A stretch of 64,000 nucleotides of DNA from an uncultured Candidatus Peribacteria bacterium. Lineage in GTDB: Bacteria; Patescibacteriota; Gracilibacteria; UBA4473. Numbering within the stretch: the stretch's first letter is position 1; the number at the start of each line of letters is the position of its first letter. The position numbers were made by a program, and so were the translations under genes. Under the pieces are notes generated by a model that was not told where the DNA came from, searched no databases, and worked only from the letters and a program-made list of their open reading frames with translations. Below are positions 1 through 64,000 of the stretch, one piece after another. The DNA is taken from NCBI GenBank assembly GCA_964509975.1, contig CAZDZO010000001.1:4006-68005 (forward strand), in the 5' to 3' direction.

Positions 1-326
1 TGACCTGGGTTGAAATTGCAAAAGTAGCCACCAAGTTACACCAACTCAAACAACAATTTTTATTGTCCGTGTTAACCGACCCCCAAGGTATGGTCGCGCA
101 TCTCAAAAAAACTCTGCCAGACATAATTCCGGCAATTGATCAAACTTGGGAACAGGTTCAAGACCGCATCGCCAATGCTGATGACCGAGAAAAAGGGGCG
201 ATTACTGCTTCTGTGATATTAAGTTTAATTCCTTTGGGAAAGATTGACAAAGCCAGCAAGCTTACTGTTTGGGTCGGCGACATCGCCGGAGCACTTAATA
301 AATTTGTCCCGCAATCCGTTCGTTAA
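1..326 (+). CDS. hypothetical protein, C-terminal fragment entering from the window edge
   Basis: The frame of ORF 63..326 has no stop back to nt 3, so the gene probably begins upstream of the window. No motif recognised. Confidence 0.35.
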   Translation, partial: TWVEIAKVATKLHQLKQQFLLSVLTDPQGMVAHLKKTLPDIIPAIDQTWEQVQDRIANADDREKGAITASVILSLIPLGKIDKASKLTVWVGDIAGALNKFVPQSVR

Positions 327-1423
327 ATCTCAATTTTCTGCACAGGATGGGAGAAGTTTTCGAAATGAGACTCGTGTGTAGTCGTAAAAAATATCTGAGA
401 TTCGTTGCAGAGATTTTCCAAATAATTCTGACGCGATTGGTCAAGTTCTGAAAACACATCATCTAGAAGGAGAATCGGGCTCGGTCCGCCAAGCGCTTTG
501 AGAATGTGCTTTTGTGCGGCCAGCATCGCCAACATCACCGACCGTTCTTCCCCTCGTGAAGCGGTGGAAAGAATGGGTTTGTCACGATAATAAAATACAA
601 AGTCATCACGATGAGGTCCGAAAAGACATTTTCCTGCTGCCTGTTCTCGGGCTGAATTTTTGGTAAAGAAATCGAGTACAAACTCTTTTGTCATTTCTGA
701 AGAAGTAAAAACTTCCGCTATTTCAAGTCTCACCTCGATCGTGTCAGTTGTTCGTGAGAGGCCTTGCAGTTCCTTTTGGAGTAAGGGGTTTAGTTCTGCA
801 AGAAACTCTTGTCTCACCTGCACCAAAAGCGGAATAGTCTCTGCTAGGATTTTGTTCCACGGGGCAAGTAAACTGGGATCCGGATCCCACCCCGGATTCG
901 GATCCGAAGTCGGATCCGGATCCCGAAAGGATTTCAAAAGAGCATTTTTTTGCTTCAAGGCACGATTGAACTTCATGAGATTCTCGCGGTAGTGAGGAGA
1001 GATTTGAAACAAAAATCGATCAAAGAATCGTTGTCGATTTCTTTTGGTTCCCGAGAACAACATCAAGTGCTCAGGGACAAAAAGAAGTGTCGGGATTTTT
1101 CCAAAGTGCTGACGAAGGGAAACTTTCTTAGCGTTTTTTTCAAATACGCGAGAACGGGGCGCTATTTTTGCTTCATATAAGTTTCCATTATCGAGTGTTG
1201 CTTGAATGACTCCTGTTCCAGCCTTGGAATTTTCTCGAATCAAATCTTCGCTACTGGTTTCTCTCCAACTTTTGCCCACACTTAGAATTGAGAGAGCTTC
1301 TAGGATATTCGTTTTTCCTTGTCCGTTCCCCCCATAAAAAACCACATTTTTTTCGGTAAATTCAAAATGTTTTTCTTCGTAATTCCGGAAATCAAAAAGG
1401 GAAAGTTTCTCTATCATTGTCAT
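323..1423 (-). CDS. recF: DNA replication/repair protein RecF, carrying a 16-aa repeat-derived insert
   Basis: N-terminal Walker A 'VVFYGGNGQGKTNILEALS' and C-terminal 'ILLLDDVFSELD', typical of RecF. ATG at 1423. Confidence 0.9.
   Translation of the reverse strand: MTMIEKLSLFDFRNYEEKHFEFTEKNVVFYGGNGQGKTNILEALSILSVGKSWRETSSEDLIRENSKAGTGVIQATLDNGNLYEAKIAPRSRVFEKNAKKVSLRQHFGKIPTLLFVPEHLMLFSGTKRNRQRFFDRFLFQISPHYRENLMKFNRALKQKNALLKSFRDPDPTSDPNPGWDPDPSLLAPWNKILAETIPLLVQVRQEFLAELNPLLQKELQGLSRTTDTIEVRLEIAEVFTSSEMTKEFVLDFFTKNSAREQAAGKCLFGPHRDDFVFYYRDKPILSTASRGEERSVMLAMLAAQKHILKALGGPSPILLLDDVFSELDQSRQNYLENLCNESQIFFTTTHESHFENFSHPVQKIEI
876..923. repeat. GGATCC-family palindromic element, 48-nt long form, in frame inside recF
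   Basis: GGATCCGGATCC-CACCCCGGATTC-GGATCC-GAAGTC-GGATCCGGATCC. 45/48 nt identical to the intergenic copy at 2095-2142. Confidence 0.9.
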
Positions 1424-1442
1424 GCGTAGCGTATCATATTCT

Positions 1443-1469
1443 GAGTTCGAACTCTAAGAGTTCGAACTC
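1443..1469 (+). repeat. REP-like doublet GAGTTCGAACTC-TAA-GAGTTCGAACTC
   Basis: Two perfect 12-nt palindromes separated by TAA, about 10 nt past the RAYT stop. The same doublet occurs at 2023, 7095 and 7592. Confidence 0.85.
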
Positions 1470-1479
1470 GGTATCAGTA

Positions 1480-2013
1480 TTATTCGAAATAGGGATTAAA
1501 TTCCAATTCATTGGGATACGTATCCGGACCATAGATCGCTGGCACATAGGAAGAATATTCCCATTCCTCTGGCTTGCGCACAATGTCATGTTTCACTGCA
1601 TTCCATTCGATGTATTGTTTGAGTTGAAGAATATAGTCTGAATCATCAGCAAGCTTGGCTTTAAATTTTCCTTCAAAGACGAGCCCTTTCCCCTCTTTAT
1701 ACCGGCTACTAAAATACGCTGCATAGGCTTGCTGAAGTTTCCTCATAAATACCGATATTTGTTCTGCTGTTTTGGGATCCGGATCCGGGGTCGGATCCGG
1801 ATCCCGTTCCAGAAGCAAAAAATGAAAATGATTTGGCAATAAACACCAAGCATATATTTCGATGTGTGGACAATTCTTTTTGAAACGGGCGATATTGTCA
1901 TAAAAACGCTCGTAATCTCCATGACGAAAAAAGAGTTTCTGCTTATCACATCCCCTATTGTATATGTGATAGAGATTGTTTTTTTCGAAAACGAGAGTTC
2001 TGTTTGCTGACAT
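1480..2013 (-). CDS. REP-associated tyrosine transposase (RAYT; IS200-like Y1 HUH family, COG1943-like)
   Basis: HUH motif in 'YAWCLLPNHFHFLLLE' and Tyr helix 'QYIEWNAVKHDIVRKPEEWEYSSY'. Single gene flanked by REP doublets. Contains a 10-aa DPDPTPDPDP repeat insert. Confidence 0.8.
   Translation of the reverse strand: MSANRTLVFEKNNLYHIYNRGCDKQKLFFRHGDYERFYDNIARFKKNCPHIEIYAWCLLPNHFHFLLLERDPDPTPDPDPKTAEQISVFMRKLQQAYAAYFSSRYKEGKGLVFEGKFKAKLADDSDYILQLKQYIEWNAVKHDIVRKPEEWEYSSYVPAIYGPDTYPNELEFNPYFE
1514..1525. repeat. 12-nt perfect palindrome GGATACGTATCC (TACGTA-core variant)
   Basis: Identical 12-mer at 7158-7169 and 29225-29236. Here it encodes DTYP near the RAYT C-terminus. Confidence 0.7.
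1775..1804. repeat. GGATCC-family element, 30-nt short form, in frame inside the RAYT gene
   Basis: GGATCCGGATCC-GGGGTC-GGATCCGGATCC. Confidence 0.9.
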
Positions 2014-2022
2014 ATTTACCTA

Positions 2023-2044
2023 CGAACTCTAAGAGTTCAAACTC
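2023..2044 (+). repeat. REP-like doublet, 5'-truncated (CGAACTC-TAA-GAGTTCAAACTC)
   Basis: Lies about 10 nt upstream of the RAYT start and matches the right three quarters of the doublet. Confidence 0.75.
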
Positions 2045-2094
2045 GAGGAAACAACTCTGAGATTTAATAAAAACTTAACAAACCTTTGGAAGGC

Positions 2095-2142
2095 GGATCC
2101 GGATCCCAGCCCGGATTCGGATCCGGGGTCGGATCCGGATCC
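2095..2142. repeat. GGATCC-family element, 48-nt long form, intergenic
   Basis: GGATCCGGATCC-CAGCCCGGATTC-GGATCC-GGGGTC-GGATCCGGATCC. Confidence 0.9.
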
Positions 2143-2160
2143 GAATCTGAACCAAACATC

Positions 2161-2211
2161 AAAAAAACCCCACTCGAGTATATATCCTCGAGCAGGGTTT
2201 CTTCTTTTTTT
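2161..2211. terminator. bidirectional hairpin terminator candidate downstream of the S-layer gene
   Basis: AAACCC..CTCGAG-tatatatc-CTCGAG..GGGTTT stem, flanked by an A-run on one side and a T-run on the other. Confidence 0.45.
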
Positions 2212-2264
2212 CATTCAGCGGAGACATAGTGCTCCTCTCTGACGAAGTAAAGTTTTCTCACCTT

Positions 2265-2294
2265 GGATCCGGATCCCCAAGGGGATCCGGATCC
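2265..2294. repeat. GGATCC-family element, 30-nt short form, intergenic
   Basis: GGATCCGGATCC-CCAAGG-GGATCCGGATCC. Confidence 0.9.
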
Positions 2295-2362
2295 GGCGGA
2301 TGAGAATTGAGTTCATTACTGAACCATGGTCGTTATCTTCTTAAAGAATTAGGCGAACCTAA

Positions 2363-5300
2363 TTATTTTTGAAGACGTTTACCATTTGTATCTACGTCAA
2401 GCAAGTAACCGTTCAACCAGTCAGCTGTAGTGTCTGAGTGAGAAGGATCTGATTCATCAGACCAAGCAACGGTGTCTGTTGATTTTGTAGATTTGATACC
2501 TGGTGCTTCGTAAGCAGTATCTCGTTCGAGAGTCACTGTTACACCATCTGAGTTCTCAGCACTTCCACCAAGTTCGTCTGTTAGACTTGTGAACACGGCG
2601 TAAGTTCGTGATTCACCAGCAGCGAGTCGTTCACCTGTAAGGGTTACTTTAACTACTGCTGAAGTATCGTCATCAGCGATTGCTGAACTTGCAGCTGTCG
2701 TGAATGATTGTTCAACATCAGGTGATCCGTCTACAACTCGTTGAGTTGTAAGAGCAGCAACACCAGAGAATCCCAATCCGTTCAATGACACTGTCATAGT
2801 TACGTGTCCGATTTCAGCGTTATCTGCTGAATCAGCAGTAATAGTGAATCGGTAGAACTCTGTAGAATCTGCAGAAGGCAAATTCATTGAAGGCTGTGTA
2901 GCGGCAGGTGAGATAGACAAAGCAGTGTTGTAAGCAACATATACTTGTCCTACTGCGTCTCCCCATCCAGCTGTTGGTTTGGTGATATCATCACCTGTAG
3001 CAGCTGTAACCGCTTCTACACCAGCGTGAGTAGCATTGTCAGCATCCAAAGCCAGTTGCAATTTAGCACCTGTTTGGTTTGCTTTTGAGATGTTTCGAAT
3101 GTCAGCTTTAACTATTACAAACGTTGAATCATCTTTTGGTACTCGAATTCGATCAGCGTTAGCCATTTCGAAATGCAATGATCCGCCAGCCATTGTTTCT
3201 TCTTGAATCAATTGACCGGCTTCGTTGTACAATTTGAAGTCCATTCGGTCTCCAGCGTATGGAGATGCCGTAAGATCATTCTCAATGTACAAGTCTTTAA
3301 TTTGTACTTCGTCATCAGCAGCGTTGAATCGAACTTTCAATACTTCAACATTTGATTGACCAGCAATCAAAATATCTGAAGCCACTGTAGAGTCCAATGA
3401 CACTGTCAATGTACCAGATGAAACAATTTCAAATGCTGTACCATCTACTTCATTTGAAGTAGAAATTGCAAGTACTCCGTTATCAGTAACGGTAACAACT
3501 TGTCCGTTTTCTACATTGTCTGCATCCACATCTTCCAAATCAAGTTCGAGTTGGTGTTTGAGGGTAGCAGTATGTGCTGTTTCAGTAGCAACACCAGCTG
3601 TGGTGTTAACATCTGTAATCGCACCTGTAGATACGGCAACAGCTGAGTTAACATTTCCAATGATAAACGGTGTAGCGGCTTCTGTGAAGATAACTTCATC
3701 CGTTGCACCAGAAATTGTGTATCCCGTAAGTGTTGCAGCAGCTGCTCGGATAAGTGCTGCATCTGCAGCAACTGTTCCTCCTACTTGCACGGAAGCAACT
3801 CCACCATCACAAGTAGCATCTGAAGTGGCACCTGTTGTAAATGTAATAACACAAAGAGTGTTTGGTACATCATCTGTAAGGGTCACTGTAGTTGTATTTG
3901 CCATGATTGTATCAACAGTCATAGTTGTAACACCAGCTGTACCAGCAACGGCAGCACCGTGAACGGCAACCGTTCCAGTAGTTGTAATAACTCCTGTTGT
4001 AGTATTGATGGCGGTAACAGCCAAAGCTCGGTCTGTTGTTGTCAATGTGCCAACAGCTGTTGTTGGATCTACATTTTCAACTACATCCAAGACATCACCA
4101 ACTGTAAGCAATGCTGCATTAGCCGTAGAAACGGTAACGCTTGTATCTGCTACAGCTGCTGTAGTACTTCCTGTAACGATAGAAGCTGATGCTTCAATCG
4201 TATCTACAACCACAACGAATTCTTTTTGTGAAGCTGATGGAATCACAACAGACAAGTCGTTGAATGTTGCTTTACCAGTGGTTTCATCAAGGTTCTTTGC
4301 AGATCCTTGTTGTGTACCATCTACGAATACAGCCAATGTGAAGTTTTCGTATGATCGAGCTGATCCTGAAACACCGTATGTTGAGTGAACTGTGTTAACA
4401 TCAGTGTTTGCTCCTACTGTCATAGAAGTAACATTTACGTCTCCTGAGTCGTTGTTATCCATAGTCAATTCCATGAATGTAACATCATCAACTCCTGCAA
4501 CGAGTTTGTCACCATCTGATAAACCTGAAGTTTCTGTAACAGTTACAATTGAGTCTTGTACAGTCACGAATGATCCTGTAGCAGATCCCAAAAGTCCTGA
4601 ATCAGCCACTTGGTCTCCAGTAGAAATGTATTCTGGTGATTGGAAGTCAGCAGATGCGATTTCCAATTTCAATTTGTCGCCATCAGCCGCAGCGTCTGCG
4701 ACATTAGCCACTACTTTCAAAATTGACGTTCCCGCAATTTCGAATGTTGTGTTGAAGTTCAATGTGTAGTTTGTCACTACAGCTGTTGTTCCTGATTTGT
4801 AAGCGAAGTCGTTCTCTGTGTCGACCAATTGATCGTTTAAGAACATTCGGAAGTTATCAAACACTGCGTTCATTTGAGCGAGTGTTGTAGCTGATCCGTT
4901 TCCTCCTGTTTCAGATCCTGAAGCAACATCGATGTAAACACCATCCACCAAGAGTGGTTGGTCTACAACCAATCGAGCTGTCAACATAACAACATCATTT
5001 GATCCAGCAGAGTATTCTTGATTTCCAAGTGATGAAGGATCACGTGAAACGTTCAAGTCTCCTGAGTCAATAGTGTATGTAGATAATGTAGCGTAACTAT
5101 CTTCAGCGTTGTTTCCTGATGAATCAATAGCTTTCACTCCGAATGAAGTTCCGATCTCAACTCCTACGATGTCTTCGTAGTTGTCTATCTTAAAGATAAT
5201 AGTATCAGAAGCTTCAGCAGAAACGATGTCTGCACGAAGAGAGAAGATCTTAGAGTCTCCGTCCTCAAGAACGTATCCTCCAGTCACTCCGTTGTCCAAT

Positions 5301-6685
5301 CGGAAAGTCAAGTAGTCACCATCCATGATTGATTCTGCAGATACTTGTTCACCTGAAACGTACAAAGCGACGTTTTCAAGATTATCTTCAAGTTCAGCTG
5401 TACCATCATTTTTGAAAGTAACCGCTCGTAGTTCAACATCTTTGTTCGTGTTAGACCCATTAAGCAATCGGAATTTACCGATCTCAATGAAGTTGTCTCC
5501 CACATCGATAGTTGTGTTTGATCCCAAGCTTGAGAAAGTCAAAGTTGAAACTTCATAGTCAGCAACTTCCATTTCTTCCCCTTCAATTGGAAAGTCTCCT
5601 ACAACGTTAACAGCGCTAGAAGCGACGTCATCCGCACTAACCAAAGCCATTCGACTGTGGTGTCCTACGTTTTTGTCGTCATCTCCTCCTGAGTTACAAC
5701 TACCAACACAAGTGTATTTAGCAGAAGCCACTACATCAGCGATGAGTGTTTGTCCTGCAGGCACTACTACTGGTGGGTTGAATCGAAGCTCAACAATGTC
5801 GTCGTTGTTAATAGATTTGTCGTTTCCAACTTTGAATCCATCAATTTCGAGCCATACATTATCGAAGTCGTCGTTATCTCCCAATCCCAAACGAGTGTAT
5901 GTCATAGAAGAAACTTCTACGTCAGAGTCGTCTGAAGCTGTGAGTTCAACTGTCAAGTAAGGTACTGAAGTTGAGTTGTAAGGAACGTTTGTTCCTCGTG
6001 GAGTCAAATCTGAAAGGGTAACTTCAAGAGTTCCTTCAGATGGTCCAATAATAGGTGCTACAACAAGTTGTGAGTTGTATGTAATGTGTGCAGTTTCAGC
6101 ACGAGTCACAGCGTTAGCTGGACCGAATGTACCGTCACCGTATCCACGCATCAACCCGTTGTTGTATGCTGTTTCAACGTATCCGTAAAACCAGTCGCTA
6201 TCAGAAACATCATCAAAGTGAGGTGCTCCTGAAAGGTCTTGATCAATCTCGAATGCGTTTACAACCATTTTCGCAATTTCAACTCGGTTGATACCAACTC
6301 CTGGTCGGAAAAGTCCGTCCGGGTATCCGTTGATCCATCCGTAGTTGTACATTGTTTCAACATAGTCGTAATACCAAGCGTCTGTTGATACGTCTGGGAA
6401 GTGAGGACCTCCTGTTGTATCAAAGTCTACGCCTGAAGCGAGAACGATGATTTTTGAAACTTCTGCCCGATTCAATTGTCGGTTTGGTGCAAAAGATCCA
6501 TCATCATTTCCGCTCAAAACCCCTTGGTCCATAAGCTCTTCTACAGCTTCTTCGGCCCAAGATGGGATTTCTGCTGCATCAGTGAATGGCAACATCGCAC
6601 TTGCTACTGGAGCAAAGATTGTGAATGCCATAGCTACGAAAGCTACTGATGCAACGCTTTTTTTAAGTTGACTAAATAAGTCCAT
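2363..6685 (-). CDS. S-layer-type surface protein with signal peptide and three N-terminal SLH domains
   Basis: ATG at 6685 gives the signal peptide 'MDLFSQLKKSVASVAFVAMAFTIFAPVASA'. Three SLH repeats follow ('FTDAAEIPSWAEEAVEEL..', 'FPDVSTDAWYYDYVETMY..', 'FDDVSDSDWFYGYVETAY..'), then about 1200 aa rich in T/V/A/D and likely beta-rich. The ORF track starts further upstream at a TTG. Confidence 0.8.
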   Translation of the reverse strand: MDLFSQLKKSVASVAFVAMAFTIFAPVASAMLPFTDAAEIPSWAEEAVEELMDQGVLSGNDDGSFAPNRQLNRAEVSKIIVLASGVDFDTTGGPHFPDVSTDAWYYDYVETMYNYGWINGYPDGLFRPGVGINRVEIAKMVVNAFEIDQDLSGAPHFDDVSDSDWFYGYVETAYNNGLMRGYGDGTFGPANAVTRAETAHITYNSQLVVAPIIGPSEGTLEVTLSDLTPRGTNVPYNSTSVPYLTVELTASDDSDVEVSSMTYTRLGLGDNDDFDNVWLEIDGFKVGNDKSINNDDIVELRFNPPVVVPAGQTLIADVVASAKYTCVGSCNSGGDDDKNVGHHSRMALVSADDVASSAVNVVGDFPIEGEEMEVADYEVSTLTFSSLGSNTTIDVGDNFIEIGKFRLLNGSNTNKDVELRAVTFKNDGTAELEDNLENVALYVSGEQVSAESIMDGDYLTFRLDNGVTGGYVLEDGDSKIFSLRADIVSAEASDTIIFKIDNYEDIVGVEIGTSFGVKAIDSSGNNAEDSYATLSTYTIDSGDLNVSRDPSSLGNQEYSAGSNDVVMLTARLVVDQPLLVDGVYIDVASGSETGGNGSATTLAQMNAVFDNFRMFLNDQLVDTENDFAYKSGTTAVVTNYTLNFNTTFEIAGTSILKVVANVADAAADGDKLKLEIASADFQSPEYISTGDQVADSGLLGSATGSFVTVQDSIVTVTETSGLSDGDKLVAGVDDVTFMELTMDNNDSGDVNVTSMTVGANTDVNTVHSTYGVSGSARSYENFTLAVFVDGTQQGSAKNLDETTGKATFNDLSVVIPSASQKEFVVVVDTIEASASIVTGSTTAAVADTSVTVSTANAALLTVGDVLDVVENVDPTTAVGTLTTTDRALAVTAINTTTGVITTTGTVAVHGAAVAGTAGVTTMTVDTIMANTTTVTLTDDVPNTLCVITFTTGATSDATCDGGVASVQVGGTVAADAALIRAAAATLTGYTISGATDEVIFTEAATPFIIGNVNSAVAVSTGAITDVNTTAGVATETAHTATLKHQLELDLEDVDADNVENGQVVTVTDNGVLAISTSNEVDGTAFEIVSSGTLTVSLDSTVASDILIAGQSNVEVLKVRFNAADDEVQIKDLYIENDLTASPYAGDRMDFKLYNEAGQLIQEETMAGGSLHFEMANADRIRVPKDDSTFVIVKADIRNISKANQTGAKLQLALDADNATHAGVEAVTAATGDDITKPTAGWGDAVGQVYVAYNTALSISPAATQPSMNLPSADSTEFYRFTITADSADNAEIGHVTMTVSLNGLGFSGVAALTTQRVVDGSPDVEQSFTTAASSAIADDDTSAVVKVTLTGERLAAGESRTYAVFTSLTDELGGSAENSDGVTVTLERDTAYEAPGIKSTKSTDTVAWSDESDPSHSDTTADWLNGYLLDVDTNGKRLQK

Positions 6686-7094
6686 TTTAAGCGTTTTTAA
6701 TAAATAGTAATAATCGCCCGCCATAAGCAGGCGAGTGAATTTGTTTTCATTTCTCTCTAGAAAAGAGGTCTTCAAGCGAGTTCTAAATGAGTATCCCAGA
6801 ACTCTCGACTGTCTCTTCCGGCCACGAGTTTCAAAGACCGAGATCTTTTAGCGCGCGATAGAATGGTTATTGAAAGCCCCCTTTCGAACCATTTTACAGG
6901 CGAGACGGGAACCCCGGCTGGGGGCAAGCCGTCTAAATCTTTGGAACCCTACACGGAGAGCGGAAAAAGTCAAGTTTTTCTAACACTCCGCCGCTAGAAA
7001 ATTCCAGTTATTCAAACGGACGATTCGTTACTTTGTTACGCTGTTTTAGACTTTTCTTGTTGACAGGGTCTCTAATTTGTTTTCTGGGACTCTT

Positions 7095-7122
7095 CAGTTC
7101 GAACTCTTTAGAGTTCAAACTG
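7095..7122 (+). repeat. REP-like doublet CAGTTCGAACTC-TTTA-GAGTTCAAACTG
   Basis: Degenerate copy of the doublet. It overlaps the last four codons and the stop of CDS 7108..7578. Confidence 0.75.
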
Positions 7123-7578
7123 TTTGCAAAATTTCTCAATTTCTGTTTTTGAGTTTGGGATACGTATCCACCTCGAATCCGAAATTTCCGACGCTTCCTC
7201 TTCCCCAAAGTTCTCAATAATATCTACGCTCACCTGCACAGACTGTTGCAAGTACTCCAAAGACTGCTTTGTTTCCTTGAGCGCATTCGCCGTTTTCATT
7301 ACCGATCCCTCGATTTTATTAAATCGCCGACTGCCTTCTCCTGCTGTTTGGGATAAATCTGTTTTTAATTTCTGAAGTTTTTTTTCCAAATACACTTGCC
7401 GTTGTTCGAGCTCTCCCACTTTAGTCTTCTCTAAAAATTCCCCCAAAAGTCCCACCTCCTCACGCTCTGGTTCCAAAAATGCTTGCGCTTTCTGCCAAGA
7501 AGACGAAATGTCAATATATTGAGAAAGCACTATTCCAATCGTGATAAAAAAGACAAGCACAAAAAGTCGTTTGATCAT
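7108..7578 (-). CDS. membrane-anchored coiled-coil protein, paralogue A
   Basis: 'MIKRLFVLVFFITIGIVLS' TM anchor followed by a coiled-coil-like body. Paralogous to 7629..7985. The C-terminal ~30 aa are encoded by repeat sequence. Confidence 0.6.
   Translation of the reverse strand: MIKRLFVLVFFITIGIVLSQYIDISSSWQKAQAFLEPEREEVGLLGEFLEKTKVGELEQRQVYLEKKLQKLKTDLSQTAGEGSRRFNKIEGSVMKTANALKETKQSLEYLQQSVQVSVDIIENFGEEEASEISDSRWIRIPNSKTEIEKFCKQFEL
7158..7169. repeat. GGATACGTATCC palindrome inside the 3' end of CDS 7108..7578
   Basis: Exact 12-mer, read as WIRIP. The downstream ~14 nt weakly resemble the long-form GGATCC element. Confidence 0.6.
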
Positions 7579-7591
7579 TCTTATTTTTTAA

Positions 7592-7618
7592 GAGTTCGAA
7601 CTCTAAGAGTTCAAACTC
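7592..7618 (+). repeat. REP-like doublet GAGTTCGAACTC-TAA-GAGTTCAAACTC
   Basis: Sits between the two tandem paralogues. Confidence 0.85.
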
Positions 7619-7628
7619 GAAATGCAAA

Positions 7629-7985
7629 CTAGAATCCCAAACTATCCTTTGTTTTTTCTGTCGATTCTTGCAGGTTTTCAATAGCTTTTTGCGTGTCTTC
7701 GATTGCCTGCTTTGTCTCCATTACAGAAGTTTCTATTTCTTCAAATTTCGCTGTCCCTTCTTCGACTTTTGCCTCAAGAGACTTTGTCAGTGTTGATAAT
7801 TTTTTTTCTAACTTTTCTTTCTGACTCAAAAGTTCTTTAATCTCAATATCTTTAAAAAGCTCCACGCCAAATTCATTTTCCAAAAAAAGCTGAGCCTTTT
7901 TCCAAGCCCCTTCTAAGTCCACATTATTTGACATCAAAATTCCGCCCCCGATCAAAACCAGAAGTACGAATAGTCTTTTTATCAT
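7629..7985 (-). CDS. membrane-anchored coiled-coil protein, paralogue B
   Basis: 'MIKRLFVLLVLIGGGILMS' TM anchor. Alignable with 7108..7578 over the N-terminal ~110 aa. Confidence 0.6.
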   Translation of the reverse strand: MIKRLFVLLVLIGGGILMSNNVDLEGAWKKAQLFLENEFGVELFKDIEIKELLSQKEKLEKKLSTLTKSLEAKVEEGTAKFEEIETSVMETKQAIEDTQKAIENLQESTEKTKDSLGF

Positions 7986-7994
7986 ATAAAAAAA

Positions 7995-8315
7995 TTAAAA
8001 AAGTTCTCGTATATCTCGTCCCCGAAAAGATTGCAAGAGACTTGAAATGTCTTTCACTTTTTTAGGAGAAATTCCTGTTTTTTCTTTTTGAAGCAGTGGT
8101 GTTTCAATGGTTTGATGCACTCGTTGAATAATTTCAATCTGTGCCAGCACCACAACCTCCGCTCCACAATGCGGACACGGAATAAAAAACTCAATATTCT
8201 TAGAACTCACTCTCATGATATCTATTTCGGCTTCATCAAAAAAAGTTCCACATTCTGGACAGGGTACATCTGTTCGTATCCGATCTATGATTTGTTGAAA
8301 ATGTGAAAATTTCAT
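7995..8315 (-). CDS. small zinc-ribbon protein
   Basis: Paired CxxC motifs: 'CPECGTFF' and 'CPHCGAEV'. Confidence 0.5.
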   Translation of the reverse strand: MKFSHFQQIIDRIRTDVPCPECGTFFDEAEIDIMRVSSKNIEFFIPCPHCGAEVVVLAQIEIIQRVHQTIETPLLQKEKTGISPKKVKDISSLLQSFRGRDIRELF

Positions 8316-8366
8316 GCCTTCATAATTGTGAAGGGCAAAAAAACAAAAGGCAAATTCTTTTATTTT

Positions 8367-8396
8367 GGGATCCGGATCCGAGGTCGGATCCGGATC
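8367..8396. repeat. GGATCC-family element, 30-nt short form, intergenic
   Basis: GGATCCGGATCC-GAGGTC-GGATCCGGATCC. Confidence 0.9.
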
Positions 8397-8405
8397 CCAA
8401 AATAT

Positions 8406-10847
8406 CTAATAACTCAACGCATCTCTAAACTCTTGTCGGGTCACTTCTCTTCCAAAATCAACACTTCGTCCTGTCACTTTCTTCACCATCGCCGTTGCAT
8501 CGCGCGGTATCACTCCTGCTGTCGGATGAAAGAATGGAGCAATTGAATACCCATCTCGATAACTCAGCAACGCTGCGGAGAAAAACCAATCTCGAGAACT
8601 GACATCTGAAAAAGGATTTTTTCCGGGCATTATTCTCGCGCGTTCTATTGTATAAACGAATGTCGGGACGCCTTCCATTTTCACGTCCTTGAGTCGAAAG
8701 GTAAGTCCTGACAGATATGGTTCATAAAGAAAATAAAACATTCCCGCCCGTGACAATGTTCTATCAGGAAACGCTATTTTTTCTCCATGCTGTTGTCTCA
8801 TATATCGGTACAACACTTTATTATCAGGTCTGACTTCCGTTGGATGCATTGTCTTTGTATTGGGCTCATACCCAGGATACCATTGAGAAGCAGCGACTCT
8901 TTTTTCATAAGAATCAAGTGACACTGTTCTGTTTTGGTATGTACTATTTGGCGTTGGGTTGTCTTGGGGATTTACTGGATCGGCATTGAGAACATATTTC
9001 GAAACCCACACCGGAAAGTGCAACAAATCCTCATTTCCGAATCGATCAATCACCCGCAAAGAAATTTGTTTTTCTCCGGGAGTTGTAAATGTTTTTTTCA
9101 CTTTCTCAGATCCAACGACCACTTTTACTCCCTTGGAAATCAGATCACTTGTTCCACGATAATCAAAATCCCACGCGTACCTGAGTTCTTGTCCGACACT
9201 GTCAGATGCATCAAATTCAAAAACTGTCTTCGTGTCTCCATATCGTCGATTCGCTTTTACACGAGCTTTAACGGATTGCGTCTCTGGAAACACCGTAACC
9301 ATACGAGCCACAGCGTGTACTTTTCCACTTGAATCTTGTGTTTGCATTCGTGCGACATATTGTCCCGCTTCTCTATATCGCCATTCAAATGAAGTCAGGT
9401 GTCTGAATCGATTATCCCATTTTCCGTCTCCATCAGCGTCGAATCGCACCTTTATTCGAGAGTTTGGTGTTTGAGAATCTTGTATCTTTGGAAAGAAATG
9501 CACTTTTTGCCCTACGTAAATATATCGCTGATCTACGGTAAAATTTCCATGAGGTGCTGTACTCGCCACCACTTGTAGAGGGACTGTTGCATCTGTCGAA
9601 ACAAGATCTCGGTTTTGCACCTGCACAACTGGTTTATATTTCCCTTGTCGAGAGAAGACATGCTCTACTCGTGAGTTATTATGAAAAGGAGTATCCCAAT
9701 TTCCATCTCCTTCAAAATCCCATCGGTAGGTAAACCCACCACTTCCACCACTCTGTTGACGAATGCTGGCAGTGAGCACCACTTTGTCTCCGGCCACTAC
9801 CTTAAAAAAAGTTTGTTTTTCTTGTCCAGAAGTAAAGTACGTTCCTCGTGTTCTATTTTGTACACGTAATTCTGCTCGATAATCGAGCGGGTCTTCTTTC
9901 GTTTCCACAATAACGAGTGTCTCTTCGCATTTTGGTTGTGCTCGATCATAACAAGTCCGCACGCGCACTTCGTGTTTTCCTGGAGCATCAAACTTTTTAA
10001 ATACCACATCTTTTCCTTTGATAAATTGTTCCCCTGCAAAACCCCACTCCATCCATGCATGTGCTGGAACTCGAGAATTTGAAGCATCAAATCGAAACAC
10101 GGTATCCTCCGTAAATCCCTTTTTCCCAGGAGAAACATCTACAATCGGAGCAACTACTACGGGAGATGATATCCTCATTTTTGGCCACGTTTCCCTCAGC
10201 ATTGTTCGACGAATCGCTGCACCTCCCTTTGAAGACAAATTCTCAATTCCTCGTATTCGCTTCACCGTTCCGTCTACAAATTTCACTTCCACCGTCGGTG
10301 AAACCTGTCCCACCTCATGAAGGGAGTAGGTGTGAGTGACAATCTTTTGTCGTGAATAAGATGTATCAAATCGTCCATCAGAATTAAAGTCCCATCGAGC
10401 TTGCACCGTGTCTTTGTCTTCCGTTCTCGGTAATGACACTTTGAGTTCAAAGTACGCTGGTTCTCCGGCCCTAATCTTTGTTGGCCGCACAGAAATCCAC
10501 GCTTTTCTATAAATATCTCCGACAACTTTATACGATCGATATGTTGACTGTATTTGCGACGTGTTTCGTTCTCTCACCTGGAGTCGAGCCCTCTGTGTTC
10601 CAATATTCATTGGAATGTATTTTTGACGAGATTTCGTAGACCAGTCTGTCCATGATTCTCCTCCCTTAAATTGGAATCGATATTCCAGTCCACCTTTGCG
10701 TCCTTGGGAGTTAAGAGAGTCTGACGCATCAAATGCAAACTCCTTGGCAATCTGCCCAGTCGCCGGACTGACGGTTAAATTCGCCGTCGGCAGGGTTGAT
10801 GCCCACGCAGTGTTGCAGAAGAAAAAGGAGAAAATACTCAAAATCAT
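8406..10847 (-). CDS. secreted PKD-repeat protein with C-terminal SLH-like domain
   Basis: Signal peptide 'MILSIFSFFFCNTAWA'. Repeated PKD-type motifs ('FAFDASDSLN', 'FRFDASNSRV', 'YRWDFEGDGNWD', 'FEFDASDSVGQELRYAWDFDY'). C-terminal 'FSDVSSRDWFFSAALLSYRDG'. Confidence 0.7.
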   Translation of the reverse strand: MILSIFSFFFCNTAWASTLPTANLTVSPATGQIAKEFAFDASDSLNSQGRKGGLEYRFQFKGGESWTDWSTKSRQKYIPMNIGTQRARLQVRERNTSQIQSTYRSYKVVGDIYRKAWISVRPTKIRAGEPAYFELKVSLPRTEDKDTVQARWDFNSDGRFDTSYSRQKIVTHTYSLHEVGQVSPTVEVKFVDGTVKRIRGIENLSSKGGAAIRRTMLRETWPKMRISSPVVVAPIVDVSPGKKGFTEDTVFRFDASNSRVPAHAWMEWGFAGEQFIKGKDVVFKKFDAPGKHEVRVRTCYDRAQPKCEETLVIVETKEDPLDYRAELRVQNRTRGTYFTSGQEKQTFFKVVAGDKVVLTASIRQQSGGSGGFTYRWDFEGDGNWDTPFHNNSRVEHVFSRQGKYKPVVQVQNRDLVSTDATVPLQVVASTAPHGNFTVDQRYIYVGQKVHFFPKIQDSQTPNSRIKVRFDADGDGKWDNRFRHLTSFEWRYREAGQYVARMQTQDSSGKVHAVARMVTVFPETQSVKARVKANRRYGDTKTVFEFDASDSVGQELRYAWDFDYRGTSDLISKGVKVVVGSEKVKKTFTTPGEKQISLRVIDRFGNEDLLHFPVWVSKYVLNADPVNPQDNPTPNSTYQNRTVSLDSYEKRVAASQWYPGYEPNTKTMHPTEVRPDNKVLYRYMRQQHGEKIAFPDRTLSRAGMFYFLYEPYLSGLTFRLKDVKMEGVPTFVYTIERARIMPGKNPFSDVSSRDWFFSAALLSYRDGYSIAPFFHPTAGVIPRDATAMVKKVTGRSVDFGREVTRQEFRDALSY

Positions 10848-10913
10848 TCAGGTTATTATACCTTTAATAAAAGAAAAAGTCAACGGTTTTGCAGCTTAAA
10901 ACCGCGTCTCTCC

Positions 10914-10940
10914 TGTCATCCTCGCTTGGCGAGGATCCTG
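10914..10940 (+). repeat. TGTCATCC-type hairpin repeat
   Basis: TGTCATCCTCGCTTGGCGAGGATCCTG, with stem ATCCTCGC/GCGAGGAT. Confidence 0.55.
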
Positions 10941-11024
10941 TTACTTAGTATCGTTCATTTTGAGTAAAACGAATTATTCTGACACAGGTTCTTCAATGCT
11001 TCTGCAAAAACGATAACTCTCCTT

Positions 11025-11073
11025 GGGATTGTTCCCCGACTTGATCGGAGACCGGCTCTCAGCGACAATAACG
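11025..11073 (-). repeat. hairpin repeat in inverse orientation (GTCGCTGAGAGCCGGTCTCCGATCAAGTCGGGGAAC on the minus strand)
   Basis: Same style of terminus plus internal hairpin as the GTCAT family. Assignment to that family is tentative. Confidence 0.35.
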
Positions 11074-11144
11074 ATTTTGTTTTAATATTGTTCGTCTCTC
11101 TCAACTATTTTCTGTAAACTCTATTCGAAATTTTAAAAAAACAC

Positions 11145-12407
11145 ATGAACATCCACACGCGAACACTCAAAAACGGCCTCCAACTTCAAGCCGTTGAAAT
11201 GAAGGGAACCAATGTTATCACTACGTTAATCTTGGTCGGAGCCGGCTCAAGATATGAAGATATGCCGATCGCAGGAATTTCTCACTTTCTCGAGCACATG
11301 TTCTTCAAAGGCGCCAAAAAATACGATACTCCAAAAGCCGTTGCCGAAGCAGTAGACAGTTTTGGGGGAGAATTCAATGCCTTTACCGGCAAAGAATACG
11401 CCGGATACTACGTAAAATCAGGACAAGAAAATTTGAAAAAATCGCTCGATGTACTGTCGGACATGATGCTCCACTCGCGGTTCAATCCCGCTGAAATCGA
11501 CCGAGAACGAGGTGTGATTTTGGAAGAAATGGCGATGTATCTCGATGCCCCAATGTATCAAATCAGTTGGGATTTTGAGCAATTAGTATTTGGGGATCAG
11601 CCCTTGGGTCGTGATCAAATTGGAACCAAGGATTTGATTAATTCAGTCACACAAGAGCAATTCAAACAATATCAAAAAGAGCTTTATGTCCCCGAGAACA
11701 CGGTTATTACCGTTGCCGGAGCAGTAGATGAAAAAAGCCTCGACCTCTTGGAACAATATTTCCAATTTGAAGATTTGAAAAAATCACGAGAGCAACTTCC
11801 TTTTGATACAAAAATTCACACAGAAAAATTCAAAATCCGTGTCAAAAAAACAGAGCAATATCATATTTCTCTCGGGATCAGAGCTCTGAGTGAAGAAGAT
11901 GATCGATTCCCAACTTTGAAAGTTCTCTCAACAATTTTGGGAGGAAATATGAGCGCCAGAATGTTTCAAAATGTACGAGAAAAAAAAGGACTGTGTTACT
12001 CCATTCGTACTCAAGTCGATGAATTTACCGATACGGGCTTATTAACCACTCGTGCAGGAGTGAAGCTGGATGACGTCTTGCGAGCGACGCAAGCGATTCG
12101 TGATGAATACGATGACGTTGTGATGAATGGCGTACTAGAAGAAGAAGTAGCAAAAGCTAAAAATTATTTGTGTGGAAAAATTGATTTGAGCACAGAGGAC
12201 ACTGAAGAAGTCGCTCATCATTTTGGGAAAGATACATTGCTGTATAAAAAGAAAGAAGATTTCGATGAATGGAAAACGCGCGTTCGTGCGGTAACAAAAC
12301 CTGACGTTGATCTACTTGCAAAGGAACTTCTGAAGCCAGAAAATCTTCGTTTTGCCGGCATCGGACCGAAGATTGATGAAGAAAAGTTGTTGGAGATTAT
12401 TTCGTAG
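11145..12407 (+). CDS. M16 family zinc peptidase (insulinase-like)
   Basis: HxxEH zinc site in 'GISHFLEHMFFKG'. Length of 420 aa is typical. Confidence 0.85.
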   Translation: MNIHTRTLKNGLQLQAVEMKGTNVITTLILVGAGSRYEDMPIAGISHFLEHMFFKGAKKYDTPKAVAEAVDSFGGEFNAFTGKEYAGYYVKSGQENLKKSLDVLSDMMLHSRFNPAEIDRERGVILEEMAMYLDAPMYQISWDFEQLVFGDQPLGRDQIGTKDLINSVTQEQFKQYQKELYVPENTVITVAGAVDEKSLDLLEQYFQFEDLKKSREQLPFDTKIHTEKFKIRVKKTEQYHISLGIRALSEEDDRFPTLKVLSTILGGNMSARMFQNVREKKGLCYSIRTQVDEFTDTGLLTTRAGVKLDDVLRATQAIRDEYDDVVMNGVLEEEVAKAKNYLCGKIDLSTEDTEEVAHHFGKDTLLYKKKEDFDEWKTRVRAVTKPDVDLLAKELLKPENLRFAGIGPKIDEEKLLEIIS

Positions 12408-12427
12408 TTCCCTCAAAAAAACAACTC

Positions 12428-12510
12428 CCCCCTAGCCCCCCTCCTTGAGGGAGGAAGTTCCGCAAAGCGGAACGGGGGAGGAATTCCCCCGTTTTAAAAA
12501 AGAGGGAGGG
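12428..12510 (+). terminator. cluster of GC-rich hairpins downstream of the M16 peptidase gene
   Basis: CCCTCC-TTGA-GGGAGG, GTTCCGC-AAA-GCGGAAC and GGGGG..CCCCC, followed by a short T-run (GTTTTAAAAAA). Confidence 0.4.
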
Positions 12511-12521
12511 CAATCTATCAC

Positions 12522-12559
12522 TTGATTTTATTTACTATCTGTGGTATAATTAGGAGATG
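12522..12559 (+). promoter_or_regulatory. promoter-plus-start module TTGATT-17nt-TGTGGTATAAT-TAGGAG-ATG (probably leaderless)
   Basis: Extended -10 at 12541-12550, with the ATG only 6 nt after TATAAT. The 18-nt core GTGGTATAATTAGGAGAT is repeated exactly at 57571-57588; the copy at 24985-25002 differs at one position (TATGAT). Confidence 0.6.
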
Positions 12560-13828
12560 GACGTACTTTTATTTCCAACCGGCCAAATTGCTTCAATTAT
12601 TGTGGCATCTCTTATGGGAGCCTTCCTTGGTCTTTGGAGGGAAATGCAAGACCAAAAAAAACATCGTGACAGTTTCATGGGACTACGAACAATGACATTG
12701 CTCTGTTTACTCGGAGCCCTTTCGACAATTTTTCCACAATTCCCGGCTCTGCCATTAATTCTTTTTGGAGCCATCACGGCACTTGTTGTTATCGGTCATG
12801 CTCACGGAAATTTTGTGATGCAGCGAATTGGAATGACCAGTGAACTCACAGCTCTACTCACCTTCTTCATAGGAGTCTTGGTAGGGTTTGAACAGCAGAT
12901 ATTGGCGCTTCTTTTGACTGTGTTTTTGGGAGGGATTAATGCGTTTCGTGACGTACTTCATAAATTTGCAAAAACACTCGAACCTCAAGAATGGATTGGC
13001 CTTTTGCAGTTAGTTGCTCTTTCTGGTGTAGTCTTGCCATTTTTGCCGCGCGAAGCAATTGATCCATGGGGCGTCTTTGTACCTTTCCATGTCTGGCTAC
13101 TCGTCATGTTGATATCTGGAATTGGATTTGTGGGATATTTTCTCATTAAATATCTTGGTGCACGTGGAGGCATTCCGTTGACAGGATTTTTGGGGGGATT
13201 GGTATCGAGCACTGCCGTGACAATCTCTATGGCGACACGATCTAAAGAAACAAATCTTCCTCGAATTTTTACTGGAGGAATTCTGGTGGCTTTAGCCACA
13301 ATGCAGTTTCGTGTAGTCCTTGAAATTTTATTGTTAGGACCAAAGGAGATTTTCTCCTTTCTCTTTATTCCAATTACAATGTCCGTAGTGAGTTCTCTCT
13401 TTGCTGTATATTTCTTTGTAAAATCAAAAAGCAAAAAAACATCTTTTTTTAAAAAACCAGAACGCGTAAAACTGGAAAATCCTTTTGAGATTATTCCCGC
13501 ATTAAAATTTGGATTTATATTTTTAGTAGTCCTTTTTGCACTCGCTTTGGGAAAACGATACTTCGGAGATTCTGGGGTTTACGTTGCAGCATTTTTGTCT
13601 GGAGTAGTTGATATTGATGCGATTGTGCTTTCCTCTTTAGAGTCCATAAAACTCGGCGAACTAAGTAATCAAGTCGCTTATAACGCCATCGCAATTGCTC
13701 TTTTTACCAACACACTTGTGAAGGTGGGATATGTAGGAATCATGGGATCAAAAAGCGTCTTCCGAAAAGTTTCACTGGCTACTGTCGCCGTAACATTGGT
13801 AGGAATCGGAGTTTTCTTATTGACGTAA
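12557..13828 (+). CDS. MgtC/SapB-family membrane protein with DUF4010-like C-terminal half
   Basis: Polytopic membrane protein. N-terminal 'LMGAFLGLWREMQDQKKHRDSFMGLRTMTLLCLLGAL' resembles the MgtC signature. Confidence 0.55.
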   Translation: MDVLLFPTGQIASIIVASLMGAFLGLWREMQDQKKHRDSFMGLRTMTLLCLLGALSTIFPQFPALPLILFGAITALVVIGHAHGNFVMQRIGMTSELTALLTFFIGVLVGFEQQILALLLTVFLGGINAFRDVLHKFAKTLEPQEWIGLLQLVALSGVVLPFLPREAIDPWGVFVPFHVWLLVMLISGIGFVGYFLIKYLGARGGIPLTGFLGGLVSSTAVTISMATRSKETNLPRIFTGGILVALATMQFRVVLEILLLGPKEIFSFLFIPITMSVVSSLFAVYFFVKSKSKKTSFFKKPERVKLENPFEIIPALKFGFIFLVVLFALALGKRYFGDSGVYVAAFLSGVVDIDAIVLSSLESIKLGELSNQVAYNAIAIALFTNTLVKVGYVGIMGSKSVFRKVSLATVAVTLVGIGVFLLT

Positions 13829-14079
13829 AGGGAATTTCGGGTAGTTTTTAAGTGTTCTTTTTTGACGTATCTAAATCCTGTTGAACGGCTATCCCCCGTG
13901 ATTTCTTCGTCCGAAGAACAGGAGCGCGAAGAACCCTTTTGGGGAAGTAGATCGCGTCGTTTTTGTTTTAACGTTGAACGTTATCAACTAATTAAGTAAC
14001 AATTCGAGATGGTACCGTCCCGCCTGTCGGGGCTCTCGTGAAGATTCCCTTCGCTTATTTTTTGTTTACAATATCTTGT

Positions 14080-17000
14080 ATGAAAAACATTTTTCCCTCG
14101 TTCGACCCTCAAAAATCAATTGCTGAACACGAAACCGATATTTTGAAGTTTTGGAAAGAAAACCAAATTTTTGAAAAATCTGTTAATCGTCGTGCCAAGC
14201 GCAATGAATTCGTGTTTTTTGATGGGCCTCCGTTTGCAACGGGAACACCGCATTATGGACACATACTAGCGGGAGCAATTAAAGATGTGATTCCACGGTA
14301 CAAAACCATGCAAGGATACCGCGTCAATCGAAAATGGGGATGGGATTGCCACGGAGTTCCGGTGGAATTTCAGGTGGAAAAGGAACACCGCATTGGTGGA
14401 AAACCGGGTATTGAAAAAATGGGAGTTGGGAAGTTTAATGAACTCTGTCGAAGTGTCGTCTTGCGATGTGCTGACCAGTGGGAATCAACCGTTGATCGCA
14501 TGGGACGATTTGTGAATTTCAAAGACGATTACAAAACCATGGATCCCGAATTCATGGAATCGGTCTGGTGGGTTTTTGGGGAATTATGGAAAAAGGGACT
14601 CATTTATGAAGGAGAAAAAGTGGTCTCCTATTCTCCGAAGCTCGGAAGTCCTCTTTCTAATTTTGAAGCAAATTTAAATTATAAAGATATTGATGATCCA
14701 GCGGTAACAGTAAAGTTTGAGCTAACAGAAGAATCGAAAACATATTTCTTAGCTTGGACGACGACCCCTTGGACGCTGTTATCGAATTTAGCCTTAGCGG
14801 TGAATCCGAAACTCGAATATGTGAAGGTAAAAAACGAAGAATCTGGAGAAAGTTATTGGCTCGGAAAAGGCGTACTTGAAAAATACGGCATCACTCAAGA
14901 GGGAGAATATACGGAATTTTGGAACGAAGTTGAACGACGAAAAGGAAAAGATCTCATCGGAAAATCTTACACGCCACTTTTTCCTTTCTTCGAGAATCAT
15001 GAGAATGCCTTCCAAGTTCTCTCGGCTGATTACGTGTCGGCAGAAGAGGGGACGGGGATCGTTCATCAGGCCCCGAATTTCGGGGAAGACGATGCCAAGG
15101 CCTGTCATGAAAATAACATTGGACTTCTTGAAAATCCGATTGATGAGCATGGATTTTTTAATGACAAAATTACTGAACTCAAGGGAAAATATTTTCGAGA
15201 TGATCCGGAAGTAGAAGGTTCCGTGGATGACAATGCAAACAAGTGGGTCCTTGATAATTTGGGGACGAAACTCTTTATGAGAAATCAAATTCGACACTCC
15301 TATCCACACTGTTGGAGAACAGATTCTGCATTGATGTATCGAGGAATTAAAACGTGGTTTGTTGATGTGCAGAAAATTAAGAAAACTATTTTAGAACAAA
15401 ACCAAAACATTAATTGGGTGCCAGAACATTTGAAAGATGGTCGATTTGGGAAGATGCTTATTGATGCTCCGGATTGGGCGATTAGTCGAAACAGATACTG
15501 GGGAACTCCAATTCCTGTGTGGCGATGTGACGCGTGTGGAGATATCGAGGTGATGGGATCGCGCGCAGATCTTGAGAAAAAAATTGATAAAAAAGTTGAG
15601 GATCTCCATAAACATTTTGTTGATGATATGGAGTGGGGATGTGCGAAATGTAAGGGGAAAATGAAACGTATCGAGGAAGTGCTCGACTGTTGGTTTGAGT
15701 CTGGGGCGATGCCGTATGCGAGTCAGCATTATCCGTTTGCGAACAAAGAAAAGGATGTTGAACTTCGAGAAGTAAAAACAACGAAAGACTGGGAAACGTA
15801 TCATGAGCTTGTAAAAACCGAACTTTTTGAAAGACTTCTTCCTTCTCTTGTTTATGACAAAAATTATCCTGATGGAATAAACCCAAAGACCGTTTCCAAA
15901 ATCTTGTTTTTGAAAGATGAACCGATTGGAGTTCTTTCCTATGGTCCCGCTGATGCATATAATTCATTGAAAGAATATGCCCCCAAGGATTCTCTCTTTT
16001 TACGATTCATCGCTATCAAGAAAGAGTTTCAAGGCAGAGGATTCGGTCACTCCGCCATAAAAGATTTCAAAAGTTTCGGTTACGAAAATAATTTTGAAAA
16101 TTTAATTTTAAATTCTGCTCCTGGTGCCGTAGGGTTTTATGAAAAACATGGATTTGAAAAGGATTTTTGGACAGGACATGCTGAAACAAATCCTGAAAAC
16201 ACCCCTTTTGGAAAAAAATCTGAAATCGAAAATCTGAAATCGAAAATTGCCGATTTCCCGTCTGCTGACTTCATTGCCGAGGGACTCGATCAAACACGTG
16301 GATGGTTCTACACCCTGCATGTTTTGGGATGCGCGTTGTTTGGAAAAAACATCTTCAAGAACGTGATTACCAATGGAATCGTCTTGGCAGAAGATGGACA
16401 AAAGATGTCCAAGTCCAAGAAGAATTATCCAGATCCAAATATTATTTTTGATAAATACGGAGCGGATGCGATGCGATTTTATATGCTCAATTCTCCAGTT
16501 GTAAGAGGAGAGAATTTCAGGTTCGCCGAGAACGGTGTCGCTGAAGTATTGAAACAAATCATCTTGCCACTGCGTTCGAGTTATCAGTTTTTCTCGACCT
16601 ACGCGAACATCGATAATTGGCAACCAACCAAGTTTCTCTTTGTTCGGCACGGGGAAGGCGACCATAATGTCGCTCATATTTATTCTGGAGATGTGAAGAA
16701 CAAACATCACCTGACAGAGAAGGGTCGAGCACAAATTACCGAAACCGCGAAACACATTCGAAATTTTGATGTCCTTGTTGCATCTCCTTTCATTCGAACA
16801 CAAGAGACCGCTGAGATTCTGAAAAAAGAATGTAAATTTGAAGGCGAAATTATTACTGACGATCGAGTGCGAGAACTCTTTTTTGGAAAACTCGAAGGCA
16901 AGCCCTTCCTTCCAAAAACAGAACGACTCTCAAATAAAGAAACCGAACAACCTGAAGCGGTGGCAAAACGAGTGTCTGAATTCATGTCCGATATGGCGCA

Positions 17001-18219
17001 GAAATATCCAGGAAAAACGATTGCTGTCGCAAGTCACGGAGGTGCTGTTTTGGAAGCGATTGCGATGACCAATCGTGTACCGCACGGGACAGAAGATTAC
17101 TTGCGAGTCTTCCAACCGCCTACGGGAACCGAAACCGTCGTGTTCGCCGAACCCGTTCCTCAGACCGAACTCGATCAATGGATTTTGTCTGAACTACAGA
17201 CCCTCATCGAGCAATACAAAAATCATTTCGATGCCTACGATTTAGAAGGAGCGTTGAAACTGATTCCTGGATTTATTGATAACCTAAACAATTGGTATTT
17301 GCGTCGTTCTCGTCGTCGATTCTGGGCACCTGACATGAGTGAAGAAAAACAATCTGGGTACGAAACGCTTCATCACGTACTCTTCATGGTGTCGAAAATA
17401 TTGGCCCCTGTCTGTCCATTTTTCGCGGAAGATTTGTTTCAGAAACTCGCACATGGAGAATCTGTTCACCTTACCTTTTTCCCTTTTGCGAAAAAAGAAT
17501 GGCAGAATGAAAAGATTGAAGACAAGATTCGTCTTTCTCGAGAAATCGTAAGTTTGGCCGCTGGAATCAGGGCACGAGCAAAGGTAAAACTCCGACAACC
17601 GCTTGAGAAATTACAATTCATGACCACGGACAAGGCGAACCTCGATCTTGATATTTTAAAAGAAGAGGCCAATGTAAAAGCAGTGGAACAACTCACTTCT
17701 GTTGAAGGTTTGGCTGATCGTGTTGTCCGCGTTAATGCCAAAAAAGTTGGCCCACGTCTCGGAAAAAAAGTGCAAGAAATCATTGCGAAAGGAAAATCTG
17801 GCGACTTTGAACTTTTGAAAAATGGAGATGTGAAAATTGCGGATGAGATTCTTACGGGTGAAGAATTTAGTTTTGGATTCGTTTGTGAAGAAGGGGTAGA
17901 AGCCGAAGCCACCGCTCGAACCGTAGTTATTCTCAATACAGAAATTTCTGAAAATTTGAAGTTGGAGGGATTCTCCCGAGAAGTTATTCGAGCCATTCAA
18001 GAGCTTCGAAAGAAAAAAGATTTCGATATCGCTGATCGTATTTCGATCCGGTACGCTACCGACTCGATTGCAATAAAAGACGTGTTCAAAACGTTTGAAT
18101 CGCTCATTGCTGGAGAAACTTTGGCTGAGGAAATAATTCATGGAGAGGTCAGTGATCCACTCGAAGAGCTCGATGTCGATGGGGAGAAACTGACGTTGGA
18201 GATTGCAGTAGTGGAGTAA
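14080..18219 (+). CDS. ileS: isoleucyl-tRNA synthetase with two inserted enzymatic domains
   Basis: HIGH motif 'PHYGHILAG', KMSKS motif 'GQKMSKSKKN', 'WAISRNRYWGTPIPVW' and 'AEGLDQTRGWFYTL'. ATG at 14080 ('MKNIFPSFDPQK') is preferred over the GTG at 14038. Total length about 1379 aa, versus the roughly 1000-1050 aa I expect for this IleRS type. Confidence 0.93.
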   Translation: MKNIFPSFDPQKSIAEHETDILKFWKENQIFEKSVNRRAKRNEFVFFDGPPFATGTPHYGHILAGAIKDVIPRYKTMQGYRVNRKWGWDCHGVPVEFQVEKEHRIGGKPGIEKMGVGKFNELCRSVVLRCADQWESTVDRMGRFVNFKDDYKTMDPEFMESVWWVFGELWKKGLIYEGEKVVSYSPKLGSPLSNFEANLNYKDIDDPAVTVKFELTEESKTYFLAWTTTPWTLLSNLALAVNPKLEYVKVKNEESGESYWLGKGVLEKYGITQEGEYTEFWNEVERRKGKDLIGKSYTPLFPFFENHENAFQVLSADYVSAEEGTGIVHQAPNFGEDDAKACHENNIGLLENPIDEHGFFNDKITELKGKYFRDDPEVEGSVDDNANKWVLDNLGTKLFMRNQIRHSYPHCWRTDSALMYRGIKTWFVDVQKIKKTILEQNQNINWVPEHLKDGRFGKMLIDAPDWAISRNRYWGTPIPVWRCDACGDIEVMGSRADLEKKIDKKVEDLHKHFVDDMEWGCAKCKGKMKRIEEVLDCWFESGAMPYASQHYPFANKEKDVELREVKTTKDWETYHELVKTELFERLLPSLVYDKNYPDGINPKTVSKILFLKDEPIGVLSYGPADAYNSLKEYAPKDSLFLRFIAIKKEFQGRGFGHSAIKDFKSFGYENNFENLILNSAPGAVGFYEKHGFEKDFWTGHAETNPENTPFGKKSEIENLKSKIADFPSADFIAEGLDQTRGWFYTLHVLGCALFGKNIFKNVITNGIVLAEDGQKMSKSKKNYPDPNIIFDKYGADAMRFYMLNSPVVRGENFRFAENGVAEVLKQIILPLRSSYQFFSTYANIDNWQPTKFLFVRHGEGDHNVAHIYSGDVKNKHHLTEKGRAQITETAKHIRNFDVLVASPFIRTQETAEILKKECKFEGEIITDDRVRELFFGKLEGKPFLPKTERLSNKETEQPEAVAKRVSEFMSDMAQKYPGKTIAVASHGGAVLEAIAMTNRVPHGTEDYLRVFQPPTGTETVVFAEPVPQTELDQWILSELQTLIEQYKNHFDAYDLEGALKLIPGFIDNLNNWYLRRSRRRFWAPDMSEEKQSGYETLHHVLFMVSKILAPVCPFFAEDLFQKLAHGESVHLTFFPFAKKEWQNEKIEDKIRLSREIVSLAAGIRARAKVKLRQPLEKLQFMTTDKANLDLDILKEEANVKAVEQLTSVEGLADRVVRVNAKKVGPRLGKKVQEIIAKGKSGDFELLKNGDVKIADEILTGEEFSFGFVCEEGVEAEATARTVVILNTEISENLKLEGFSREVIRAIQELRKKKDFDIADRISIRYATDSIAIKDVFKTFESLIAGETLAEEIIHGEVSDPLEELDVDGEKLTLEIAVVE
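15754..16248 (+). other. GNAT N-acetyltransferase-like domain inserted in the IleRS catalytic core
   Basis: 'LFLRFIAIKKEFQGRGFGHSAIKDF' (the Q/RxxGxG/A acetyl-CoA motif) and 'APGAVGFYEKHGFE', lying between the IleRS blocks 'HYPFANKE' and 'ADFIAEGLDQTRGWFY'. Confidence 0.8.
16627..17166 (+). other. histidine phosphatase (PGAM/cofactor-dependent mutase superfamily) domain inserted in IleRS
   Basis: 'FLFVRHGEGDHN' (RHG motif), 'LTEKGRAQ', 'VASPFIRTQETAEIL', 'ELFFGKLEGKP' and 'IAVASHGGAV', lying between 'FFSTYANIDNW' and 'LDQWILSELQ'. Confidence 0.8.
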
Positions 18220-18275
18220 TAGACTTGATTTTAGCTTTAATTCGTGGTACAATCTCCCGATTTATTAGCTTATTC

Positions 18276-18590
18276 ATGGTAGAATTTAAATTCACAATCG
18301 ACGACACTTCGGATGTTGAGGTATCCGAACCAAAGAAAAAACGAAAACGAAAGCGAATTGAACATGTTAAAGTCGAGAGCACAAAAGAAATTGCCGCACG
18401 TATTGCAGAAAAACAAGGAATCCCTTATGGGAGAGCCTTTGAACTCGCCAAAATCCAAAAGCAAAAAGAGATTGCTGATATGACAAAGTCTCGTGCAGAA
18501 AGATTGATTCCTCCAGATGCCTCACCTGAAATAAGGGCTTTTGCCTTGAGCTTGGTTAAAAATAAAACACAAGAAAAACGCGCGAGTTGA
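18276..18590 (+). CDS. small basic hypothetical protein
   Basis: ATG at 18276 ('MVEFKFTIDD..KKKRKRKRIE'). The ORF track begins at an upstream TTG. TGGTACAAT, an extended -10-like motif, lies at 18245-18253. Confidence 0.45.
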   Translation: MVEFKFTIDDTSDVEVSEPKKKRKRKRIEHVKVESTKEIAARIAEKQGIPYGRAFELAKIQKQKEIADMTKSRAERLIPPDASPEIRAFALSLVKNKTQEKRAS

Positions 18591-20087
18591 TCAGTGTAAA
18601 AACGCCCGCATCTCCGTCAGCACCATCGCCATCCCGAGTTCATCTGTTTTTGCAAACACTTCTGGATCTTTTACCGATCCTCCGGGCTGAATAATTGAGC
18701 TTATTCCTGCAGCTCCCGCCGCCTCCACGGCGTCCGGAAAGGGAAAGAAAGCATCTGATGCCAAGACCGCATCTTTGGCATGTTGACCTGCTTGATCAAG
18801 AGCATTTTTCATCGCATCTACACGTGATGTCTGTCCTCCGTTTGCACCAATGAGTGCTCCATCTTTCACAACAACTATTGCATTTGATTTTACGATTTTC
18901 ACTATCCGCCATGCGGTTTCGAGATCATACCATTCATCGTCAGTTGGTTTTTTTGTAGTGGCTACTTTGAGATTTCCGAAGTCGGGATTTACAATGTCGG
19001 CATCTTGTATCAATGTTCCTCCTCGCACTTTTTTAACGACAATATCGGATGTCCTTTTATCGAAATTCGGAACTTTGAGCACACGTAGATTCTTTTTTGT
19101 TTTCAAAACTTCAAGTGCATCGTCATCGAAATCCGGAGCCAAAACAACTTCGTTAAAGAAGTCGATAATTCCCTCTGCAACCACCTTTGTTACTTTTCGG
19201 TTCAAAGCAATAATGCCTCCAAAAGCAGATACTCGATCTCCCATTTTAAAAGCTTTTTCAAAGGCTTCATCGATATTTTTTCCCATCGCTGCACAACACG
19301 GAGAAGCGTGTTTGATGATGCAGGCAAATGGTTTTTCGAAACTCATCGCAAGTTCCAATGCGCCGTTTGCGTCTCCAAAGTTGTTATAAGAAAGTGGTTT
19401 TCCGTTAAGAAATTCTGCATGTACTAAGTTCGCTCCTGTTGAAAATGGATCTTCTAAAATCACTGCTTTTTGATGTGGATTTTCTCCATATCGTAGTGGC
19501 ATTTTTTCAGAATTTTCATTCCAGAATTTCGCAATGAGAAGATCGTAGTGCGCTGTCATTTCAAATACTTTTGTGGCGAGTAATTTCTTGAATTTCAACG
19601 ACACGTTTTCATTTTTAAATTCCTCCAGAACACTATCATAATCTACTGGATCAACCACTGGTAAACAAAATTCATAGTTCTTTGCCGCGGCACGAATCAT
19701 TGATGGTCCTCCGATATCAATCTGTTCTACTTTGTCTTCAAATGATTTGGAATCGTCTTCGTAATTCTTTTTAAACGGGTATAAATTCACTACTACTAAA
19801 TCAATATTTTCGATGTTGTTTTCTTGGCAAAATTTCTGGTGTTCTGTGTTGTTGCGCAAATTCAAAACCCCTCCAAAAACTTGTGGCGTGAGTGTTTTGA
19901 TTCGCCCCTCAAGTCCTTCTGGAAATCCAGTGAAATCAGCCACTTCGATGAGGTTTTTAACACCCTCTTTTTTCAACTTCTTGAACGTTCCGCCTGTAGA
20001 AATAATCCGGAAGTCCAATGCCTCCAGTCCTTTTGCAAGCTCAACGATTCCTGTTTTATCCGAAACCGAAATCAAAGCATTTTTCAT
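18591..20087 (-). CDS. purH: bifunctional AICAR transformylase / IMP cyclohydrolase PurH
   Basis: 'MKNALISVSDKTGIVELAKGL..ISTGGT' MGS-like N-terminus and an AICARFT body. The upstream ATG at 20105 lies inside the GTCAT repeat, so 20087 is preferred. Confidence 0.9.
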   Translation of the reverse strand: MKNALISVSDKTGIVELAKGLEALDFRIISTGGTFKKLKKEGVKNLIEVADFTGFPEGLEGRIKTLTPQVFGGVLNLRNNTEHQKFCQENNIENIDLVVVNLYPFKKNYEDDSKSFEDKVEQIDIGGPSMIRAAAKNYEFCLPVVDPVDYDSVLEEFKNENVSLKFKKLLATKVFEMTAHYDLLIAKFWNENSEKMPLRYGENPHQKAVILEDPFSTGANLVHAEFLNGKPLSYNNFGDANGALELAMSFEKPFACIIKHASPCCAAMGKNIDEAFEKAFKMGDRVSAFGGIIALNRKVTKVVAEGIIDFFNEVVLAPDFDDDALEVLKTKKNLRVLKVPNFDKRTSDIVVKKVRGGTLIQDADIVNPDFGNLKVATTKKPTDDEWYDLETAWRIVKIVKSNAIVVVKDGALIGANGGQTSRVDAMKNALDQAGQHAKDAVLASDAFFPFPDAVEAAGAAGISSIIQPGGSVKDPEVFAKTDELGMAMVLTEMRAFLH

Positions 20088-20096
20088 GTGAGAAAA

Positions 20097-20124
20097 TTTT
20101 GTCATTCCCGCGAAGGCGGGAACC
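20097..20124 (+). repeat. TTTGTCATTC-type hairpin repeat, solo copy
   Basis: TTTTGTCATTCCCGCGAAGGCGGGAACC, with stem TTCCCGC/GCGGGAA. Confidence 0.6.
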
Positions 20125-20188
20125 TAGAACTACACCTACATTGTAAACATTCCTCCCTTCAAATCAACACTGAACTATGTTCTAAGTT

Positions 20189-21439
20189 CTAAGTTCTGAT
20201 CTGAAAGATCTCTGCCGAATTTGGATTGGCAAGGAGTCTATTTTGTAAAACCTTATCGACCGTTTCTTTTGAAGCTTCTTTGAAGTTCCAGCATCGGAAG
20301 ATACGAACTCTTACCTCTGTATCAAACATTGTTGAAAGCTTCTCACTAAGCGCCACCGCTGAGTCGTCTTCAAAGGGAAGGACTGCATATTTGAATTCAA
20401 CGGATCCGGATCCCGACTCAATAAGCACCTCTTTATTTGGGTTATAAATCAATCCAGATTCAAACAATTTTTTCTTGGGATCCGGATCCCCTTCAACTTC
20501 AATTTCATACAAGAAAGATTTTTCAAATTCTATTTTTTCACCCGCAATATTGCTGGCAGTTTGTGAAACAGAAAAAGCTTCGTTATCCGTGATAAGGAGT
20601 TTCTTTTCCATCACAATCGCAACTTCTTTAAGTTCTAGAGTTGGTGTTTCTGGAACTTCAACTTTACTAAAATCTCCAATTTCAACACTTTCCGGAGAAC
20701 GTCCTGCTTTAATCCATTCGTTCATTGATTTCATAATCTGGTCTCCATCACATGAAGCATAAAACCGCTCAGGATGGGGCATAATCGCACCCACTGTTCC
20801 CTCCTTGTTTACTATCATTGCGGTAGCGAAAAGAGCTCCGTTTGGAGTAATTGGAAAATTTGCGTCGACATTTCCTTCCTCATCACAGTATCGGAACGCC
20901 ACTTGACTTCCTTCTTCAAGAACTCGTAAAGCTGTTTTATCAATTGATGTGAATCGTCCTTCTCCATGTGCCACTGGCACCTTCAATAATTCTGAAACGT
21001 TATGAGAAAACGCCGTATCTTTTCGTTCTGGTTTGATATTTACCCACACATTGTAGTACCCCGTTCCGAGTACTTTTCCTTCCTTGTCTCGGCGAACATT
21101 GTCGGCGAGCGAGAATGGCACAGGGTTGTCTCCGACCGGAATCAATCCTGATTCTACAATCATTTGAGCTCCATTACACACCCCAAGAATCACTTTTCCT
21201 TTCTTGGCTTCTTCTCGAATAGCGTCGAATATTTTTTCTCGTGCGGCAATTGATCCTGATCGTCCTCGATCTTCAAATGAAAATCCTCCAATCAAAAAAT
21301 ATGCATCAAAGTTTCCTATTTTTTCAATTTCGTTCCAAAGCACGAGTTCTGCTTCAAATCCATTTCTTTCTGCCGCACGAATAGATTCTGATTCGCAATT
21401 ATTTCCAGGGAACGTGATAACGGCAAGTTTTGGGGTCAT
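20189..21439 (-). CDS. purQ: FGAM synthase glutaminase PurQ fused to two tandem PurS-like domains
   Basis: ATG at 21439 ('MTPKLAVITFPGNNCE'). 'LGVCNGAQMIV' holds the Cys nucleophile; 'AHGEGRF' and 'MPHPER' are also present. C-terminal ~165 aa contain two PurS-like repeats, ending 'GLIYNPNKEVLIE' and 'LLANPNSAEIFQI'. The longer ORF-track N-terminus overlaps rmuC and is rejected. Confidence 0.8.
   Translation of the reverse strand: MTPKLAVITFPGNNCESESIRAAERNGFEAELVLWNEIEKIGNFDAYFLIGGFSFEDRGRSGSIAAREKIFDAIREEAKKGKVILGVCNGAQMIVESGLIPVGDNPVPFSLADNVRRDKEGKVLGTGYYNVWVNIKPERKDTAFSHNVSELLKVPVAHGEGRFTSIDKTALRVLEEGSQVAFRYCDEEGNVDANFPITPNGALFATAMIVNKEGTVGAIMPHPERFYASCDGDQIMKSMNEWIKAGRSPESVEIGDFSKVEVPETPTLELKEVAIVMEKKLLITDNEAFSVSQTASNIAGEKIEFEKSFLYEIEVEGDPDPKKKLFESGLIYNPNKEVLIESGSGSVEFKYAVLPFEDDSAVALSEKLSTMFDTEVRVRIFRCWNFKEASKETVDKVLQNRLLANPNSAEIFQIRT
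20402..20413. repeat. single GGATCCGGATCC unit in frame (GSGS) in the PurS-like region
   Basis: Exact 12-mer. Confidence 0.8.
20478..20489. repeat. single GGATCCGGATCC unit in frame (DPDP) in the PurS-like region
   Basis: Exact 12-mer, 64 nt from the unit at 20402. Confidence 0.8.
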
Positions 21440-21506
21440 TTGTGAGCGAATTGTAAGGCAAAATGCATTTTTAAAAAAGTAAAAAATCGGTACACTCTTC
21501 GCGCAC

Positions 21507-22553
21507 ATGGAGATAATCTTAATAGTTGTTGGGGTATTAATACTCGCTGGAATTGGGCTGGTTTTTTGGAAGCTAAATTCTTCGGGAGAAAACGGGAACC
21601 TGTTGAATGAATTAAAACAAGACCGAGAAACACGATTTCGAGAAGCCGAAAGTTTGCGAAATGAGATGAGAGAAAGTTCAAAAATACTTCGAGAACAATT
21701 TGATCGAGTGAATAAAACGGTAGATACAAAATTATCAGACTCTTCAAAACAATTGAACGAACGACTCGATAAATCCTCTAATGTGATTGGAAATTTGCAA
21801 AAAGAACTCGGGAAAATGGGAGAAATTGGGTCAAAAATTGAAAATCTCGATAAAATCCTCCGTGCCCCAAAAGGCCGTGGTGGAATGGGAGAAGAGAGTT
21901 TGGAAGAAATTTTGCGATCAGTATTTCCAGCAAATTTATGGGAACGACAATTTAATCTTGGAACGGGACTCGTGGTAGATGCGGTTGTGAAAACTTCCAG
22001 TGGGATTATCCCTATTGATGCCAAATTTCCGCTTCCCGCATTTGAAAGAATTGTACAAGCAGAAAATGATGATGCATTGGAAAAAGCGCAGAAGGAATTT
22101 CAAAAAGATATGAAACTTCGAATTGATGAAGTTGCGAAATATATTCGTCCAGAGAAGGAAACGATGGACTTTGCAATTCTCTTTTTGCCAAACGAAAACG
22201 TGTACTACGAAGCTGCGATTCGTTCTGGGGAAATCAGTGAATACACAAAGAAAAAGAAGGTCCTCCTCACGGGGCCAAACACGATGCTCTACGTACTTCA
22301 AATGTTATTTCAGGCGTATCAAAGTCAAGAATTCGCTCGTGAAGCACAACACGCATTGGCAGAGCTTTCAGGGGTAAAGAAGCAAGCTGAACGACTGGAT
22401 GAAGAAATTGGAGTTTTAGCAAAACACATCGGAAATGCGAACTCGAAAGTGTCTGACGTACAAGGGGAAAACATGAAACTTCAAAATCAAGTCGAACGAG
22501 CGCAAGCGCTTGAATCCGACCTTACACAACCACAACAAGATAAACTTCTTTAA
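21507..22553 (+). CDS. rmuC: DNA recombination protein RmuC
   Basis: N-terminal TM segment, coiled coil, then 'LRAPKGRGGMGEESLEEIL' and 'VDAVVKTSSGIIPIDAKFP', typical of RmuC. Confidence 0.8.
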   Translation: MEIILIVVGVLILAGIGLVFWKLNSSGENGNLLNELKQDRETRFREAESLRNEMRESSKILREQFDRVNKTVDTKLSDSSKQLNERLDKSSNVIGNLQKELGKMGEIGSKIENLDKILRAPKGRGGMGEESLEEILRSVFPANLWERQFNLGTGLVVDAVVKTSSGIIPIDAKFPLPAFERIVQAENDDALEKAQKEFQKDMKLRIDEVAKYIRPEKETMDFAILFLPNENVYYEAAIRSGEISEYTKKKKVLLTGPNTMLYVLQMLFQAYQSQEFAREAQHALAELSGVKKQAERLDEEIGVLAKHIGNANSKVSDVQGENMKLQNQVERAQALESDLTQPQQDKLL

Positions 22554-22556
22554 AAT

Positions 22557-23840
22557 ATGAATCTCGATTTCACCGGATCCGACGCAGCTGAACTCTTGAA
22601 AAAACACAACATTGCCCTAAAACTTTCCGAGGCTTTGGACTTACAAAAACAACTCGGTCGACCAATGACACTCACCGAGGCAACTATTTTTGGAATTCAA
22701 TTGTCCGAACATTGTTCGTACAAAAGTTCTGGAAAGTTTTTGAAAACATTGCCCACCAAGGGACCGAGTGTGATCTTGGGACCAGCGGAGGATTCTGGAA
22801 TTGTGAAAGTCTTTGAAGAAAACGGGGAAAATTATGCGATTGCGGTATCACATGAATCACACAACCACCCCAGTCAAATCGTACCGTACGAAGGTGCTGC
22901 AACGGGAGTCGGAGGGATTGTCCGTGACATTTTGTGCATGGGAGCACGTCCGGTAGGAACACTGGATTCTTTGAGATTTGGAGATCCTAAAAAAAACCTG
23001 CAAAAAAATATTGCGGCTGTAGCCGTGGAAGGAATCGCCGGATATGGAAATCCGCTCGGCGTTCCTAATGCGGGAGGAGATGTGTTCTTCGATAAAAACT
23101 TTGATGAAAACTGTCTGGTCAATGTGACGGCGATGGGCGTTTTGCGCGAATCTGATTTGATTCATTCCTACGTGCCACAATGTGCGGCTGAAGAGAAATG
23201 GGATTTGCTTATTGTGGGAAAACCAACTGATAATTCTGGATTTGGAGGGGCGAGTTTTGCCTCCGATACCTTTGAAGAAGATGATGATATGGAAAGCAAA
23301 AAAGCGGCAGTTCAAGAGCCGAACCCGTTTTTGGAACGACATCTTGTGGCATCATTTCTCGATCTTTTTGAAACACTCAAGAAAGAAGGAACCTTTGATA
23401 AATTTGCGTGTAAAGACTTGGGCGCCGGAGGCGTGGTATGTGCAACAGTTGAAATCGTCGACAGTGCAGGATTTGGAGCTGATGTCTGCATGGACAAACT
23501 CCACACAGTGGGAGATTCCCCTCCTCATGTGGTAGCTTGCAGTGAAACGCAGGAACGATTTTGCGTTGCCTGTCACCCTGATCTCACAGGACAAATTCTC
23601 GACCACTTCAATAAAAAATGGGAACTCGGAAAAGTCGCGGCCAATGCTGGTGCTTCGGTTGTTGGAACGGTACGAGCTGATGGCAAGTACATCGTTAAAT
23701 ATGGGGACGAAGTGCTCTGTGATGCACCGGCAAGCATGGTGACCGAGGGAATTACGTACGATCGTGAATACGAAATTCCAAAGATTGTAGAGAAAAAAAC
23801 AGAAGTAACGTTTGAGAACGGGGAGATTGTTTTCTCTTAA
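22557..23840 (+). CDS. purL: FGAM synthase subunit PurL, N-terminal half only (427 aa)
   Basis: 'SEHCSYKSS', 'SHESHNHPSQIVPYEGAATGVGGIVRDILCMGARP', 'GYGNPLGVPNAGG' and 'SETQERF'. It ends where the second PurM-like half of small PurL would normally begin. Confidence 0.8.
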   Translation: MNLDFTGSDAAELLKKHNIALKLSEALDLQKQLGRPMTLTEATIFGIQLSEHCSYKSSGKFLKTLPTKGPSVILGPAEDSGIVKVFEENGENYAIAVSHESHNHPSQIVPYEGAATGVGGIVRDILCMGARPVGTLDSLRFGDPKKNLQKNIAAVAVEGIAGYGNPLGVPNAGGDVFFDKNFDENCLVNVTAMGVLRESDLIHSYVPQCAAEEKWDLLIVGKPTDNSGFGGASFASDTFEEDDDMESKKAAVQEPNPFLERHLVASFLDLFETLKKEGTFDKFACKDLGAGGVVCATVEIVDSAGFGADVCMDKLHTVGDSPPHVVACSETQERFCVACHPDLTGQILDHFNKKWELGKVAANAGASVVGTVRADGKYIVKYGDEVLCDAPASMVTEGITYDREYEIPKIVEKKTEVTFENGEIVFS

Positions 23841-23850
23841 AAAAATACTT

Positions 23851-24050
23851 TGTCATCCTGGAATTATTTTTGTCATGCCGGAATCCTCTTCGAGCCTGAG
23901 CATTCATTTTTCCCCTCAGAGCCGATGGCCGGAGGGATATCCGGTATCCAGCTATTACAAACACGCCTTGAAAAAGATTCAAAGTAATTTCAAAAACTTA
24001 TTTTTTATGGCTGGGTCCCGGATATTCTTGCAGAATTCCGGGATGACGGG
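23851..24050. mobile_element. MITE-like element bounded by inverted GTCATCCYGGAATT termini
   Basis: The left end TGTCATCCTGGAATT matches the reverse complement of the right end GAATTCCGGGATGAC at 13/14 nt. There is an internal extra terminus at 23871 and a degenerate GGGATATCCGGTATCC at 23934-23949. Confidence 0.5.
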
Positions 24051-24095
24051 AGCAAGCAATTGATAATTATCGATTAATCTCTACACTCCAAAACG

Positions 24096-24743
24096 ATGTC
24101 ACATACCTTTTGGAGTCATGATTTTGGAGCCTTTGTCTTTGGACGGGTAGTTTTAAAAATAGATCCTCAAGCACAACTCGAATTATGCGTTTCGCAGACT
24201 GGTAAAAAAAAGGGGATGAGTGAAAGTGATTTTTGGGAAAAGGGGGTTGGAGAAATTGCGAAATCCCAAACTCGATTTGGACGCGTGAGCCTCTTCTTTG
24301 ATCGTGGAAACAAGGAAGCTGAATCCTTTTGCAAAGAGGTTGCAAAAACGAAATTAGAATATTCACCAAGCGAAACTAAACGCTCTGAAAAAACACTTCA
24401 GCTCACACCATTTCAAACACAAGCCCTTTGCCTTTTGGCAAATGAAGGATTGTCTGACAGTGTGGAATTTAGACGTCTTGCACGAAAATTCATCCGTCCT
24501 GCGAAACATGCCCATTGTGACACGATCTTTTTTCTCGATGCTATTCTGGGCGAAGAAAAGACGCGAAAAATCCTCCAGCACATTGCTGGAACACAAATTA
24601 AACTCTTTTTTCCAGATGATTTCATGGGGAAAGGGAAGCCTTCGGCAACAAAAACACGAGATATAAAAATTGAAAGTGAAGATGATACAGAGTTTACTAA
24701 AGAAATCGCCGAAAAAATCCTTCGAACGAAACTGAAGAACTAG
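24096..24743 (+). CDS. hypothetical protein
   Basis: 215-aa ORF with an ATG start. No motif recognised, and it is not the missing PurL half. Confidence 0.4.
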   Translation: MSHTFWSHDFGAFVFGRVVLKIDPQAQLELCVSQTGKKKGMSESDFWEKGVGEIAKSQTRFGRVSLFFDRGNKEAESFCKEVAKTKLEYSPSETKRSEKTLQLTPFQTQALCLLANEGLSDSVEFRRLARKFIRPAKHAHCDTIFFLDAILGEEKTRKILQHIAGTQIKLFFPDDFMGKGKPSATKTRDIKIESEDDTEFTKEIAEKILRTKLKN

Positions 24744-24764
24744 TACCACTTCCTTATCTCGATT

Positions 24765-24793
24765 TGTCATCCCGACCATAGTGGAGGGATCCC
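24765..24793 (+). repeat. TTTGTCATCC-type repeat, solo copy
   Basis: TGTCATCCCGACCATAGTGGAGGGATCCC. Confidence 0.5.
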
Positions 24794-24840
24794 TTAATCT
24801 GCAAATATTTTAATAACTATCTTTCACACAGGATTCAAAA

Positions 24841-24919
24841 TTTTTGTCATTCATTAGTTCAAACTGGAGAATTGGAAGGGATTCCTCTGTTCCGCTATGC
24901 TTCAATCGGAATGACAAAA
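24841..24919. mobile_element. miniature inverted-repeat element with TTTTGTCATTC termini
   Basis: TTTTGTCATTC at 24841-24851 matches the reverse complement of GAATGACAAAA at 24909-24919 at 11/11 nt. Confidence 0.5.
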
Positions 24920-24965
24920 GGTTTTTTCTTTTGAGTGACAAAAACTCATAATACGCAATTTATCA

Positions 24966-25003
24966 TTGATAATTCTCCTTTTTTGTGGTATGATTAGGAG
25001 ATG
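24966..25003 (+). promoter_or_regulatory. promoter-plus-start module TTGATA-17nt-TGTGGTATGAT-TAGGAG-ATG (probably leaderless)
   Basis: Same architecture as 12522-12559. The ATG of the PilB-like gene lies 6 nt after the -10 hexamer. Confidence 0.55.
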
Positions 25004-26629
25004 GGATCACCTCAATCTGGATTTCTAGAAAATATCGACCGCGAGTTCGAAGAACGCGAGGTTGAAAAAAAATCGCGTGAACTTGGACTTGGATATGTTG
25101 ATTTTACGAAATTCACAGCCAATCCTGATGTTTTGAAACTTGTTTCTTTTGAAGAAGCGAAAGGCACAAACACCTTTCCACTTTTAAAAAAGGGAAAAGT
25201 ACTTCGTATTGCCGTTACTCATCCTGACGAAGAAAAAACGAAATCTTTCTTAAAATCTCTTGTTCAAAAAGGGTTTACTCCTGATACCTATCTTTGTTCT
25301 ATTAGCGGACTCACCGAAGCACTCAAATCGTACGATTCTGATTTTTTGCAAAAGAAAGAAGTGGAGAGAAAAACTAATTTCGAAGAAAAAACCGAAGCTA
25401 ATCTCAAAGAAAAAATCAAAGACTTGTCGGATCTCGAACAAAAACTCGACACGTTACATGCTGAAACAGCACTCAGTGAAATTGAAGTATCAGCCATTAA
25501 TACTGGTGCTTCCGATATCCATTTTCAGCCTAGTAAAAAGAATGTCGAGCTCCGATTTAGAATCGATGGAGTATTGCACGACGTGCTTTCGATGTCAGCA
25601 GAGACGGCTAAAAAAATCGTAACTCGCATCAAGTACGAGGCAAAAATGAAGTCTAATATTTCGAATATTCCTCAGGATGGACATCGAAGTTTCGAAGTAA
25701 ATGGACGTTCTGTTGATTTGAGAATTTCGACACTGCCTACACCTTTCGGTGAATCTGTGGTGATGCGTATTTTGGATGCCAGTCGGGGAATCAAAAGCTT
25801 TACCGAACTTGGGTTCTCGGTACACGCAAAAGATAAAATTGAAAAAGCACTTGAAGAAAAAACTGGATTAATTTTAGTTACTGGACCAACAGGAAGTGGA
25901 AAAACAACTACACTCTATTCCATGTTGGCACAGTTAAATTTACCAGACAGAAAGATTGTAACTCTAGAGGATCCTATTGAATATCACCTTGAAGGTATCT
26001 CCCAATCTCAAGTAGACGAGGAACGGGAGTATAATTTTGAAAATGGATTTGCCGCTCTTTTACGACATGATCCAGATGTCATTCTCGTAGGAGAAATCCG
26101 AAGTCATGATACAGCCCACTTGGCATCTGAAGCCTCTCTCACTGGACATATTGTACTGAGTTCTCTTCATACCAATTCTGCTGTTGGGTCCATCTCAAGA
26201 CTTCGAAATTTGGGAATGGAAAACTTTAATATTGCACCAACTATTGATGCCGTCTTCGCACAACGACTGATACGAAAAATCTGTCCACATTGTGCTTCAA
26301 AAATTACACTTCCTGAAAATCCAAAAGTAAAAACGGCACTCGAAAATATCAAAAAGGCTTTTCCGGAAACTCAAATTCCAACGGAAATTCCAAAAGCGGT
26401 CGGTTGTGAAAAGTGTTCACAAACAGGTTATAAAAACCGAATCGCTATTTGCGAAGCATTTCTCATGACCGATGAAATACGAAAAATGATTTTAGAAGAA
26501 AAGTCAGAAATTGACATTCTCGATACGTTACGAAAAAAAGATCAGTTTGTTTCGCTCTTTGAAGACGGACTTTTGAAAGTCTTGAACGGAGACACGACCC
26601 TCGAAGAACTTTTCCGAGTAACCAGCTAA
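25001..26629 (+). CDS. pilB: type IV pilus assembly / type II secretion ATPase (PilB/GspE family)
   Basis: Walker A 'VTGPTGSGKTTTLYS', plus 'TLEDPIEY' and 'LRHDPDVILVGEIR'. C-terminal tetracysteine 'CPHC..CEKC'. Confidence 0.8.
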   Translation: MGSPQSGFLENIDREFEEREVEKKSRELGLGYVDFTKFTANPDVLKLVSFEEAKGTNTFPLLKKGKVLRIAVTHPDEEKTKSFLKSLVQKGFTPDTYLCSISGLTEALKSYDSDFLQKKEVERKTNFEEKTEANLKEKIKDLSDLEQKLDTLHAETALSEIEVSAINTGASDIHFQPSKKNVELRFRIDGVLHDVLSMSAETAKKIVTRIKYEAKMKSNISNIPQDGHRSFEVNGRSVDLRISTLPTPFGESVVMRILDASRGIKSFTELGFSVHAKDKIEKALEEKTGLILVTGPTGSGKTTTLYSMLAQLNLPDRKIVTLEDPIEYHLEGISQSQVDEEREYNFENGFAALLRHDPDVILVGEIRSHDTAHLASEASLTGHIVLSSLHTNSAVGSISRLRNLGMENFNIAPTIDAVFAQRLIRKICPHCASKITLPENPKVKTALENIKKAFPETQIPTEIPKAVGCEKCSQTGYKNRIAICEAFLMTDEIRKMILEEKSEIDILDTLRKKDQFVSLFEDGLLKVLNGDTTLEELFRVTS

Positions 26630-26731
26630 TGAAATTTTCGATTTCAGATTTCCGATTTAAAGTCTTTTGGTTTTTTAATTCTCCGACTTTTTGACTTTTC
26701 AACTTGTTTAAAAAGATGATAATACTTCCCG

Positions 26732-27610
26732 ATGGAAGGATTACTTGTGGTAGCACTCTTTTGGGAACAGATCATAGAAGCACAATCGTCGCCTCATGTT
26801 CGACCGGCGCCAACCGCTGTTATATCTCAAGAAATTGTAGAAAAAAATCCAAACTACTTTTCTGAACCAAAGACGAAAAATGAAAAAAATAGAGATTTTT
26901 TTATGAGTTTGTCTTTCAAAAAAAATTCTGCTCCGTCTCAAAAACCCGAAGCAACACTCATATTTGCACCTCATCCAGACGATGAAATTTTGTGTTGTTC
27001 AAATTTAATTTCAGAAAAAATTAAAAACAAGGAGAATGTAAAAATAATTTTTACAACCAATGGCGATGGACTTGAGAATAGTAATTATGAAAAAGCACGT
27101 GAATATGGACGATTGAGAAAAGATGAATCTAAAAAAGCTTCTTTTTATTTAGGACTTGAAAAATCAGATCTCTTTTTTCTAAATTTCCCTGACGGGCAAC
27201 TCCATCAACTTGATATAGTTGAACAAGTACGAAGCAAATTTACCGATCAAAATAAAAGTCTCGGTGGACAGGCTTTTCCTTATTCTCCGTACACGAGACA
27301 ACGTTTGAAACAAAATTTCGGAGAACTTCTCAAGCGCTGGAACGCAACAGAGGTCTACATTCCTTCTCTACAGGATAATCATGCTGACCACCGTGTAACC
27401 GCACAACTCGTTCGAGAGGTGCTCAATGAACGAGAACTCGCTCCACAAATTCACACGTATCGTGTTCATGGAATGGCACTCAAACCAAATGGGCACACTG
27501 TAAACGAACAAAAACTTAAACTTATTCGCCTCTTTAAATCTCAATTTTGGACACCTGCACATACGCAATTCATGGAACAGTTTGCGAAGATGGAGGAAAT
27601 TTTTGAATAG
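26732..27610 (+). CDS. PIG-L/LmbE family deacetylase
   Basis: 'LIFAPHPDDEILCCS' and 'HADHRVT'. An alternative start at ATG 26903 would give a more typical short N-terminus. Confidence 0.7.
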   Translation: MEGLLVVALFWEQIIEAQSSPHVRPAPTAVISQEIVEKNPNYFSEPKTKNEKNRDFFMSLSFKKNSAPSQKPEATLIFAPHPDDEILCCSNLISEKIKNKENVKIIFTTNGDGLENSNYEKAREYGRLRKDESKKASFYLGLEKSDLFFLNFPDGQLHQLDIVEQVRSKFTDQNKSLGGQAFPYSPYTRQRLKQNFGELLKRWNATEVYIPSLQDNHADHRVTAQLVREVLNERELAPQIHTYRVHGMALKPNGHTVNEQKLKLIRLFKSQFWTPAHTQFMEQFAKMEEIFE

Positions 27611-27664
27611 CGTAAAGACAGGAATAAATTATTCCTGCCTTTAGATTTCTGTTTTGTGGAAAAT

Positions 27665-27985
27665 TTAATTTTCCTTTTTTAAACTTTTCACTAGAGACGT
27701 TACTATCTCCTTGGCCTCTGGTTCTGTTAATGGAAAAGCACTTCCATTTTTTAATACTGCAACAGCACTTGTGTCTTCGATATTATCAAAATCATCGATA
27801 AACTCCTTGTGGACTATAACTTGCTGAAAATCCCCGTCAAAAACTCTTCTAAATCCTAAAAGTTTTTCTAAGTGAATCTCAAGTTTCCACTCTCTTGTTG
27901 CTAAATTCTTGCTAACATCTCCGGCTCCCTGTGGAATCGGAAGTTCTTCCAAAAGCTCAAAAAGCTTTTTAATCACATCTGTCAT
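27665..27985 (-). CDS. hypothetical protein
   Basis: 106-aa ORF with an ATG start. No motif recognised. Confidence 0.4.
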   Translation of the reverse strand: MTDVIKKLFELLEELPIPQGAGDVSKNLATREWKLEIHLEKLLGFRRVFDGDFQQVIVHKEFIDDFDNIEDTSAVAVLKNGSAFPLTEPEAKEIVTSLVKSLKKEN

Positions 27986-28232
27986 AGGTACTCTATTTTA
28001 GTTTGAAAAATAAAAAAAGAATCCACTTTGAATCCTCATACTTCCCTCCGAAAAAAGAGAAATAGGAGAACCCAAAGCATTAATTTTTTCCGACAAATCA
28101 AACAACCAAGAATTGTATCGTTCCTATGAGAAGAAGATAAAATTCATGAATCCACTCTACTCGGGAAATGACTTTTGTCAATGGTGGGGTACTTCAAAGA
28201 GAGCATTGCGACGCAATACTCTCTCTGTTCTT

Positions 28233-28976
28233 TTAAGCAGGAACGGAAACTTTCTTCTGTTTTTTGAATAATTGTTTTTCAAGTGACACAATCATCTCCT
28301 CTCTCAATTCATCATTTGCTGCGTGGGCATCATCACCAACAAGTTGCGTATTTTTGTCACTATAAAAATAAACTGATCCTTTTATTCTTCTACTTTCTTC
28401 GTACCGCAATACCACAATTGTTCTCTCTTTTTCTTTATGAGAGACCTCACAATACCAATTTTCTGAAATCTCCTGATCACTTTCTTTGCAAAGTTTAAAC
28501 ACCTCTGCTTGTATTTTTATGAGTCGCAATTCATCAACTTTGCCAAGTGCAAGTGTAGCATTTTGATGCTTTGGAATTTTTCTCCTTGGCACTTTTACTT
28601 CCTCGACAGATGCAACTCCTTTCCCTTTTTTTCGGTGTTCACTGGATTTTGCTCGATAAGCCTTAATCGCTTTTTGAAGAGCGATTTTTCGTTGGTTTTC
28701 GTCATTCCAGGGTTTTCCATTGAATAAAATAGAAATGTCGGTTTTTCCTCTTTGAACAGATATTTTTATTTCAGGCACCTTTCGATGTTTGTTCCCCGGA
28801 ATAAAAAATTCCACGAAATCACTCTCGTTTGAGGCAGAAATTTTAATATCTCCCTTTAGTTTTTTTACACTTGGAAAATGTTCATGATTGATCATTTCCA
28901 AAAAACTCTGTTCACCTTTCGATGAGGTTGGAGCAGGTGCACAATCGGCATCACCCTCTGAAGTTTTTTTCGTCAT
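28233..28976 (-). CDS. hypothetical protein, lysine-rich
   Basis: 247-aa ORF with an ATG start. No motif recognised. Confidence 0.4.
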   Translation of the reverse strand: MTKKTSEGDADCAPAPTSSKGEQSFLEMINHEHFPSVKKLKGDIKISASNESDFVEFFIPGNKHRKVPEIKISVQRGKTDISILFNGKPWNDENQRKIALQKAIKAYRAKSSEHRKKGKGVASVEEVKVPRRKIPKHQNATLALGKVDELRLIKIQAEVFKLCKESDQEISENWYCEVSHKEKERTIVVLRYEESRRIKGSVYFYSDKNTQLVGDDAHAANDELREEMIVSLEKQLFKKQKKVSVPA

Positions 28977-29224
28977 ACTTCTTTCAATTTTTAATTAAAA
29001 AATAATTAATGATTTATCTTTGTCTTTCGTCCGGACCGCGGACTTATATTTCGATAAAATGGAAACACAAGTTACGATCCAGACCATTCCCGTTGCCGTA
29101 AAAGAACTGAGAATTCTCGTTTTCCTTTGGAAAAGAATAAATTCTACTGATGCCCAAGTTACACTTTTTCATAGAAAAGTCAATACAGGGAAAAGGTACT
29201 ACATTACATAGCAACTACCAATGG

Positions 29225-29236
29225 GGATACGTATCC
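29225..29236. repeat. GGATACGTATCC palindrome immediately downstream of the lepA stop
   Basis: GGGATACGTATCCC lies 3 nt past the lepA stop codon. Confidence 0.6.
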
Positions 29237-29239
29237 CTA

Positions 29240-31048
29240 TTATTTTTTCATCATAGCAAAAAATGCATCTTGGGGGATTGTCACCTTCCCAAACTGTTTC
29301 AGTCGCTTTTTTCCTTTCTTTTGTTTCTTAAGAAGTTTATTTTTTCGAGTCACATCACCTCCGTACAACTTCGCCGTCACATCTTTTCGCATGGCAGAAA
29401 TTGTCGTTCTCGCCAGAATCCGCGCTCCAATAGTCGCCTGAATCGCAATTGCAAACTGTGCTTTTGGAATAATTTCCTTGAGTCGCTGACACCATTCTAA
29501 ACCAATGTTGTACGCTCCATCTTTATGCACGATCTGACTCAGTGCGTCTACTCGGTCTCCCGCAACTAATATATCAAGTCTCACTAGATCTTCCGTACGA
29601 AGCTCAATTGGCTCGTATGACATGGAGGCATATCCAGACGTGAGTGATTTCAGGTCATCATAAAAGTCCGTGATAATTGAAGCGAGTGGAATTTCAAAAA
29701 AGAGTTCTACTCTCGTTGGGTCTGTGTACTGAAGGTTTTTGTGTATCCCCCGACGCTGTGCGCAAAGTTCCATGATCGCACCAACGAAGTCTGAAGGGGT
29801 AAGAATCACAATCTTCATCCACGGCTCTTGTATCTCTAAATAATGTCCAGCCTCAGGCAATTCTCCAGGGTTTGAAATTGTTTTTTTCGTTTTGTCGTTC
29901 AGCACAACATCATAAGAAACCGACGGCGCCGTTACCAAAAGATCAAGGTCAAATTCTCGTTCGAGTCGCTCCTGAACAATGTCGAGATGAAGTAAACCCA
30001 AAAATCCCACTCGAAATCCATGTCCCAAAGCGCCAGAATGTTCTGGAGTAAATTGCAATGACGCATCATTGAGAGCGAGTTTTTCCAATGCTTTCCGAAG
30101 GAGTGAAAAATCATCTCCACTCGTTGGGTAAATACCGGCAAATACAAAAGGCGTCACTTCTTTATATCCGGGAAGTGGCATAATTTTATCGCCTTCTTTT
30201 TCTTTCCCTTGCCAGAGCGTTTCTCCTACTTTTGCGTCAACAACGTTCTTCAGCCCCGTGACAACATATCCCACTTCGCCTTCTTTGAGAGACTGGGTTG
30301 GGGAATATTGCGGATTTAGAAATCCTACTTCGATTGCTTCGATTTGGCGTCCTGTTTTTAGCAACCGAAGCTTGTCTCCTTTTTTAATTTCCCCTTGAAA
30401 CACGCGCACACTCGATACCACTCCTCGATAGGAATCAAAAGTGGAATCAAAAATGAGCGCTTTTGTTTCTCCTTCTGTGAAAACATTGTCCGCATTCTCA
30501 AAGACTTCGTTTTTGTCCGGGAGTGGAACACGCTCAATAATTCTGTCAAGCAAGGCAGGTACTCCTGTCCCTTCTTTTCCTGACACTTGCAGGATATCTT
30601 CTGCGGTAAATCCCAGAAGCTTTTCTATTTCCATGGCACGACGTTCTGGTTCTGCAGCAGGAAGATCAATTTTATTAAGTACCGGAATAATGGTAAGTCC
30701 GTGTTCGAGTGCAAGAAATACATTTGCCAATGTTTGTGCTTCAATTCCCTGTGTGGCATCTACCACAAGAATCGCTCCCTCACACGCTGCCAAAGAGCGT
30801 GAAACTTCATAAGAAAAATCCACATGCCCCGGAGTATCAATCAAATTAAGTTGTGTACCCTTCCAACCCATTCGAACAGGTTGGAGCTTGATTGTAATTC
30901 CTCGTTCTCGCTCCAAATCCATCGTATCAAGCAACTGTTCTTTCATCTCTCTTTTGTCGATGGTTCCAGTTGTTTCCAAAAATCTGTCGGCAAGTGTTGA
31001 TTTCCCGTGATCGATATGCGCAATGATGCAAAAATTTCGTATATCCAT
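29240..31048 (-). CDS. lepA: translation elongation factor 4 (LepA)
   Basis: ATG at 31048 gives 'MDIRNFCIIAHIDHGKSTLADR'. 'DTPGHVDF' and 'NKID' are present, along with the LepA C-terminal domain. Confidence 0.93.
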   Translation of the reverse strand: MDIRNFCIIAHIDHGKSTLADRFLETTGTIDKREMKEQLLDTMDLERERGITIKLQPVRMGWKGTQLNLIDTPGHVDFSYEVSRSLAACEGAILVVDATQGIEAQTLANVFLALEHGLTIIPVLNKIDLPAAEPERRAMEIEKLLGFTAEDILQVSGKEGTGVPALLDRIIERVPLPDKNEVFENADNVFTEGETKALIFDSTFDSYRGVVSSVRVFQGEIKKGDKLRLLKTGRQIEAIEVGFLNPQYSPTQSLKEGEVGYVVTGLKNVVDAKVGETLWQGKEKEGDKIMPLPGYKEVTPFVFAGIYPTSGDDFSLLRKALEKLALNDASLQFTPEHSGALGHGFRVGFLGLLHLDIVQERLEREFDLDLLVTAPSVSYDVVLNDKTKKTISNPGELPEAGHYLEIQEPWMKIVILTPSDFVGAIMELCAQRRGIHKNLQYTDPTRVELFFEIPLASIITDFYDDLKSLTSGYASMSYEPIELRTEDLVRLDILVAGDRVDALSQIVHKDGAYNIGLEWCQRLKEIIPKAQFAIAIQATIGARILARTTISAMRKDVTAKLYGGDVTRKNKLLKKQKKGKKRLKQFGKVTIPQDAFFAMMKK

Positions 31049-31115
31049 TCGGGCGCGATAGTACCCAAAAACCGCTGACTTGCAACTTCTGCCCCCTCCT
31101 TCTACAATAAATCTG

Positions 31116-31637
31116 ATGCAAAAAAAGAACGGATTCTCCCTTCTTGAACTCCTCATTGTAACGGGGATTGTTGCCTTACTCGCTGCTATCTCTGTACCAA
31201 ACTACATGAGAATGCGAAGTTTTTCATCTTTCAATGACGAAGTAAATCTCATCTTTGATCAATTTTTGGAAGTGCGCACAAATGCACTCACTGGAAAAAT
31301 GTGTAACAACAGTCCTAGTTTAAAATGGATTTTCACATTAGATCAAAATTCTTCTCAAATCTTGTGTCAAAACAGTGCTGAAGAGATTGCTACAGCAGAT
31401 TATGATGTCATTTGGCGCAATACACAACAAATAGAGCTCGATGATGGGGTTGCTTATTATGCACGTGTAGAATTCCTCCCTGACACGACTCAAGCCACTA
31501 TACCTGTCGAATCTGTTCAATACACTGATTTAAAAATTTTATTAGAACATTCTTCCGGTCGTCAGCGAACTATTTGTTTTAATCGCATCGCAGGAATTCC
31601 TGAAATTTCTTCTGGAAACATTGATTGCACCCCCTAG
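31116..31637 (+). CDS. type IV pilin-like protein (prepilin N-terminal motif)
   Basis: 'MQKKNGFSLLELLIVTGIVALLAAI', a class III signal peptide. Confidence 0.75.
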   Translation: MQKKNGFSLLELLIVTGIVALLAAISVPNYMRMRSFSSFNDEVNLIFDQFLEVRTNALTGKMCNNSPSLKWIFTLDQNSSQILCQNSAEEIATADYDVIWRNTQQIELDDGVAYYARVEFLPDTTQATIPVESVQYTDLKILLEHSSGRQRTICFNRIAGIPEISSGNIDCTP

Positions 31638-31639
31638 AA

Positions 31640-32296
31640 ATGAATTTTTTAAAAAAACAACCTGGTGAAAGTATTGTCGAAGTACTCGTTGCGGCAACGC
31701 TTTTGGTAGTTGTTTTAAGTACTGCTTTTATTTCTCTCAATAGAGCTGCTCAAACTAGTATAAACGTTGAAAATCGAATTGCAGCCATTAATCTTGCTCG
31801 TGAAGGAATGGAAGCCGTTCGTAATATTCGAGATACAAATTGGTTAAAATACTCTGGAAACAAACGCGAAAAATGGCTTTGCCTTGATAGTGTTGCCAGT
31901 CCTAATGAATGTACCCCTTCTTCTTATCTCACAATTTCTAATGGATACTATCTAGTAAATTTTTCCGAAACAGCGAATCGCTATTACCTTTCGGAAGTGG
32001 CAGGAGCTGATGAACTCGATATTCCGAACGATTCTGCTGACCGAGAATCTTTTCGTCTTTATTTCGATAGTAGTAACCGATTCACTCATGACGATGACTT
32101 TGGCGCAAATCCAGCAACAGCTTTTTACCGACAAATAGAGATTGTTGTTATTTCTGATGATGTCTGTGGAACTGATGGATGTATTGAAGAAAAAATGGTA
32201 GTCACAAGTCGCGTCGGATGGATTGAGGGCGACTCGACGAAAAACGTAGTTCTTGAGACTCATCTTTTTGATTTTTACCAACGTGATGAATACTAA
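31640..32296 (+). CDS. minor pilin / pseudopilin-like protein
   Basis: 'MNFLKKQPGESIVEVLVAATLLVVV'. Confidence 0.6.
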   Translation: MNFLKKQPGESIVEVLVAATLLVVVLSTAFISLNRAAQTSINVENRIAAINLAREGMEAVRNIRDTNWLKYSGNKREKWLCLDSVASPNECTPSSYLTISNGYYLVNFSETANRYYLSEVAGADELDIPNDSADRESFRLYFDSSNRFTHDDDFGANPATAFYRQIEIVVISDDVCGTDGCIEEKMVVTSRVGWIEGDSTKNVVLETHLFDFYQRDEY

Positions 32297-33224
32297 AAAA
32301 TCTGGTTATTCGCTTCTTGAAATACTCATTGCCATAACCTTGGCAGCCATTGTTATTACGGCTGCCGTGAGAAGTGTTGGTAGTGTTTATTTTTCTCAGA
32401 AAAAAATTCATGTCACGCAAAGTTTTTCCACAGAAACACAATTTCTCATGGAACGATTGGTACAACTTGTTCGCACGAATACCATTGATTATGACCGATT
32501 TTTCGTAGAAGTGGGACCTAATGGAACTGATTGTGCCACTTTTGATGATAAACAAACCCCTGAAAGTGAGGGGGCTTTGGATAATACGGATGAGAATCGT
32601 GCTGATCTTGGATATGGAAACATTTTCTTTTGGGATACAAACAATGACGACATTCTTGATCGAAACCTCGGAGGACTAATGCTCGATGGGAACACTGATT
32701 TTTGTACACAAGCTTGGGATAAAGAGGACGAACAATCAACACTCTATCTTATTAACAGTAGTCGAACCTTGCGAATGGCTGTCCATGAAGGAGCAAACTC
32801 TACTATTGAAATCGAACAACAGCTCGGAGCAGACCTTGATGGAGATGGAATTGTTGATATCTGGGATGATCTTGGTGTTTGGGATTCTGGAAACAGTATT
32901 TGCCAAATTCGTGATGGAGGCGTTGGACCGTTTTACGATATTCTTGGAGAGCATTCGCAAGAGTTTTGCCTTCAGGCACACGAATGGACAGTTGTATCTC
33001 CCAATAATATTGCTATTGAAAACCTTTCTTTTTCACCAGCTCCAAATCAAGACCCATTTTTAAGTTTCGCCCTTGATGATGCACAGGTCCATCCCCATGT
33101 GATAGTCTTCCTTGAAACCACACTACGAAATCCAGAGAACTTTGGAATGACTCTCTCCGAAATTCCAAATATTTCACTGCAAACAGCGGCTTCTTCTCGT
33201 GTCTTTGGAAACATTAGAAAGTAA
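32286..33224 (+). CDS. minor pilin-like protein
   Basis: 'MNTKKSGYSLLEILIAITLAAIVI'. Overlaps the preceding gene by 11 nt. Confidence 0.65.
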   Translation: MNTKKSGYSLLEILIAITLAAIVITAAVRSVGSVYFSQKKIHVTQSFSTETQFLMERLVQLVRTNTIDYDRFFVEVGPNGTDCATFDDKQTPESEGALDNTDENRADLGYGNIFFWDTNNDDILDRNLGGLMLDGNTDFCTQAWDKEDEQSTLYLINSSRTLRMAVHEGANSTIEIEQQLGADLDGDGIVDIWDDLGVWDSGNSICQIRDGGVGPFYDILGEHSQEFCLQAHEWTVVSPNNIAIENLSFSPAPNQDPFLSFALDDAQVHPHVIVFLETTLRNPENFGMTLSEIPNISLQTAASSRVFGNIRK

Positions 33225-33283
33225 ACCTCCGCTTCCCTCTTTTGTCAGAATTCTTACAATGGAAACGATTTTATATTTTTTTT

Positions 33284-34702
33284 ATGTCTGAAATTGTTGT
33301 TCGTATGCCACCATCACCCACCGGAGGACTTCATCTCGGGACTGCTCGGACAGCCCTTTTTAATTATTTATTTGCCAAACATCATGGTGGAAAAATTATA
33401 TTTCGATGGGAAGACACCGACAAAGAACGCAGTAAAAAAGAATTCGAAACTGAAATTCTAGAAGGATTGAAATGGTTGGGAATGGATTTCGAAACTCAAT
33501 CAGATCATTTTTTTAGACAGACTGAAAATATTAAAACTCATAAAGAATGGCTCCTAAAATTATGGGAAGCCGAGAAAATATTCCCTTGTTTTGTAACTCC
33601 TGAAGAGATCGCTCACATGCGAACAGAGGCGACCAAACAAAAAACTAATTTTGTCTTTTGGTCTCCTTTTCGAGAGGAATCTAGGGAAATATTGGATGAA
33701 AAAATGAAATCTGGGGAATCTTTCGTATGGAGACTTCGTGTTCCGCGGGATAAAGACGTTCGTTTTAAAGACCTTATTCGTGGGGATATTTCTGTAAATA
33801 CAAATACGCTTGGTGATTTTGTAATCGCTCGTTCTGATAACTCGGTGCTCTATCTTTTGGCAAACGTAGTGGATGATTGGACACAAGGAGTCACTCATGT
33901 CCTCCGAGGAGAGGATCATATTTCTAATACCCCAAAACAAATCCTTCTCTATAAAGCGCTTGGTGCTGACATACCTCAATTTGGACACATTCCTCTCGTG
34001 CTAGATGCACAAAAACGAAAACTCTCTAAGCGAAATGTAGACCCTGATACCTGTGTGCTTATCAAAGACTTTCAAGAAAAAGGATTTTTGCCTGAAGCCG
34101 TGGTTAATGGATTAGTACTCTTGGGTTGGAATCCAAAATCAACAGATGAAGTGTTCTCTTTTGAAAAATTAATAAAAATATTTGCACTCGAAAACGTAAA
34201 TCCTGGAGCAGCACAATACAATTTCGAAAAAATGAAATGGTTCAATACTCACTGGATTCGAACTATTGAGCTTTCAAAATTAAATGAACATTTCAAAGGA
34301 TTTTCAGGACAAGATTGTGAGAAACGAATACTGGAAGTAGCACGCGAAAAGAGTCGCGATTTACATGATATCGTTGCACAACTTGAATATCTCACACAAG
34401 ATCCTGACATTACTCGCGAACTCCTTTTGAGTGAAAAGATGAATATTGATCAAGCCATGGCGCAAAGGGTGCTGAAAGAAATTCAAAATATGTTAGAGAC
34501 ACTGAATGAGAATGAATGGAATCGCGAAAAACTCAGAGAACTTTCTACCGAAAAAATCACCGAACTCTGTTTGAAGAATGGACAATTCCTTTCTCCTTTT
34601 CGAATTGCGTTGTCTAATAGGCCCGTATCCGTAGGACCTTTTGAAATCGCTGAAATACTCGGAAAGAACGAAACACTTCGTCGAATCAAGCGTGCTCAAT
34701 AA
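33284..34702 (+). CDS. gltX: glutamyl-tRNA synthetase
   Basis: 'RMPPSPTGGLHLGTARTALFNY' (HIGH region) and 'KLSKR'. Confidence 0.9.
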   Translation: MSEIVVRMPPSPTGGLHLGTARTALFNYLFAKHHGGKIIFRWEDTDKERSKKEFETEILEGLKWLGMDFETQSDHFFRQTENIKTHKEWLLKLWEAEKIFPCFVTPEEIAHMRTEATKQKTNFVFWSPFREESREILDEKMKSGESFVWRLRVPRDKDVRFKDLIRGDISVNTNTLGDFVIARSDNSVLYLLANVVDDWTQGVTHVLRGEDHISNTPKQILLYKALGADIPQFGHIPLVLDAQKRKLSKRNVDPDTCVLIKDFQEKGFLPEAVVNGLVLLGWNPKSTDEVFSFEKLIKIFALENVNPGAAQYNFEKMKWFNTHWIRTIELSKLNEHFKGFSGQDCEKRILEVAREKSRDLHDIVAQLEYLTQDPDITRELLLSEKMNIDQAMAQRVLKEIQNMLETLNENEWNREKLRELSTEKITELCLKNGQFLSPFRIALSNRPVSVGPFEIAEILGKNETLRRIKRAQ

Positions 34703-34707
34703 TTATT

Positions 34708-37700
34708 TTATTCTCGAAGAATCTTTGGTTTTTCCATTCGTTTAATTTTTACGTCATTTTCATTATCCAATTTGATTTGTTCTCGACCAGAATTTGGATC
34801 AAGTGGGTTCCATGAATTTCGTGTTGGATAGTAATATGGAGCAACCTCTTTTTGATCATAATATTCTCGCGTTCTCAGATATGTCTCAATATCTGAACTC
34901 TTCATCCGTCGTGTTCCAAGTCGTCCCTGTTCTTCTTTTTCTTCTCCTCTGAATTTCAAAAGGAAACGCTTGAAAGCGTTTTCTGGTGTAAATGTTTCTT
35001 TTTTATGATTTACCGCTTGCACAAACCATGTTGCAAACTCTCCTCGGGTGATTTTTTTGTTATGGTAAAAGAATCGACCAGAAGCAAATGTTTTAAACCA
35101 TCCCGCTTGCTTTGCGGCAACAAGCATCGGTGCAAGTGGATCATTTTTAAGAACGTCACTGTAAGACGTTGTTTTTGCTTTTGGATTAATATCAAGCGGA
35201 AATACTGAAGACATTGCTAAAAGAACCTCTTCTCTTGTCGGTGGCTCTTCTGGTAATATTTTGAGATCAATAATCCCCTCCTTCATGGCCGTATAAAAGA
35301 GAAGGCTTTCCAATTTATTTTGAAGTGGAAAGTCTAAAATTTCTGGAAGCTGCGCTTTTTTGAGTGTCGGATAATCTTCTGTCGGAATACAGTTTGCCGC
35401 AAAAAGAAGTTGCAGTACCTGACTCCATGTTACCGTATCGTTGGGTTTAAATTTGTTTTCCTCATCAATATGAATAACTCCATATGAATCCATTATCATA
35501 ATATCTTCAACGTAGAGATGTCTCTGAGAAACATCGCTACAGTATTCTAAGCGTGGTTTTTCATTTAAACAAATCCCTTCTTTTTTTGCTGATGCAAGAT
35601 AGCTTTCTCCCCCATCAAGTGTTCTTCGCTCTGCCCCCAAAAGTCCAGTTACTCGCTGTGCCACATACGGTTGAACTTTGAATTCATCAACTGCCAGTCG
35701 ACCTGATTTATATCCGACAAAGAGGTCTCGTCCATATGCATCTGTTCTCGTAACAATTTCACCTTCTACTCCTTCATTAAGTTGTTTTACTTGTTCAAGG
35801 GCGAATTTATATCCTTTCTCTGCAATTCGAAGCAATTCATCTTGCTTCATTCCTGCCCACCGAAGAGCAATCTTCCCGCTCGGATCAATATCAATAAGTC
35901 CATACTCTCCTTGAATTTTTCCAGGATCCGTAAGGAGTTCTAGTATCGGAGAAATTCTCAAGTCTTCTCTTTCAAGGGCAATTGTTTCTTCGTATTTTAA
36001 ATACATTGGATTGTACATTCGCACCAAATATTCACTATCTCCTGGGATATTAAGAGAATACTCTCCTTGCCAATCTGTTGTTGTTTCGAAGGAGTATCCT
36101 CCATCAATAAATTTCACAATAACTCCTTGAACAGGTTCGCTATTCGTATTAAGAAGCTGTCCTGTTACGTGCACTCCTCGCTGAACATCAATGATTTGAG
36201 AAGTGAGGGCATTTGTTTGATCAAGTACCAGTATTTGTCCTTCCAAGAAGGTATTCGGGAAAGTGATTATTCCAAGTCCGACTGCTGTTGTATCGTCTTG
36301 TGTGAGTGAATTTAAGTTGCCATCTTTAATTTCAAAGATTTCTAACTTCGCACTTGCTTTTCCATTGAGTGTAAGATCAATAAATCCCTGAATGAAAAGT
36401 TGGTCATCAATAAGGTTGTTGAATACTGGATTTTCTCCATCCTCTGCTACATAAAAAACAAATCCTGGAGCTTTCACAACTTGCCCATCTGTATGGATAA
36501 ATTCCGCAGAAAGCGTATGTGTTCCTGCTTCAAGCGGAAGTTCGATAAAAGTGCGTCCAGAAGCATCTGCAACTCCTGTTGCAATCACTTCTCCTGAAGC
36601 ATTTTTTACTGCTACATGTCTTCCTACTGGTGCTTTTGCAATGAAAGTAAATGGGGTATCTGTTGTTTTTTCAGATGTTGTTTGTGGAAAAAGAAGGAGA
36701 ACTCTATGATCACTCGAATCACTTGGATCAGTTCCATCTGTTGATTCTGTTCCGTCAAAAACACTGTCCCCATCTGAATCTGTTTTTGTTGGATTCGTAT
36801 TGGCTTGATATTCTTGCAGGTTTGTTAGTGTATCAGAATCCACATCAGTGCTAGCATCGCTCGGATTATTTTTATCTAGTCCGTACAAATCCTCCCACCA
36901 ATCTGGCATCAAGTCTGAATCCGTATCTGTTGGCTGATTAGTTGCTGTTTTTACATTTTCTGCATTCCCAAGATTATCAACTGAGAAATATTTCACCGTA
37001 TAATAATCTCCATCAAACGTAATATTCTCTGACAGAATAGATGTTCCCGTTGTACTTTCTGTTGTTGGTGTAGTTCCATCTGTTGTGTAGTACGTTTGAG
37101 CAACCCCCGAACTCACTGGTGCATCGCTTGGCGTAAGTGTTATGGTAAAAGGTGTCGTTGGTGGTATCTCTGTTGGAGCGTCATGCATTGTTACCGGAAC
37201 CGTTCTATCTACTTTTACAATAACCACTGTGCTCTCCCTTGTGTTTCCCGCTAAATCGGTAGAAATAACTTTAAAACTATATTCTCCATCTTGATTCGTT
37301 CCGTCAGCTGTTCCGTCATCAGTGAAATAATACGTACCTGTGTCTGGAGATGTCTCAGTAGTTGATATTTGAGTAAAATCAAAATCATTGTCTCCAGAAA
37401 GCGCCTCATCTCCGTTTTGATCAAATCGCGCATATGTCACAATCGAATCAATCCCCGAATTAACATCCACCCCTGTTGAAGTGAAGGCTGTGGAGTTGGC
37501 TGCTACAAATCCATTATTTGTCGTCAAATCAAGTGCTAAAGCAAAAGTTGCCGTTGGTGCAAGCGAGTCTACTTTTACTTCAATATCTTGTGGCGTTTCC
37601 GAATTCCCGGCTTTATCTATTGAGAAAACACTGAGAGTGTTTACACCATTCATGTTAAATAAAATCGGAACTACGTAAGGCGCTATCCCTGCTGAATTTT

Positions 37701-40700
37701 TATTGAAGAGCGTTTCGGATACTCCAGACTCATCATCCGTTGCGCCAAGCGTTGCTATTACAGGAACAGAATACCACCCTCCCTCACTTGGCGTTCCTGA
37801 AATTGAAGAAGTTGTTACGGGATCCGTTTTGTCTATAAGAACCGACATGATCACCGATTTTCCACCGGTTTCTGTTGCGCTCTTCGCACGAACGGTATAA
37901 TTATAAGATTGTCCGTCGACTTTTGCTTCTGTGTCTGTATACACCGTCGTATCTGCATCGACCGTTGTATGGATGACTACATCGTCTCGTAACACCTCGT
38001 AGGCGGTAATGTTCGAAATATCATCTGCCGTTAACCAGTCCACTACTACCGTATCTGTTGTGGAATAGGAAACAGCGTTCTCAAAAGCTGGTGGATAAGT
38101 TTCTGTAGAACTTACATGAAATTGCATTGTGGCCGTTTCTGTCTCGATTCCAGCATTATTGGTTGCGATAATTTTGTACACATAAAATTCATCATCCACT
38201 GTTGTAGTGTCGATAAATGTCGTTGTTGTGGTTGTTCCCATCGAATGCATTGGCACTGAAAGCTGTACATTTCGCGATGCATCAAAAATATTATCTTCCC
38301 TAAAGATTTCATACTGCTGAATTCCTGATTCCCCGTCAGTTGATGCAGACCAAGTAATAATTTGATCTCCCACTGGTGCCGGATGTTGATGCACATCAAG
38401 AGCGAATTCTGTTGGTGCTGTTGTATCAATTGTTGTTCCATCGCTGTAAACAAAATCTGATTTTAGGGCGACTCCATCGACCGCTTTTACTCGGGCATAA
38501 TAAGTCTCTCCCTGTGTTCCCGCATATGTATGGTTAACTCGTATATAATGATTATCTTCAAAGACAATATTTGAAAAATTATTTTCATCTGAAATTTGAA
38601 CTTCATAGTGATCTACGCCTGATCCTCCAGTATCCGTAAAGTTGTTCCAAGAAAATATAATGTTTGTTTCTGCTGAATACGCAGACTGATTGGCAACTGT
38701 TCCTTCTACTGGCGCCTGAGTATCAATAGTGGTAGAGACTATTTCAGAAAAGATTGTTTCTTCCCCCCCCGCATCACGAAGTTTCACTCGATAATAATAC
38801 ATCGTTCCATTTGATAAATTTTGAAAATCATACGATGTCTCTGGAATCCATCCTGAGTTTTGAGTGATAGTTTCAAAGTTTTCATCCATCGACATTTCTG
38901 CATAAAACTGTGCCGATGGAACCTCTGAAGCCCAGGTGAAAGAAACACTATTGGATCCCACAAATGTTGGAAGGGTGTTTACCGTTGGTGGTCCTGCTTC
39001 AATAGTAACAACTTCAAAAGCCGTTTCTTCCGAATCTACGTTTGAAGCATTTTCTCCCACATACGCACGAACAAAGATCGTATGTTCTCCCACGACAAAC
39101 GTAAGAGCCTCACTTTGCCATGTTCCCACAGTCTCCGTAATATCAAAAAAATCTCTCGGAGCCTCTTCTCCTTCTACAAATATCGCTACACGCGTCGGAA
39201 CCGTTCCTTTCCAAAGAGGGTCTCCTGTTCCTGATATAGTGTATTCATAGCTATCTTCGGAATCTCGAACAACTGAGACAATCACCGGTGTTTGAATTGG
39301 AATATTGGCATCATTATCATGATCCTCTCCTTTAATTTCACCTTCCTCGTCTTCATATAAATTTGCCAATCCATCTCCGTCTAAGTCAGGAACACCTGAT
39401 TCGTAGATATAAAAAGATCTATCAGAAGAAACCACTGTGGACGCATTGGCCCCCATGTACGTTCTCGCAAACACTGTATGACTTCCTGGATTAATAGTAG
39501 CACTACATTCCCAATTACTGATATAAGTAGGTGCAATACTTGTAAGACTAGCTTGACTAAGGATTTCTGAGGTAGCGAGCGTAGAAGTATTAAGTTCTGT
39601 AATTCCGCTCTCAGACAATATGTATGCTTTATTCCGAAGACTATCTTGTACTACATCAACAACTACTTCCGAAGTCGATTGAAGGAACATTTTCGTATTT
39701 TCAGAAAACCAGTTGGTTGTGGTGTTATAGAGAGAAAGAATTTGATCACTGGAGTAGGCTTCATTTACTACAAAAGGAAGCGCTACTGATCCTGAAAAAT
39801 ATTCTGAGTCATATCCATATCCGATACGCAAGTCTTCCGTCACACTGACAATGTTTCCAGTGTGTGAATTTACTTCTTCCAAGGCACCGTTTCTATAGAT
39901 GCGCACATTCGTTCCATCATACGTTCCCACAATAAATTCCCACGTATCAGCCGCAGGAGTTGTTTGTATCGATGCAGCTTGGAATCCTTGATCCGTTCTA
40001 ATTCCAAAAAAGTAAGGATCTTCTGCAAACGGATAATTAAAAAAATTGTCTCCCGCTGACAAGAAATAACTTCTGGTCTCAATCGAAGTTCCGTGTGTTA
40101 ATATTTTTTGATACGGTCCCGTCCCCCCTGTCGTAGGTCGTTTAATCCACATTCCAACTGTAATTTCATCACCCGTAATGTTGAAATCTGTATCACTAGA
40201 ACTGAGATAATTTGAAGTTCCATTAAAAGTGAATTGTTGCATTTCTGCTCCCGAAGCCACCGCACTTATGGTAACGCTTCCGTTGTTTGTAAGATTATTT
40301 CCAGATCCACTTCTATCGGTTCCCCCGTCAAGCCACACTCCCTGTTCTGCTCCCAACATAGAAAATGTTGTGTATGTTGGCGTGAGATACTTATATGATA
40401 GAAAAGCCGTTCCTCCATTTGCAAAGGATGTCGCCACTTCAGAAGCGGAAAGAACGCGATTGTAAAATCGAATATCCTTCATTTTCCCCTGAAAAAAATC
40501 TGTTTCTTTTCCTATCGTGGCATTACTAAGGGTGATCCCTGTATCTGTTGTAATAACAACGTGTCGCAAGTTCGTATCAATAGTAGTGCTAATTTCCCCG
40601 TCAACATACATTGATGGTGTATCAAATCCCGTGGCACTTACCGTTCCTGAGGTTACTTCAATTGTATGTGTTCCTTCGTCAAAATCGAAAATATCCTCTG

Positions 40701-42075
40701 TCAACGTCTCTGCTTCTATCCAAAAACTCACTGTTTTTATTTCAGATCTAAGCGAATTGAGTGTTATATAATCTGTCGTTCCATTGAGTGTTATTTCATT
40801 ATTTAAAATCGTGGGCCCCCCTTGTACGGTTCCACTTTGATACACATTTGACGTAATTCCTGACAAGCTTTCAAAAAATTCACGATAGACCAATCCGTCT
40901 TCAATATTTTTGTATCCACTTGAAATTTGTGTTAGCCCTTCAGAGTGTCCAACAAAGTCTTCATATACTGTATTGACTATTCCTCCTTCAAAATTCACAT
41001 TCGCTGAAATTCCCTCTTCTTCTGTCCAATTGTTGCCAAGACTCACTACCGAAACGGTAGAAATAAACGTTGTATCATCTATTGCGTAGAGCAGTTTATT
41101 GTCACTCGTAATAGAAATTCCATCAATCGCTGATGTTGTTTTCGAAACGACCGAACCGTCTGTAATATTATAAATCGTAATCCCTCCCCCTGTTCCAATA
41201 ACAATGTAATCCTTATCCTCGATTGTTTTGGCATAGATATCCGTAACACTGTTATGAATAATTGCAGGAGAAGAAGCTGTTGTCAGCACGTCAACAAAAG
41301 AATCATTTACAAAATCATACACCGAAAATCCATTCGCTGTTCCTGCAAAAATAACTCCATTATTTGCGGCAAGAGTCACTCCTCCCGACAGTGAAAAACT
41401 TTTCCAAAAGATTTGTTTTTCCGCGTCGAAGAGTGAGAGCTTTCCTGTCGTTGCGAAAAGAAGGACTTGTGCTGGAAAATCTGTTGATCCACACCGATCA
41501 TCAGATCCACCTCTCGGATCATCATCTTCATCAATATCCCCATCGCTATTGTCATCATCTCCTGTTCGATAATCACAAGCGCTATCGGCTCCATCATCTT
41601 TTGTTTCATTGTACCAAGTCACCCCCGCGCCACGATCGGTTCTCCACGTATTACTCAAAGAATCCTGTCTCGTGTCGTAAAATAATTGTGCCGAAATATT
41701 CTCCGCCAAAAATTCAATTGTATCCACTTTTCCATACGATCCGTCTCCAATAGAAATTCCATTTCCCGAGACTGCCCCCGTACAAACCTGCGTCCCTTCT
41801 TCAAAAATTTTTGTTGTTGTTCCTACTTCTGCAGTTCCCCAGAACGGCGCTAAAAGATTTTCATCAAATACGGCTTGTCTTTCTTTTGGAAAAGAAATAA
41901 TCGGTGTTGCTAATACTATCGAATCCGTGTTATCAATTTCACTTGCAAGTCCGTCTCCATCTAGATCTATCGCAAATACTGGAAAAACAAAAAATCCACA
42001 CAAAAAAACAAATCCCGAAAAGACAAGGGTCTTCTTGTTCCTCCAAGGGGTCTTTTTTATTTTGTGGAAAATCAT
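34708..42075 (-). CDS. giant surface protein with LamG, FN3, TSP3-like calcium-binding repeats, carboxypeptidase-regulatory-like and C-terminal SLH-like domains
   Basis: ATG at 42075 gives the signal peptide 'MIFHKIKKTPWRNKKTLVFSGFVFLCGFFVFPVFA'. Two LamG-like blocks ('FWIEAETL..FQGKMKDIRFYNRVLS' and 'VGMWIKRP..VRIYRNGAL'). FN3-like repeats. 'DTDSDLMPDWWEDLYGLDKNNPSD..DSDGDSVFDG'. C-terminal 'SYSDVLKNDPLAPMLVAAKQAGW'. The start is uncertain (alternative ATG at 42129). Confidence 0.75.
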   Translation of the reverse strand: MIFHKIKKTPWRNKKTLVFSGFVFLCGFFVFPVFAIDLDGDGLASEIDNTDSIVLATPIISFPKERQAVFDENLLAPFWGTAEVGTTTKIFEEGTQVCTGAVSGNGISIGDGSYGKVDTIEFLAENISAQLFYDTRQDSLSNTWRTDRGAGVTWYNETKDDGADSACDYRTGDDDNSDGDIDEDDDPRGGSDDRCGSTDFPAQVLLFATTGKLSLFDAEKQIFWKSFSLSGGVTLAANNGVIFAGTANGFSVYDFVNDSFVDVLTTASSPAIIHNSVTDIYAKTIEDKDYIVIGTGGGITIYNITDGSVVSKTTSAIDGISITSDNKLLYAIDDTTFISTVSVVSLGNNWTEEEGISANVNFEGGIVNTVYEDFVGHSEGLTQISSGYKNIEDGLVYREFFESLSGITSNVYQSGTVQGGPTILNNEITLNGTTDYITLNSLRSEIKTVSFWIEAETLTEDIFDFDEGTHTIEVTSGTVSATGFDTPSMYVDGEISTTIDTNLRHVVITTDTGITLSNATIGKETDFFQGKMKDIRFYNRVLSASEVATSFANGGTAFLSYKYLTPTYTTFSMLGAEQGVWLDGGTDRSGSGNNLTNNGSVTISAVASGAEMQQFTFNGTSNYLSSSDTDFNITGDEITVGMWIKRPTTGGTGPYQKILTHGTSIETRSYFLSAGDNFFNYPFAEDPYFFGIRTDQGFQAASIQTTPAADTWEFIVGTYDGTNVRIYRNGALEEVNSHTGNIVSVTEDLRIGYGYDSEYFSGSVALPFVVNEAYSSDQILSLYNTTTNWFSENTKMFLQSTSEVVVDVVQDSLRNKAYILSESGITELNTSTLATSEILSQASLTSIAPTYISNWECSATINPGSHTVFARTYMGANASTVVSSDRSFYIYESGVPDLDGDGLANLYEDEEGEIKGEDHDNDANIPIQTPVIVSVVRDSEDSYEYTISGTGDPLWKGTVPTRVAIFVEGEEAPRDFFDITETVGTWQSEALTFVVGEHTIFVRAYVGENASNVDSEETAFEVVTIEAGPPTVNTLPTFVGSNSVSFTWASEVPSAQFYAEMSMDENFETITQNSGWIPETSYDFQNLSNGTMYYYRVKLRDAGGEETIFSEIVSTTIDTQAPVEGTVANQSAYSAETNIIFSWNNFTDTGGSGVDHYEVQISDENNFSNIVFEDNHYIRVNHTYAGTQGETYYARVKAVDGVALKSDFVYSDGTTIDTTAPTEFALDVHQHPAPVGDQIITWSASTDGESGIQQYEIFREDNIFDASRNVQLSVPMHSMGTTTTTTFIDTTTVDDEFYVYKIIATNNAGIETETATMQFHVSSTETYPPAFENAVSYSTTDTVVVDWLTADDISNITAYEVLRDDVVIHTTVDADTTVYTDTEAKVDGQSYNYTVRAKSATETGGKSVIMSVLIDKTDPVTTSSISGTPSEGGWYSVPVIATLGATDDESGVSETLFNKNSAGIAPYVVPILFNMNGVNTLSVFSIDKAGNSETPQDIEVKVDSLAPTATFALALDLTTNNGFVAANSTAFTSTGVDVNSGIDSIVTYARFDQNGDEALSGDNDFDFTQISTTETSPDTGTYYFTDDGTADGTNQDGEYSFKVISTDLAGNTRESTVVIVKVDRTVPVTMHDAPTEIPPTTPFTITLTPSDAPVSSGVAQTYYTTDGTTPTTESTTGTSILSENITFDGDYYTVKYFSVDNLGNAENVKTATNQPTDTDSDLMPDWWEDLYGLDKNNPSDASTDVDSDTLTNLQEYQANTNPTKTDSDGDSVFDGTESTDGTDPSDSSDHRVLLLFPQTTSEKTTDTPFTFIAKAPVGRHVAVKNASGEVIATGVADASGRTFIELPLEAGTHTLSAEFIHTDGQVVKAPGFVFYVAEDGENPVFNNLIDDQLFIQGFIDLTLNGKASAKLEIFEIKDGNLNSLTQDDTTAVGLGIITFPNTFLEGQILVLDQTNALTSQIIDVQRGVHVTGQLLNTNSEPVQGVIVKFIDGGYSFETTTDWQGEYSLNIPGDSEYLVRMYNPMYLKYEETIALEREDLRISPILELLTDPGKIQGEYGLIDIDPSGKIALRWAGMKQDELLRIAEKGYKFALEQVKQLNEGVEGEIVTRTDAYGRDLFVGYKSGRLAVDEFKVQPYVAQRVTGLLGAERRTLDGGESYLASAKKEGICLNEKPRLEYCSDVSQRHLYVEDIMIMDSYGVIHIDEENKFKPNDTVTWSQVLQLLFAANCIPTEDYPTLKKAQLPEILDFPLQNKLESLLFYTAMKEGIIDLKILPEEPPTREEVLLAMSSVFPLDINPKAKTTSYSDVLKNDPLAPMLVAAKQAGWFKTFASGRFFYHNKKITRGEFATWFVQAVNHKKETFTPENAFKRFLLKFRGEEKEEQGRLGTRRMKSSDIETYLRTREYYDQKEVAPYYYPTRNSWNPLDPNSGREQIKLDNENDVKIKRMEKPKILRE

Positions 42076-42217
42076 ATTTTTCCTTAATTTTAGATGCAAA
42101 AACGCATCTTTTATTGTATGGGTCTCCATCCAAAAACGCAAAAAATATCATTTAAAAAGATTTGACATTGCCCCTAAAGAGCAGAAGAATAAAATGCGTT
42201 TTTATCCCTTTCGTAAT

Positions 42218-42787
42218 ATGAAAAAGAAAATCTTTATTATTCTCGGAATTGTCGCAATTGGAGCGACTCTTTATTTCTCTGGCATGGGACAATATCTCAA
42301 GACCAGTCTTATTCAGTCACCAAGTACAGTAATACTTGAAACGAATCTTGGTAATATAACCATCAAATTACTTCCCGAAGAAGCCCCTACGCTTGTTCGA
42401 AACTTTGCTGAACTCGCAAAGGAAGATAAATACGATGGCACCATCTTTCACCGAGTGATTAATGGATTTATGATCCAAGGAGGAGATTATGAAAATGCAA
42501 ATGGAACAGGAGGGATGTCTTCTGTAGGAGAATTACTGGAAGATGAATTTTCACAGAATCTTTCTCACGTACGAGGAGTTGTTTCTATGGCGAATCGCGG
42601 ACCAAACACCAATGGTTCTCAATTCTTTATTGTGCAACAAGATGCTCCCTTTCTTGATGGACGACACTCAATTTTTGGACAAGTTATTGAGGGCATGGAA
42701 ACCGTTGATAAAATCGCTCAAGTAAAAACTGGGCCGAACGACGCCCCTATTGAAAAAGTCGTCCTTTTTGATGTTGTATTTAAATAA
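42218..42787 (+). CDS. cyclophilin-type peptidyl-prolyl cis-trans isomerase, membrane-anchored or secreted
   Basis: 'FHRVINGFMIQGGD' and 'MANRGPNTNGSQFFI', with an N-terminal hydrophobic segment. Confidence 0.88.
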   Translation: MKKKIFIILGIVAIGATLYFSGMGQYLKTSLIQSPSTVILETNLGNITIKLLPEEAPTLVRNFAELAKEDKYDGTIFHRVINGFMIQGGDYENANGTGGMSSVGELLEDEFSQNLSHVRGVVSMANRGPNTNGSQFFIVQQDAPFLDGRHSIFGQVIEGMETVDKIAQVKTGPNDAPIEKVVLFDVVFK

Positions 42788-42797
42788 TTTTTTAAAA

Positions 42798-43265
42798 ATG
42801 AACCTCTTTCACCACAAAACGAAAACCATTGGTCGCCGAATGTTTGTTGCAAAAGTTTGCGGACTTTTAATAGGAATTGTCGGATACCTTTTTGCACCAG
42901 CATTCTTAGGTGTATACATCTCTCCATATCTTCAGTGGGGAATTCTACTTTGGGGACTCACTTTCGGAACGATTATCGGACTCATGGGAGTTTTTACCGA
43001 ATGCCCTTTTTGGAAACACTGCCCAATTTACCGATGGAATGCGCTTCGTCCTATTCTCCGAGGGGGATTCGTTGGAGCCTGGCTTGAATTTATGTTGGCT
43101 ATTCTTCTCTACGATTCGATCACTGAGCTCGCACTCTATTTGAACTGGGGAACTTTTTTTGAGGCAAATATTCTCGTACTTGCTGCTGTAGAAGGATTCT
43201 TGATTGGAGCCATTATTGACTCCCTCTCTACAAAAATCGGCGGAGATGGTAAAAAAATATTGTAA
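42798..43265 (+). CDS. hypothetical integral membrane protein
   Basis: ATG at 42798. Four hydrophobic segments. Confidence 0.5.
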   Translation: MNLFHHKTKTIGRRMFVAKVCGLLIGIVGYLFAPAFLGVYISPYLQWGILLWGLTFGTIIGLMGVFTECPFWKHCPIYRWNALRPILRGGFVGAWLEFMLAILLYDSITELALYLNWGTFFEANILVLAAVEGFLIGAIIDSLSTKIGGDGKKIL

Positions 43266-43315
43266 CAAACCCTTTTTCTTTTCGTTTCAGTAATTGATGC
43301 GAAAATATACACACT

Positions 43316-44653
43316 ATGGGATTTGAAGATTTAGAAAAAATTATTCGTGCACTCTTTAAAAATGCGGACATTCCGCAGAAATCTCTTCAAAAAGAGCGCA
43401 TCCGATTTCAGGCATTAGAAACTTTTTCAGAACAAAAAAAAGCGACTCCCTTTTGGAAAAAACTCTTTGCCCCTCGTGTTTCAACTACTGCGTTTGCTGC
43501 TGTCGCTTTTTTGGTACTCTTTAATATTGCTCCCGGAAACTTTCTTTCAGCCGGAGAAATCCATCCCAAGTTCGGTCCTGTAGAGGTTTTGAGAGGAAAT
43601 GACATTATTCTTGTAGACAAAGCGTTTTCTTTAAAAAAAGGAGACGTCATTCGCGTCGGAAACAATTCCGAAGCAGAAATAATTTTCCCTAATAAATCGA
43701 CATCAATCGTTAAATCAAGCACACAGTTAAAAATAGTAAAGAAAGATTCTCTCTTTTTGGAAAAGGGAACCATTGAAAGTGTAAGCGAAGAGAAAGGAAA
43801 TATTTCTACCCAACGGGGACTTATTTCGAGTCCTTCGCAATCAATATATCGAGTGCTCGTTTCTGAAAGCGGAGAAACTCATGTTATTAATCTCTCACAA
43901 GAAAATCCTCTCACTATTTTTGACTGGAAAGACGGAGAAATGAAATTACTTGCTGGGGAAGAATTACGACTGAGAACAGATACCGCGCTCGTTGATAACG
44001 ACATTCCAGACGACCTCAAGCTTTCTTTGACACAAGTTCAAGCCATTCAGGCAAAACTTATTATCACCCGAACAAAAATTCTTACGGGAACGGAAAAGAT
44101 TCTCGCAGGAAACAAACGAGAAGCTGAAAAGGATCTTGCTTCTGCAAAGAAAAGTTTTCAGTCTATCGTACAAGTTCTCGAGGCCTCTCGAAACCTTCAA
44201 ATTGTAAAACGAAAATACATCGACAATATTCCGCTTACCGAAGTCGTGCAACGAGTAGCGGAAAAAACTAATGATCTTGCTCTTCTTCAGGAAGCACGCT
44301 CAGTAGAAGTCCTGTGGAAACTTGTTGAACGGAACAAGACAAACCTTAGTTTTGGATTCGAAAAAACAGGTGTCCAGGCCTTTGATAGGTTTGTATTACT
44401 AGATTATCTCTTTTCTTTGGGAACAGAAAAAGAGCCTTACTTCGGAGAAATCCTAAAACAAAAATATGCCATCTCGTTCCTACAACGAATACAAAATAAT
44501 GAGCTTCGTATAGATCAAATAACTTTATTAAACAAAGAGATCGAGCAACTTCCGACAAACGAGCTCACTCAAGATTTCCTTCAACGCGTAGCCAACCTTT
44601 TTCCTCCAGATCTCAGCACCATGCTTGAGGAAAAAATTGAAAGTTTATTCTAA
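43316..44653 (+). CDS. hypothetical membrane-anchored protein (possible FecR-like domain)
   Basis: One TM segment, 'TTAFAAVAFLVLFNI', then 'GDVIRVGNNSEAEIIFPNKSTSIV', which resembles FecR-type sensors. The resemblance is weak. Confidence 0.4.
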   Translation: MGFEDLEKIIRALFKNADIPQKSLQKERIRFQALETFSEQKKATPFWKKLFAPRVSTTAFAAVAFLVLFNIAPGNFLSAGEIHPKFGPVEVLRGNDIILVDKAFSLKKGDVIRVGNNSEAEIIFPNKSTSIVKSSTQLKIVKKDSLFLEKGTIESVSEEKGNISTQRGLISSPSQSIYRVLVSESGETHVINLSQENPLTIFDWKDGEMKLLAGEELRLRTDTALVDNDIPDDLKLSLTQVQAIQAKLIITRTKILTGTEKILAGNKREAEKDLASAKKSFQSIVQVLEASRNLQIVKRKYIDNIPLTEVVQRVAEKTNDLALLQEARSVEVLWKLVERNKTNLSFGFEKTGVQAFDRFVLLDYLFSLGTEKEPYFGEILKQKYAISFLQRIQNNELRIDQITLLNKEIEQLPTNELTQDFLQRVANLFPPDLSTMLEEKIESLF

Positions 44654-45345
44654 ACCATTCCTACAAAAGCTTCTTGCAGAGAAATTTCTTTTTTGTCGAA
44701 CAAAACCTTACCCTCTTCAAGTCTTATAACACGCGGTCGAAGTTCTTGTACGAGAATAGGATCGTGTGTAGCAAAAAGAATTGTAAGTTTTTTTTCTTTA
44801 TAAAGTGTCTGCATAAGTGCTGCAATTTCTTTTGAATTCTGCGGATCAAGATTCCCTGTGGCTTCATCAGCAATAAGAAGTTTTGGATTGTGAACTAATG
44901 CCCGCGCAATAGCGGTTCTTTGTTTTTCTCCTCCCGAAAGCGAATCTGGAAATTGATTTTTCTTATCCCAAAGTCCCACCAACTTAAGAAGTTCTGGAAC
45001 TTTTTTAGAAATTTCATCTTCTTCTCCACAAACCTCCAAGGCAAAAGCTACATTTTCATACACTGTTTTTTGGGGAAGTAATTGGAAATCTTGAAATACA
45101 ACTCCAATCTGACGACGATATTTTTGAAGATTGGAATAGGAAAGTTTCTCAAGGGCAAAATTATCAAGCTGAATTGACCCAAGCGTCGGCTTAAGTTCTC
45201 CAAGCAGGAGTCTAAAAATCGATGTTTTTCCCGTCCCTGACGCCCCAAGGATAGCAACTATCTCTCCTGGATTAATAATGAAGTTCACATTTTTGAGTAC
45301 TTCTTTTTTTTGGAGAGAAAGAGAAACGTTTTGGAATTCCAACAT
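44650..45345 (-). CDS. ftsE: ABC ATPase, FtsE-like
   Basis: 'LGASGTGKTS', 'LSGGEKQRTAIARAL' and 'LLIADEATGNLD'. 231 aa. No ftsX is adjacent. Confidence 0.65.
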   Translation of the reverse strand: MLEFQNVSLSLQKKEVLKNVNFIINPGEIVAILGASGTGKTSIFRLLLGELKPTLGSIQLDNFALEKLSYSNLQKYRRQIGVVFQDFQLLPQKTVYENVAFALEVCGEEDEISKKVPELLKLVGLWDKKNQFPDSLSGGEKQRTAIARALVHNPKLLIADEATGNLDPQNSKEIAALMQTLYKEKKLTILFATHDPILVQELRPRVIRLEEGKVLFDKKEISLQEAFVGMV

Positions 45346-45487
45346 TGAGTTTATTATTATTGTTCCTTCCTTTTTTTACAATAGTTCTTTAAAACGGAAG
45401 TGAAACGGCGCCATCTCACCTGAACTTTCTAACTATTTATTTGCAATACTCTTGCATTTTCCAAAAACTTTGCTAGGTTCGATTTCG

Positions 45488-45913
45488 ATGGATTTTTTAA
45501 CCCAATCCGAACTGGCTTTTGTGCAAAAGAGATGGCGACTCACTGCCGGTGTTCGCAATGTTGTACAAATTCTTTCACTTGCGACAACCCCCTTGTCGGT
45601 GCAGGATGTTGGGAACATATTAAAGGAACAAAATCATCCCGTTGATGCGACTACAATTTATCGTATTTTCGAGCGACTCAAAAAATGCCATCTTATTCAC
45701 ACACTTCATGAAGGTCGCTTTGTAAAATGTTCTGATATAACAAACCAAAAAGCACATCATTTTTTACGTTGCACAAAATGTAATGGGGTAGAAGAAATTT
45801 TTCTTGATTATCAAAAATCCATTGCTTCTCAATTAGCTACTGAAAAAAACTTTTTATTAATTGATGTCGATCTCGAATTTTGGGGAATCTGTCAGGGTTG
45901 TACACAAAAATAG
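45488..45913 (+). CDS. Fur-family metalloregulator
   Basis: 'TIYRIFERLKKCHLIH', 'HHFLRCTKCNGVEEI' and a C-terminal 'CQGC'. Confidence 0.75.
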   Translation: MDFLTQSELAFVQKRWRLTAGVRNVVQILSLATTPLSVQDVGNILKEQNHPVDATTIYRIFERLKKCHLIHTLHEGRFVKCSDITNQKAHHFLRCTKCNGVEEIFLDYQKSIASQLATEKNFLLIDVDLEFWGICQGCTQK

Positions 45914-46099
45914 TTCAACCATCGCATTGACTTTTGCGAAGTCTTTTGTAGAATACCTTTAGAGAATTTACCTTTTTCTCAAGATACGACTTAGATTATG
46001 AAAAACTTACCTTCCTTTCTCCTCATCTCTTTGCATGCAGGAGGATAATTTTCAGTGACGTATTTGAGAGAGAGGGTTTTTATTTACACCCTTTTCTCC

Positions 46100-47641
46100 A
46101 TGGAAATGATTATTGCCGGAATCGGCGGTTTATTGCTCGGAGGCGGGATCAGCTTCGCTGTTTTTCGTCCCAAAACCAAGCAAATAGAATCGCACGCTCG
46201 ACAGGAAGCTGATCGAGTACGAAAAAGGGCAGAGCAAGAAAGTGATCGAACTCTTTCTGATGCTCGTGCGCATGCCCAAAAATTGCGCCAACAAGCTCAA
46301 GATGAAGAGACAAAATCTCGTCAACGAATTGACAATCTGCAAGCACAGGCTGATGAACGTGTTTCTAAACGAGAACAGGTTCTCGAACAAAAAGTAGAAC
46401 GAACAGAAGAAGCAAAAGAAAAATACGACCACGCCATTGAGCAATACGCAAAACAAAAAGAAGAGTTTCAAAAAGGGCTCGACAAACAAAATGAGGAACT
46501 TGAACGAGTTGCTAAATTGTCCAAAGACGAGGCAAAAAAAGAACTTTTTGATCGAATGGAAAAACAAGTCGATGAAGAACTTGCTGATACTCTTCATAAA
46601 AAAGTCGAACTCATGAGACAAAATGCGGACGAAGAAGCCGCGAATGTTATCGTACAATCCGTTCAACGGTTTGCCTCTACAACAACAAATGAAAATACCA
46701 CTACTGTTGTGAAAATTGATAGCGAAGATATCAAAGGAAAAATAATCGGTCGGGAAGGTCGAAATATTAATGCCTTTGAAATGATGACGGGAGTCGATGT
46801 TATTATCGATGATGCCCCCGGAACCGTAACAATTTCAAGTTTCGATATGTTCCGTCGGTACATCGCCAAAATTGCTTTGGAAAACTTAATCAAGGACGGT
46901 CGAATTCACCCATCACGAATTGAGGAATCTGTTAAAAAAGCTCAAGACAGTGCCGACAAGCTTATTTTAGAAATTGGACAAAAAGCCTGCCAAGACTTGG
47001 GAATTGCAAACTTATATTCAGAGCCTATTTTGAAATTGATTGGACGACTTCGGTTTCGAACATCCTACGGACAAAATGTTTTGAGCCACTCTATTGAAGT
47101 GGCTTACATTTCCGAAGCTATTGCAACTCAGCTTGGAGGAAGTGTTGATCCAGAAGTTTGTAAAAAAGCAGGACTCTTGCACGATATCGGAAAAGCCGTT
47201 TCTCATGAAGTCGAAGGGGGACACGCTATTATCGGAACTGAAATTCTTGAGAAGTTTGGCGTCGATAAACGGGTTATCACTGCCATGAAATCTCATCATG
47301 AAGATTTTCCTTATGAATCAATTGAAGCAAGAATCTTGCAAGCCGCCGATGCGATTAGTGCCTCTCGACCAGGCGCTCGACGAGAAACTTTGGAGAAATA
47401 CATTAAACGTCTGAAGGAACTCGAATCAATCGCTGGAAGCTTCTCAGGTGTTGAGAAGGTGTATGCCATTCAAGCAGGGCGCGAAGTACGTGTGTTTGTG
47501 AATGCCAAAGAAGTCGACGACAAAAAAGCAGAAAAACTTGCCTACGAAGTCGCTCGAAAAATTGAAAAAGATTGTGATTACCCAGGAGAGGTAAAAGTTG
47601 CCATTTTGCGCGAAAATCGATTCGAAGGAATCGCGAAGTAA
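46100..47641 (+). CDS. rny: ribonuclease Y
   Basis: N-terminal TM segment, coiled coil, KH domain ('IIGREGRNINAFE') and HD domain ('LLHDIGKA'). Confidence 0.9.
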   Translation: MEMIIAGIGGLLLGGGISFAVFRPKTKQIESHARQEADRVRKRAEQESDRTLSDARAHAQKLRQQAQDEETKSRQRIDNLQAQADERVSKREQVLEQKVERTEEAKEKYDHAIEQYAKQKEEFQKGLDKQNEELERVAKLSKDEAKKELFDRMEKQVDEELADTLHKKVELMRQNADEEAANVIVQSVQRFASTTTNENTTTVVKIDSEDIKGKIIGREGRNINAFEMMTGVDVIIDDAPGTVTISSFDMFRRYIAKIALENLIKDGRIHPSRIEESVKKAQDSADKLILEIGQKACQDLGIANLYSEPILKLIGRLRFRTSYGQNVLSHSIEVAYISEAIATQLGGSVDPEVCKKAGLLHDIGKAVSHEVEGGHAIIGTEILEKFGVDKRVITAMKSHHEDFPYESIEARILQAADAISASRPGARRETLEKYIKRLKELESIAGSFSGVEKVYAIQAGREVRVFVNAKEVDDKKAEKLAYEVARKIEKDCDYPGEVKVAILRENRFEGIAK

Positions 47642-47649
47642 GTTATTTA

Positions 47650-47679
47650 GGATCCGGATCCCCCTAGGGATCCGGATCC
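47650..47679. repeat. GGATCC-family element, 30-nt short form, between convergent rny and trmB (likely a bidirectional terminator hairpin)
   Basis: GGATCCGGATCC-CCCTAG-GGATCCGGATCC. Its last base overlaps the trmB stop codon. Confidence 0.85.
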
Positions 47680-48275
47680 TATTTTTTGAATCGCATCCTC
47701 CATACATCCGCCCCCTCCTTTGTCTTGGCCTGCTCCCAGTCTGTTTGAGTTTCGTAAGGTGAAACTGAGAACTTTTCAATTTTTGAATAAGGAGACGCTT
47801 CTACCACTTCCAAAGTTTCATTAAAAAGAAACTCTTGATCTGTCTGGAAGATAAATTCTGTTTTGTCATTCAACCAGCTCGAACAATTTGTAAGGAATTT
47901 TGAATTAATAAATCGTCGTTTCTTGTGTTTTTCTTTGAACCATGGATCGGGGAAGTTGACGAAAATCTCCTCAACGAACGCTTTTTCTTTTTGGCATGGC
48001 TCGACGATCGCACGAAAGTTTCGCCCTGCGTCTCCGTCGAACACGACGACATTTTTTGAATCGGCGAACTTTGTTCTGAGTTTCTCCGCGAGAGGAACTC
48101 TAATCTCAAAGACGATGAAATTTTTCTCAGGAAATCTCTCAATCAAAGCTTCTACGAATTCTCCCTTGCACGCTCCGACGTCGATAATAATGGGCTTATC
48201 ATTTCCAAACCCCGCAAAGGAAAATTCCTTTGTGATCGCGAGTGGATTTACATGAGGACGAATTCGTTTTGGCAT
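47679..48275 (-). CDS. trmB: tRNA (guanine-N7)-methyltransferase
   Basis: 'IIDVGACKGEFV' and 'FPDPWFKEKHKKRR'. Confidence 0.85.
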   Translation of the reverse strand: MPKRIRPHVNPLAITKEFSFAGFGNDKPIIIDVGACKGEFVEALIERFPEKNFIVFEIRVPLAEKLRTKFADSKNVVVFDGDAGRNFRAIVEPCQKEKAFVEEIFVNFPDPWFKEKHKKRRFINSKFLTNCSSWLNDKTEFIFQTDQEFLFNETLEVVEASPYSKIEKFSVSPYETQTDWEQAKTKEGADVWRMRFKK

Positions 48276-48427
48276 CGGGGAGAGTGTAAGAATTTTGACA
48301 AAAAAGAAAACCTCGCTACCCTTCTCCTCGATGAATAATTTAATTGCGACCTATAGTTGGTGGACAGACGAAACGTCTGAGGTCGCAGTGAATATTTAAA
48401 TCCCCCACACAAATCTAAATATTTTCT

Positions 48428-48450
48428 CCGGCCTCTGGCTGGTTTTTTTT
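48428..48450 (+). terminator. intrinsic terminator candidate
   Basis: CCGGCC-TCT-GGCTGG (one G.U pair) followed by T8. Confidence 0.55.
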
Positions 48451-48547
48451 GATCTGAATCAAGGCACAGCCTTCGTTTCCGGTCTTGCTCTTTTTGTTAT
48501 CGGAGTCAATTAAGAAATTTTTTAGAAACCTTTTAAATAATATTGTT

Positions 48548-48778
48548 ATGAATCTTACACAAAATCAATCTCTTCAAATTGCTACGAAATTTAACGTTTC
48601 AAAAGAAGAAGTTTTTAATCTTTTTAATCAGGGAAACATTGAACGAACTCAATTTTTCCAAATGGCACAACGCAGATCAATGACAAGTTGGGAACGATTT
48701 TTGCAAAAAATTACAATTGCAAGTTCTCACTCAAACAACATCAAACCTATTTTAAACACTGCCTGGCTCCTCGATTAA
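48548..48778 (+). CDS. small hypothetical protein
   Basis: ATG at 48548 ('MNLTQNQSLQIATKF'). Confidence 0.35.
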   Translation: MNLTQNQSLQIATKFNVSKEEVFNLFNQGNIERTQFFQMAQRRSMTSWERFLQKITIASSHSNNIKPILNTAWLLD

Positions 48779-48995
48779 CAAAAATGCATGGTCCTCGTAT
48801 TCTTTCACAAGAACAACGGGGGCCTTTTTTATTGACGAGAAATCGCTCTCGCAGTACGATAAAAATGAAATGATAACAACTTCTCTTGGAAATCGACCAG
48901 TCGGAAAAGGACGAAAAGAAGTTTAAAAAAACTCGAATTTTTTGTATTCTCTCGTAGCGAAACTACGAGATTTTCGTTTATTACTTCTCTCAATT

Positions 48996-50273
48996 ATGAC
49001 AACTCAACAATCAATACCTTTTCTCGAAAAAAGCGATCCCCAAATCGCCGATGCCATCCGTGGCGAAGAACAAAGAGAATCCGAAGGACTCGAGCTCATC
49101 CCCAGTGAAAACTATGTTTCCAGGGCCGTGCTTGAAGCCGACGGGTCCGTCTTTACAAACAAATACTCTGAAGGATACCCAGGACGTCGATATTATGGCG
49201 GACAGGACTACACAGACGTCATTGAACGTCTTGCAATTGAACGAGCGTGTAAATTGTTTAATTGTAAATTTGCCAATGTGCAACCACTCTCTGGAGCGCC
49301 AGCGAATGTAGCCATGTATTTTGCACTCCTTGAACCAGGAGACACTATTCTTGGCATGGATCTCAGTCATGGGGGGCACCTCACTCATGGTCATCCTGTG
49401 ACACATCTGGCGAAGATTTTTAACTTCGTGCGATATAAAATGAAAGATCCTGATACAGGAGAAATCGATTACGAAGCTCTTCGCAAAACAGCACTCAAAG
49501 AAAAACCAAAAATGATTCTCGCTGGGTTTTCTGCCTACAGCCGAGAACTCGATTACAAGAAGTTTGTTGATATTGCGAAAGAAGTGGGAGCGGTTACGGT
49601 TGCCGATATGGCACATATTGCAGGACTGATTGCCGGAAAAGCTGTACGAAATCCTTTTGATGATGGATTTGATGTTATTACAACAACTACTCATAAAACA
49701 TTGCGTGGTCCTCGTGGAGGAATGATTCTTACAAGAGAGAGTGAAGAAATTGCAAAAAAAATTGATAAATCGGTATTTCCAGGATTTCAAGGGGGACCAC
49801 ACATGCATCTGATTGCGGCGAAAGCTGTGGCCTTCGGAGAAGCTTTGACTCCTGCCTTTGCAGAATATGCACAACAGATTTTGAAGAATGCAAAAGCCAT
49901 GGAAAAGGTTTTCTTGGATAATGGAGTACGACTTTTGGGAGGAGGGACGTCTAATCACTTGCTTTTAGCTGATGTATTTGGAAGTTTAGGCGTAACTGGA
50001 AAAGAAGCGCAAACCGTGCTTGATGAAGTTGGAATGACACTCAATATGAATTCTATTGCCGATGATCCACGAAAGCCACTCGATCCATCTGGGATTCGCT
50101 TTGGAACTCCTGCAATTACAACACGAGGGCTTAAAGAACCACATTGTGCTCGCGTCGCTGAACTCATGATTGAAGTGTTGAAAGACAAAGACAATCCGAT
50201 ACTGAAAAAACGTGTTCGTGAAGAAATCAGAGATCTCTGTCTCAGGTTTCCGATTCCAGACACGATGATTTAA
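48996..50273 (+). CDS. glyA: serine hydroxymethyltransferase
   Basis: 'LELIPSENY', 'GYPGRRYYGG' and 'TTTTHKTLRGPRGG' (the PLP lysine). Confidence 0.93.
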   Translation: MTTQQSIPFLEKSDPQIADAIRGEEQRESEGLELIPSENYVSRAVLEADGSVFTNKYSEGYPGRRYYGGQDYTDVIERLAIERACKLFNCKFANVQPLSGAPANVAMYFALLEPGDTILGMDLSHGGHLTHGHPVTHLAKIFNFVRYKMKDPDTGEIDYEALRKTALKEKPKMILAGFSAYSRELDYKKFVDIAKEVGAVTVADMAHIAGLIAGKAVRNPFDDGFDVITTTTHKTLRGPRGGMILTRESEEIAKKIDKSVFPGFQGGPHMHLIAAKAVAFGEALTPAFAEYAQQILKNAKAMEKVFLDNGVRLLGGGTSNHLLLADVFGSLGVTGKEAQTVLDEVGMTLNMNSIADDPRKPLDPSGIRFGTPAITTRGLKEPHCARVAELMIEVLKDKDNPILKKRVREEIRDLCLRFPIPDTMI

Positions 50274-50282
50274 AGAAAGTTT

Positions 50283-50819
50283 TTACTTCTCGTATACATA
50301 AATCTTATCCTTTCCAACCTGCACAACATGTGTAGGTTGTAAGGATGTAAATGGGAATCCATGTGAAATGATTCGACACCCCGTGGGAAGTTCGGCCCAT
50401 TTTTCTGTATAGATTTTATCTATCACTTTGGGAAACAAGTAGCAAAAAATTACATCCGCATCCGATAAGTTTGCTGTGAAAAAATCCTGCGAGTAAAACT
50501 GAATATTCTTTTTGAGAAAGAAATTTTTTATTCGCGCGAACCAAATCGCTGGTCTCACAAGATCGTATCCGAAACATTTCACGTCTCCTGAAGAATTTTT
50601 TGCAACTTCAAACAAAATCGCCCCCACTCCACATCCTAAGTCATATATTGTCTTCCCTGGATGGATAGCTGCAAGTTCAACCATTTTTTGCGCAGTTTTT
50701 TTTGAAGTGGAAACAAGCGGTGCTCCGTAATGGAAAAATCCCCACAGCATCCAAACACTAAAAATAAGTGCTCCGAGGAGAATGATTCCGAAAATCAGTA
50801 AGAAAATATTTGTTATCAT
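50283..50819 (-). CDS. class I SAM-dependent methyltransferase with N-terminal TM segment
   Basis: 'IYDLGCGVGAILF' (motif I). ATG at 50819 overlaps the upstream stop as ATGA. Confidence 0.6.
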   Translation of the reverse strand: MITNIFLLIFGIILLGALIFSVWMLWGFFHYGAPLVSTSKKTAQKMVELAAIHPGKTIYDLGCGVGAILFEVAKNSSGDVKCFGYDLVRPAIWFARIKNFFLKKNIQFYSQDFFTANLSDADVIFCYLFPKVIDKIYTEKWAELPTGCRIISHGFPFTSLQPTHVVQVGKDKIYVYEK

Positions 50820-53770
50820 TGTCCAAAATTTTGCCAATAATCAATTTCTGTATCGTTCTCAACGTTGGAAACAAATGGGAATTCTAAATTCTGTACTTTT
50901 TGGTGTGCTTTTTTTAGCTCTCCAATAACTTGCGCTCGATCTTCTTCTGATACTTCCAATTGCCGTTGTCCAATTTTTCCCGTGTGGTCACCTGCAGTAA
51001 GAAATTCAAGTTCGCAGACATCAACGTTCCACCCAAGGTCTTTGCTGTTGCGTGCTAAAAGATCGTAAAAAACAAGCTGTCTCCACAAAGATTCTCCTTT
51101 GGTAATGGCTCGTGGTTTCCCTGATTTGTAGTCGACGATTTTGACTTTCGTTTTTTCTGAATTAAAAAAATCAACGCGATCTATTTTTCCAGTGATCCGA
51201 ATATCATCTATTGCAGGAGAATATTTACTGAACGCAAACTCAATCAAAGAATCTTCTTTGAAGGTTTCTTTTCGTTTCTCGTGATAATTCTCCAAGACTT
51301 CTTTTCCGTGGTCTAACCATTTTTCAAATTCCTTTTTTTCTAAATTTTGCCCTCGCAATGCTCGTTCAAATTCGTTGATAAGAAATTCTTGTGTGGGCAA
51401 TTCTTTCGTTCGTTTATAATTTTCCAAGAAACGTTCAAGTGCTTCATGGAGAGCCACTCCGAGTGCAAGCTGAGGAAGCGGGCGACGCGGAAATCGAAGT
51501 AATCTTTGATAGAGGAATTTCCGTGGACAATCCAAATAGGTCTGCAAACTCGTTGCCGACCAAACGAAATCTTTCACTCTTGCTTGAAGAATTTCTTTTT
51601 CTTGAGCAGTAAAAAGCGGTTGTTCCTTTGTCGAAAGAAAAACCGGAATTAGTTTTTGAACCAACTCTTCTGTTTCATCTCGCGGAAGCATTTCACAGAT
51701 TGAATCAGGGATTTCGTGCCAAAATTGTGATGGATTTTTTTCTCGTCCTGAGAAATCTGTCACACTGTAGGACAAGAAAATTTCTTTTCTCGCTCGGGTC
51801 ATCGCTACAAAAAACAAACGTCGTTCATCCTCATTCTCGTCGTGCTCTTCGTGAAAAAGTTGTGGCAATGCAATACCGTTTCTGGCTCTATTATTCCCCC
51901 ATACTCGATCAAGCAATCCTGGAAGAAAGACCACATCAAACTCTCGCCCCTTCGATCCATGGGCAGTAAGAATGTGAACCGCTCTTTGATCAGCGGGAAG
52001 GGAATTTGGTCGAACCGGAATATTTAATTGTGCATGAAGTTCAATCCGCTCAAGAAGTGTTGGAAGATTTTCGCATTTTTGTTCCCGCGCCCATTCGATG
52101 AATTTCCGAATCATCTGCCAATCTTCTGATGATGTTTCGTTGTCTTTTTGTGAAAGAAATTCAGCGAGTCCTGATTCGTATAATAATTTTTCAATCAACA
52201 CTTCTGGACGACAGTGCCAGAATTGTTGACGAGCATTTATGATGAGATCAAAGATTCTTTTCAATGATTCGTCTCTCTTCGATTCCTCTTCTAGGAGCGC
52301 AATAACAGAGTCTTTCTCCTTGTCCCGTTTGAGTGAAAGTTGCAGTAATTTTTCTCCCGAAATCCCAAAGAATTGTGTATGCAGAAGCTCCATCATTTTT
52401 TCGTCATTTCGCGGATCGGCGAATATTTCCAGCATGAGGATTAGAATCCTGATCCATTGATCTTCAAATATGTTTTGAAAAATTTGAGCCGAAACCGGAA
52501 TCCCAAACTTCGGGAGTTCACGTGCGATTTCCAAAACCTCTGCATTTTTTCTGCACAAAATAGCAATTTCCCCAGGAGGTATTCCGTTTTTTAAAGCCCC
52601 CTGAATGCGTTCTACGAGAAAACCAAGCTCACTTAATCGTGCCCCAAACACTGCCTTGTGAATCGTGCCTGTGAAATCTTTATTTGTTCCACTCGCGGTT
52701 AATTTTTTATCCGCATCGGCTCGGGTTTTATTATTGGCAATGGAGGCAAAAGCTCCGTCTAAGATAGTTTGAGCGGATCGGTAATTTTCAGTGAGGGTTA
52801 TTTGCTGGTGAGAAGGGAATTGTTTTTGGAATTCAAAAATGTTCTCCACACTTGCTCCCTGAAACCGATAAATAGCCTGATCATCGTCTCCCACGGCGAA
52901 AATATTGGGGTCGTCCTGAAAATCACTGAGCGCCCATAGGAGCTCGTTTTGTACAGAATTGGTGTCTTGGTACTCATCGATCAAAACCCATTGAAATCGC
53001 TCCGCTAAATCGAGTCTCAAATTTTCATTTTTCTTCACTTCGCCAATCACCCACATGAGCTGATCATCAAAATCAAAGAAGCCTTTTTCTTTCATCTTCG
53101 CTTCGTACACATCCCAGAAGTCAGCCAACTCTTCCATTCTTCGAATCTTTCGATCAATCTCTTCTCGTTTTTTGGGTTTGAAATCCCCAACATTAAATTC
53201 TCCGAATTTTCGTTTGTAGAAATTTTCTGGATCTTCTTCGAGTCGTTTCTTTTCATCGGGAATCAGTGTACGAAGAGTCTGTGCGGAAATGTTTTCTCGT
53301 TTGAGCTTTGAAATAGCCATGAGAATGTCGTGTCTAAATATAAAGTCATCCCAGACACTGGAGAAAAATTCCCATTTTTTTGATCGTACTGCATCTTGAA
53401 AAGCGAGTGCTTTTTGCAGATCGTCAGCGATTTCTCGGGTTCCTCGTAGGTTTTCAAAATACTCTGGATATTCATCCATTACCCACTGACAAAACCCATG
53501 AAATGTTGAAATTTTTACCTTGTACGCTTCATTCCCGATGCCTGATTGAAGCCGATCTCGCATTTCGGTCGCTCCAGCTTCAGTGAAAGTAAGGCACAAA
53601 ATATTATGCGCGTGCGCCCCCACGTCTTGCTGGAGGAGGTGCGCGATGCGTGCTGTTAAAAGGTGTGTTTTCCCTGTTCCTGGACCCGCTAAAACCAAAA
53701 CCTGTCCGTAGACTTTTTCCACCGCTTTGCGTTGGGCGGGATTAAGGTTTTTGAGAAAATCATTCTTCAT
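50816..53770 (-). CDS. UvrD/PcrA-type SF1 helicase fused to a C-terminal PD-(D/E)XK (RecB/AddB-like) nuclease domain
   Basis: 'LVLAGPGTGKTHLL', 'LIDEYQDTN', 'VGDDDQAIYRFQGA'. C-terminal 'YLDCPRKFLY', 'GKIDRVD' and 'IVDYKSGK'. Confidence 0.8.
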   Translation of the reverse strand: MKNDFLKNLNPAQRKAVEKVYGQVLVLAGPGTGKTHLLTARIAHLLQQDVGAHAHNILCLTFTEAGATEMRDRLQSGIGNEAYKVKISTFHGFCQWVMDEYPEYFENLRGTREIADDLQKALAFQDAVRSKKWEFFSSVWDDFIFRHDILMAISKLKRENISAQTLRTLIPDEKKRLEEDPENFYKRKFGEFNVGDFKPKKREEIDRKIRRMEELADFWDVYEAKMKEKGFFDFDDQLMWVIGEVKKNENLRLDLAERFQWVLIDEYQDTNSVQNELLWALSDFQDDPNIFAVGDDDQAIYRFQGASVENIFEFQKQFPSHQQITLTENYRSAQTILDGAFASIANNKTRADADKKLTASGTNKDFTGTIHKAVFGARLSELGFLVERIQGALKNGIPPGEIAILCRKNAEVLEIARELPKFGIPVSAQIFQNIFEDQWIRILILMLEIFADPRNDEKMMELLHTQFFGISGEKLLQLSLKRDKEKDSVIALLEEESKRDESLKRIFDLIINARQQFWHCRPEVLIEKLLYESGLAEFLSQKDNETSSEDWQMIRKFIEWAREQKCENLPTLLERIELHAQLNIPVRPNSLPADQRAVHILTAHGSKGREFDVVFLPGLLDRVWGNNRARNGIALPQLFHEEHDENEDERRLFFVAMTRARKEIFLSYSVTDFSGREKNPSQFWHEIPDSICEMLPRDETEELVQKLIPVFLSTKEQPLFTAQEKEILQARVKDFVWSATSLQTYLDCPRKFLYQRLLRFPRRPLPQLALGVALHEALERFLENYKRTKELPTQEFLINEFERALRGQNLEKKEFEKWLDHGKEVLENYHEKRKETFKEDSLIEFAFSKYSPAIDDIRITGKIDRVDFFNSEKTKVKIVDYKSGKPRAITKGESLWRQLVFYDLLARNSKDLGWNVDVCELEFLTAGDHTGKIGQRQLEVSEEDRAQVIGELKKAHQKVQNLEFPFVSNVENDTEIDYWQNFGQ

Positions 53771-53834
53771 CGCGAGGACAATATCAAAAATTTTAAATTA
53801 TAACACCCCCCAACCCCCTCTTAAAAACCCCTTG

Positions 53835-53969
53835 GTCATTCTAGCTTGCCCAGAATCGGTTCAGTTTATATCATGCTTTCAGAGAATACGAAGAATTTTT
53901 GTCCGTTTCGCGCTAACGCTTAATCACTACTTCCAAGTATTCATCCAATTCCGGTCAAGCCGGAATGAC
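53835..53969. mobile_element. possible miniature element bounded by GTCATTC / GAATGAC termini
   Basis: GTCATTCTAGCTTGCCCAGAAT on the left and ATTCCGGTCAAGCCGGAATGAC on the right. Only the terminal 7 nt match. Confidence 0.35.
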
Positions 53970-53985
53970 TGAATTTACCCCACAC

Positions 53986-54435
53986 ATGAAACGTTTTAAT
54001 TTTCTCCTTCTCCTCGCTATACTTCCACTAATGGGATGTGAACATACCACTTCAGAAATTCTTCACATTTCGCACGAGCTGGGCCGATCCATTGTGCAAA
54101 TCGGCGAGCAATCGTGGAATGTAGAGGTGGCAAAAACACCAGAACAACGACAACAAGGGCTCATGCTGCGAGAGAAACTTGAGCCGAGCGCTGGAATGTT
54201 ATTCGTTTTTGAAGAAGAAGATTTTCACGCTTTCTGGATGAAAAACACTCTCATTCCACTCGATGTGATTTGGATTGGGGAAGATTTAAAAGTAGTGGAC
54301 GTACAAACGCTCACTCCGTGTGTAGCTGAAGAATGCCTAAACTTTCGCCCATCTGAAAAAGCAAAATACGTGCTTGAAGTAGCTGCCGGAACGTTTAAAG
54401 GGCTGGTTAGTGACGAGTTACTCTTTGTCGAGTAA
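53986..54435 (+). CDS. DUF192-like secreted protein
   Basis: 'MKRFNFLLLLAILPLMGC' lipoprotein-like signal, plus 'GMLFVF' and 'FWMKNTLIPLDVIWI'. The upstream ATG at 53965 lies in the GAATGAC repeat terminus. Confidence 0.6.
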   Translation: MKRFNFLLLLAILPLMGCEHTTSEILHISHELGRSIVQIGEQSWNVEVAKTPEQRQQGLMLREKLEPSAGMLFVFEEEDFHAFWMKNTLIPLDVIWIGEDLKVVDVQTLTPCVAEECLNFRPSEKAKYVLEVAAGTFKGLVSDELLFVE

Positions 54436-54822
54436 ATCTTTCACCTTCCCTTTTATTAGCACAATATATTCTACACAACCCACAAAGGTTACATCCCTTT
54501 CTCCGTCTAATTGTTTTTTTACTTTTGGGGGAAGAATAATCCTAGCTGTCTTATCTTTCCGAGGTTCGTAAAGTCTTGAATAAACGTCGTCAAAAAAATT
54601 ATTTCCTGCATAAATTGTTCGTAGTATTTTTTCACTCGGAACAATGATAGCCAAGATCTCTTGTTTTGAATTCTTTAACTCTTCAATTAGATGTTCCTGT
54701 TCCCCTATCCACACAAGAAAATCCTTTTCCTTCCCCCATTCTACTGGAATCGAAATTCTATATTTTGTATCAACCCTTCTTTCCAGGCTTCCTACATATT
54801 GCTCGTTTCCTTCTTTTTTCAT
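54418..54822 (-). CDS. MraZ-like double SpoVT/AbrB-domain protein
   Basis: Two 'D.K.R..iP' type repeats: 'VDTKYRISIPVEW' and 'KDKTARIILPPKV'. Not followed by rsmH or fts genes. Confidence 0.5.
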   Translation of the reverse strand: MKKEGNEQYVGSLERRVDTKYRISIPVEWGKEKDFLVWIGEQEHLIEELKNSKQEILAIIVPSEKILRTIYAGNNFFDDVYSRLYEPRKDKTARIILPPKVKKQLDGERDVTFVGCVEYIVLIKGKVKDLLDKE

Positions 54823-54925
54823 ATTGACAAAGTACAAAGTTTTAAAAATTCGTCAACCACCCTTTTACTTCTTTTTTTCATTTCAATTCGCTTTCTGTGA
54901 GCGAGTTTTTTACAATACCCCCGAC

Positions 54926-57532
54926 ATGGATAAAGCTTACGATCATAATTCAACAGAAGACGGGATTTATAAATCTTGGGAAGACTCTGGAAATATGCGT
55001 GCCGACAGTGATTCTGCAAAAGATCCTTTTACTATTGTACTGCCTCCTCCTAATGTGACAGGGCAGTTACACCTCGGACACGCAGCAATGCTAGCCATAG
55101 AGGATATCATGATCCGATACCAAAAGATGACCGGCAAAGAAGTGCTCTGGTTGCCTGGAACCGATCACGCCGCAATTGCAACCGAGAATGTGGTACTCAA
55201 GCACTTGGGAATTGCGAGCCGAGAAGAAATGGGACGAGAAGAATTTTTGGGAGAATGCCGAAAATTTGCCCAAGAAAAACATGATCGCATCGTGCATCAG
55301 ATCAAGAAAATGGGAGCGTGGCTTGATTGGTCGCGAGAAGCTTACACATTTGATGACGAACGAAATCATTCGGTAAATACGATCTTCAAGCAATTGTACG
55401 ACGATGGACTTATTGTTCGTGGACACAGAATGATCAATTGGTCAGTGGGAGCACAATCCGTGATTGCTGATGACGAAGTTGAATGGGACGATAACGAAGG
55501 TGAATTCTACGACATTCAATGTGGACCATTTATCATTGGAACATCTCGTCCTGAAACAAAATGTGCTGACAGTCCGGTAGTATTAAATCCAGCAGCTGAT
55601 TATGTGAAAGCGGAAAAAAAGAGTGACAAATCTCCGCTCATTATTTCCAAACACAAATGGGATGATGGGGTGCATTTTCCGAATGAATATGATTTGAAAG
55701 AAGTAATAAAAGGAAAGAACCTCGAAGGCATGGAGTTTGAATTTGAAACGTATGCGGGAAAGAGAAAGTTCTATGTGTTGGTGGATGAGTGCATCGATCC
55801 AAAGTTTGGAACGGGAGCCATGACGATTTCAACATCACACTCATTGGAAGATTATGAGCTTGCTCAGAGACACGATTTACCGATGTTACAAAAGATTGAT
55901 TTCGAAGGAAAAATGACGGCTGTTTCTGGTCCGTGTGAAGGCATGACCGTGGCGCAGGCGCGGAAAGAGTCTGTAAAACACATGGAGAAAAAAGGACTCT
56001 TGGTTTCTCGAATTCCATATTCTAATCGTGTACCAAAGTGTTACCGAAGTGGGTGTGTTATTGAGCCGATGATTTCTCCGCAGTGGTTTGTAAGTGTGGA
56101 GAAAGAATTTACGGACAAATTTACAGGGAAAGAAACGACCCTCAAGAAGCTCACACAAGAAGCGATTCGAGAAGGTGATGTAAAAATTATTCCGAAGCAA
56201 TTTGAAAAGACCTATTTCCAATGGATCGACAACTTGCGCGATTGGTGTATCTCTCGACAGATTTGGTGGGGCCATCAAATTCCGGTGTGGTATGACGAGA
56301 AAGGAGGAATTGCGGCCGTTGGCGAAGCGCCTGCTGATACGAAGCTAAAACAAGACAAAGACACTCTCGACACATGGTTCTCAAGCGCCCTGTGGCCCTT
56401 TTCAACACTCGGTTGGCCTAATGAAGAAGCTGAAGATTTGAAGAAATTTTATCCAACATCTGTTCTTGAAACCGGACACGATATTCTCTTTTTCTGGGTC
56501 GCGCGAATGATTATGTTCGGACGATATGCGACAGGGAAATATCCATTTGATACTGTGTATTTACACGGAATGGTGACCGATGAGCATGGGAAAAAAATGT
56601 CAAAATCGAGGAACAATGGAATCGATCCGCTCGAAATGATTGACGAGTTTGGGGCTGATGCCGTTCGTTTATCACTGGTAATTGGAACGAGTCCAGGAAA
56701 TCCTATCCCAATTGGAAAAGCCAAGATTGGAGGATATCGAAACTTCGTAAACAAGCTCTGGAATGCGGGACGGTTTGTGCAGATGCAGATGGAAGAAAGG
56801 GAATCTGGAAGCACTGAACCAAAAAGTTTGGCTGATAAATGGATTGCATCTCGGTTTTCTGCTGTTTCAAAAGAAATTGCAACACACTTGCAAAAACATG
56901 AAATATCCATTGCGGGAGATAAAATTTATCACTTCGTATGGGACGAATTCTGCGACTGGTACATCGAAGCGAGCAAGGTAGAAAAAAATCCTGCTTTCTT
57001 GAAACACATCTTCTTAGAAATACTCAAACTCACTCACCCGCTCTGTCCATTTATCACGGAGAAGCTGTGGGGAGAACTCGCTGATGATGGATTTTTGGTG
57101 AACCAAGCATTTCCAGTTTCCAATTTCACGGACAATACAGCTGAAAAGACCTTCTCAATGACACAAGAAATTGTAACCGAAATTCGTCGCGTACGCGCTG
57201 ACAATCAATTGAATCCAAAAGAAAAGCTCTCCATTCAACTCTCTGGAGAGGTGGACGAAAGATTGATAACAACACTTGCTGGAGTGAAATTTGAAGATGT
57301 AGACAAAGCTTCTGCTACAAAAATTGTTGTAGGAAAATTGGATATATTTGTTCAAATCCCAATTGATGAAAAACGTATTGCTCGTGAAAAATCTGCTCTC
57401 GAAGCCCAAATCAAATCTCTTGAAGTTCGTCTTGGAAATAAAGGCTATGTCGACAAAGCACCAGCGCATCTAATCGAGCAAACCAAGAAAGAACTTGAAG
57501 ACGCACAAGAAAAACTACAAAAGCTTTTGTGA
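54926..57532 (+). CDS. valS: valyl-tRNA synthetase
   Basis: ATG at 54926. 'PPPNVTGQLHLGHA' (HIGH), 'KMSKSRNN' (KMSKS) and a C-terminal coiled coil. Confidence 0.93.
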   Translation: MDKAYDHNSTEDGIYKSWEDSGNMRADSDSAKDPFTIVLPPPNVTGQLHLGHAAMLAIEDIMIRYQKMTGKEVLWLPGTDHAAIATENVVLKHLGIASREEMGREEFLGECRKFAQEKHDRIVHQIKKMGAWLDWSREAYTFDDERNHSVNTIFKQLYDDGLIVRGHRMINWSVGAQSVIADDEVEWDDNEGEFYDIQCGPFIIGTSRPETKCADSPVVLNPAADYVKAEKKSDKSPLIISKHKWDDGVHFPNEYDLKEVIKGKNLEGMEFEFETYAGKRKFYVLVDECIDPKFGTGAMTISTSHSLEDYELAQRHDLPMLQKIDFEGKMTAVSGPCEGMTVAQARKESVKHMEKKGLLVSRIPYSNRVPKCYRSGCVIEPMISPQWFVSVEKEFTDKFTGKETTLKKLTQEAIREGDVKIIPKQFEKTYFQWIDNLRDWCISRQIWWGHQIPVWYDEKGGIAAVGEAPADTKLKQDKDTLDTWFSSALWPFSTLGWPNEEAEDLKKFYPTSVLETGHDILFFWVARMIMFGRYATGKYPFDTVYLHGMVTDEHGKKMSKSRNNGIDPLEMIDEFGADAVRLSLVIGTSPGNPIPIGKAKIGGYRNFVNKLWNAGRFVQMQMEERESGSTEPKSLADKWIASRFSAVSKEIATHLQKHEISIAGDKIYHFVWDEFCDWYIEASKVEKNPAFLKHIFLEILKLTHPLCPFITEKLWGELADDGFLVNQAFPVSNFTDNTAEKTFSMTQEIVTEIRRVRADNQLNPKEKLSIQLSGEVDERLITTLAGVKFEDVDKASATKIVVGKLDIFVQIPIDEKRIAREKSALEAQIKSLEVRLGNKGYVDKAPAHLIEQTKKELEDAQEKLQKLL

Positions 57533-57550
57533 GTATTCTCGCTTATAGAC

Positions 57551-57589
57551 TTGACAAACCACTGCCAAGTGTGGTATAATTAGGAGATA
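57551..57589 (+). promoter_or_regulatory. orphan copy of the promoter-plus-start module (TTGACA-18nt-TATAAT-TAGGAG-ATA), firing antisense into the next gene
   Basis: Core GTGGTATAATTAGGAGAT is identical to 12541-12558, but ATG is replaced by ATA and no plus-strand gene follows. Confidence 0.5.
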
Positions 57590-57601
57590 GGGGTAAATAC
57601 T

Positions 57602-59263
57602 TTATTCCGTAATAAGCTCATGCACCTTTTGCATCATCTTTGCCGCTTCGGCTCGGAGAATTGAGTTTTTTGGTTGAAATGTTCCGTCAGGATATCCATT
57701 AATGATGCCCAGTTTTTTTCCGTGCTGGATGATGTGAATGTCTGGAGAATGATAGTCAACATCGATAAAAGAACTTCTCACAATTACATCTGGAACATCT
57801 ACATGAAACACTTCAAAGATAGCACGAAGAACTTCAACTCTATCTGCTTTTTTGTCTGGATTTGGATGACCTGCCCACATCGTCATCCCAAGAGATTCTC
57901 CCATCGCAATTTCATCATGTGCCCAGTGATTCTCTGCATATGAATTGGCTGGTATTAAGGCTGGATCGAATGGCATATTTGCCAGTTGAAAAAGCATATT
58001 TGTAATTTCTGCTTTTGTTACCGGATCCCCAGGACCAAAGAGTCCTGTTTCGTTTCCGTTGTCATCAAGATAACCGCCAATGATACCCAAGTTTTGAAGG
58101 AACCTCACAGGTCCCAAGAACCACGCTTCTTCATCAACATCGATAAATGGAATTTCTCCTACCCGAAATTTTTCGCGTGCAGAACTCGTCCGTGCCTCAA
58201 CCACAAGGGAGTTCAATAATTCAATTTCCTGCTCTAGTCGCGTTCTATCTGAAAGCATCTGTGTAAATTCCAAAAAGTTCTCGATGTATTGAATAAGGTT
58301 TCGTCGCGGTGTTGGTTTAAAATTATATTGATGAAGTACAAAAGAAAGTTCTGTAAGTCTGTCAGCCCCTTTGTCACTAATTCGTGGACGCAAGGCGTTC
58401 AGTTCAACATGTTTCACATCAAAGAGTTCTACCGCTTGTTTGAAGTTTGCAATACGAGGCACTTCCTCTGGAAAACACTCCCCATCATACTGCCAAAAAA
58501 CATCTTTCTTTTTGTTGAGATAACACATGTTACTATAGATTTTTCCATCGCTCCCACATACGGGATCGTAATCATCCGTACAAGCCGTTTCTTCTGGAAA
58601 ACTCCAGTGCTGACAAGCCCCTTCGTGGACAATTTCCATTCCTTTTTGAAAAGGAAAACAGCGATTATAGTATGTTTTCCCGTCGCTTCCGCACACAGGT
58701 TCTTCGCGTAAATTACATTCTGGCGAAGGACTTTCAATATGATTTCCAAGTAATATTTTGTTAGCCGTAATAGGAAAGTCTCCCATGAACCACGTATCAG
58801 GATCGCGGAAATCGTCTTCTTCGAGAACAAGAAATTCTGGGTTGGGAATAGAGAACTGGTGTTCCCCTGAAAATGTTCCCATGGAAGTGTCGGCTAAAAT
58901 ACGAAACTCCGTTGTTTTGTTGTCTGGCAACCAGACATTTAAGTTTGAAAATTGCATTACATCACTGTCTGCCAATGCCATTTTTCCGAGTGATTTATTC
59001 CCTTGCATAAGTTCATACCGCACAAATTGATCGCGATTATCTCCTTGATGAAGAAAGCGAAATTTCTTTAATGTTACTCCTTCTGCATTATGGTTTGATG
59101 CCGTCATCCAAACGCGAAAAACTTCCACGTTTTCTACTCCCGGTTCCATTCTTTGGGTAGGTAAGTTACTCGGACTGAGACGAACCTCAAGTTCAGGACG
59201 AACAGCTGCAAAGGTGCTTGAAAAAAGAAAAAGAAAACCGAATGCAATCACGTATTTTTTCAT
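57602..59263 (-). CDS. secreted protein with two Kazal-type inhibitor domains and C-terminal SLH domains
   Basis: Signal peptide 'MKKYVIAFGFLFLFSSTFAA'. 'CNLREEPVCGSDGKTYYNRC' and 'CTDDYDPVCGSDGKIYSNMC'. C-terminal 'FIDVDYHSPDIHIIQHGKKLGIINGYPDGTFQPKNSILRAEAAKMM'. Confidence 0.75.
   Translation of the reverse strand: MKKYVIAFGFLFLFSSTFAAVRPELEVRLSPSNLPTQRMEPGVENVEVFRVWMTASNHNAEGVTLKKFRFLHQGDNRDQFVRYELMQGNKSLGKMALADSDVMQFSNLNVWLPDNKTTEFRILADTSMGTFSGEHQFSIPNPEFLVLEEDDFRDPDTWFMGDFPITANKILLGNHIESPSPECNLREEPVCGSDGKTYYNRCFPFQKGMEIVHEGACQHWSFPEETACTDDYDPVCGSDGKIYSNMCYLNKKKDVFWQYDGECFPEEVPRIANFKQAVELFDVKHVELNALRPRISDKGADRLTELSFVLHQYNFKPTPRRNLIQYIENFLEFTQMLSDRTRLEQEIELLNSLVVEARTSSAREKFRVGEIPFIDVDEEAWFLGPVRFLQNLGIIGGYLDDNGNETGLFGPGDPVTKAEITNMLFQLANMPFDPALIPANSYAENHWAHDEIAMGESLGMTMWAGHPNPDKKADRVEVLRAIFEVFHVDVPDVIVRSSFIDVDYHSPDIHIIQHGKKLGIINGYPDGTFQPKNSILRAEAAKMMQKVHELITE
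58475..58717 (-). other. tandem Kazal-like domains (aa 184-264 in ORF-track numbering)
   Basis: Cys spacing and the 'PVCGSDGKxY.N.C' core, present twice. Confidence 0.7.
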
Positions 59264-59318
59264 CAAGTTTTACTTTACACCCTTTCTTGAAAAAGAAAAA
59301 TCGAGCCTTCTTCTTTTT

Positions 59319-59354
59319 ATAAAAAATACCCCACCGCCCTGTAACGGGGGTGGG
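59319..59354 (-). terminator. intrinsic terminator candidate for CDS 59370..59861
   Basis: Minus-strand hairpin CCCACCCCCG-TTACA-GGGCGGTGGG followed by a T-run. Confidence 0.55.
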
Positions 59355-59369
59355 ATATACCGGATACTT

Positions 59370-59861
59370 TTACTCTTTCTCCGGCGGAAAAAATTCGTTT
59401 ATCAACATTCTTACCATTCCTGTTAAAACTGCCAATTGGTACTGAGAAAAAATACAAGTCCCAATGGCACCCGGTTTCAGCTTTGTGTCCATATAGACCA
59501 ATTGCATCTTCCCTTCTCCTTCTCCTATGTGAATAGATCGTTCCTCAGCTCCCAAAACAATTGAAAACTGAGAAAAAGAGAGTGATTGAAGTTTCTGCGA
59601 ACCACATTTTCCCAGAATAAAATCAGAATAAACACTGATAAAATTTCTTTTCTTTTCTTGACCAAGAAACACTGTGTGTTCTGTTTTTCTCACTTCCGTT
59701 TTTTTTTCATTTGTGATCGAAAAAATAAAATTTACGATCGTGTTAAAAATTTCGTTTGCATCTTTGATAAACTCATCCCCCGCTGATTTCTTCTGTAAAG
59801 AGAAATAAGGATTTTCTTTGCTTAATAGAGGATATTCACACGCTTTTTGTTGTGTTTTCAT
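59370..59861 (-). CDS. hypothetical protein
   Basis: 163-aa ORF with an ATG start. No motif recognised. Confidence 0.4.
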   Translation of the reverse strand: MKTQQKACEYPLLSKENPYFSLQKKSAGDEFIKDANEIFNTIVNFIFSITNEKKTEVRKTEHTVFLGQEKKRNFISVYSDFILGKCGSQKLQSLSFSQFSIVLGAEERSIHIGEGEGKMQLVYMDTKLKPGAIGTCIFSQYQLAVLTGMVRMLINEFFPPEKE

Positions 59862-60051
59862 GATTCCTTTTGTTTAGGTTAACTTAATATATTTACTCGA
59901 CAATGATTTATCCAAATTTCATGAACAAATCACTGTCGAGCATGGTAAGAAATGTAAAAGATCGAATTTTTCGGTAGACACGATAAAAATTATCGTGCAT
60001 ACACACTTGCTATATAGCCCAAAAACCGGACAGTGTCAATGCCTCTTTCTC

Positions 60052-60342
60052 CTAAAAGGGCAAATCCTCAGCAGATGGTTCTCCCAAATCAGCCGGCGCC
60101 TCCTTCGCAGGAGCGGCCTCTTTTTTTTCTTGGTTTGGTTTCCAGTCATCCACTTGTAGGTAGTGTGTCATTCCACTCGCACTGGGTTCTCGTCGTTCGC
60201 AAACTTTTACGTTTACCCATCCATTGTCGAGATTCTGTTGCATCGCTTGTATGTCACTCTCTGAGATACTCAGCTTCATCATGTCTCCGAAGCGCGTTGT
60301 TATTTTCTTTCCGTTTCCGCAGTAAACTTTTTCTTCACTCAT
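60052..60342 (-). CDS. small hypothetical protein with SSB-like acidic C-terminal tip (..EPSAEDLPF)
   Basis: 96 aa with an ATG start. A Pro/Ala/Glu-rich linker leads to a terminal 'DLPF', resembling the SSB 'DDDIPF' tip. Confidence 0.45.
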   Translation of the reverse strand: MSEEKVYCGNGKKITTRFGDMMKLSISESDIQAMQQNLDNGWVNVKVCERREPSASGMTHYLQVDDWKPNQEKKEAAPAKEAPADLGEPSAEDLPF

Positions 60343-60491
60343 GTTTAAAAAATTAATCGAAAAGAGTGTAGTTGTTTTTATAAAATTCTCTAGTCAAAAT
60401 ATTAAAATAGTTCAAAAGTCGAAGAGTCCAAGAGTTAAAGAGAAATTACTTTTAGACTTTTATACTCTTCTACTCTTTAACTTGTAATTTT

Positions 60492-61472
60492 TTAAACTTT
60501 CTCTCGACAGTTTTCGACCCACTCTTTGTTTTCAAGGTACCATTTAATTGTCATCGGAAGAGCTTCTTCGAACGTGTGACGCGGTTTCCACCCAAGCTTC
60601 TTTTCAATCTTGCTCGCATCCATGGCGTAACGTTCATCGTGCGCTTTTCTGTCGGTGATGAATGTGATTTTAGATGTTGAATCCGGAACGTTTTCGAGAA
60701 TAAGGTTTGTAATTTCAATGTTTGATTTTTCATTGTGTCCTCCGATATTCCAGACTTCTCCTGGGTCTGATTTCTCGAAAGCCAACAAGATTGCTTCGCA
60801 GTGATCCTCTACATAGAGCCAATCGCGAACATTGGTTCCATCTCCGTATAAAGACAGGTCTTCGTTTCCCATTGCCCGAAAGAGGAAGAAGGGGATCAAT
60901 TTTTCAGGGAATTGGTAGGGTCCGTAATTATTAGAACATCGTGTAATAATTGCATCGAGTCCATAGGTCTCGTGCCACGAAAGAACAAGAAGATCTGCTG
61001 CTGCTTTGGCTGCTGCATACGGACAATTAGGAGCAATGGGCGTCTCTTCTGTGAAATAATTTGTCGACCCTTCTCCCAAATCTCCATACACCTCATCTGT
61101 CGAAACTTGATGATATCGCTTGATCTCATATTTTCTCGACGCCTCAAGCAACGTATGCGTCCCAACAATGTTTGTTTGAATAAAGGGGTTGGAATCCTCA
61201 ATAGATCTGTCTACGTGTGTCTCTGCCGCAAAATGAATCACTCCGTCGAACTGTTCTTTTGCGAAGAGTTGATCAACAAAATCCACATCCGCAATATCTC
61301 CTTCGACAAATGTATACCGAGGGTCATCTTCAATATCTCGTAGGTTCTCAAGGTTTCCAGCATAGGTGAGCTTGTCGAGGTTCACAATTTCGTATTCTCT
61401 GTTTTCCAAAATATGGTGAATAAAGTTTGATCCAATGAATCCAGCGCCACCAGTGACAAGTATCTTTTTCAT
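60492..61472 (-). CDS. rfbB: dTDP-glucose 4,6-dehydratase
   Basis: 'MKKILVTGGAGFIGSNF', 'YAAAKAA' (YxxxK) and 'RCSNNYGPYQFPEKLIP'. Confidence 0.9.
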   Translation of the reverse strand: MKKILVTGGAGFIGSNFIHHILENREYEIVNLDKLTYAGNLENLRDIEDDPRYTFVEGDIADVDFVDQLFAKEQFDGVIHFAAETHVDRSIEDSNPFIQTNIVGTHTLLEASRKYEIKRYHQVSTDEVYGDLGEGSTNYFTEETPIAPNCPYAAAKAAADLLVLSWHETYGLDAIITRCSNNYGPYQFPEKLIPFFLFRAMGNEDLSLYGDGTNVRDWLYVEDHCEAILLAFEKSDPGEVWNIGGHNEKSNIEITNLILENVPDSTSKITFITDRKAHDERYAMDASKIEKKLGWKPRHTFEEALPMTIKWYLENKEWVENCREKV

Positions 61473-61656
61473 CGCCGGCAACCTACCATATTTTCAAAAA
61501 AAAATCTTTGAAATTTTCAAGAATTTCCGTATAACCTTTTCGCTGTTTTCCAAAAGATTATGAGCGCAGGGTGGCGCAGGACGAATAGGGTTGAATGAGT
61601 GTAGCGAATGAAATCCGTTAAATGAGTCCGAGAACTCTGTGCGAATAAAGAGGAGC

Positions 61657-61719
61657 GATCACGAAGTATGACGCCCTTCGTCGAAGACGAAGAAGTCCAA
61701 CGAAGTGATCCAGCGACGA
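61657..61719 (+). ncRNA. conserved structured 5' leader immediately upstream of tRNA-Thr
   Basis: 55/63 nt identical to 63206-63268. Nested stems GATCAC/GTGATC and CTTCGTC/GACGAAG, each with one compensatory change in the other copy. Confidence 0.6.
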
Positions 61720-61794
61720 GCCGTCATAGCTCAGTGGTAGAGCACGACCATGGTAAGGTCGGGGTCTTGGGTTCAAATCCCAATGACGGCTCCA
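61720..61794 (+). tRNA. tRNA-Thr (anticodon GGU), CCA encoded
   Basis: Hand-folded cloverleaf: acceptor GCCGTCA/TGACGGC, D arm GCTC..GAGC, anticodon stem CGACC/GGTCG with loop ATGGTAA, T arm TTGGG-TTCAAAT-CCCAA. Confidence 0.92.
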
Positions 61795-61894
61795 GCCTTC
61801 GCCCGAAGAGCTTCGGCTGGCAAGCCAAGCGATTCGTTTCGCGAAGTGCTGTCCTCCGAATCCCGATTTATCGGGAGAAGGGGGACCTTTTGAA

Positions 61895-63124
61895 TTGCTT
61901 TTAAACTTGATTTCCAGTAAACACTCACCCGTGAAAACCTACCTCTTCGTTCTCGGCAGAAACCCAATTCTCTCTCGAACAGAGTTACTGCCTTTTTGTG
62001 ATGAACTGTTTTATGCAGAAGATAAATCATTAATGTTGGCAGAGAATATAAAATTCGAAAACCCACGAGATTTACCCAAATCTCCCGAACAAATTTTCCT
62101 CGACAGACTCGGTGGAACGATTCGGATGGGAGAAGTTTTGGGGGAATTTCGAAGTGAGAAAGAAGTGCAAGATGAGATTGTGAAGCAGGTTCAAACCGAC
62201 AAACCCGAGGGAAAAGTGCAACTTGGGGTGTCAGCATGGGGATGCGGAAAGACCTTTCTCCGACACTTCTTACCTGAGATGAAGAATGCTCTTCGTGCCC
62301 AACACGATCGGAACTGTCGTATCGTGAATGCGCCTGGAAAAAATCTTGATTCTGGAAAAATCTTTGGCGAAAAACTTTTGAAAAAAGGTTTTGAATTTCT
62401 CGTTTGGAAACGAAAAGACACTTTCCTCTTGGCAAAAACAGCGGCTAATCAAAATCTGAGAAACTATGTTTTGAGAGATCGCGATAAGGATTTCCGAGAT
62501 GCGCGTATGGGAATGCTCCCTCCGAAGGTGGCTCAAATCTTGCTCAACCTTGCCAGCCCTTCGTGGGACGACGTTGTCATTGATCCGTTTTGCGGAAGTG
62601 GAACGGTTAACATTGAAGCGGCCATTACAGGATTCAAGACAATCGGTTCTGATCTCGACGAAAAACGAACCAAAAAAGCCAAAGAGAATTTTGAACAAAT
62701 GGCAGAAAAATTTCGATATGAAAAAGATTCTGGTGAGTTTTTTGCGGGTGATGCACTTAAATTTCCTCTCAAGAAAGCTACGGGTGTCTTTGTAACAGAG
62801 GGATTTTTGGGGGATGTATTTGAGAAGCATGCCACGGTGCAATCAATCGCTGATGCTAGTCGATTCATTCTCCACATGTGGGAAAAAACAATAGCCCACC
62901 TTGAAGATTCGTCTGTGCACACCATTGCCCTTTGTCTTCCCGCATGGAAATTTAAAGGAAAAACAATTTCGATAAGCGAAGATTTATTTGCTAAAATAGC
63001 GAAAAGTTCTTATATTCCGTCCGCTCTTTTTGATGGGAAAAAAACATTTATTTATTCCAGACCTGATAGTTTTGTGGGAAGGGAAATATGCGTTCTTTCT
63101 AAAAACCCTCCGAATGAGGGGTAG
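61895..63124 (+). CDS. putative RNA methyltransferase (UPF0020/Trm11-like class I SAM MTase)
   Basis: 'GMLPPKVAQILLNLA' and 'VIDPFCGSGTVNIEAA'. The start is non-ATG (TTG at 61895 or GTG at 61931). Confidence 0.6.
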   Translation: MLLNLISSKHSPVKTYLFVLGRNPILSRTELLPFCDELFYAEDKSLMLAENIKFENPRDLPKSPEQIFLDRLGGTIRMGEVLGEFRSEKEVQDEIVKQVQTDKPEGKVQLGVSAWGCGKTFLRHFLPEMKNALRAQHDRNCRIVNAPGKNLDSGKIFGEKLLKKGFEFLVWKRKDTFLLAKTAANQNLRNYVLRDRDKDFRDARMGMLPPKVAQILLNLASPSWDDVVIDPFCGSGTVNIEAAITGFKTIGSDLDEKRTKKAKENFEQMAEKFRYEKDSGEFFAGDALKFPLKKATGVFVTEGFLGDVFEKHATVQSIADASRFILHMWEKTIAHLEDSSVHTIALCLPAWKFKGKTISISEDLFAKIAKSSYIPSALFDGKKTFIYSRPDSFVGREICVLSKNPPNEG

Positions 63125-63205
63125 CTGAGTGCGAGTAAGATGCGCGAGTGTAACGAGCGAATCTGTTAAGCGAGCACGAAGACCTCCTTATGAGGAAAGA
63201 TGAGT

Positions 63206-63268
63206 GGTCACGAAGTCTGACGCCCTTCGCCAAAGGCGAAGAAGTCCAACGCAGTGACCCAACGACGA
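63206..63268 (+). ncRNA. conserved structured 5' leader immediately upstream of tRNA-Asn
   Basis: Homologue of 61657-61719, with stems GGTCAC/GTGACC and CTTCGCC/GGCGAAG. Confidence 0.6.
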
Positions 63269-63343
63269 TCCCGGGTAGCTCAGTGGTAGAGCAATTGGCT
63301 GTTAACCAATTGGCCGCCGGTTCGAATCCGGCCCCGGGAGCCA
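63269..63343 (+). tRNA. tRNA-Asn (anticodon GUU), CCA encoded
   Basis: Hand-folded cloverleaf: acceptor TCCCGGG/CCCGGGA, anticodon stem ATTGG/CCAAT with loop CTGTTAA, T arm GCCGG-TTCGAAT-CCGGC. Confidence 0.92.
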
Positions 63344-63354
63344 TTTGAAAAAGA

Positions 63355-63379
63355 ACAAACCCTTGCGGTTTGTTTTTTT
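63355..63379 (+). terminator. intrinsic terminator after tRNA-Asn
   Basis: ACAAACC-CTTGC-GGTTTGT followed by a T-run. Confidence 0.7.
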
Positions 63380-63410
63380 CGAATTTGCACGCGAAGCGTG
63401 TCGAACCGAA

Positions 63411-63451
63411 GGTTCGATTTATAGCGAAGCGTCATCCGGCTCCGGGAGCCA
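63411..63451 (+). pseudogene. duplicated 3' fragment of tRNA-Asn (T arm plus acceptor plus CCA), interrupted by about 16 nt
   Basis: GGTTCGA[tttatagcgaagcgtc]ATCCGGCTCCGGGAGCCA compared with the tRNA 3' end GGTTCGAATCCGGCCCCGGGAGCCA. It is followed by a second terminator-like hairpin and the same ATTTGCAC word. Confidence 0.6.
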
Positions 63452-63514
63452 TAAAAAAATCATCGACCCTTGTGGTTGATTATTTTTTTATTTGCACAAT
63501 AGGCACTCTTCTCT

Positions 63515-63691
63515 TCACCCTTCCCAATCCTCAATAATTAACTTTTTTCCTCTTTTTTTAACCACCACTTTTTGGTGTTCTCTCCACTTAAGTTCGCGAA
63601 TATAATCCAAAGGAATAGTAACATAGTAACTGCTTGCTCCAACTCGAGTAAGCTTTCGAACCGGTTCTGATGCTGTTCTTGGTCGTGCCAT
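63515..63691 (-). CDS. SpoVT/AbrB-family DNA-binding protein (antitoxin-like), 58 aa
   Basis: My own translation, below the ORF-track size cut-off: MARPRTASEPVRKLTRVGASSYYVTIPLDYIRELKWREHQKVVVKKRGKKLIIEDWEG. 'YYVTIPLDYIREL' is the AbrB looped-hinge-helix motif. Confidence 0.6.
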   Translation of the reverse strand: MARPRTASEPVRKLTRVGASSYYVTIPLDYIRELKWREHQKVVVKKRGKKLIIEDWEG

Positions 63692-63702
63692 GGGATTTTG
63701 CT

Positions 63703-63738
63703 AAGTACGTACACGAATACGTATTCGAATACGTACTT
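63703..63738. promoter_or_regulatory. three tandem 12-nt TACGTA-core units (near-palindromic 36-mer) upstream of the AbrB-like gene
   Basis: AAGTACGTACAC-GAATACGTATTC-GAATACGTACTT, 12 nt upstream of the start codon. The middle unit is a perfect palindrome. Confidence 0.5.
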
Positions 63739-63911
63739 AAGGATAACAGAAAAAACTACGAATTAAGAGTTTTTTTATTGCACCCCTTTCCCCTTGCTTA
63801 TTTTCCGTACTTCTTTACCCTCCTCTTGCAGTACGTCGTGTTTTAGAGGGTTTTGAAAATAAATTCCTACAATGCAGAACTTGCAAATTTATTTCATAAC
63901 CTCTTCTAATC

Positions 63912-64000
63912 ATGAAAGGTTCAATCAAAAAGCTTTTAAACGGCTTTGGATTCATCACTCCAGAAGGAAGTGATAAAGATGTTTTCTTTCACGCTAGCGA
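63912..64000 (+). CDS. cold-shock protein (CspA family), 5' part; runs off the window
   Basis: 'MKGSIKKLLNGFGFITPEGSDKDVFFHAS', which contains the RNP1 'GFGFI' and RNP2-like 'VFFH' motifs. Confidence 0.85.
   Translation, partial: MKGSIKKLLNGFGFITPEGSDKDVFFHAS

Follow-up and report, generated by a model that had tools for sequence, protein, structure and literature searches.

The type-2 isoleucyl-tRNA synthetase (IleRS) of an uncultured Candidatus Peribacteria bacterium, which belongs to the Gracilibacteria-lineage CPR, carries a genuine in-frame GNAT-fold domain nested in its catalytic core. The window, that is, the whole stretch of DNA analysed here, is 64 kb long, and its ileS gene is a single ORF that opens with GTG at 14038, has an ATG at 14080 as the start agreeing with homologs, and ends at 18219. 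The features of this gene are listed in Table 1. On balance we lean towards the view that the nested domain is a guest in a permissive IleRS loop, an acetyltransferase active in its own right and derived from a family of free-standing GNATs of ∼150 aa.

Table 1. Features of the ileS gene and its nested domains (positions in the 64-kb window)
Feature	Position	Strand	Basis
ileS, type-2 (eukaryote-like) isoleucyl-tRNA synthetase, 1379 aa	14080..18219	+	ORF list, Pfam, TIGR00392, PDB matches
HIGH signature HYGH, residues 58-61	14251..14262	+	translation; invariant in 44-sequence alignment
Host segment CWFESGAMPYASQHYPFANKE, strand end and helix before the insertion point	15688..15750	+	8wnd alignment, relatives, secondary structure, translation
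Nested GNAT cassette with linkers, residues ~556-728	15745..16263	+	Pfam, PDB alignment, AlphaFold, Foldseek, HMM
GNAT motif A QGRGFG, acetyl-CoA pyrophosphate-binding loop, residues 651-656	16030..16047	+	family alignment, translation
GNAT motif B NSAPGAVGFYEKHGF, residues 678-692	16111..16155	+	family alignment, translation
C-terminal signature DFW...P.GKK, family-specific	16162..16221	+	W and K invariant; common to free-standing and UvrC-nested homologs
Perfect 14-nt tandem direct repeat, AAAATCTGAAATCG twice, within the C-terminal linker	16215..16242	+	
Host segment ADFIAEGLDQTRGWFY, Rossmann fold resumes	16264..16311	+	8wnd alignment, secondary structure, translation
KMSKS loop, residues 775-779, 47 residues beyond the insert	16402..16416	+	translation
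Histidine phosphatase His_Phos_1, residues ~845-1029	16612..17166	+	Pfam E 1.4e-25, pLDDT 93-97

The identity of the host enzyme was supported by several profiles. The protein scored 882.9 bits against the TIGR00392 ileS equivalog (cutoff 621.4), its best PDB matches were eukaryote-type IleRS, and Pfam found PF08264 (Anticodon_1) and PF19302 (DUF5915) in the C-terminal part; CP1 was also recognized. The match to the type-1 IleRS of S. aureus (1ffy) reached 284.6 bits. The MupA and MupB profiles (NF000257 and NF000258) gave 702.6 and 707.4 bits against a cutoff of 1900, scores which reflect generic type-2 similarity only. The HIGH and KMSKS signatures are both intact in the translation, as the first-pass annotation of this DNA had stated. 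The gene is neighboured by an MgtC-like gene, and by a 121-aa ORF and then purH; the order peptidase M16, MgtC, ileS, purH is preserved in a related locus with no GNAT in this loop (L001), and ileS-purH in one that carries a GNAT (L003). Besides the GNAT, the window ileS contains a second nested domain, a histidine phosphatase whose RHG and SHG motifs are intact.

The boundaries of the insert were set by alignment with solved structures. In a phmmer search of PDB, residues 13–559 of the window protein matched 9–550 of 8wnd and residues 729–839 matched 556–666, and because of these alignment ends ∼170 residues of the window IleRS stand at a site with 5 in 8wnd. Other IleRS have a loop of 5–10 residues there, so that the earlier contrast between a short loop elsewhere and a long insert here was well founded. 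The junctions read ...FANKE|KDVEL... and ...KIADFPS|ADF..., and according to predicted secondary structure the insertion point is located between the helix after WFESG and the N-terminal end of the strand DFIAEG. By fold topology we infer that this point lies at the Rossmann edge opposite the catalytic pocket, which speaks against the earlier description of the domain as fixed next to the active site. In a 1190-residue model (pLDDT 87.5, pTM 0.77), only residues 556–558 in the N-linker and 717–722 in the C-linker fell below 50, and the GNAT is most likely a discrete globule on linkers, which would occupy a permissive surface loop in the second half of the IleRS Rossmann fold.

Around the cassette, neither terminal inverted or direct repeats nor target duplications could be detected, and the sole feature was the 14-nt tandem repeat in the C-linker, possibly a junction scar. 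GC-rich palindromes like those beside the DUF559 cassettes of relatives were absent from the window. The GC content of the insert was 0.36–0.38 and that of the flanks 0.41–0.46. An intein was rejected, in agreement with the first-pass annotation, as Pfam gave no Hint, intein or LAGLIDADG match and the junctions lack splice motifs. A group I/II intron or other structured RNA was also rejected, since a search of positions 13800–18600 against Rfam (E⩽1) returned two chance-level matches only and the entire insert is, besides, homologous to a protein domain.

With respect to the insert itself, profiles and structure prediction agreed on a GNAT, thus bearing out the earlier assignment, whose interval of 15754–16248 (residues 559–723) falls inside the insert. 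Pfam assigned residues 595–694 to PF00583 (30.4 bits, cutoff 20.7), PF13673 (29.6 bits, cutoff 23.6) and PF13508 (28.1 bits, cutoff 27). The AlphaFold2 model of the insert alone had a mean pLDDT of 88.8 and a pTM of 0.83, and Foldseek returned 731 PDB matches at E⩽0.001, the best 50 of which were almost all GNATs, with a probability of 1.0 and a TM of 0.6–0.7 to PaiA, GCN5, SpeG and NatD. In motif A, the Q and the final G are invariant across the family; in motif B, N678, F686 and Y687 are invariant in the family alignment. The Tyr of GNAT motif B is the usual general acid. Among IleRS-nested GNAT copies, Q96, G101, N123, F131, Y132, W142 and K157 are invariant. Judged by such motif conservation, the insert is probably catalytically competent.

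To place this domain among its relatives, homologs of the insert were gathered by an exhaustive profile search. The insert profile matched 677 library proteins at E⩽1e-10, mostly of ∼150 aa, and an HMM built from 110 free-standing homologs only matched the insert with 120.2 bits (E 6e-37) over profile positions 5–153. By sequence, the insert thus belongs to a widespread family of free-standing GNATs of this size. Among solved structures, the insert was closest in sequence to SACOL1063 of S. aureus (5jph/5jq4) and YjcF of B. subtilis (1q2y), with E 4e-14. Such SACOL1063/YjcF-like GNATs share the signature YH.I..E.F / Q..G.G / N...FY / W / P.GK with the insert but are independent genes, whereas the window GNAT is nested in another enzyme. 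Members of the same subfamily were also found nested in UvrC: 32 of the 120 Gracilibacteria UvrC homologs carry a type-I-like GNAT, all at one position (for example P0123, locus L080, 5001–7313). Against the free-standing HMM, 29 of these copies scored 103–177 bits and 3 more distant ones 46–59 bits, and the signature YH.I / Q..G.G / N / FY / W.G / P.GK was at least 90% conserved in the 29 copies. Divergence of the UvrC-nested GNAT tracks that of UvrC itself (r=0.70), which, together with the kept signature, argues for long-term purifying selection. The UvrC cassettes also include ANT-like nucleotidyltransferases. The two nested GNATs are alike in being inserted in-frame into a housekeeping-enzyme loop within the same bacterial lineage; the UvrC host is, however, an RNase H-like endonuclease domain with stable co-inheritance of its GNAT, whereas the IleRS GNAT is patchy. 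It should be noted that identity to the window GNAT is 29–36% whether the relative is nested in IleRS, nested in UvrC or free-standing.

A survey of related IleRS revealed that the same loop is highly variable. Three loci with ∼90% core identity to the window IleRS (L001, L004 and L069) have an empty loop, ASHHFMGEEKDFPSADF; L005 has His_Phos alone at this site, L003 has GNAT plus His_Phos, and L007 has a palindromic MITE-like insert of 84 nt in the identical loop. Thus, the insertion was not permanent in the sense of the first-pass annotation, for near relatives either lack the GNAT or carry a different cassette in its place. Even in the nearest GNAT-bearing relative, the GNAT is 32% identical and the scaffold 89%, and in the comparison with L003 identity was 80–100% over the scaffold and 17–47% within the GNAT. 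At least six insertion hot spots were found in the IleRS of this clade, whose inserts comprise GNAT, His_Phos, P-loop kinase (with a weak CPT-like match), hydrolase, HAD, DUF559, Y1-transposase-like and MITE-like sequences. GNATs were present in 17 of the 120 IleRS homologs, at four sites, and histidine phosphatase, the cassette most consistently retained in the IleRS of the clade, was kept in ∼105 of them. On the basis of these sequences, the insert appears to be an interchangeable, lineage-variable guest cassette rather than a device particular to IleRS, patchily distributed among near relatives, and we infer that gain, loss or replacement proceeds by DNA-level insertion or recombination. 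Since GNATs were taken up repeatedly and His_Phos is present in ∼105/120 homologs, some cassettes may be functionally linked to IleRS rather than mere passengers.

Several known systems resemble this arrangement in part. NCBI curators have already recognized the general architecture of an IleRS with a GNAT in the NCBIfam entry NF040702 ('ileS_w_GNAT'). The window IleRS does not belong to this family: it reached 278.9 bits where the cutoff is 1999, with its best stretch at residues 11–254 only. The type-1 enzyme 1ffy gave a similar score (284.6 bits), which suggests that NF040702 may describe a type-1 IleRS; the window enzyme, in contrast, is of type 2 with a C-terminal DUF5915. Domain insertions are known to occur preferentially in synthetases (PMC13114784). 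The CP1 editing domain and the LeuRS-specific domain each interrupt a host fold that resumes after them, as the window GNAT does, but those inserts are ancient, fixed and functionally coupled to aminoacylation, whereas the window GNAT is recent, variable between near relatives and of a kind also carried by an unrelated host. Inteins and Rickettsia palindromic elements are mobile and tolerated in-frame in surface loops of essential proteins; the latter were reportedly described by Ogata et al. in 2000 as in-frame selfish DNA in protein genes. The palindromic MITE-like insert of L007 at the same loop is comparable to such selfish DNA. Unlike these elements, the window cassette is a complete enzyme without terminal inverted repeats or splicing motifs. 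In the literature searched in full text (outside subscription journals), we came across no account of an IleRS with a nested GNAT or histidine phosphatase, of cassette hot spots in CPR synthetases or of a domain-level mobile system.

Could the gene be a pseudogene or a chimera made in assembly, while the genome holds a canonical ileS at another place? The sequence is metagenome-derived, which leaves some room for it, but the identical 1379-aa protein recurs with conserved neighbors on 16 contigs, which come from several samples and assemblers, and a mis-join is therefore very unlikely. Two of these contigs were compared, one of which differed by a single synonymous base; the window GNAT variants are thus clonal, whereas all other homologs are ∼30% identical. 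Moreover, the reading frame is unbroken, the 64-kb window contains no second ileS, cassettes occupy the same loop in dozens of related genomes, and the scaffold is strongly constrained (80–100% amino-acid vs 70–90% nucleotide identity to relatives). We give this explanation next to no weight. It is also improbable, although far less so, that the insert is a selfish or neutral in-frame insertion which has no function now, is tolerated in the permissive loop and is heading for decay or loss. Patchy presence in near relatives, a MITE-like element accepted by the same loop, the homing-endonuclease-like DUF559 and Y1-transposase-like inserts that this gene family also harbors, the lower GC content and the orphan status of a GNAT only ∼30% identical to every relative would all fit such an origin. 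However, the family-invariant catalytic and CoA-binding residues are all retained at ∼70% sequence divergence, the domain match is full-length without frameshift or stop, the predicted model is compact and confident, and the co-divergence and kept signature of the UvrC-nested GNAT also point to function.

An unlikely alternative is a cis-acting accessory enzyme, in which the GNAT would N-acetylate a ligand passing through IleRS. One candidate ligand is Ile-tRNA(Ile) or a mischarged tRNA, for growth control or quality control in the manner of ItaT or TacT; another is a non-hydrolysable isoleucyl-adenylate mimic, whose acetylation would provide an MccE/RimL-like built-in antibiotic immunity. The position of the GNAT inside the catalytic domain, with KMSKS 47 residues on, and its repeated acquisition by IleRS are consistent with such a role, and an Ile-tRNA(Ile)-acetylating GNAT toxin, ItaT, does exist (PMC7367177). 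The cassettes of this lineage (acetyltransferase, CPT-like kinase, hydrolases, phosphatases and the ANT-like enzymes of UvrC) also resemble drug-modifying classes, and the GNAT diverges much faster than the scaffold, as an arms race over an IleRS-related ligand could explain. On the other side, many bacteria have free-standing members of the family and further ones lie inside UvrC, the acceptor-side signature being conserved; GNATs occupy four spatially different IleRS sites, and the insertion point, at which a Rossmann strand begins, appears to lie away from the pocket. TacT, AtaT and ItaT share the GNAT fold and the use of acetyl-CoA with the insert (for the latter by prediction), but they belong to toxin-antitoxin operons, whereas the window GNAT has no antitoxin partner and is embedded in an essential enzyme; none of them was among the best 50 Foldseek or best 60 hmmsearch PDB matches. 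The functional link to Ile-tRNA proposed in the first-pass annotation is therefore weakened, not refuted, and the GNAT may yet act on Ile-tRNA or on IleRS inhibitors. Two other GNATs, RimL and the C-terminal domain of MccE, render synthetase inhibitors harmless via alpha-amino acetylation, a conceivable role for a synthetase-borne GNAT, and both belong to the RimJ/RimL-type Acetyltransf_3 group. Kinship with them was rejected: the window protein had no PF13302 match at E⩽0.1, its Pfam matches being PF00583, PF13673 and PF13508, and MccE and RimL were likewise absent from the same best 50 and best 60 matches. Anti-phage defence was rejected as well, as PADLOC found no match for the GNAT or His_Phos modules. 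We consider it quite improbable that the domain is a regulatory module, either a sensor of acetyl-CoA or an enzyme that acetylates lysines of its own IleRS (such as those in KMSKS or close to it), and would thereby couple tRNA-Ile charging to metabolic state. Intact acetyl-CoA-binding motifs and flexible linkers inside the catalytic domain would suit this role, and lysine acetylation of class I synthetases occurs in other bacteria. Nevertheless, the closest relatives do without the GNAT, the same domain is found free-standing and in UvrC, and within the local loop no IleRS residues co-vary with the presence of the insert.

If the domain is instead an autonomous guest, IleRS would aminoacylate tRNA-Ile as normal, and the GNAT would bind acetyl-CoA and acetylate the ordinary acceptor of its family, probably an amine-bearing small molecule or protein, using IleRS merely as a scaffold for expression and stability. 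A broader and more doubtful proposal is that in the Gracilibacteria-lineage CPR a common pool of domain-sized enzyme cassettes inserts in-frame into essential enzymes, IleRS and UvrC among them, which would serve as landing pads. This pool would include GNAT, histidine phosphatase, P-loop kinase, nucleotidyltransferase, hydrolases, DUF559 endonuclease and Y1-transposase-like cassettes, plus MITE-like repeats, and its members would move between hot-spot loops, alleles and host genes as a domain-level mobile or 'nested gene' system. A sharper version of this proposal takes the drug-modifying flavor of the enzymes to mean that the cassettes are a built-in immunity for the enzyme that carries them.

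Textbook synthetase insertions are ancient and fixed, whereas here an essential synthetase accommodates entire foreign enzymes within its catalytic core, and which enzyme fills a given loop varies among near relatives. Should the cassettes prove to be autonomous passengers, they reveal in nature which sites of a class I synthetase permit insertion, and ultra-small CPR genomes may pack accessory enzymes into housekeeping genes; if they act on IleRS ligands, quality control or antibiotic immunity would be built into the enzyme in a new way. In addition, such architectures call for caution in annotation, as an IleRS homolog may be named for its nested GNAT alone. One of the homologs carries only the NCBI name 'GNAT family N-acetyltransferase'.

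The host gene was a single ORF whose product scored 882.9 bits against TIGR00392 (cutoff 621.4) and carried the Pfam domains tRNA-synt_1, Anticodon_1 and DUF5915; its sequence identifies this protein as a genuine isoleucyl-tRNA synthetase (IleRS). Both catalytic signatures were present by translation, as the first-pass annotation had stated (Table). The closest solved structures were eukaryote-type (type-2) IleRS (8wnd, 9w01, 7d5c and 8c8v), and the PDB alignment contained two large gaps, one placing query residues 559 to 729 against 8wnd 550 to 556 (an insert of ∼170 residues) and the other 839 to 1030 against 666 to 691 (∼165 residues).

Within the first insert, residues 595-694 exceeded the gathering thresholds of three Pfam families, PF00583, PF13673 and PF13508. 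AlphaFold2, supplied with eight homologous inserts, modelled residues 556-730 at a mean pLDDT of 88.8 and a pTM of 0.83, and Foldseek matched this model with probability 1.0 and TM 0.6-0.7 to PaiA, GCN5/PCAF, SpeG, NatD and many other GNATs. Together with the intact motifs, these results confirm the original claim of a GNAT domain inside IleRS. The claim that intein motifs are absent also held, in that the Pfam search found no intein, Hint or LAGLIDADG domain in the protein; no Rfam family matched around the insert. Taken jointly, the domain identity and the guest-cassette character of the insert appear highly probable. The second insert was likewise a nested domain, a histidine phosphatase that follows the KMSKS/SC-fold region and precedes the anticodon-binding domain; its RHG and SHG motifs were intact and its pLDDT values were 93-97.

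Features of the window and of related loci (positions are nucleotides of the window unless stated otherwise)
Feature	Position	Strand	Remark
ileS	GTG 14038 or ATG 14080 to 18219	+	single ORF, 1379-aa protein
HYGH (HIGH signature)	residues 58-61	+	present by translation
KMSKS	residues 775-779	+	present by translation
QGRGFG, acetyl-CoA pyrophosphate loop	16030-16047	+	intact by translation
N...FY motif	16111-16155	+	intact by translation
Perfect 14-nt tandem direct repeat (AAAATCTGAAATCG x2)	16215-16242	+	in C-terminal linker of GNAT cassette
Histidine phosphatase (His_Phos_1)	16612-17166, residues about 845-1029	+	second domain nested in ileS; E 1.4e-25
MITE-like element, 84 nt	locus L007, 4660-4748		in frame at same IleRS loop
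UvrC (P0123) with GNAT nested in frame	locus L080, 5001-7313		same GNAT subfamily; 31 other UvrC homologues (P0272-P0298 etc.)
GATase_5 (PurQ-like) ORF, 611 aa from TTG start	20189-22024	-	called gene 416 aa in relatives
Valyl-tRNA synthetase, 962 aa	54644-57532	+	about 107 residues precede tRNA-synt_1 match
Putative surface protein, 1470 aa	2363-6775	-	SLH domains
Putative surface protein, 2477 aa	34708-42141	-	Laminin_G_3 and fn3
Putative surface protein, 554 aa	57602-59266	-	Kazal inhibitor domains and SLH

A model of residues 1-1190 (pLDDT 87.5, pTM 0.77) gave a confident host fold with the GNAT (561-713) and the phosphatase (851-1022) as compact domains; pLDDT fell below 50 only at 556-558 and 717-722, the two GNAT linkers. 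The local order was a short strand (VL), the helix CWFESG/MPYA, the GNAT insert, the strand DFIAEG, the helix LDQTRGWF..., the strand VITNG and the KMSKS loop. Thus, the GNAT enters where a helix leads into a parallel Rossmann strand, at the N-terminal end of that strand; by general Rossmann topology, this edge would face away from the substrate pocket. The insert had been described as lying just before KMSKS, which is correct in sequence (47 residues), but proximity to the active site does not follow from this distance.

The insertion had also been considered permanent, a view contradicted by the closest clade (IleRS with core identity of 83% or more). Numbering sites by the window IleRS residue that precedes an insert, site 554 was empty in P0003 to P0006, L001, L004 and L069 (loop sequence ASHHFMGEEKDFPSADF), held only His_Phos in L005 and P0040, both GNAT and His_Phos in P0002 (locus L003) and a GNAT of different type in P0007; in the window, this site holds the GNAT described above. 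Between the window and L003, core identity was 89% whereas GNAT identity was 32%. In 30-codon blocks, the scaffold showed 70-100% amino-acid identity (mostly 80-100%), falling to 17-47% inside the GNAT and recovering immediately past it; His_Phos at site 851 remained at about scaffold level (73-100%). The window GNAT shared 29-36% identity with its relatives, whether these were nested in IleRS, nested in UvrC or free-standing; it and the GNAT of its nearest neighbour are thus not related by simple vertical orthology. The window insert had a GC content of 0.36-0.38, versus 0.41-0.46 around it. The order peptidase M16, MgtC, ileS, purH recurred in L001, and ileS-purH was kept in L003, so these loci are orthologous.

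No terminal repeats were found at the GNAT cassette edges, and no other copies of any cassette within the window. The tandem repeat in the C-terminal linker, with a length not divisible by three, is possibly a scar of the junction. The element in L007 was bounded by 11-nt terminal inverted repeats and contained a perfect 8-bp GC hairpin (CCCCCCGC-AAA-GCGGGGGG), a similar hairpin recurring upstream in that locus (440-458); its presence marks the loop as a DNA-level insertion hot spot. In other homologues, the peptides bordering DUF559 cassettes, for example SPLTRGAGGV and PLNPPLSEG, resemble translations of GC-rich palindromes.

The best 120 IleRS homologues all came from Candidatus Gracilibacteria, Peregrinibacteria or Peribacteria, and the nearest genomes (L004, L005 and L069; 87-91% identity) were each labelled 'uncultured Candidatus Peribacteria bacterium'. 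A MAFFT alignment revealed at least six insertion hot spots (after residues 220, 283, 304, 520, 552/554 and 851), whose inserts were classed by custom HMMs and confirmed by Pfam checks. Depending on the homologue, site 554 held GNAT, His_Phos, a GNAT + His_Phos tandem, a P-loop kinase (AAA_18/AAA_33), Ser_hydrolase, two HAD domains or an unannotated 'YAKIRGW' domain, the last recurring at three IleRS sites. GNATs (17 of the 120 homologues) also occurred at sites 220, 520 and 851; about 105 carried at least one His_Phos (sites 520, 554 and 851), and some held two or three. IS200-like Y1_Tnp domains were nested in frame at sites 283/304 (P0059, P0067 and P0089), and homing-endonuclease-like DUF559 domains at sites 220/520 (P0004, P0006, P0085 and P0088); these inserts fall in the CP1 and zinc-knuckle regions.

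A profile of nine IleRS-nested GNAT copies, searched against 1.84 billion representative proteins, retrieved 677 at E<=1e-10, mostly free-standing and about 150 aa long. Conversely, an HMM from 110 free-standing proteins only matched the window insert over its full length (120 bits, E 6e-37); its closest solved relatives by sequence were SACOL1063 and YjcF. The top non-IleRS matches were UvrC proteins with the GNAT nested in the RNase H-like endonuclease domain. A type-I-like GNAT occupied one position in 32 of 120 Gracilibacteria UvrC homologues; other homologues in this set had DUF559 or PF10706/PF14907 nucleotidyltransferase domains. Host and GNAT identity were correlated in UvrC (r = 0.70), and the signature YH.I / Q..G.G / N / FY / W.G / P.GK, invariant in IleRS copies, was at least 90% conserved in UvrC copies. 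This combination argues for an active enzyme under long-term purifying selection, with an acceptor site independent of the host protein.

The evidence best supports an acetyltransferase that is autonomous and probably active, carried in a permissive loop, and we lean modestly towards autonomy of function. That the GNAT acts in cis on Ile-tRNA or isoleucyl-adenylate-like inhibitors appears unlikely; in its favour, GNATs were repeatedly recruited by IleRS, His_Phos is retained almost universally and the cassette repertoire resembles drug-modifying enzyme classes. No specific kinship with the tRNA-acetylating toxins TacT, AtaT and ItaT was seen: these proteins, like MccE/RimL, were absent among the best 50 structural and best 60 sequence matches of the insert, PF13302 had no Pfam match in the window IleRS and PADLOC none for the cassette modules.

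A selfish insert without function, set beside the conserved signature, is quite improbable, and a regulatory or auto-acetylating role seems very unlikely. In all, 16 contigs, drawn from several samples, encoded the identical protein beside the same neighbouring genes, which speaks strongly against an assembly artefact and answered the concern about a mis-join; two of these contigs were compared with the window, and L083 was identical to it whereas L084 differed by one synonymous base. The chance of any artefact is practically negligible.

Synthetases often host nested domains (PMC13114784). NCBIfam already has a model for GNAT-containing IleRS (NF040702), but the window protein fell below its cutoff (279 bits versus 1999). 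Source annotations of homologues read 'isoleucyl-tRNA synthetase/GNAT superfamily N-acetyltransferase' or only 'GNAT family N-acetyltransferase'. A full-text literature search found neither the GNAT-in-IleRS architecture nor a hot-spot cassette system. A wider interpretation, in which CPR housekeeping genes host a mobile system of in-frame enzyme cassettes, would, if true, be considerably more novel.

No nested enzyme domain was found in the window valyl-tRNA synthetase. The additional N-terminal stretch of the GATase_5 ORF, which overlaps an RmuC-like ORF on the opposite strand, probably reflects how ORFs were listed rather than a real extension. Small genes beside ileS vary among close relatives (window 13829-14079 and 18225-18590): the window has a 121-aa Lys-rich ORF downstream (18225-18590), L001 (5494-5988) and L002 have a 164-aa ORF upstream that is absent from the window, and L003 (region 5606-6768) has a free-standing DUF559 gene downstream.

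What the first reader, a model, noticed from the sequence alone, without database searches (positions are those of the whole stretch)
16627..17166. Histidine-phosphatase (PGAM-like) domain inserted between the IleRS catalytic and anticodon-binding parts
About 180 residues between 'FFSTYANIDNW' and 'LDQWILSELQTLI' carry the full histidine-phosphatase motif set: 'FLFVRHGEGDHN' (RHG with the catalytic His), 'LTEKGRAQ', 'VASPFIRTQETAEIL', 'ELFFGKLEGKP' and 'IAVASHGGAV' (the second His). With the GNAT insertion, one polypeptide combines a synthetase, an acetyltransferase fold and a phosphatase fold, all apparently retaining catalytic residues. I am not aware of this architecture being described. 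The role is unknown; possibilities include hydrolysis of a phosphorylated inhibitor or adenylate analogue, or regulation.
Basis: partly seen in the sequence, partly recalled or inferred. Interest (0 to 1): 0.75.

Follow-up and report, generated by a model that had tools for sequence, protein, structure and literature searches.

The report
Phosphatase domain built into IleRS
An intact-looking histidine-phosphatase enzyme domain sits inside a surface loop of the isoleucyl-tRNA synthetase of an uncultured Peribacteria/Gracilibacteria-type bacterium; the same insertion is common (three loops, up to four copies) in the IleRS and ValRS of that whole group, and I found no paper that describes it.

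Summary
Window 16615-17172 (the finding's 16627-17166 lies inside it) encodes a complete branch-1 histidine-phosphatase (HP) domain: Pfam His_Phos_1 E=1.4e-25, AlphaFold pLDDT 94, Foldseek E~1e-12 to PhoE, CobC, PspA and dPGM. It replaces a loop of about 10 residues between the last catalytic-domain helix and the first anticodon-binding helix of a type-2 IleRS.

It is not an assembly artefact. The identical protein occurs on 9 contigs. dN/dS of the insert (0.03-0.09) matches the synthetase core. The catalytic set (R870, H871, N877, R920, E946, H1000) is 98-100% conserved.

106 of the 120 closest IleRS carry HP, at three separate loops and in 1-3 copies. 66 of the 119 closest ValRS carry 1-3 copies; one fragment has four. 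The same loops elsewhere hold GNAT, a PNK/zeta-like kinase, HAD or serine-hydrolase domains. The loops near the active site vary among ~90% identical proteins; the loop studied here is stable.

The substrate is unknown. My best reading (0.42) is an active, rigidly docked phosphomonoesterase acting on a defined small phosphorylated substrate. Rivals include tRNA-end healing and synthetase dephosphorylation. Nine literature searches found no description. New variant of a known kind; interest 0.72.

The parts
14038..18219 (+). ileS ORF, 1393 aa from GTG 14038. The database copy starts at ATG 14080 (M15, 'MKNIFP', 1379 aa). Type-2 (eukaryote-like) isoleucyl-tRNA synthetase.
   Evidence: ORF. TIGR00392 ileS 882.8 bits against a cut-off of 621.4. 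P0001 is 100% identical and 1379 aa; the closest solved structure is P. megaterium IleRS2.
14080..15753 (+). N-terminal catalytic half with the CP1 editing domain. HIGH motif 'HYGH' at 14251-14262. Editing motifs 'TTTPWT' at 14758-14775 and 'GTGIVHQAP' at 15049-15075. Zinc knuckle 'CAKCKG' at 15640-15657, which is the EMPTY insertion site A in this protein. 'WFESG' at 15691-15705.
15754..16272 (+). Insertion site B, here holding a GNAT acetyltransferase-fold domain (res 573-745).
   Evidence: Acetyltransf_1/7/10, E 5e-7 to 3e-6; absent from the ~90% identical P0003/P0004/P0005.
16273..16614 (+). C-terminal catalytic part with KMSKS (16402-16416), then the long helix that ends in 'FFSTYANIDNW'.
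16615..17172 (+). Insertion site C: the histidine-phosphatase (His_Phos_1, branch 1) domain, res 860-1045. The finding's 16627-17166 lies inside it.
16645..16650 (+). Codons of R870-H871 (RHG motif; H871 is the presumed phospho-accepting nucleophile).
   Evidence: R 98-100% and H 100% conserved in all three site classes.
16795..16797 (+). R920, the second phosphate-pocket arginine ('SPFIRTQET').
16873..16875 (+). E946, the presumed general acid/base ('RELFFG').
   Evidence: E 100% in classes C and A; 76% E plus 18% D in class B.
17035..17037 (+). H1000, the second pocket histidine ('ASHGG').
   Evidence: 98-100% conserved.
17173..17610 (+). Anticodon-binding helical domain (Pfam Anticodon_1), starting at 'LDQWILSEL'.
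   Evidence: the two-domain model has pTM 0.87.
17650..18210 (+). C-terminal DUF5915 domain, typical of type-2 IleRS.
54926..57532 (+). valS of the same genome (real start 'MDKAYDH'). It has no HP domain. Its site-A-equivalent reads 'EAPADTK', just upstream of 'DTLDTWFSS'. Orthologues 93-94% identical carry an HP domain of ~190 aa there.

Best explanation
SHOWN. The segment encodes a complete branch-1 histidine-phosphatase domain. It is inserted in frame into the short loop between the last helix of the catalytic/stem-contact part and the first helix of the anticodon-binding domain of a functional type-2 IleRS. The organism is a Peribacteria/Gracilibacteria-class (CPR) bacterium. The insert is translated as part of the synthetase and is under purifying selection as strong as the synthetase core. 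It keeps every residue of the phospho-histidine catalytic machinery. AlphaFold2 gives the HP plus anticodon-binding pair pTM 0.87 with no low-confidence linker, which suggests a rigid dock. It is one member of a large family of HP-decorated IleRS and ValRS: three loops in IleRS (A, B, C) and one in ValRS.

INFERRED. The domain is an active phosphomonoesterase working through a phospho-His871 intermediate, with E946 as acid/base. It acts on a defined, conserved small phosphorylated substrate of the nucleotide, sugar-phosphate or phospho-acid type. IleRS serves mainly as a permissive, always-expressed carrier that cannot be deleted. The phosphatase may be tied locally to the nucleotide chemistry around the synthetase, but it is not a step of aminoacylation itself. 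The module was probably captured from a free-standing PhoE/CobC-like gene, then kept, and spread between homologous loops of IleRS and ValRS.
For: Identity and fold.

Catalytic residues R870/H871/N877/R920/E946/H1000 are 98-100% conserved over 126 inserted copies that are only ~27% identical between site classes. The set is also intact in five of the nine ValRS-borne copies scored and conservatively or partly altered in the other four.

dN/dS of the HP is 0.03-0.09, against 0.01-0.09 for the IleRS core.

The synthetase itself is intact: HIGH, KMSKS and the CP1 editing motifs are present.

Docking: the two-domain model has pTM 0.87 and ten-residue pLDDT block means of ~89-98 across both junctions.

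The nearest structures and families are all small-substrate enzymes of ~200 aa: PhoE 1h2e, CobC 6e4b, PspA 4ij6, GpgP 4qih, the riboflavin phosphatase 9mmh, and dPGM.

The inserted domains are mildly acidic (median pI 5.8, net charge -5), unlike a nucleic-acid-binding module.

Class-C copies share their own conserved active-site-flanking residues (Y882, S883, G884, N888, H890, F949, L952, R963). This suggests one defined substrate.

An unrelated phosphatase fold (HAD, phosphoglycolate-phosphatase/PpaX-like) occupies site B in an IleRS that has no HP (P0066). This hints that phosphatase activity is what is selected.

Gene-neighbour to fusion links: the closest free-standing relative (P0270, in the 90% cluster of P0145, which is 44% identical to the insert) lies 1.1 kb upstream of an insertion-free type-2 ileS that overlaps a NUDIX gene. 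Ser_hydrolase and AAA_33/PRK nucleotide-type kinases, which are inserted in some IleRS, are free-standing neighbours of insertion-free ileS elsewhere.

Dispensability in some lineages fits an accessory enzyme rather than a step of aminoacylation. One genome has HP in neither IleRS nor ValRS (P0053 and P0280 on the same 1.02 Mb contig). The window's own ValRS lacks it.
Against: No substrate is identified; nothing here is biochemical.

Among the best 150 of 5161 relatives of the insert, every long host protein is an IleRS or a ValRS. A pure 'carrier' model explains that only through shared ancestry and homologous loops.

Tandem arrays of 2-4 copies are odd for a simple metabolic enzyme.

Sites A and B lie next to active-site motifs (WFESG/DTWFSS).

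The P-loop kinases inserted in sister IleRS are most similar to the RNA-repair kinase Pnkp1 and to PSTK.

A YbaK-type aa-tRNA deacylase abuts an insertion-free ileS.

The last three observations favour a tRNA-linked role.

The free-standing-neighbour observation comes from one lineage only. Other free-standing relatives sit in unrelated contexts.

Confidence: 0.42

Rival explanations
1. tRNA-coupled end-healing or quality control. The synthetase-resident phosphatase removes a 3'- or 2'-phosphate (or the product of a 2',3'-cyclic phosphate) from damaged or modified tRNA held by IleRS/ValRS. In sister proteins it would act together with the PNK-like kinases, or on a phosphorylated aminoacyl-tRNA.
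For: The only hosts seen are two tRNA-binding enzymes. The P-loop kinases inserted at sites B or C of sister IleRS hit the RNA-repair kinase Pnkp1 (4xrp) best: E 1e-5 and 1e-3 singly, 5e-7 as a profile. They also hit PSTK best in NCBIfam, at 38.5 bits. Kinase plus phosphatase in one polypeptide (P0060, P0084, P0085, P0090, P0098) follows the logic of T4 or bacterial Pnkp. A YbaK/tRNA_edit gene and a Ser_hydrolase gene abut insertion-free ileS. A precedent from general knowledge: the HD domain of the bacterial CCA-adding enzyme has phosphatase and 2',3'-cyclic phosphodiesterase activity.
Against: As far as I know, no histidine phosphatase is known to act on RNA ends. The domains are acidic. The kinase similarities are weak and generic to P-loop kinases: the same profile also hits APS, adenylate and guanylate kinases and CPT/zeta. 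Kinase/HP co-occurrence (5 of 5) is not above the 88% background. There is no reason why only Ile and Val tRNAs would need healing.
Confidence: 0.2
2. One reading: detoxification of a phosphorylated inhibitor, antimetabolite or adenylate analogue at its target. The HP, GNAT, kinase and hydrolase inserts would be target-tethered inactivating enzymes.
For: The inserted set (acetyltransferase, CPT/zeta-like phosphotransferase, serine hydrolase, phosphatases) resembles the classes of antibiotic-modifying enzymes. Presence and absence are patchy among ~90% identical proteins, as for accessory or resistance traits. IleRS is a classic natural-product target (general knowledge).
Against: HP enzymes hydrolyse phosphomonoesters. 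The known aaRS inhibitors that contain phosphorus are phosphoramidates or anhydride mimics. No phosphorylated IleRS/ValRS inhibitor is known to me. PADLOC and NCBIfam give no resistance or defence hit for the window protein. The site-C HP is stably inherited, not patchy.
Confidence: 0.1
3. A cis-acting protein phosphatase. The HP reverses inhibitory phosphorylation of the synthetase itself, for example by HipA/HipT-type toxin kinases, or of a partner protein.
For: The HP superfamily includes protein phosphatases (SixA, PGAM5, Sts) and toxin kinases are known to target aaRS (HipA on GltX, HipT on TrpS); both points are general knowledge. All three insertion loops flank the KMSKS/active-site region in the sequence. 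The cap between E946 and R978 is short, 32 residues.
Against: The nearest relatives are small-substrate enzymes. SixA scores only 23 bits against a cut-off of 74.5. IleRS and ValRS are not known kinase-toxin targets. No kinase gene was seen beside ileS in the window.
Confidence: 0.08
4. No function coupled to catalysis. Either it is a structural or ligand-sensing (phosphometabolite-binding) module, or it is a selfish domain that persists because an in-frame insert in an essential gene is sheltered from deletion.
For: Inserts of many unrelated kinds accumulate in the same genes. They include mobile-element domains in frame: DUF559 endonuclease, IS200-type Y1 transposase and MuF_C. Clean gain or loss occurs among close relatives. 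Some tandem copies have lost catalytic residues, such as P0189 copy 2 and P0183.
Against: The nucleophile, both pocket arginines, the second histidine and the acid/base glutamate are 98-100% conserved in three lineages that are only ~27% identical to each other. dN/dS is 0.03-0.09. That is not expected for a passenger or a pure binding module.
Confidence: 0.1
5. The organism's glycolytic cofactor-dependent phosphoglycerate mutase, fused to IleRS.
For: The best NCBIfam hit of the insert is archaeal-type dPGM (75-80 bits). Several top Foldseek hits are dPGMs.
Against: The score is far below the equivalog cut-off of 225. The domain is ~180 aa and lacks the dPGM C-terminal tail. Site-C HP also occurs in a code-25 relative (L006), from lineages in which some members lack essentially all of glycolysis (PMC8406219). 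Up to 3-4 copies per protein and copies in both IleRS and ValRS of one genome make no sense for a single glycolytic step.
Confidence: 0.05
6. An assembly chimera or frame artefact.
For: None found.
Against: The identical protein is on 9 contigs from three archives. There are more than 100 orthologues with the same junctions. GC content stays within the flank range across the insert. There is no repeat, promoter or terminator signal at the junctions.
Confidence: 0.01

Closest known systems
Type-2 (eukaryote-like, mupirocin-resistant type) bacterial IleRS, e.g. Priestia megaterium IleRS2 (PDB 8c8u/8c8v/8c9d)
   Same: The same synthetase core, the same C-terminal DUF5915 tRNA-binding domain, and HIGH/KMSKS and CP1 editing motifs.
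   Different: The solved enzyme has a loop of about 10 residues (~661-672) where the window protein has a 186-residue phosphatase. It also has no GNAT at the 'HYPF..FPADFI' loop.
Small branch-1 histidine phosphatases: PhoE (1h2e), CobC alpha-ribazole phosphatase (6e4b/6nru), PspA phosphoserine phosphatase (4ij6), GpgP Rv2419c (4qih), riboflavin-pathway HFP (9mmh); and dPGM
   Same: Fold (TM 0.72-0.78), size (~180-200 aa) and the full catalytic set RHG...R...E...H.
   Different: All of these are free-standing proteins. The insert reaches none of the curated equivalog cut-offs: dPGM_arch 80/225, CobC 70/163, PspA 52/350, SixA 23/74.5. It has its own conserved loop, 'HNVxxIYSGxxxNxHHLT'.
NCBIfam NF040702 'ileS_w_GNAT' (isoleucine--tRNA ligase, N-acetyltransferase domain-containing)
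   Same: It shows that curators already recognise an IleRS lineage with a built-in GNAT domain.
   Different: The window protein scores 279 bits against a cut-off of 1999, so it belongs to a different IleRS lineage. That family's name mentions no phosphatase.
Bifunctional proteins containing an HP domain: PFK-2/FBPase-2 (P-loop kinase + HP), M. tuberculosis Rv2228c (RNase H + CobC-like acid phosphatase; NCBIfam NF005567), Sts/UBASH3 (2H phosphoesterase + HP)
   Same: An HP domain is joined to another enzyme in one chain. NF005567 is among the best hits of the insert, at 65 bits. Sister IleRS combine HP with a P-loop kinase.
   Different: Those are end-to-end fusions, not insertions into a loop of the partner. 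None involves an aminoacyl-tRNA synthetase. The score is far below the cut-off of 326.
Polynucleotide kinase-phosphatase RNA-repair enzymes (T4 Pnkp; bacterial Pnkp1/Rnl/Hen1, PDB 4xrp)
   Same: A kinase and a phosphatase sit on one RNA-binding scaffold. The kinases inserted in sister IleRS hit Pnkp1 best.
   Different: The phosphatase of Pnkp enzymes is a HAD or metallophosphoesterase domain, not an HP. The window protein itself has no kinase. The similarity is weak (E 5e-7 as a profile) and is shared with many P-loop kinases.
Inteins (in-frame mobile insertions in essential genes)
   Same: An in-frame insert in a conserved essential gene, with presence/absence polymorphism among close relatives and endonuclease-type inserts in some relatives.
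   Different: There is no Hint/intein domain and no Cys/Ser/Thr...His-Asn junction residues. The insert is an ordinary enzyme fold under purifying selection and is presumably kept in the mature protein.

Membership tests
Histidine phosphatase superfamily, branch 1 (Pfam PF00300 His_Phos_1) | Profile score above the curated gathering threshold | tested here: met
   90.5 bits against 21.7, E=1.4e-25, residues 867-1014.
Histidine phosphatase superfamily, branch 1 (Pfam PF00300 His_Phos_1) | N-terminal RHG motif with the nucleophilic His, plus a second Arg and a second His forming the phosphate pocket | tested here: met
   R870-H871-G872, R920 and H1000 are present. They are 98-100% conserved in 126 inserted copies.
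Histidine phosphatase superfamily, branch 1 (Pfam PF00300 His_Phos_1) | Acid/base Glu downstream of the second Arg (branch-1 type) | tested here: met
   E946 is 100% conserved in classes C and A, and 76% E plus 18% D in class B.
Histidine phosphatase superfamily, branch 1 (Pfam PF00300 His_Phos_1) | Alpha/beta fold of the superfamily | tested here: met
   AF2 pLDDT 94.3. Foldseek E~1e-12 and TM 0.72-0.78 to dPGM, PhoE, CobC, PspA and GpgP.
Histidine phosphatase superfamily, branch 1 (Pfam PF00300 His_Phos_1) | Phosphatase or mutase activity through a phospho-histidine intermediate | not testable with these tools
   Needs an enzyme assay with an H871A control.
Cofactor-dependent phosphoglycerate mutase (NCBIfam NF038349 dPGM_arch; TIGR01258) | Score at or above the equivalog cut-off | tested here: not met
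   75-80 bits against 225; TIGR01258 23.5 against 81.7.
CobC alpha-ribazole phosphatase (TIGR03162) / PspA (NF045917) / SixA (TIGR00249) | Score at or above the equivalog cut-off | tested here: not met
   70.4 against 162.9; 52.3 against 350; 23.3 against 74.5.
Isoleucine--tRNA ligase (TIGR00392 ileS) | Score at or above the equivalog cut-off | tested here: met
   882.8 bits against 621.4.
Isoleucine--tRNA ligase (TIGR00392 ileS) | Class I signature motifs HIGH and KMSKS, and the CP1 editing motifs | tested here: met
   HYGH at 72-75, KMSKS at 789-793, TTTPWT at 241-246, GTGIVHQAP at 338-346.
Type-2 IleRS | C-terminal DUF5915-type domain, and closest similarity to IleRS2/MupA/MupB rather than type 1 | tested here: met
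   DUF5915 E=2.9e-29. MupA/MupB profiles score ~705 bits. PDB best hit is P. megaterium IleRS2, while type-1 structures (1ffy) score only 48 bits on the C-terminal half.
Acquired mupirocin-resistance IleRS MupA/MupB (NF000257/NF000258) | Score at or above the curated cut-off | tested here: not met
   703-707 bits against 1900.
NCBIfam NF040702 ileS_w_GNAT | Score at or above the curated cut-off | tested here: not met
   278.6 bits against 1999.
Intein | Hint domain, a nucleophile at the N-terminal junction, and His-Asn plus Cys/Ser/Thr at the C-terminal junction | tested here: not met
   No Hint/intein Pfam hit. The junctions read ...DNWQPT|KFLF... and ...PQTE|LDQW....
Pnkp-type RNA end-healing system | A polynucleotide 5'-kinase together with a 3'-phosphatase acting on RNA ends | tested here: inconclusive
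   The window protein has no kinase. Sister IleRS have P-loop kinases whose best PDB hit is Pnkp1, at profile E=5.3e-7, but generic P-loop kinases follow closely. Activity on RNA cannot be tested here.
Anti-phage defence systems (PADLOC) | A match to any defence-protein model | tested here: not met
   0 families for the whole IleRS.

The most novel reading that the evidence does not exclude
IleRS and ValRS of the Gracilibacteria-class CPR bacteria carry their own tRNA repair or quality-control enzymes. On this reading the histidine-phosphatase modules remove 3'/2'-phosphates, and in sister proteins Pnkp1/PSTK-like kinases act with them. They would work on damaged or modified tRNA (or aminoacyl-tRNA) while it is held by the synthetase. 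This would make the synthetase a self-contained 'heal-then-charge' machine, and it would be the first RNA-directed member of the histidine-phosphatase superfamily.
Probability: 0.15. Interest if true: 0.9.

Novelty: new variant of a known kind. Interest (0 to 1): 0.72.

Why it matters
Aminoacyl-tRNA synthetases are among the best-studied enzymes. Catalytic add-ons are known for them (editing domains, eukaryotic appended domains), but I found no report of a phosphatase inside a synthetase.

Here a catalytically intact phosphatase has been held inside IleRS and ValRS across a whole class of uncultured, host-dependent bacteria. It sits in three different loops and in up to four copies. It occurs alongside acetyltransferase, kinase, HAD and hydrolase modules.

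- If the phosphatase is coupled to tRNA or to the synthetase reaction, this is a new layer of translation quality control or repair.
- If it is an independent enzyme, it shows how reduced genomes pack accessory enzymes into essential genes.
- Either way, it identifies three loops in IleRS/ValRS that tolerate insertion of whole domains, which is useful for protein engineering.

The question is directly testable with one recombinant protein and an H871A mutant.

Tried and rejected
1. A word-indexed homology search with the insert alone returned only 2 hits and was uninformative. The exhaustive search replaced it.

2. A PDB sequence search of the insert gives only weak, non-specific hits (best 38 bits). 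Foldseek gives no subfamily either. Substrate assignment by homology was abandoned.

3. Intein, intron or mobile-DNA signatures at the junctions. Rfam finds only two tRNAs in the window. There are no flanking direct or inverted repeats, no promoter or terminator excess and no composition break. Rejected.

4. A strict either/or distribution of HP between IleRS and ValRS. One contig suggested it. It is rejected because several large contigs carry HP in both, and some in neither.

5. Recent intragenic duplication as the source of the multiple copies. Rejected: copies within one protein are only 16-36% identical, and the nearest neighbour of a copy is almost always a copy at the same site.

6. The '2xHP' proteins of 360-450 aa as free-standing di-domain enzymes. 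The two I looked up (P0134, P0152) are on ~1.4 kb contigs, so they are probably fragments of aaRS arrays.

7. Phage origin. There are only remote hits, at most 39% identity over partial length.

8. Defence-system membership. No PADLOC hit.

9. Glycolytic dPGM role. Judged unlikely.

10. Nine literature searches found nothing on the architecture.

11. I could not obtain model coordinates. The distance and orientation of the HP pocket relative to the tRNA path and the active site could therefore not be measured.

Full report
**1. The observation**

The window holds one long ORF, 14038..18219 (+), of 1393 aa from a GTG. The database copy (P0001, 100% identical) starts at M15 (ATG 14080) and is 1379 aa.

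Pfam splits it as follows:
- tRNA-synt_1: 35-572 and again after 746
- a GNAT domain: 609-708, E 5e-7
- His_Phos_1: 867-1014, E 1.4e-25, 90.5 bits against a gathering score of 21.7
- Anticodon_1: 1046-1191
- DUF5915: 1205-1391

NCBIfam calls the whole protein ileS (882.8 bits against a cut-off of 621.4).

An AlphaFold2 model of residues 855-1050, built on 36 homologous inserts, has pLDDT 94.3 and pTM 0.90. It matches branch-1 histidine phosphatases in the PDB at E~1e-12 and TM 0.72-0.78.

The natural limits of the insert are residues 860-1045 (nt 16615-17172). The closest solved IleRS, Priestia megaterium IleRS2, goes from '...YAKLDGYDPEQ' (665) to 'KKTKLDEWILSRL' (670-) with only a few residues in between.

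**2. Not an artefact, and under selection**

- The identical protein was assembled on 9 contigs from NCBI, JGI and ENA data, the longest 360 kb.
- GC content stays within the range of the flanks across the insert.
- There are no flanking repeats and no internal promoter or terminator signal above chance.
- Rfam finds only two tRNAs in the window.

I computed Nei-Gojobori dN/dS against three genomes labelled 'uncultured Candidatus Peribacteria' (L001-L003, 88-91% identical in the HP insert). The HP segment gives 0.03-0.09 and the synthetase segments 0.01-0.06. A second pair, L004/L005, gives 0.074 against 0.017-0.075. dS is above 1, so these ratios are rough. Even so, the insert is clearly as constrained as the enzyme around it.

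The host enzyme keeps HIGH (HYGH), KMSKS and both CP1 editing motifs.

**3. What the relatives show**

Of the 120 closest IleRS, 106 carry PF00300. They are labelled Gracilibacteria, Peregrinibacteria or Peribacteria where a label exists.

I mapped the HP domains with an HMM onto a MAFFT alignment. This revealed three distinct insertion sites:
- **Site A**: directly after the second Cys pair of the zinc knuckle ('CAKCKG'), about 10 residues upstream of 'VLDCWFESG'. It is empty in the window protein.
- **Site B**: after 'HYPFAN' and before 'FPSADFIAEGLDQTRGWF'. It holds the GNAT in the window protein.
- **Site C**: the finding.

In the top 120 there are 64 domains at C, 45 at A and 17 at B. Some proteins have two copies or all three (P0002, P0018, P0040).

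The catalytic set R870, H871, N877, R920, E946, H1000 is 98-100% conserved in every class; the only exception is E946 in class B (76% E, 18% D). The usual structural positions are conserved too (G896, S916-P917, T924, G950, E970, R978).

The classes are only ~27% identical to each other, and 33-43% identical within a class. The nearest neighbour of a copy is almost always a copy at the same site. Copies within one protein are 16-36% identical. These are therefore three old lineages, not recent duplications.

Class A is the closest to free-standing phosphatases. Class C is the most derived and has its own conserved active-site-flanking residues: Y882, S883, G884, N888, H890, F949, L952, R963.

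**4. Polymorphism and other cargo**

Among IleRS whose cores are ~90% identical to the window's, site C always holds HP, but sites A and B differ:
- empty (P0003, P0005)
- DUF559 endonuclease at A (P0004, P0006)
- HP at A (P0007)
- HP at A plus GNAT+HP at B (P0002)
- HP at A and at B (P0040)
- GNAT at B (the window protein)

P0012, only ~59% identical to the window protein, also has a GNAT at B.

Further afield, the loops hold other domains:
- Site B: a HAD phosphatase, phosphoglycolate-phosphatase/PpaX-like (P0066, which has no HP at all); a Ser_hydrolase (P0063); or an AAA_18/AAA_33 P-loop kinase (P0060, P0090, P0098).
- Site C: the same kind of kinase instead of HP (P0084, P0085).
- The CP1 region: in-frame DUF559, an IS200-type Y1 transposase or MuF_C.

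**5. ValRS as well**

I ran an exhaustive phmmer of the insert against 1.84 billion representative proteins. It gave 5161 hits at E<=1e-3 and 275 at E<=1e-10. Among the best 150, every long host is an IleRS or a ValRS. One ValRS fragment has four tandem HP domains (P0125).

Of the 119 closest relatives of the window's own ValRS, 66 carry 1-3 HP copies. In nearly all of them the copy or array ends a few to a few dozen residues upstream of 'DTWFSS', the equivalent of site A.

The window's ValRS (54926..57532) has none. Orthologues 93-94% identical have a ~190-residue HP where the window reads 'EAPADTK'.

HP can be present in both enzymes of one genome, in one of them, or in neither (same-contig pairs).

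A relative whose ileS reads through only if TGA encodes Gly also has a site-C HP. The TGA falls on the conserved Gly of LTxxG. The feature therefore appears to reach the code-25 lineages.

**6. Structure context**

A two-domain model covering the end of the catalytic part, the HP and the anticodon-binding helices (res 822-1205) has pLDDT 89.5 and pTM 0.87. The ten-residue pLDDT block means stay at ~89-98 across both junctions, so there is no low-confidence linker. This suggests that the HP is rigidly docked rather than tethered.

The tools do not return coordinates. I could not determine where the active site points relative to the tRNA.

The inserted domains are mildly acidic: median pI 5.8, net charge -5.

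**7. Clues to function**

*Homology.* It places the domain among small-substrate phosphatases and mutases but reaches no equivalog cut-off.

*Free-standing relatives.* The closest free-standing relative lies 1.1 kb upstream of an insertion-free type-2 ileS, on the same strand. It is P0270, 192 aa, in the 90% cluster of P0145, which is 44% identical to the insert. That ileS in turn overlaps a NUDIX gene. This comes from one lineage only. Other free-standing relatives sit in unrelated contexts, including a cobalamin cluster.

*Neighbours of insertion-free ileS genes:*
- a Ser_hydrolase-like gene
- a YbaK/tRNA_edit gene
- AAA_33/KTI12 and PRK kinases plus a nucleoside deoxyribosyltransferase

These are the same kinds of domain that are inserted in other lineages.

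*The inserted kinases.* Their best PDB hit is the RNA-repair kinase Pnkp1 (4xrp; E 1e-5, 1e-3; profile 5e-7). Their best NCBIfam hit is PSTK. Both similarities are weak and generic P-loop kinases follow closely.

PADLOC finds nothing. Phage genomes hold only remote relatives.

**8. Interpretation**

*Shown:* a complete, selected, rigidly docked histidine-phosphatase domain inside a functional type-2 IleRS, belonging to a clade-wide family of HP-decorated IleRS and ValRS.

*Inferred (0.42):* it is an active phosphomonoesterase on a defined small phosphorylated substrate, with the synthetase acting mainly as a permissive and indispensable carrier. The support is:
- the small-substrate relatives
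- the acidic surface
- the class-specific conserved pocket loops
- replacement by a HAD phosphatase in one lineage
- gene-neighbour to fusion links
- dispensability in some genomes

*Rivals:*
- The main rival (0.20) is a tRNA-coupled end-healing or quality-control role. It is favoured by the restriction to two tRNA-binding hosts, the Pnkp1/PSTK-like kinases, the tandem arrays and the positions next to active-site motifs.
- Inhibitor detoxification: 0.10.
- Non-catalytic or deletion-sheltered passenger: 0.10.
- Self-dephosphorylation: 0.08.
- Glycolytic mutase: 0.05. Some Gracilibacteria lack glycolysis altogether (PMC8406219).
- Artefact: 0.01.

**9. Comparison with the known, and novelty**

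The host is a member of the ileS family and of type-2 IleRS. The insert is a member of the His_Phos_1 superfamily. It is not a member of dPGM, CobC, PspA or SixA, and the host is not a member of MupA/MupB or the NCBI 'ileS_w_GNAT' family.

Proteins that combine an HP domain with another enzyme exist (PFK-2/FBPase-2, Rv2228c, Sts), but these are end-to-end fusions and none involves a synthetase (general knowledge).

Nine full-text searches found no paper on a histidine phosphatase in IleRS or ValRS. The proteins are in public databases under generic names, or in one case an automatic three-part name.

I classify this as a new variant of a known kind: a synthetase with an accessory catalytic domain. 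The scale is unusual: three loops, two synthetases, up to four copies, and several alternative enzyme cargos.

Noticed in passing
window 15754-16272: The GNAT acetyltransferase-fold insert at site B of the same IleRS (Pfam E 5e-7; only a weak RimI-like NCBIfam hit). It is absent from ~90% identical orthologues (P0003-P0006) and present, sometimes together with an extra HP, in others (P0002, P0012).
   Followed up: partly
window 54926-57532: The ValRS of the same genome has no HP domain, although orthologues 93-94% identical (P0273, P0274, P0276) carry one just upstream of 'DTWFSS'. The window reads 'EAPADTK' at the empty site (39 nt against 597 nt). The mechanical ORF starts 94 codons too early, at 54644.
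   Followed up: yes
window 16215-16242: A perfect tandem duplication of 14 nt (AAAATCTGAAATCG x2) inside the coding sequence, at the C-terminal junction of the GNAT insert ('KSEIENLKS'). Close relatives have a similar 'KIENRKSEIEN' linker.
   Followed up: no
window 14038-14080: The ORF opens at GTG 14038, but the database copy and all orthologues start at ATG 14080 ('MKNIFP'). The first 14 codons are probably not translated.
   Followed up: partly
L006 4503-6329: A 'Patescibacteria group' relative whose ileS is broken by TGA under code 11 but reads through under code 25. The TGA falls on the conserved Gly of the HP motif LTxxG. Site-C HP therefore seems to exist in UGA=Gly lineages too.
   Followed up: partly
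L031 6001-11432: The closest free-standing relative of the insert (192 aa) lies 1.1 kb upstream of an insertion-free type-2 ileS, whose stop overlaps the start of a NUDIX hydrolase gene. NUDIX genes also lie near free-standing HP relatives in two other contexts (L032/L033 and the P0151 contig).
   Followed up: partly
L024 11332-11841; L025 11109-11585; L028 4022-5989: Genes next to insertion-free ileS in related genomes: a Ser_hydrolase-like protein; a YbaK/tRNA_edit deacylase that starts 1 nt after the ileS stop; and AAA_33/KTI12 and PRK kinases plus a nucleoside deoxyribosyltransferase. Several of these belong to the same families that are inserted into IleRS elsewhere.
   Followed up: partly
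relatives P0004, P0006, P0084 (DUF559); P0085, P0059 (Y1_Tnp); P0029 (MuF_C): Mobile-element-type domains are found in frame inside IleRS: a Vsr-like endonuclease, an IS200-type transposase and the phage MuF C-terminal domain. They sit at site A or in the CP1 region. DUF559 also occurs in some ValRS (P0300, P0375).
   Followed up: partly
window 2363-6775, 8406-10847, 34708-42141: Very large predicted surface proteins: 1470 aa with three SLH domains; 813 aa with PKD domains; and 2477 aa with Laminin_G_3, fn3 and CHB_HEX_C. They would fit a cell-surface, attachment-based lifestyle.
   Followed up: no
L029/L030 6162-6833 vs window ~57532-57602: The otherwise syntenic relatives have an extra Ferric_reduct gene (223 aa) directly after valS. 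The window lacks it.
   Followed up: no

Follow-up and report, generated by a model that had tools for sequence, protein, structure and literature searches.

Two homologous leaders in front of tRNA-Thr and tRNA-Asn

Within the window (the whole 64-kb stretch of DNA that was analysed), the leaders of tRNA-Thr and tRNA-Asn may well be paralogues that belong to a modular, lineage-restricted family of structured RNAs not described before. In CPR bacteria of the Peregrinibacteria/Gracilibacteria group, this family would make up the 5' leaders of tRNA genes and the spacers between genes, be co-transcribed with the tRNAs and be released by RNase P.

The 63 nt before tRNA-Thr (61657-61719) and the 63 nt before tRNA-Asn (63206-63268) were compared anew, and the identity of 55 out of 63 positions reported in the earlier note was borne out. 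Four of the eight differences make up two compensatory pairs (GATCAC/GTGATC versus GGTCAC/GTGACC and CTTCGTC/GACGAAG versus CTTCGCC/GGCGAAG), and CGACGA is indeed the 3' end of both leaders. The weaker similarity that had been noticed further upstream is true homology with many more compensatory changes, but its scope had been taken too small, as it reaches to ~61540 and ~63090. The feature has a size of about 165-180 nt, not the 63 or 63 + 80 nt proposed before, and comprises two structured domains. Scanned over the window, a degenerate pattern of the 44-nt core matched the Thr and Asn sites only; shuffles predicted 0 matches. As for extra copies in the window, the search with covariance models gave only two weak matches (52974-53041 with 22 bits and 14897-14940 with 18 bits); both lie within coding genes and were discarded as false positives. 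The two copies and their surroundings are made up as follows:

61508..61535, + strand: promoter-like TTGAAA-N16-TATAAC, read directly in the sequence; transcription would thus start at ~61541-61545, where the module begins
61540..61719, + strand: complete Thr leader module (covariance models R1, 199.5 bits; R3, 191.9 bits)
61558..61648, + strand: Domain 1, long type, an irregular ~90-nt hairpin with nested tandem G.A (GA/GA) internal loops
61647..61656, + strand: purine-rich linker AAAGAGGAGC, which can pair with the pyrimidine tract 61547-61551 at the 5' end of the module (MFE fold)
61657..61710, + strand: Domain 2 (model R2, 97 bits)
61711..61719, + strand: single-stranded tail CAGCGACGA, the last base of which is the A at tRNA position -1
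61720..61794, + strand: tRNA-Thr (GGT), found by ARAGORN and Rfam, CCA encoded
61795..61930, + strand: structured 3' trailer of tRNA-Thr, equivalent to the methylase 5' UTR; a helix CCAGCC...GGCTGG sequesters the CCA end
61931..63124, + strand: gene of a UPF0020 / RlmKL-like (THUMP-family type) RNA methyltransferase between the two tRNAs (Pfam PF01170, E = 1.2e-11)
63090..63268, + strand: complete Asn leader module (covariance models R1, 210.6 bits; R3, 181.7 bits), with Domain 1 at ~63109-63196, the linker at 63196-63205, Domain 2 at 63206-63259 and the tail CAACGACGA at 63260-63268
63269..63343, + strand: tRNA-Asn (GTT), found by ARAGORN and Rfam, CCA encoded
63354-63374: intrinsic-terminator-like hairpin after tRNA-Asn

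The promoter-like box ends ~5-10 nt before the Thr module and was missed by a consensus promoter scan because its second hexamer ends with C and not with T. The orthologous loci L001, L003 and L004 carry a TTGAAA...TATAAG box at the equivalent position. The putative promoter would drive a unit of Thr leader, tRNA-Thr, methylase and tRNA-Asn; no further tRNA was found in ~7 kb and ~4 kb of the source contig beyond the window. This locus is present on 22 contigs. As expected for a part of a tRNA precursor, the module lies on the tRNA strand between the promoter or upstream gene and tRNA position +1, with no terminator in between. The trailer of tRNA-Thr is missing in sister species, where the spacer to the methylase measures only 12 nt (L003, L004), and two trailers in L050 contain the same CCA-sequestering helix with three compensatory positions. 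The window lineage carries structured inserts at all three junctions, namely, leader, trailer and Asn spacer. Compared with the C-terminus in L003 and L004, the last ~8 codons of the methylase (SKNPPNEG*) come from the 5' end of the Asn module. A pairing of leader and trailer as an rRNA-like processing stem was dismissed by eye, with complementarities of only 5-6 nt.

Architecture of the module

Each copy consists of two hairpin rods: Domain 1 measures ~90 nt and contains several tandem G.A loops, and Domain 2 measures 54 nt. They are connected by the purine-rich linker AAAGAGGAG, and a 9-nt tail, (C)AGCGACGA, adjoins tRNA position +1. In the Thr copy, Domain 1, linker and Domain 2 are surrounded by a 6-bp terminal helix TCGCTG...CAGCGA, which is inconsistent across the members of the family. 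The MFE fold of the Thr module reached z = -3.9 together with the tRNA and z = -3.5 alone.

The conserved blocks of Domain 1 are GGG(G)T(A/G)GC..AG, GAGTGTA(A/G)CGA at the tip and CGA(A/G)(G/A)AC(C)TC. The tip (UGUAA) was also considered as a T-loop, a reading that was rejected: position 5 is G in three of seven sequences and fits a plain U-A/U.G pair. The linker is near-invariant in all members (AAGAGGAG). Domain 2 runs from P1 (GATCAC/GTGATC) over a symmetric GAA/GAA loop and P2/P3 with an A.A mismatch to the tip hairpin CTTCGTC-GAA-GACGAAG; its base is kept across genomes and its tip varies. The tail (C)CAGCGACGA was also observed before tRNA-Glu (L053), tRNA-Met (L059) and tRNA-Asn (L057), and it adjoins the complement of a CCA end in L047. 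Its length ranges between 6 and 12 nt, and an A occupies position -1 in most copies.

The module is thus modular itself, with two alternative types of Domain 1 (the ~90-nt long rod or a short hairpin) and a variable Domain 2 tip. The loop sequences are identical in the copies before tRNA-Met and tRNA-Lys and do not track the anticodon; the module sequence is not tRNA-specific.

Evidence for selection on the RNA fold

An alignment of seven sequences contains 43 pairs, which are 89% paired. Double changes occur in 23 of them; shuffles gave 12.4 ± 2.1 such pairs, and slid controls 3-6. Helices 2-4 of Domain 1 are 93-97% paired in this alignment, with both sides changed in 12 of 20 pairs. For Domain 2, a 12-sequence alignment (A6) revealed double changes in 13 of 18 pairs, and its P1 is 97% paired with covariation in 4 of 6 pairs. 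Between the window and the L001 orthologues, nine pairs changed: six in a fully compensatory manner, two to a wobble and one as a gain, while none was disrupted. The sense strand folds better than the antisense strand by 6-13 kcal/mol in 7/7 members, and several G.U pairs are conserved. These alignments indicate that the fold is under purifying selection in place, and therefore the RNA would do something for the cell or for itself.

Distribution among related genomes

Further members were detected with degenerate pattern scans and covariance models in five other MAGs of the Peregrinibacteria/Gracilibacteria group; the sample comprises about 12 distinct copies from 7 genomes. They are located directly 5' of tRNA-Thr and tRNA-Asn (window, L001), tRNA-Glu (L053), tRNA-Ile, tRNA-Ala and tRNA-Lys (L050), tRNA-Met (L059), tRNA-Asn (L057) and tRNA-Thr (L003), with a gap between module and tRNA of 0-3 nt in sense copies. 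Modules also occupy tRNA-tRNA spacers in L059 and L050. Two members, L037 and L047, are antisense against a tRNA 3' end (of tRNA-Val in L047), and the reverse complement of their Domain 2 tip looks like the intrinsic terminator of that tRNA. A role purely as a 'leader' does not fit these antisense copies with their terminator-like tip.

The earlier note had named three outcomes that would speak against a homologous structured leader, all of which were tested and none of which was seen. Further copies do precede other tRNAs in related MAGs (Glu, Ile, Lys, Ala, Met, Asn, Thr), and the stem changes in these additional copies are compensatory. A recent local duplication with identical flanks was ruled out by the divergence of ~40% in Domain 1 and by the orthologues of both copies in a second genome. 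The interpretation as a homologous structured leader is therefore supported.

In sister species, the same operon of promoter, tRNA-Thr, methylase and tRNA-Asn was found with spacers of only 12-25 nt. At the Thr site, L003 contains a different, shorter (short-type) module, and the leader in L004 and L005 measures only ~12-15 nt. The distance from methylase to tRNA-Asn is 12-25 nt in L003-L007. These short spacers at equivalent sites mark the module as an accessory, patchily distributed insertion, and since sister species manage without it at the same tRNAs, it is not essential for tRNA maturation. In L057, with a methylase only 54% identical to the one of the window, the Asn site also has a module, and the base of its Domain 2 and its tail are identical.

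The copy number is low. Over the 64 kb of the window and ~11 kb of flanking sequence, models R1, R2 and R3 detected just two copies, and the remaining ~250 kb of related loci contained none. Among genome contigs, the exact or degenerate core pattern occurred in one relative only, L001. In metagenome contigs, it matched an L001-type contig again, in addition to 17 coding matches without a tRNA and with covariance-model scores <20 bits, which were set aside as chance. A 20-base degenerate pattern gave 19 matches in 596 Gb scanned, 6 of them in this small clade. Pattern scans of viral contigs yielded 0 matches and thus no evidence for a phage origin. No description of such tRNA leaders was found in the literature.

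Tests against known RNA families and elements

The 4227 covariance models of Rfam 15, including 5S rRNA, SRP, 6S, tmRNA, RNase P RNA, T-box, riboswitches and GOLLD/ROOL, were run against the modules. At gathering thresholds, only tRNAs were detected in the window. No match covered either leader even at E ≤ 10, in agreement with the earlier note, which had recognised no known RNA family. At E ≤ 1, no match overlapped the modules in L047, L050, L053, L057 and L059. Word similarities to 5S, tmRNA and RNase P RNA that were seen by eye got no support from the covariance models, and self-cleaving ribozymes (hammerhead, twister, pistol, hatchet, HDV-like) gave no Rfam match at E ≤ 10. A T-box leader was rejected, given loops without anticodon tracking, no terminator after the module and a tRNA as the downstream gene.

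Known kinds of DNA element were considered as well. REP, REPIN or MITE sequences in the sense of many dispersed copies per genome do not agree with only two copies in window and flanks. A comparison of filled and empty sites revealed no clear target-site duplication. An integron attC origin was discarded: GTTAAAT and GTTAAGC are seen in the copies of the window, but the orthologues in L001 have lost them, and no GTTRRRY core was found at the borders of the L037 repeats. Likewise, core sites and an integrase are absent for a reading of the L037 direct repeats as attC or att sites.

Proposed processing and alternative explanations

The module would be transcribed on the tRNA strand within the pre-tRNA, at the Thr locus beginning at promoter position +1. 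The processing of pre-tRNA 5' leaders by RNase P is a universal pathway, from which we infer that the cut at tRNA +1 frees the module and sets its 3' end; the freed leader may then accumulate. The favoured reading is that RNase P releases a self-contained 'leader cassette', a compact RNA with paired ends and a putative scaffold for the binding of protein or RNA. The invariant loop nucleotides and the G.A motifs look like a putative binding surface for a common factor. The Asn module is continuous with the methylase mRNA, and therefore a free RNA would need a second cut at this site; this copy could simply be a 3' UTR. Its insertion at both sites probably took place in a common ancestor of one sister species and the genome of the window. 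Its patchy spread between tRNA loci and genomes would most likely have occurred by recombination or gene conversion anchored in conserved tRNA sequences. The functions suggested in the earlier note (a processing or stability element, a regulatory leader or a tRNA-linked small RNA) remain the right candidates, which can only be ranked.

A close alternative, which is possible but less probable, is that the module would act solely in cis as a spacer for processing, insulation or stability. The tRNA fold and the RNase P site would then be shielded from translating ribosomes and neighbouring RNA; once RNase P has cut, the methylase mRNA upstream would be left with a protective 3' structure, and the released piece would be functionless. 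The tight packing in sister species agrees with this, as tRNA-Asn begins just 12-25 nt past the methylase stop and only 12 nt separate the end of tRNA-Thr from the start of the methylase, and so do the structured inserts in all three junctions of the window lineage and the modules filling tRNA-tRNA spacers in L059 and L050. The constant single-stranded tail would keep the RNase P site accessible. However, the Thr module has no upstream mRNA in need of protection, and close relatives manage without a module. In addition, a generic spacer needs no invariant loops, yet the loops are kept between genomes with ~54% identical proteins.

A bolder reading is rather doubtful. The module could represent a novel kind of RNase-P-delimited RNA cassette, self-contained and structured, that spreads horizontally and parasitises, or was recruited to, tRNA units. 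Any acceptor stem, of a sense tRNA or of a mirror-image antisense tRNA, would serve as its signal for 3'-end maturation, and it would act as RNA subunit or decoy of a putative protein binding G.A motifs. A candidate partner would be some part of the machinery that processes tRNAs in CPR bacteria, which is divergent. If true, no bacterial family of portable 'leader genes' common to many tRNAs would have preceded it.

An unlikely reading is a selfish element aiming at tRNA gene borders, mobile or non-autonomous (MITE-, REPIN- or PATE-like), the hairpins of which would matter as DNA or transposition intermediate and not as cellular RNA. Such an element, too, would be expected to combine a patchy distribution with highly conserved sequence. 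Presence and absence differ at identical sites among species with 86-90% identical methylases, one site carries different module subtypes in different lineages, and distant hosts share an identical tail and base of Domain 2. The tRNA border is used in either orientation (in L047 and L037 the tail directly adjoins the complement of the CCA end; the sense gap is 0-3 nt), two near-identical copies flank a RhuM/Fic cassette in L037, and GIY-YIG insertions and att-like duplications are frequent at tRNA-Asn, a hotspot for both. On the other hand, the very low copy number (two in window and flanks, none in the related DNA) argues against it, and no consistent terminal inverted repeats or target-site duplications could be defined. 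No transposase is linked to the module; the Y1_Tnp gene of the window is 60 kb away amid different, unrelated GGATCC palindromes. Compensation between orthologues, conserved G.U pairs and the folding bias of the sense strand point to an RNA maintained in place.

A regulatory leader (riboswitch, attenuator or thermosensor) through which a ligand or protein would control the transcription of the tRNA or the access of RNase P is very improbable. A conserved complex fold within a 5' leader would be in line with it, and the terminal helix ends ~4 nt from the cleavage site so that its pairing could modulate RNase P. But neither an alternative of terminator and antiterminator nor a U-run after Domain 2 was found, at least seven different tRNAs have the same module in front of them although most tRNAs, and the sister species, lack it, and conservation resides in the loops of a rod rather than in the kind of multi-helix junction that ligand pockets typically have.

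Chance resemblance, a recent neutral local duplication or a small protein can practically be neglected: the core-pattern shuffles and the covariance-model scores exclude the first, the compensated Domain 1 divergence of ~40% and the orthologues in a second genome rule out the second, and the frames called by gene callers across the module (the ATG-initiated one at 61668-61904 and a parallel open one in the Asn copy) are spurious, as the Asn copy has CTG in place of the ATG, the Thr copy of L001 is frameshifted by an insertion of 1 nt and the frame runs through the tRNA.

Significance

Bacterial pre-tRNA leaders are usually regarded as short, unconserved and disposable. Here, several CPR genomes contain a covariation-supported fold of 110-180 nt with exchangeable domains, placed before at least seven different tRNAs; it is kept by compensation, yet gained and lost between sister species. 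This provides RNA databases with a concrete new family and improves annotation, as gene callers now call spurious ORFs at these sites. It also offers a handle on the processing of tRNA and mRNA in the tRNA-mRNA-tRNA operons of minimal-genome bacteria, the RNase P RNAs of which are divergent (PMC8172020). The module may exemplify structured RNAs that spread by hitch-hiking on tRNA genes.

Comparison with known systems

The module shares with T-box Stem I a long irregular hairpin, G.A (K-turn-like) motifs and a leader tied to tRNA biology. Unlike a T-box, it is located before tRNA genes and not before aminoacyl-tRNA synthetase genes, it lacks a T-box or antiterminator as well as a specifier varying with the tRNA, and Rfam gave no match.

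GOLLD and ROOL are large orphan bacterial ncRNAs of 500-800 nt with multiple junctions, often near tRNA genes and often in prophages. They resemble the module as orphan structured RNAs of poorly studied or uncultured lineages with a genomic association to tRNAs, but their Rfam models match it neither in sequence nor in structure, and the pattern scans of viral contigs gave no copy of the module.

REP, BIME, REPIN and MITE sequences are similar in that they are imperfect intergenic hairpins, patchy among relatives, which can protect upstream mRNA 3' ends. In contrast, the module is of low copy number (two per >64 kb), much larger, composed of two domains, positioned at tRNA borders and strand-biased, with G.U pairs and compensation in place. 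The window has an actual REP-like family (GGATCCGGATCC, beside the Y1_Tnp gene), which is unrelated to the module.

A tRNA or tRNA-like structure downstream directs the RNase P-dependent formation of 3' ends in MALAT1/mascRNA, plant tRNA-snoRNA, the tRNA-C/D sRNA dicistrons of Nanoarchaeum and the tRNA-miRNA of MHV68. As in these systems, a structured upstream RNA adjoins the tRNA with a short single-stranded tail before the cut, and RNase P would set its 3' end. The known systems are eukaryotic, archaeal or viral, whereas processing of the module is predicted, and the module has no conserved C/D or other guide boxes.

Functional RNAs are also cut from the spacers of tRNA precursors, for instance the sponge RNA 3'ETS-leuZ of E. 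coli and other ETS- or ITS-derived fragments. Like them, the module lies within a tRNA transcript, needs no separate gene and would be freed by tRNA-processing nucleases. To our knowledge, the ETS and ITS examples are short, species-specific, act by base pairing and are not common to different tRNA operons, while the module constitutes a covarying family of 110-180 nt that precedes at least seven different tRNAs in several genomes.

The Thr-methylase-Asn operon and its two leaders

Two tRNA genes were the only RNA genes that ARAGORN and Rfam detected in the whole 64-kb window, and each is directly preceded by a structured leader, termed the module here. They flank a methylase gene; the divergent gene upstream of the operon encodes a sugar-nucleotide dehydratase.

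61508-61535: promoter-like TTGAAA-N16-TATAAC, at the same position in three orthologous loci
61720-61794: tRNA-Thr(GGT), ARAGORN and Rfam
61931-63124: UPF0020/RlmKL-type RNA methyltransferase gene, between tRNA-Thr and the Asn module
63269-63343: tRNA-Asn(GTT), ARAGORN and Rfam

Judging from the position of the promoter-like box, the transcript is predicted to begin with the opening bases of the Thr module. The Asn module begins within the last codons of the methylase gene and provides the C-terminus and stop codon of the enzyme. Public gene calls place a 78-aa ORF (61668-61904, +) and a 52-aa ORF (63190-63348, +) across Domain 2 and the tRNAs; both are almost certainly spurious and caused by the unannotated RNA.

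The earlier note had described two similar 63-nt leaders with nested stems. A recount gave the same 55 identities in 63 positions, and the proposed stems do differ between the copies by two clean compensatory pairs. Within the window, a 44-nt degenerate core pattern matched at the two leaders only, with 0 matches expected by chance. The similarity was confirmed, and pairwise alignment showed that it is not limited to 63 or 140 nt: the homology runs from ~61540 and ~63090 up to the tRNAs (~175-180 nt). The two leaders are a real feature and belong to a new RNA family. Identity between them is 87% beside the tRNA and about 60% distally, and tRNA-Thr and tRNA-Asn have 18-nt blocks in common. This gradient and the common blocks suggest that recombination anchored in the tRNA may have spread or homogenised the module.

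Anatomy of the module

Consensus folds and folds of single sequences including the tRNA (z = -3.9 and -2.8) agreed on the following layout, listed 5' to 3' apart from the closing helix:

5' end: pyrimidine-rich, could pair with the linker
Terminal helix TCGCTG/CAGCGA: 6 bp, closes the module in the Thr copy
Domain 1, 61558-61648 (Thr copy): irregular rod of ~90 nt, short helices split by tandem G.A (GA/GA) loops
Linker between Domains 1 and 2: AAAGAGGAG
Domain 2, 61657-61710 (Thr copy): P1, symmetric GAA/GAA loop, P2/P3 with a conserved A.A mismatch, tip hairpin
Tail: CAGCGACGA, 9 nt, single-stranded, its last base being tRNA -1

Domain 1 has kept its tip, CGAGUGUA(A/G)CGAG, and likewise its lower internal loop, GGGGUAGCUGAG / CGAAGACCUC. 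It occurs in two types, a long one starting with GGGGUAGCUGAG and a short one consisting of the hairpin CCCCGAAAAAU...AUUUUUUGGGG, each found at different tRNAs in different genomes. The base of Domain 2 and the tail are nearly invariant among family members, whereas the Domain 2 tip is freely replaced. The stretch GAGGAGCGATCACGAA...GAAGTGATCCAGCGACGA is the same in the window and in the related locus L057, although the L057 methylase is only 54% identical.

The same locus in relatives

When one genome per species was scanned with the core pattern, a single relative emerged, a MAG of Candidatus Peribacteria (locus L001) with the same Thr-methylase-Asn synteny and both modules. Metagenomes yielded this genome type again, and the other 17 matches there were rejected as chance. 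In the window's own population, 22 public contigs carry identical modules.

Six orthologous loci were fetched with the methylase as anchor. L003, L004 and L005 have a compact operon with tRNA-Asn 12-25 nt after the methylase gene, and in L003 and L004 only ~12 nt separate the tRNA-Thr end from that gene. The methylase-tRNA-Asn spacer is short as well in L006 and L007, where no tRNA-Thr was found near the methylase. The Thr leader measures only ~12-15 nt in L004 and L005 and ~110 nt in L003, where it is of a different kind. The window genome and L001 have in common the modules and a 136-nt structured trailer 3' of tRNA-Thr (61795-61930). The trailer is missing in the sister species L003 and L004, and species with an equally close or even closer methylase (86-90% identity) lack both modules and trailer. 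Modules and trailer are thus derived insertions.

A conserved structured module was also seen in tRNA 3' trailers, at 61795-61930 and at L050 7249-7345 and 7599-7690. In its helix the encoded CCA, together with 3 nt, pairs with an NNNUGG further downstream, behind which comes CAAGCC. The window version is CCAGCC...GGCUGGCAAGCC and the L050 version CCAUUC...GAAUGGCAAGCC; three positions are compensatory.

A wider family at tRNA borders

R1, a covariance model built from the four copies of the window and L001, weakly matched two direct repeats in L037, and the kinship of these repeats with the L003 Thr leader was therefore recognised: they have linker, P1, GAA/GAA loop and tail in common. A 20-base degenerate pattern designed from these features gave 19 matches in 596 Gb, six of them new and from Peribacteria/Gracilibacteria/Altimarinota MAGs. 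A second model, R2, confirmed five of the six, and all confirmed matches adjoin a tRNA according to ARAGORN. R3, built from seven long-type copies, added two further members in L050.

L053: 5' of tRNA-Glu(CTC)
L050: 5' of tRNA-Ile(GAT)
L059: occupies the tRNA-Leu / tRNA-Met spacer
L057: in the spacer from the methylase gene to tRNA-Asn
L047: antisense copy, abutting the tRNA-Val CCA end
L050 (R3): Domain-1-only copy, 5' of tRNA-Lys(TTT)
L050 (R3): short-type copy, 5' of tRNA-Ala(TGC)

A module accompanies 10 of the 14 tRNAs visible in module-bearing genomes vs 0 of 15 in other relatives. Pattern scans found no copies in viral contigs, and no copy matched Rfam. With its covariation support, the module represents a new family of modular structured RNAs, which is physically coupled to tRNA 5' borders, confined to one CPR clade, and low-copy, accessory and patchy in distribution.

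There are two readings of the antisense copies in L047 and L037. In one, a 7-bp acceptor stem directly after the tail is still provided by the mirror-image tRNA; in the other, the tRNA has its own terminator in the reverse-complemented Domain 2 tip. On an Altimarinota chromosome, tRNA-Asn has a ~95-nt structured leader (L042 1370-1466) with a closing helix AAGGGC/GCCCUU, internal GAGGAGCG and a tail ...ATGACGA. It went undetected by the covariance models and may be a more divergent family member.

Selection on fold and strand

In a 7-sequence alignment, 89% of cells were paired, compared with 76% in shuffles and 32-43% in slid controls. Double changes occurred in 23 of 43 pairs (shuffles 12.4 ± 2.1, slid controls 3-6). 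A 12-sequence alignment of Domain 2, which was fitted to the model and is hence structure-biased, had them in 13 of 18 pairs. The strictest test set the window copies against their L001 orthologues, at a divergence of roughly 5-10%. Changes affected nine pairs: six fully compensatory, two to wobble, one pair gained and none disrupted. This outcome argues for selection acting in place and not solely in a mobile source copy. In all seven members, folding is better by 6-13 kcal/mol for the sense than for the antisense strand, and several G.U pairs are kept; the functional form is thus the RNA of the tRNA strand.

Neighbouring repeats and insertions

Downstream of tRNA-Asn (region 63344-63500), 63326-63351 is duplicated ~108 nt further on at 63434-63459. 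The duplication (ATCCGGCTCCGGGAGCCATAAAAAAA...) comprises the tRNA 3' end, a terminator-like hairpin and the word ATTTGCAC, and looks like an integration/excision scar at the tRNA-Asn 3' end; L003 has a related but different arrangement there. In L001 (860-1390, minus strand; identical to L012), a ~450-nt segment is inserted between the Asn module and an intact tRNA-Asn. Its contents are a 5' fragment of tRNA-Asn, a small ORF for a GIY-YIG nuclease (MYVYLIENKEGVIYIGST...) and a further two tRNA-fragment repeats, and each such repeat contains the palindrome TCCCGACAAGTCGGGA. In L037 (1690-2069), tRNA-Asn likewise adjoins a similar GIY-YIG gene and palindrome, and the segment is probably a homing-type element targeting tRNA-Asn. 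The palindrome (G)TCCCGACNNGTCGGGA(A) recurs at L050 7125-7142, L053 ~2722-2740 and L001 ~1020-1040; its contexts are the Domain 2 tip of the L050 Ala leader, tRNA fragments and further intergenic DNA. It seems to be a hairpin word common to the clade.

The L037 direct repeats (277-395 and 1499-1618) are near-identical, ~135 nt long, and flank a RhuM/Fic-domain gene beside tRNA-Asn. They contain a short Domain 1, Domain 2 and the last 7-8 nt of tRNA-Asn, antisense. Just upstream, 190-276 resembles what is left of a Thr leader of the L003 type, joined to the first tRNA-Thr bases.

Elsewhere in the window, palindromic repeats based on GGATCCGGATCC (876-941, 1757-1816, 2095-2160, 2247-2294, 8350-8415, 20461-20492 and 47650-47697) cluster around a 177-aa gene (1480-2013, -) with a weak Y1_Tnp (IS200/RAYT-like) Pfam match; in this CPR genome they probably form a REP/RAYT system. 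Another palindrome family, GAGTTCGAACTCTAAGAGTTCGAACTC, occurs at 1443, 2018 and 7592. A 554-aa protein (57602-59266, -) combines Kazal-type protease-inhibitor and SLH (S-layer homology) domains, a pairing unusual for a bacterium.

Proposed role and alternatives

We rate the module as a kind of tRNA-precursor-associated structured RNA. By the universal pre-tRNA pathway, module and tRNA would form one transcript, which RNase P would cut apart at +1. The tail, constant, purine-rich and single-stranded over 6-12 nt, would keep this site accessible at whatever place the module inserts. That the module is a leader cassette complete in itself, yielding a compact RNA whose ends are paired and whose invariant loops and G.A motifs would be recognised by a common factor, has about an even chance of being right. 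That it represents something categorically new, a portable RNA cassette matured by RNase P, is rather unlikely.

The main rival confines the module to a cis role, that of an insulator or stability spacer within tRNA-mRNA-tRNA operons. It is a tentative but serious possibility. Without the module, translation in such operons stops 12 nt from the tRNA. Less probable, and on the whole unlikely, is a selfish element; the patchy distribution, insertion hugging tRNA borders in either orientation and the L037 duplication around the RhuM/Fic gene speak for it, but the low copy number, the compensation in place and the strand bias speak against it. A riboswitch or attenuator is poorly supported and highly improbable, and chance or a small ORF, as poorly supported, is next to negligible.

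Comparison with known systems

Rfam families, ribozymes, T-box, REP/MITE and attC were each rejected since the module lacks at least one defining feature of each. For CPR bacteria, a literature search turned up no description of tRNA leaders with conserved structure. CPR RNase P RNAs are unusually divergent (PMC8172020), and a preference for A at -1 is reported for the protein-only HARP RNase P (PMC12439589); most modules have A at -1. In its principle of action, the module would resemble the spacer-derived RNAs of tRNA operons and also RNAs that owe their 3' end to RNase P cleavage at a tRNA lying downstream.
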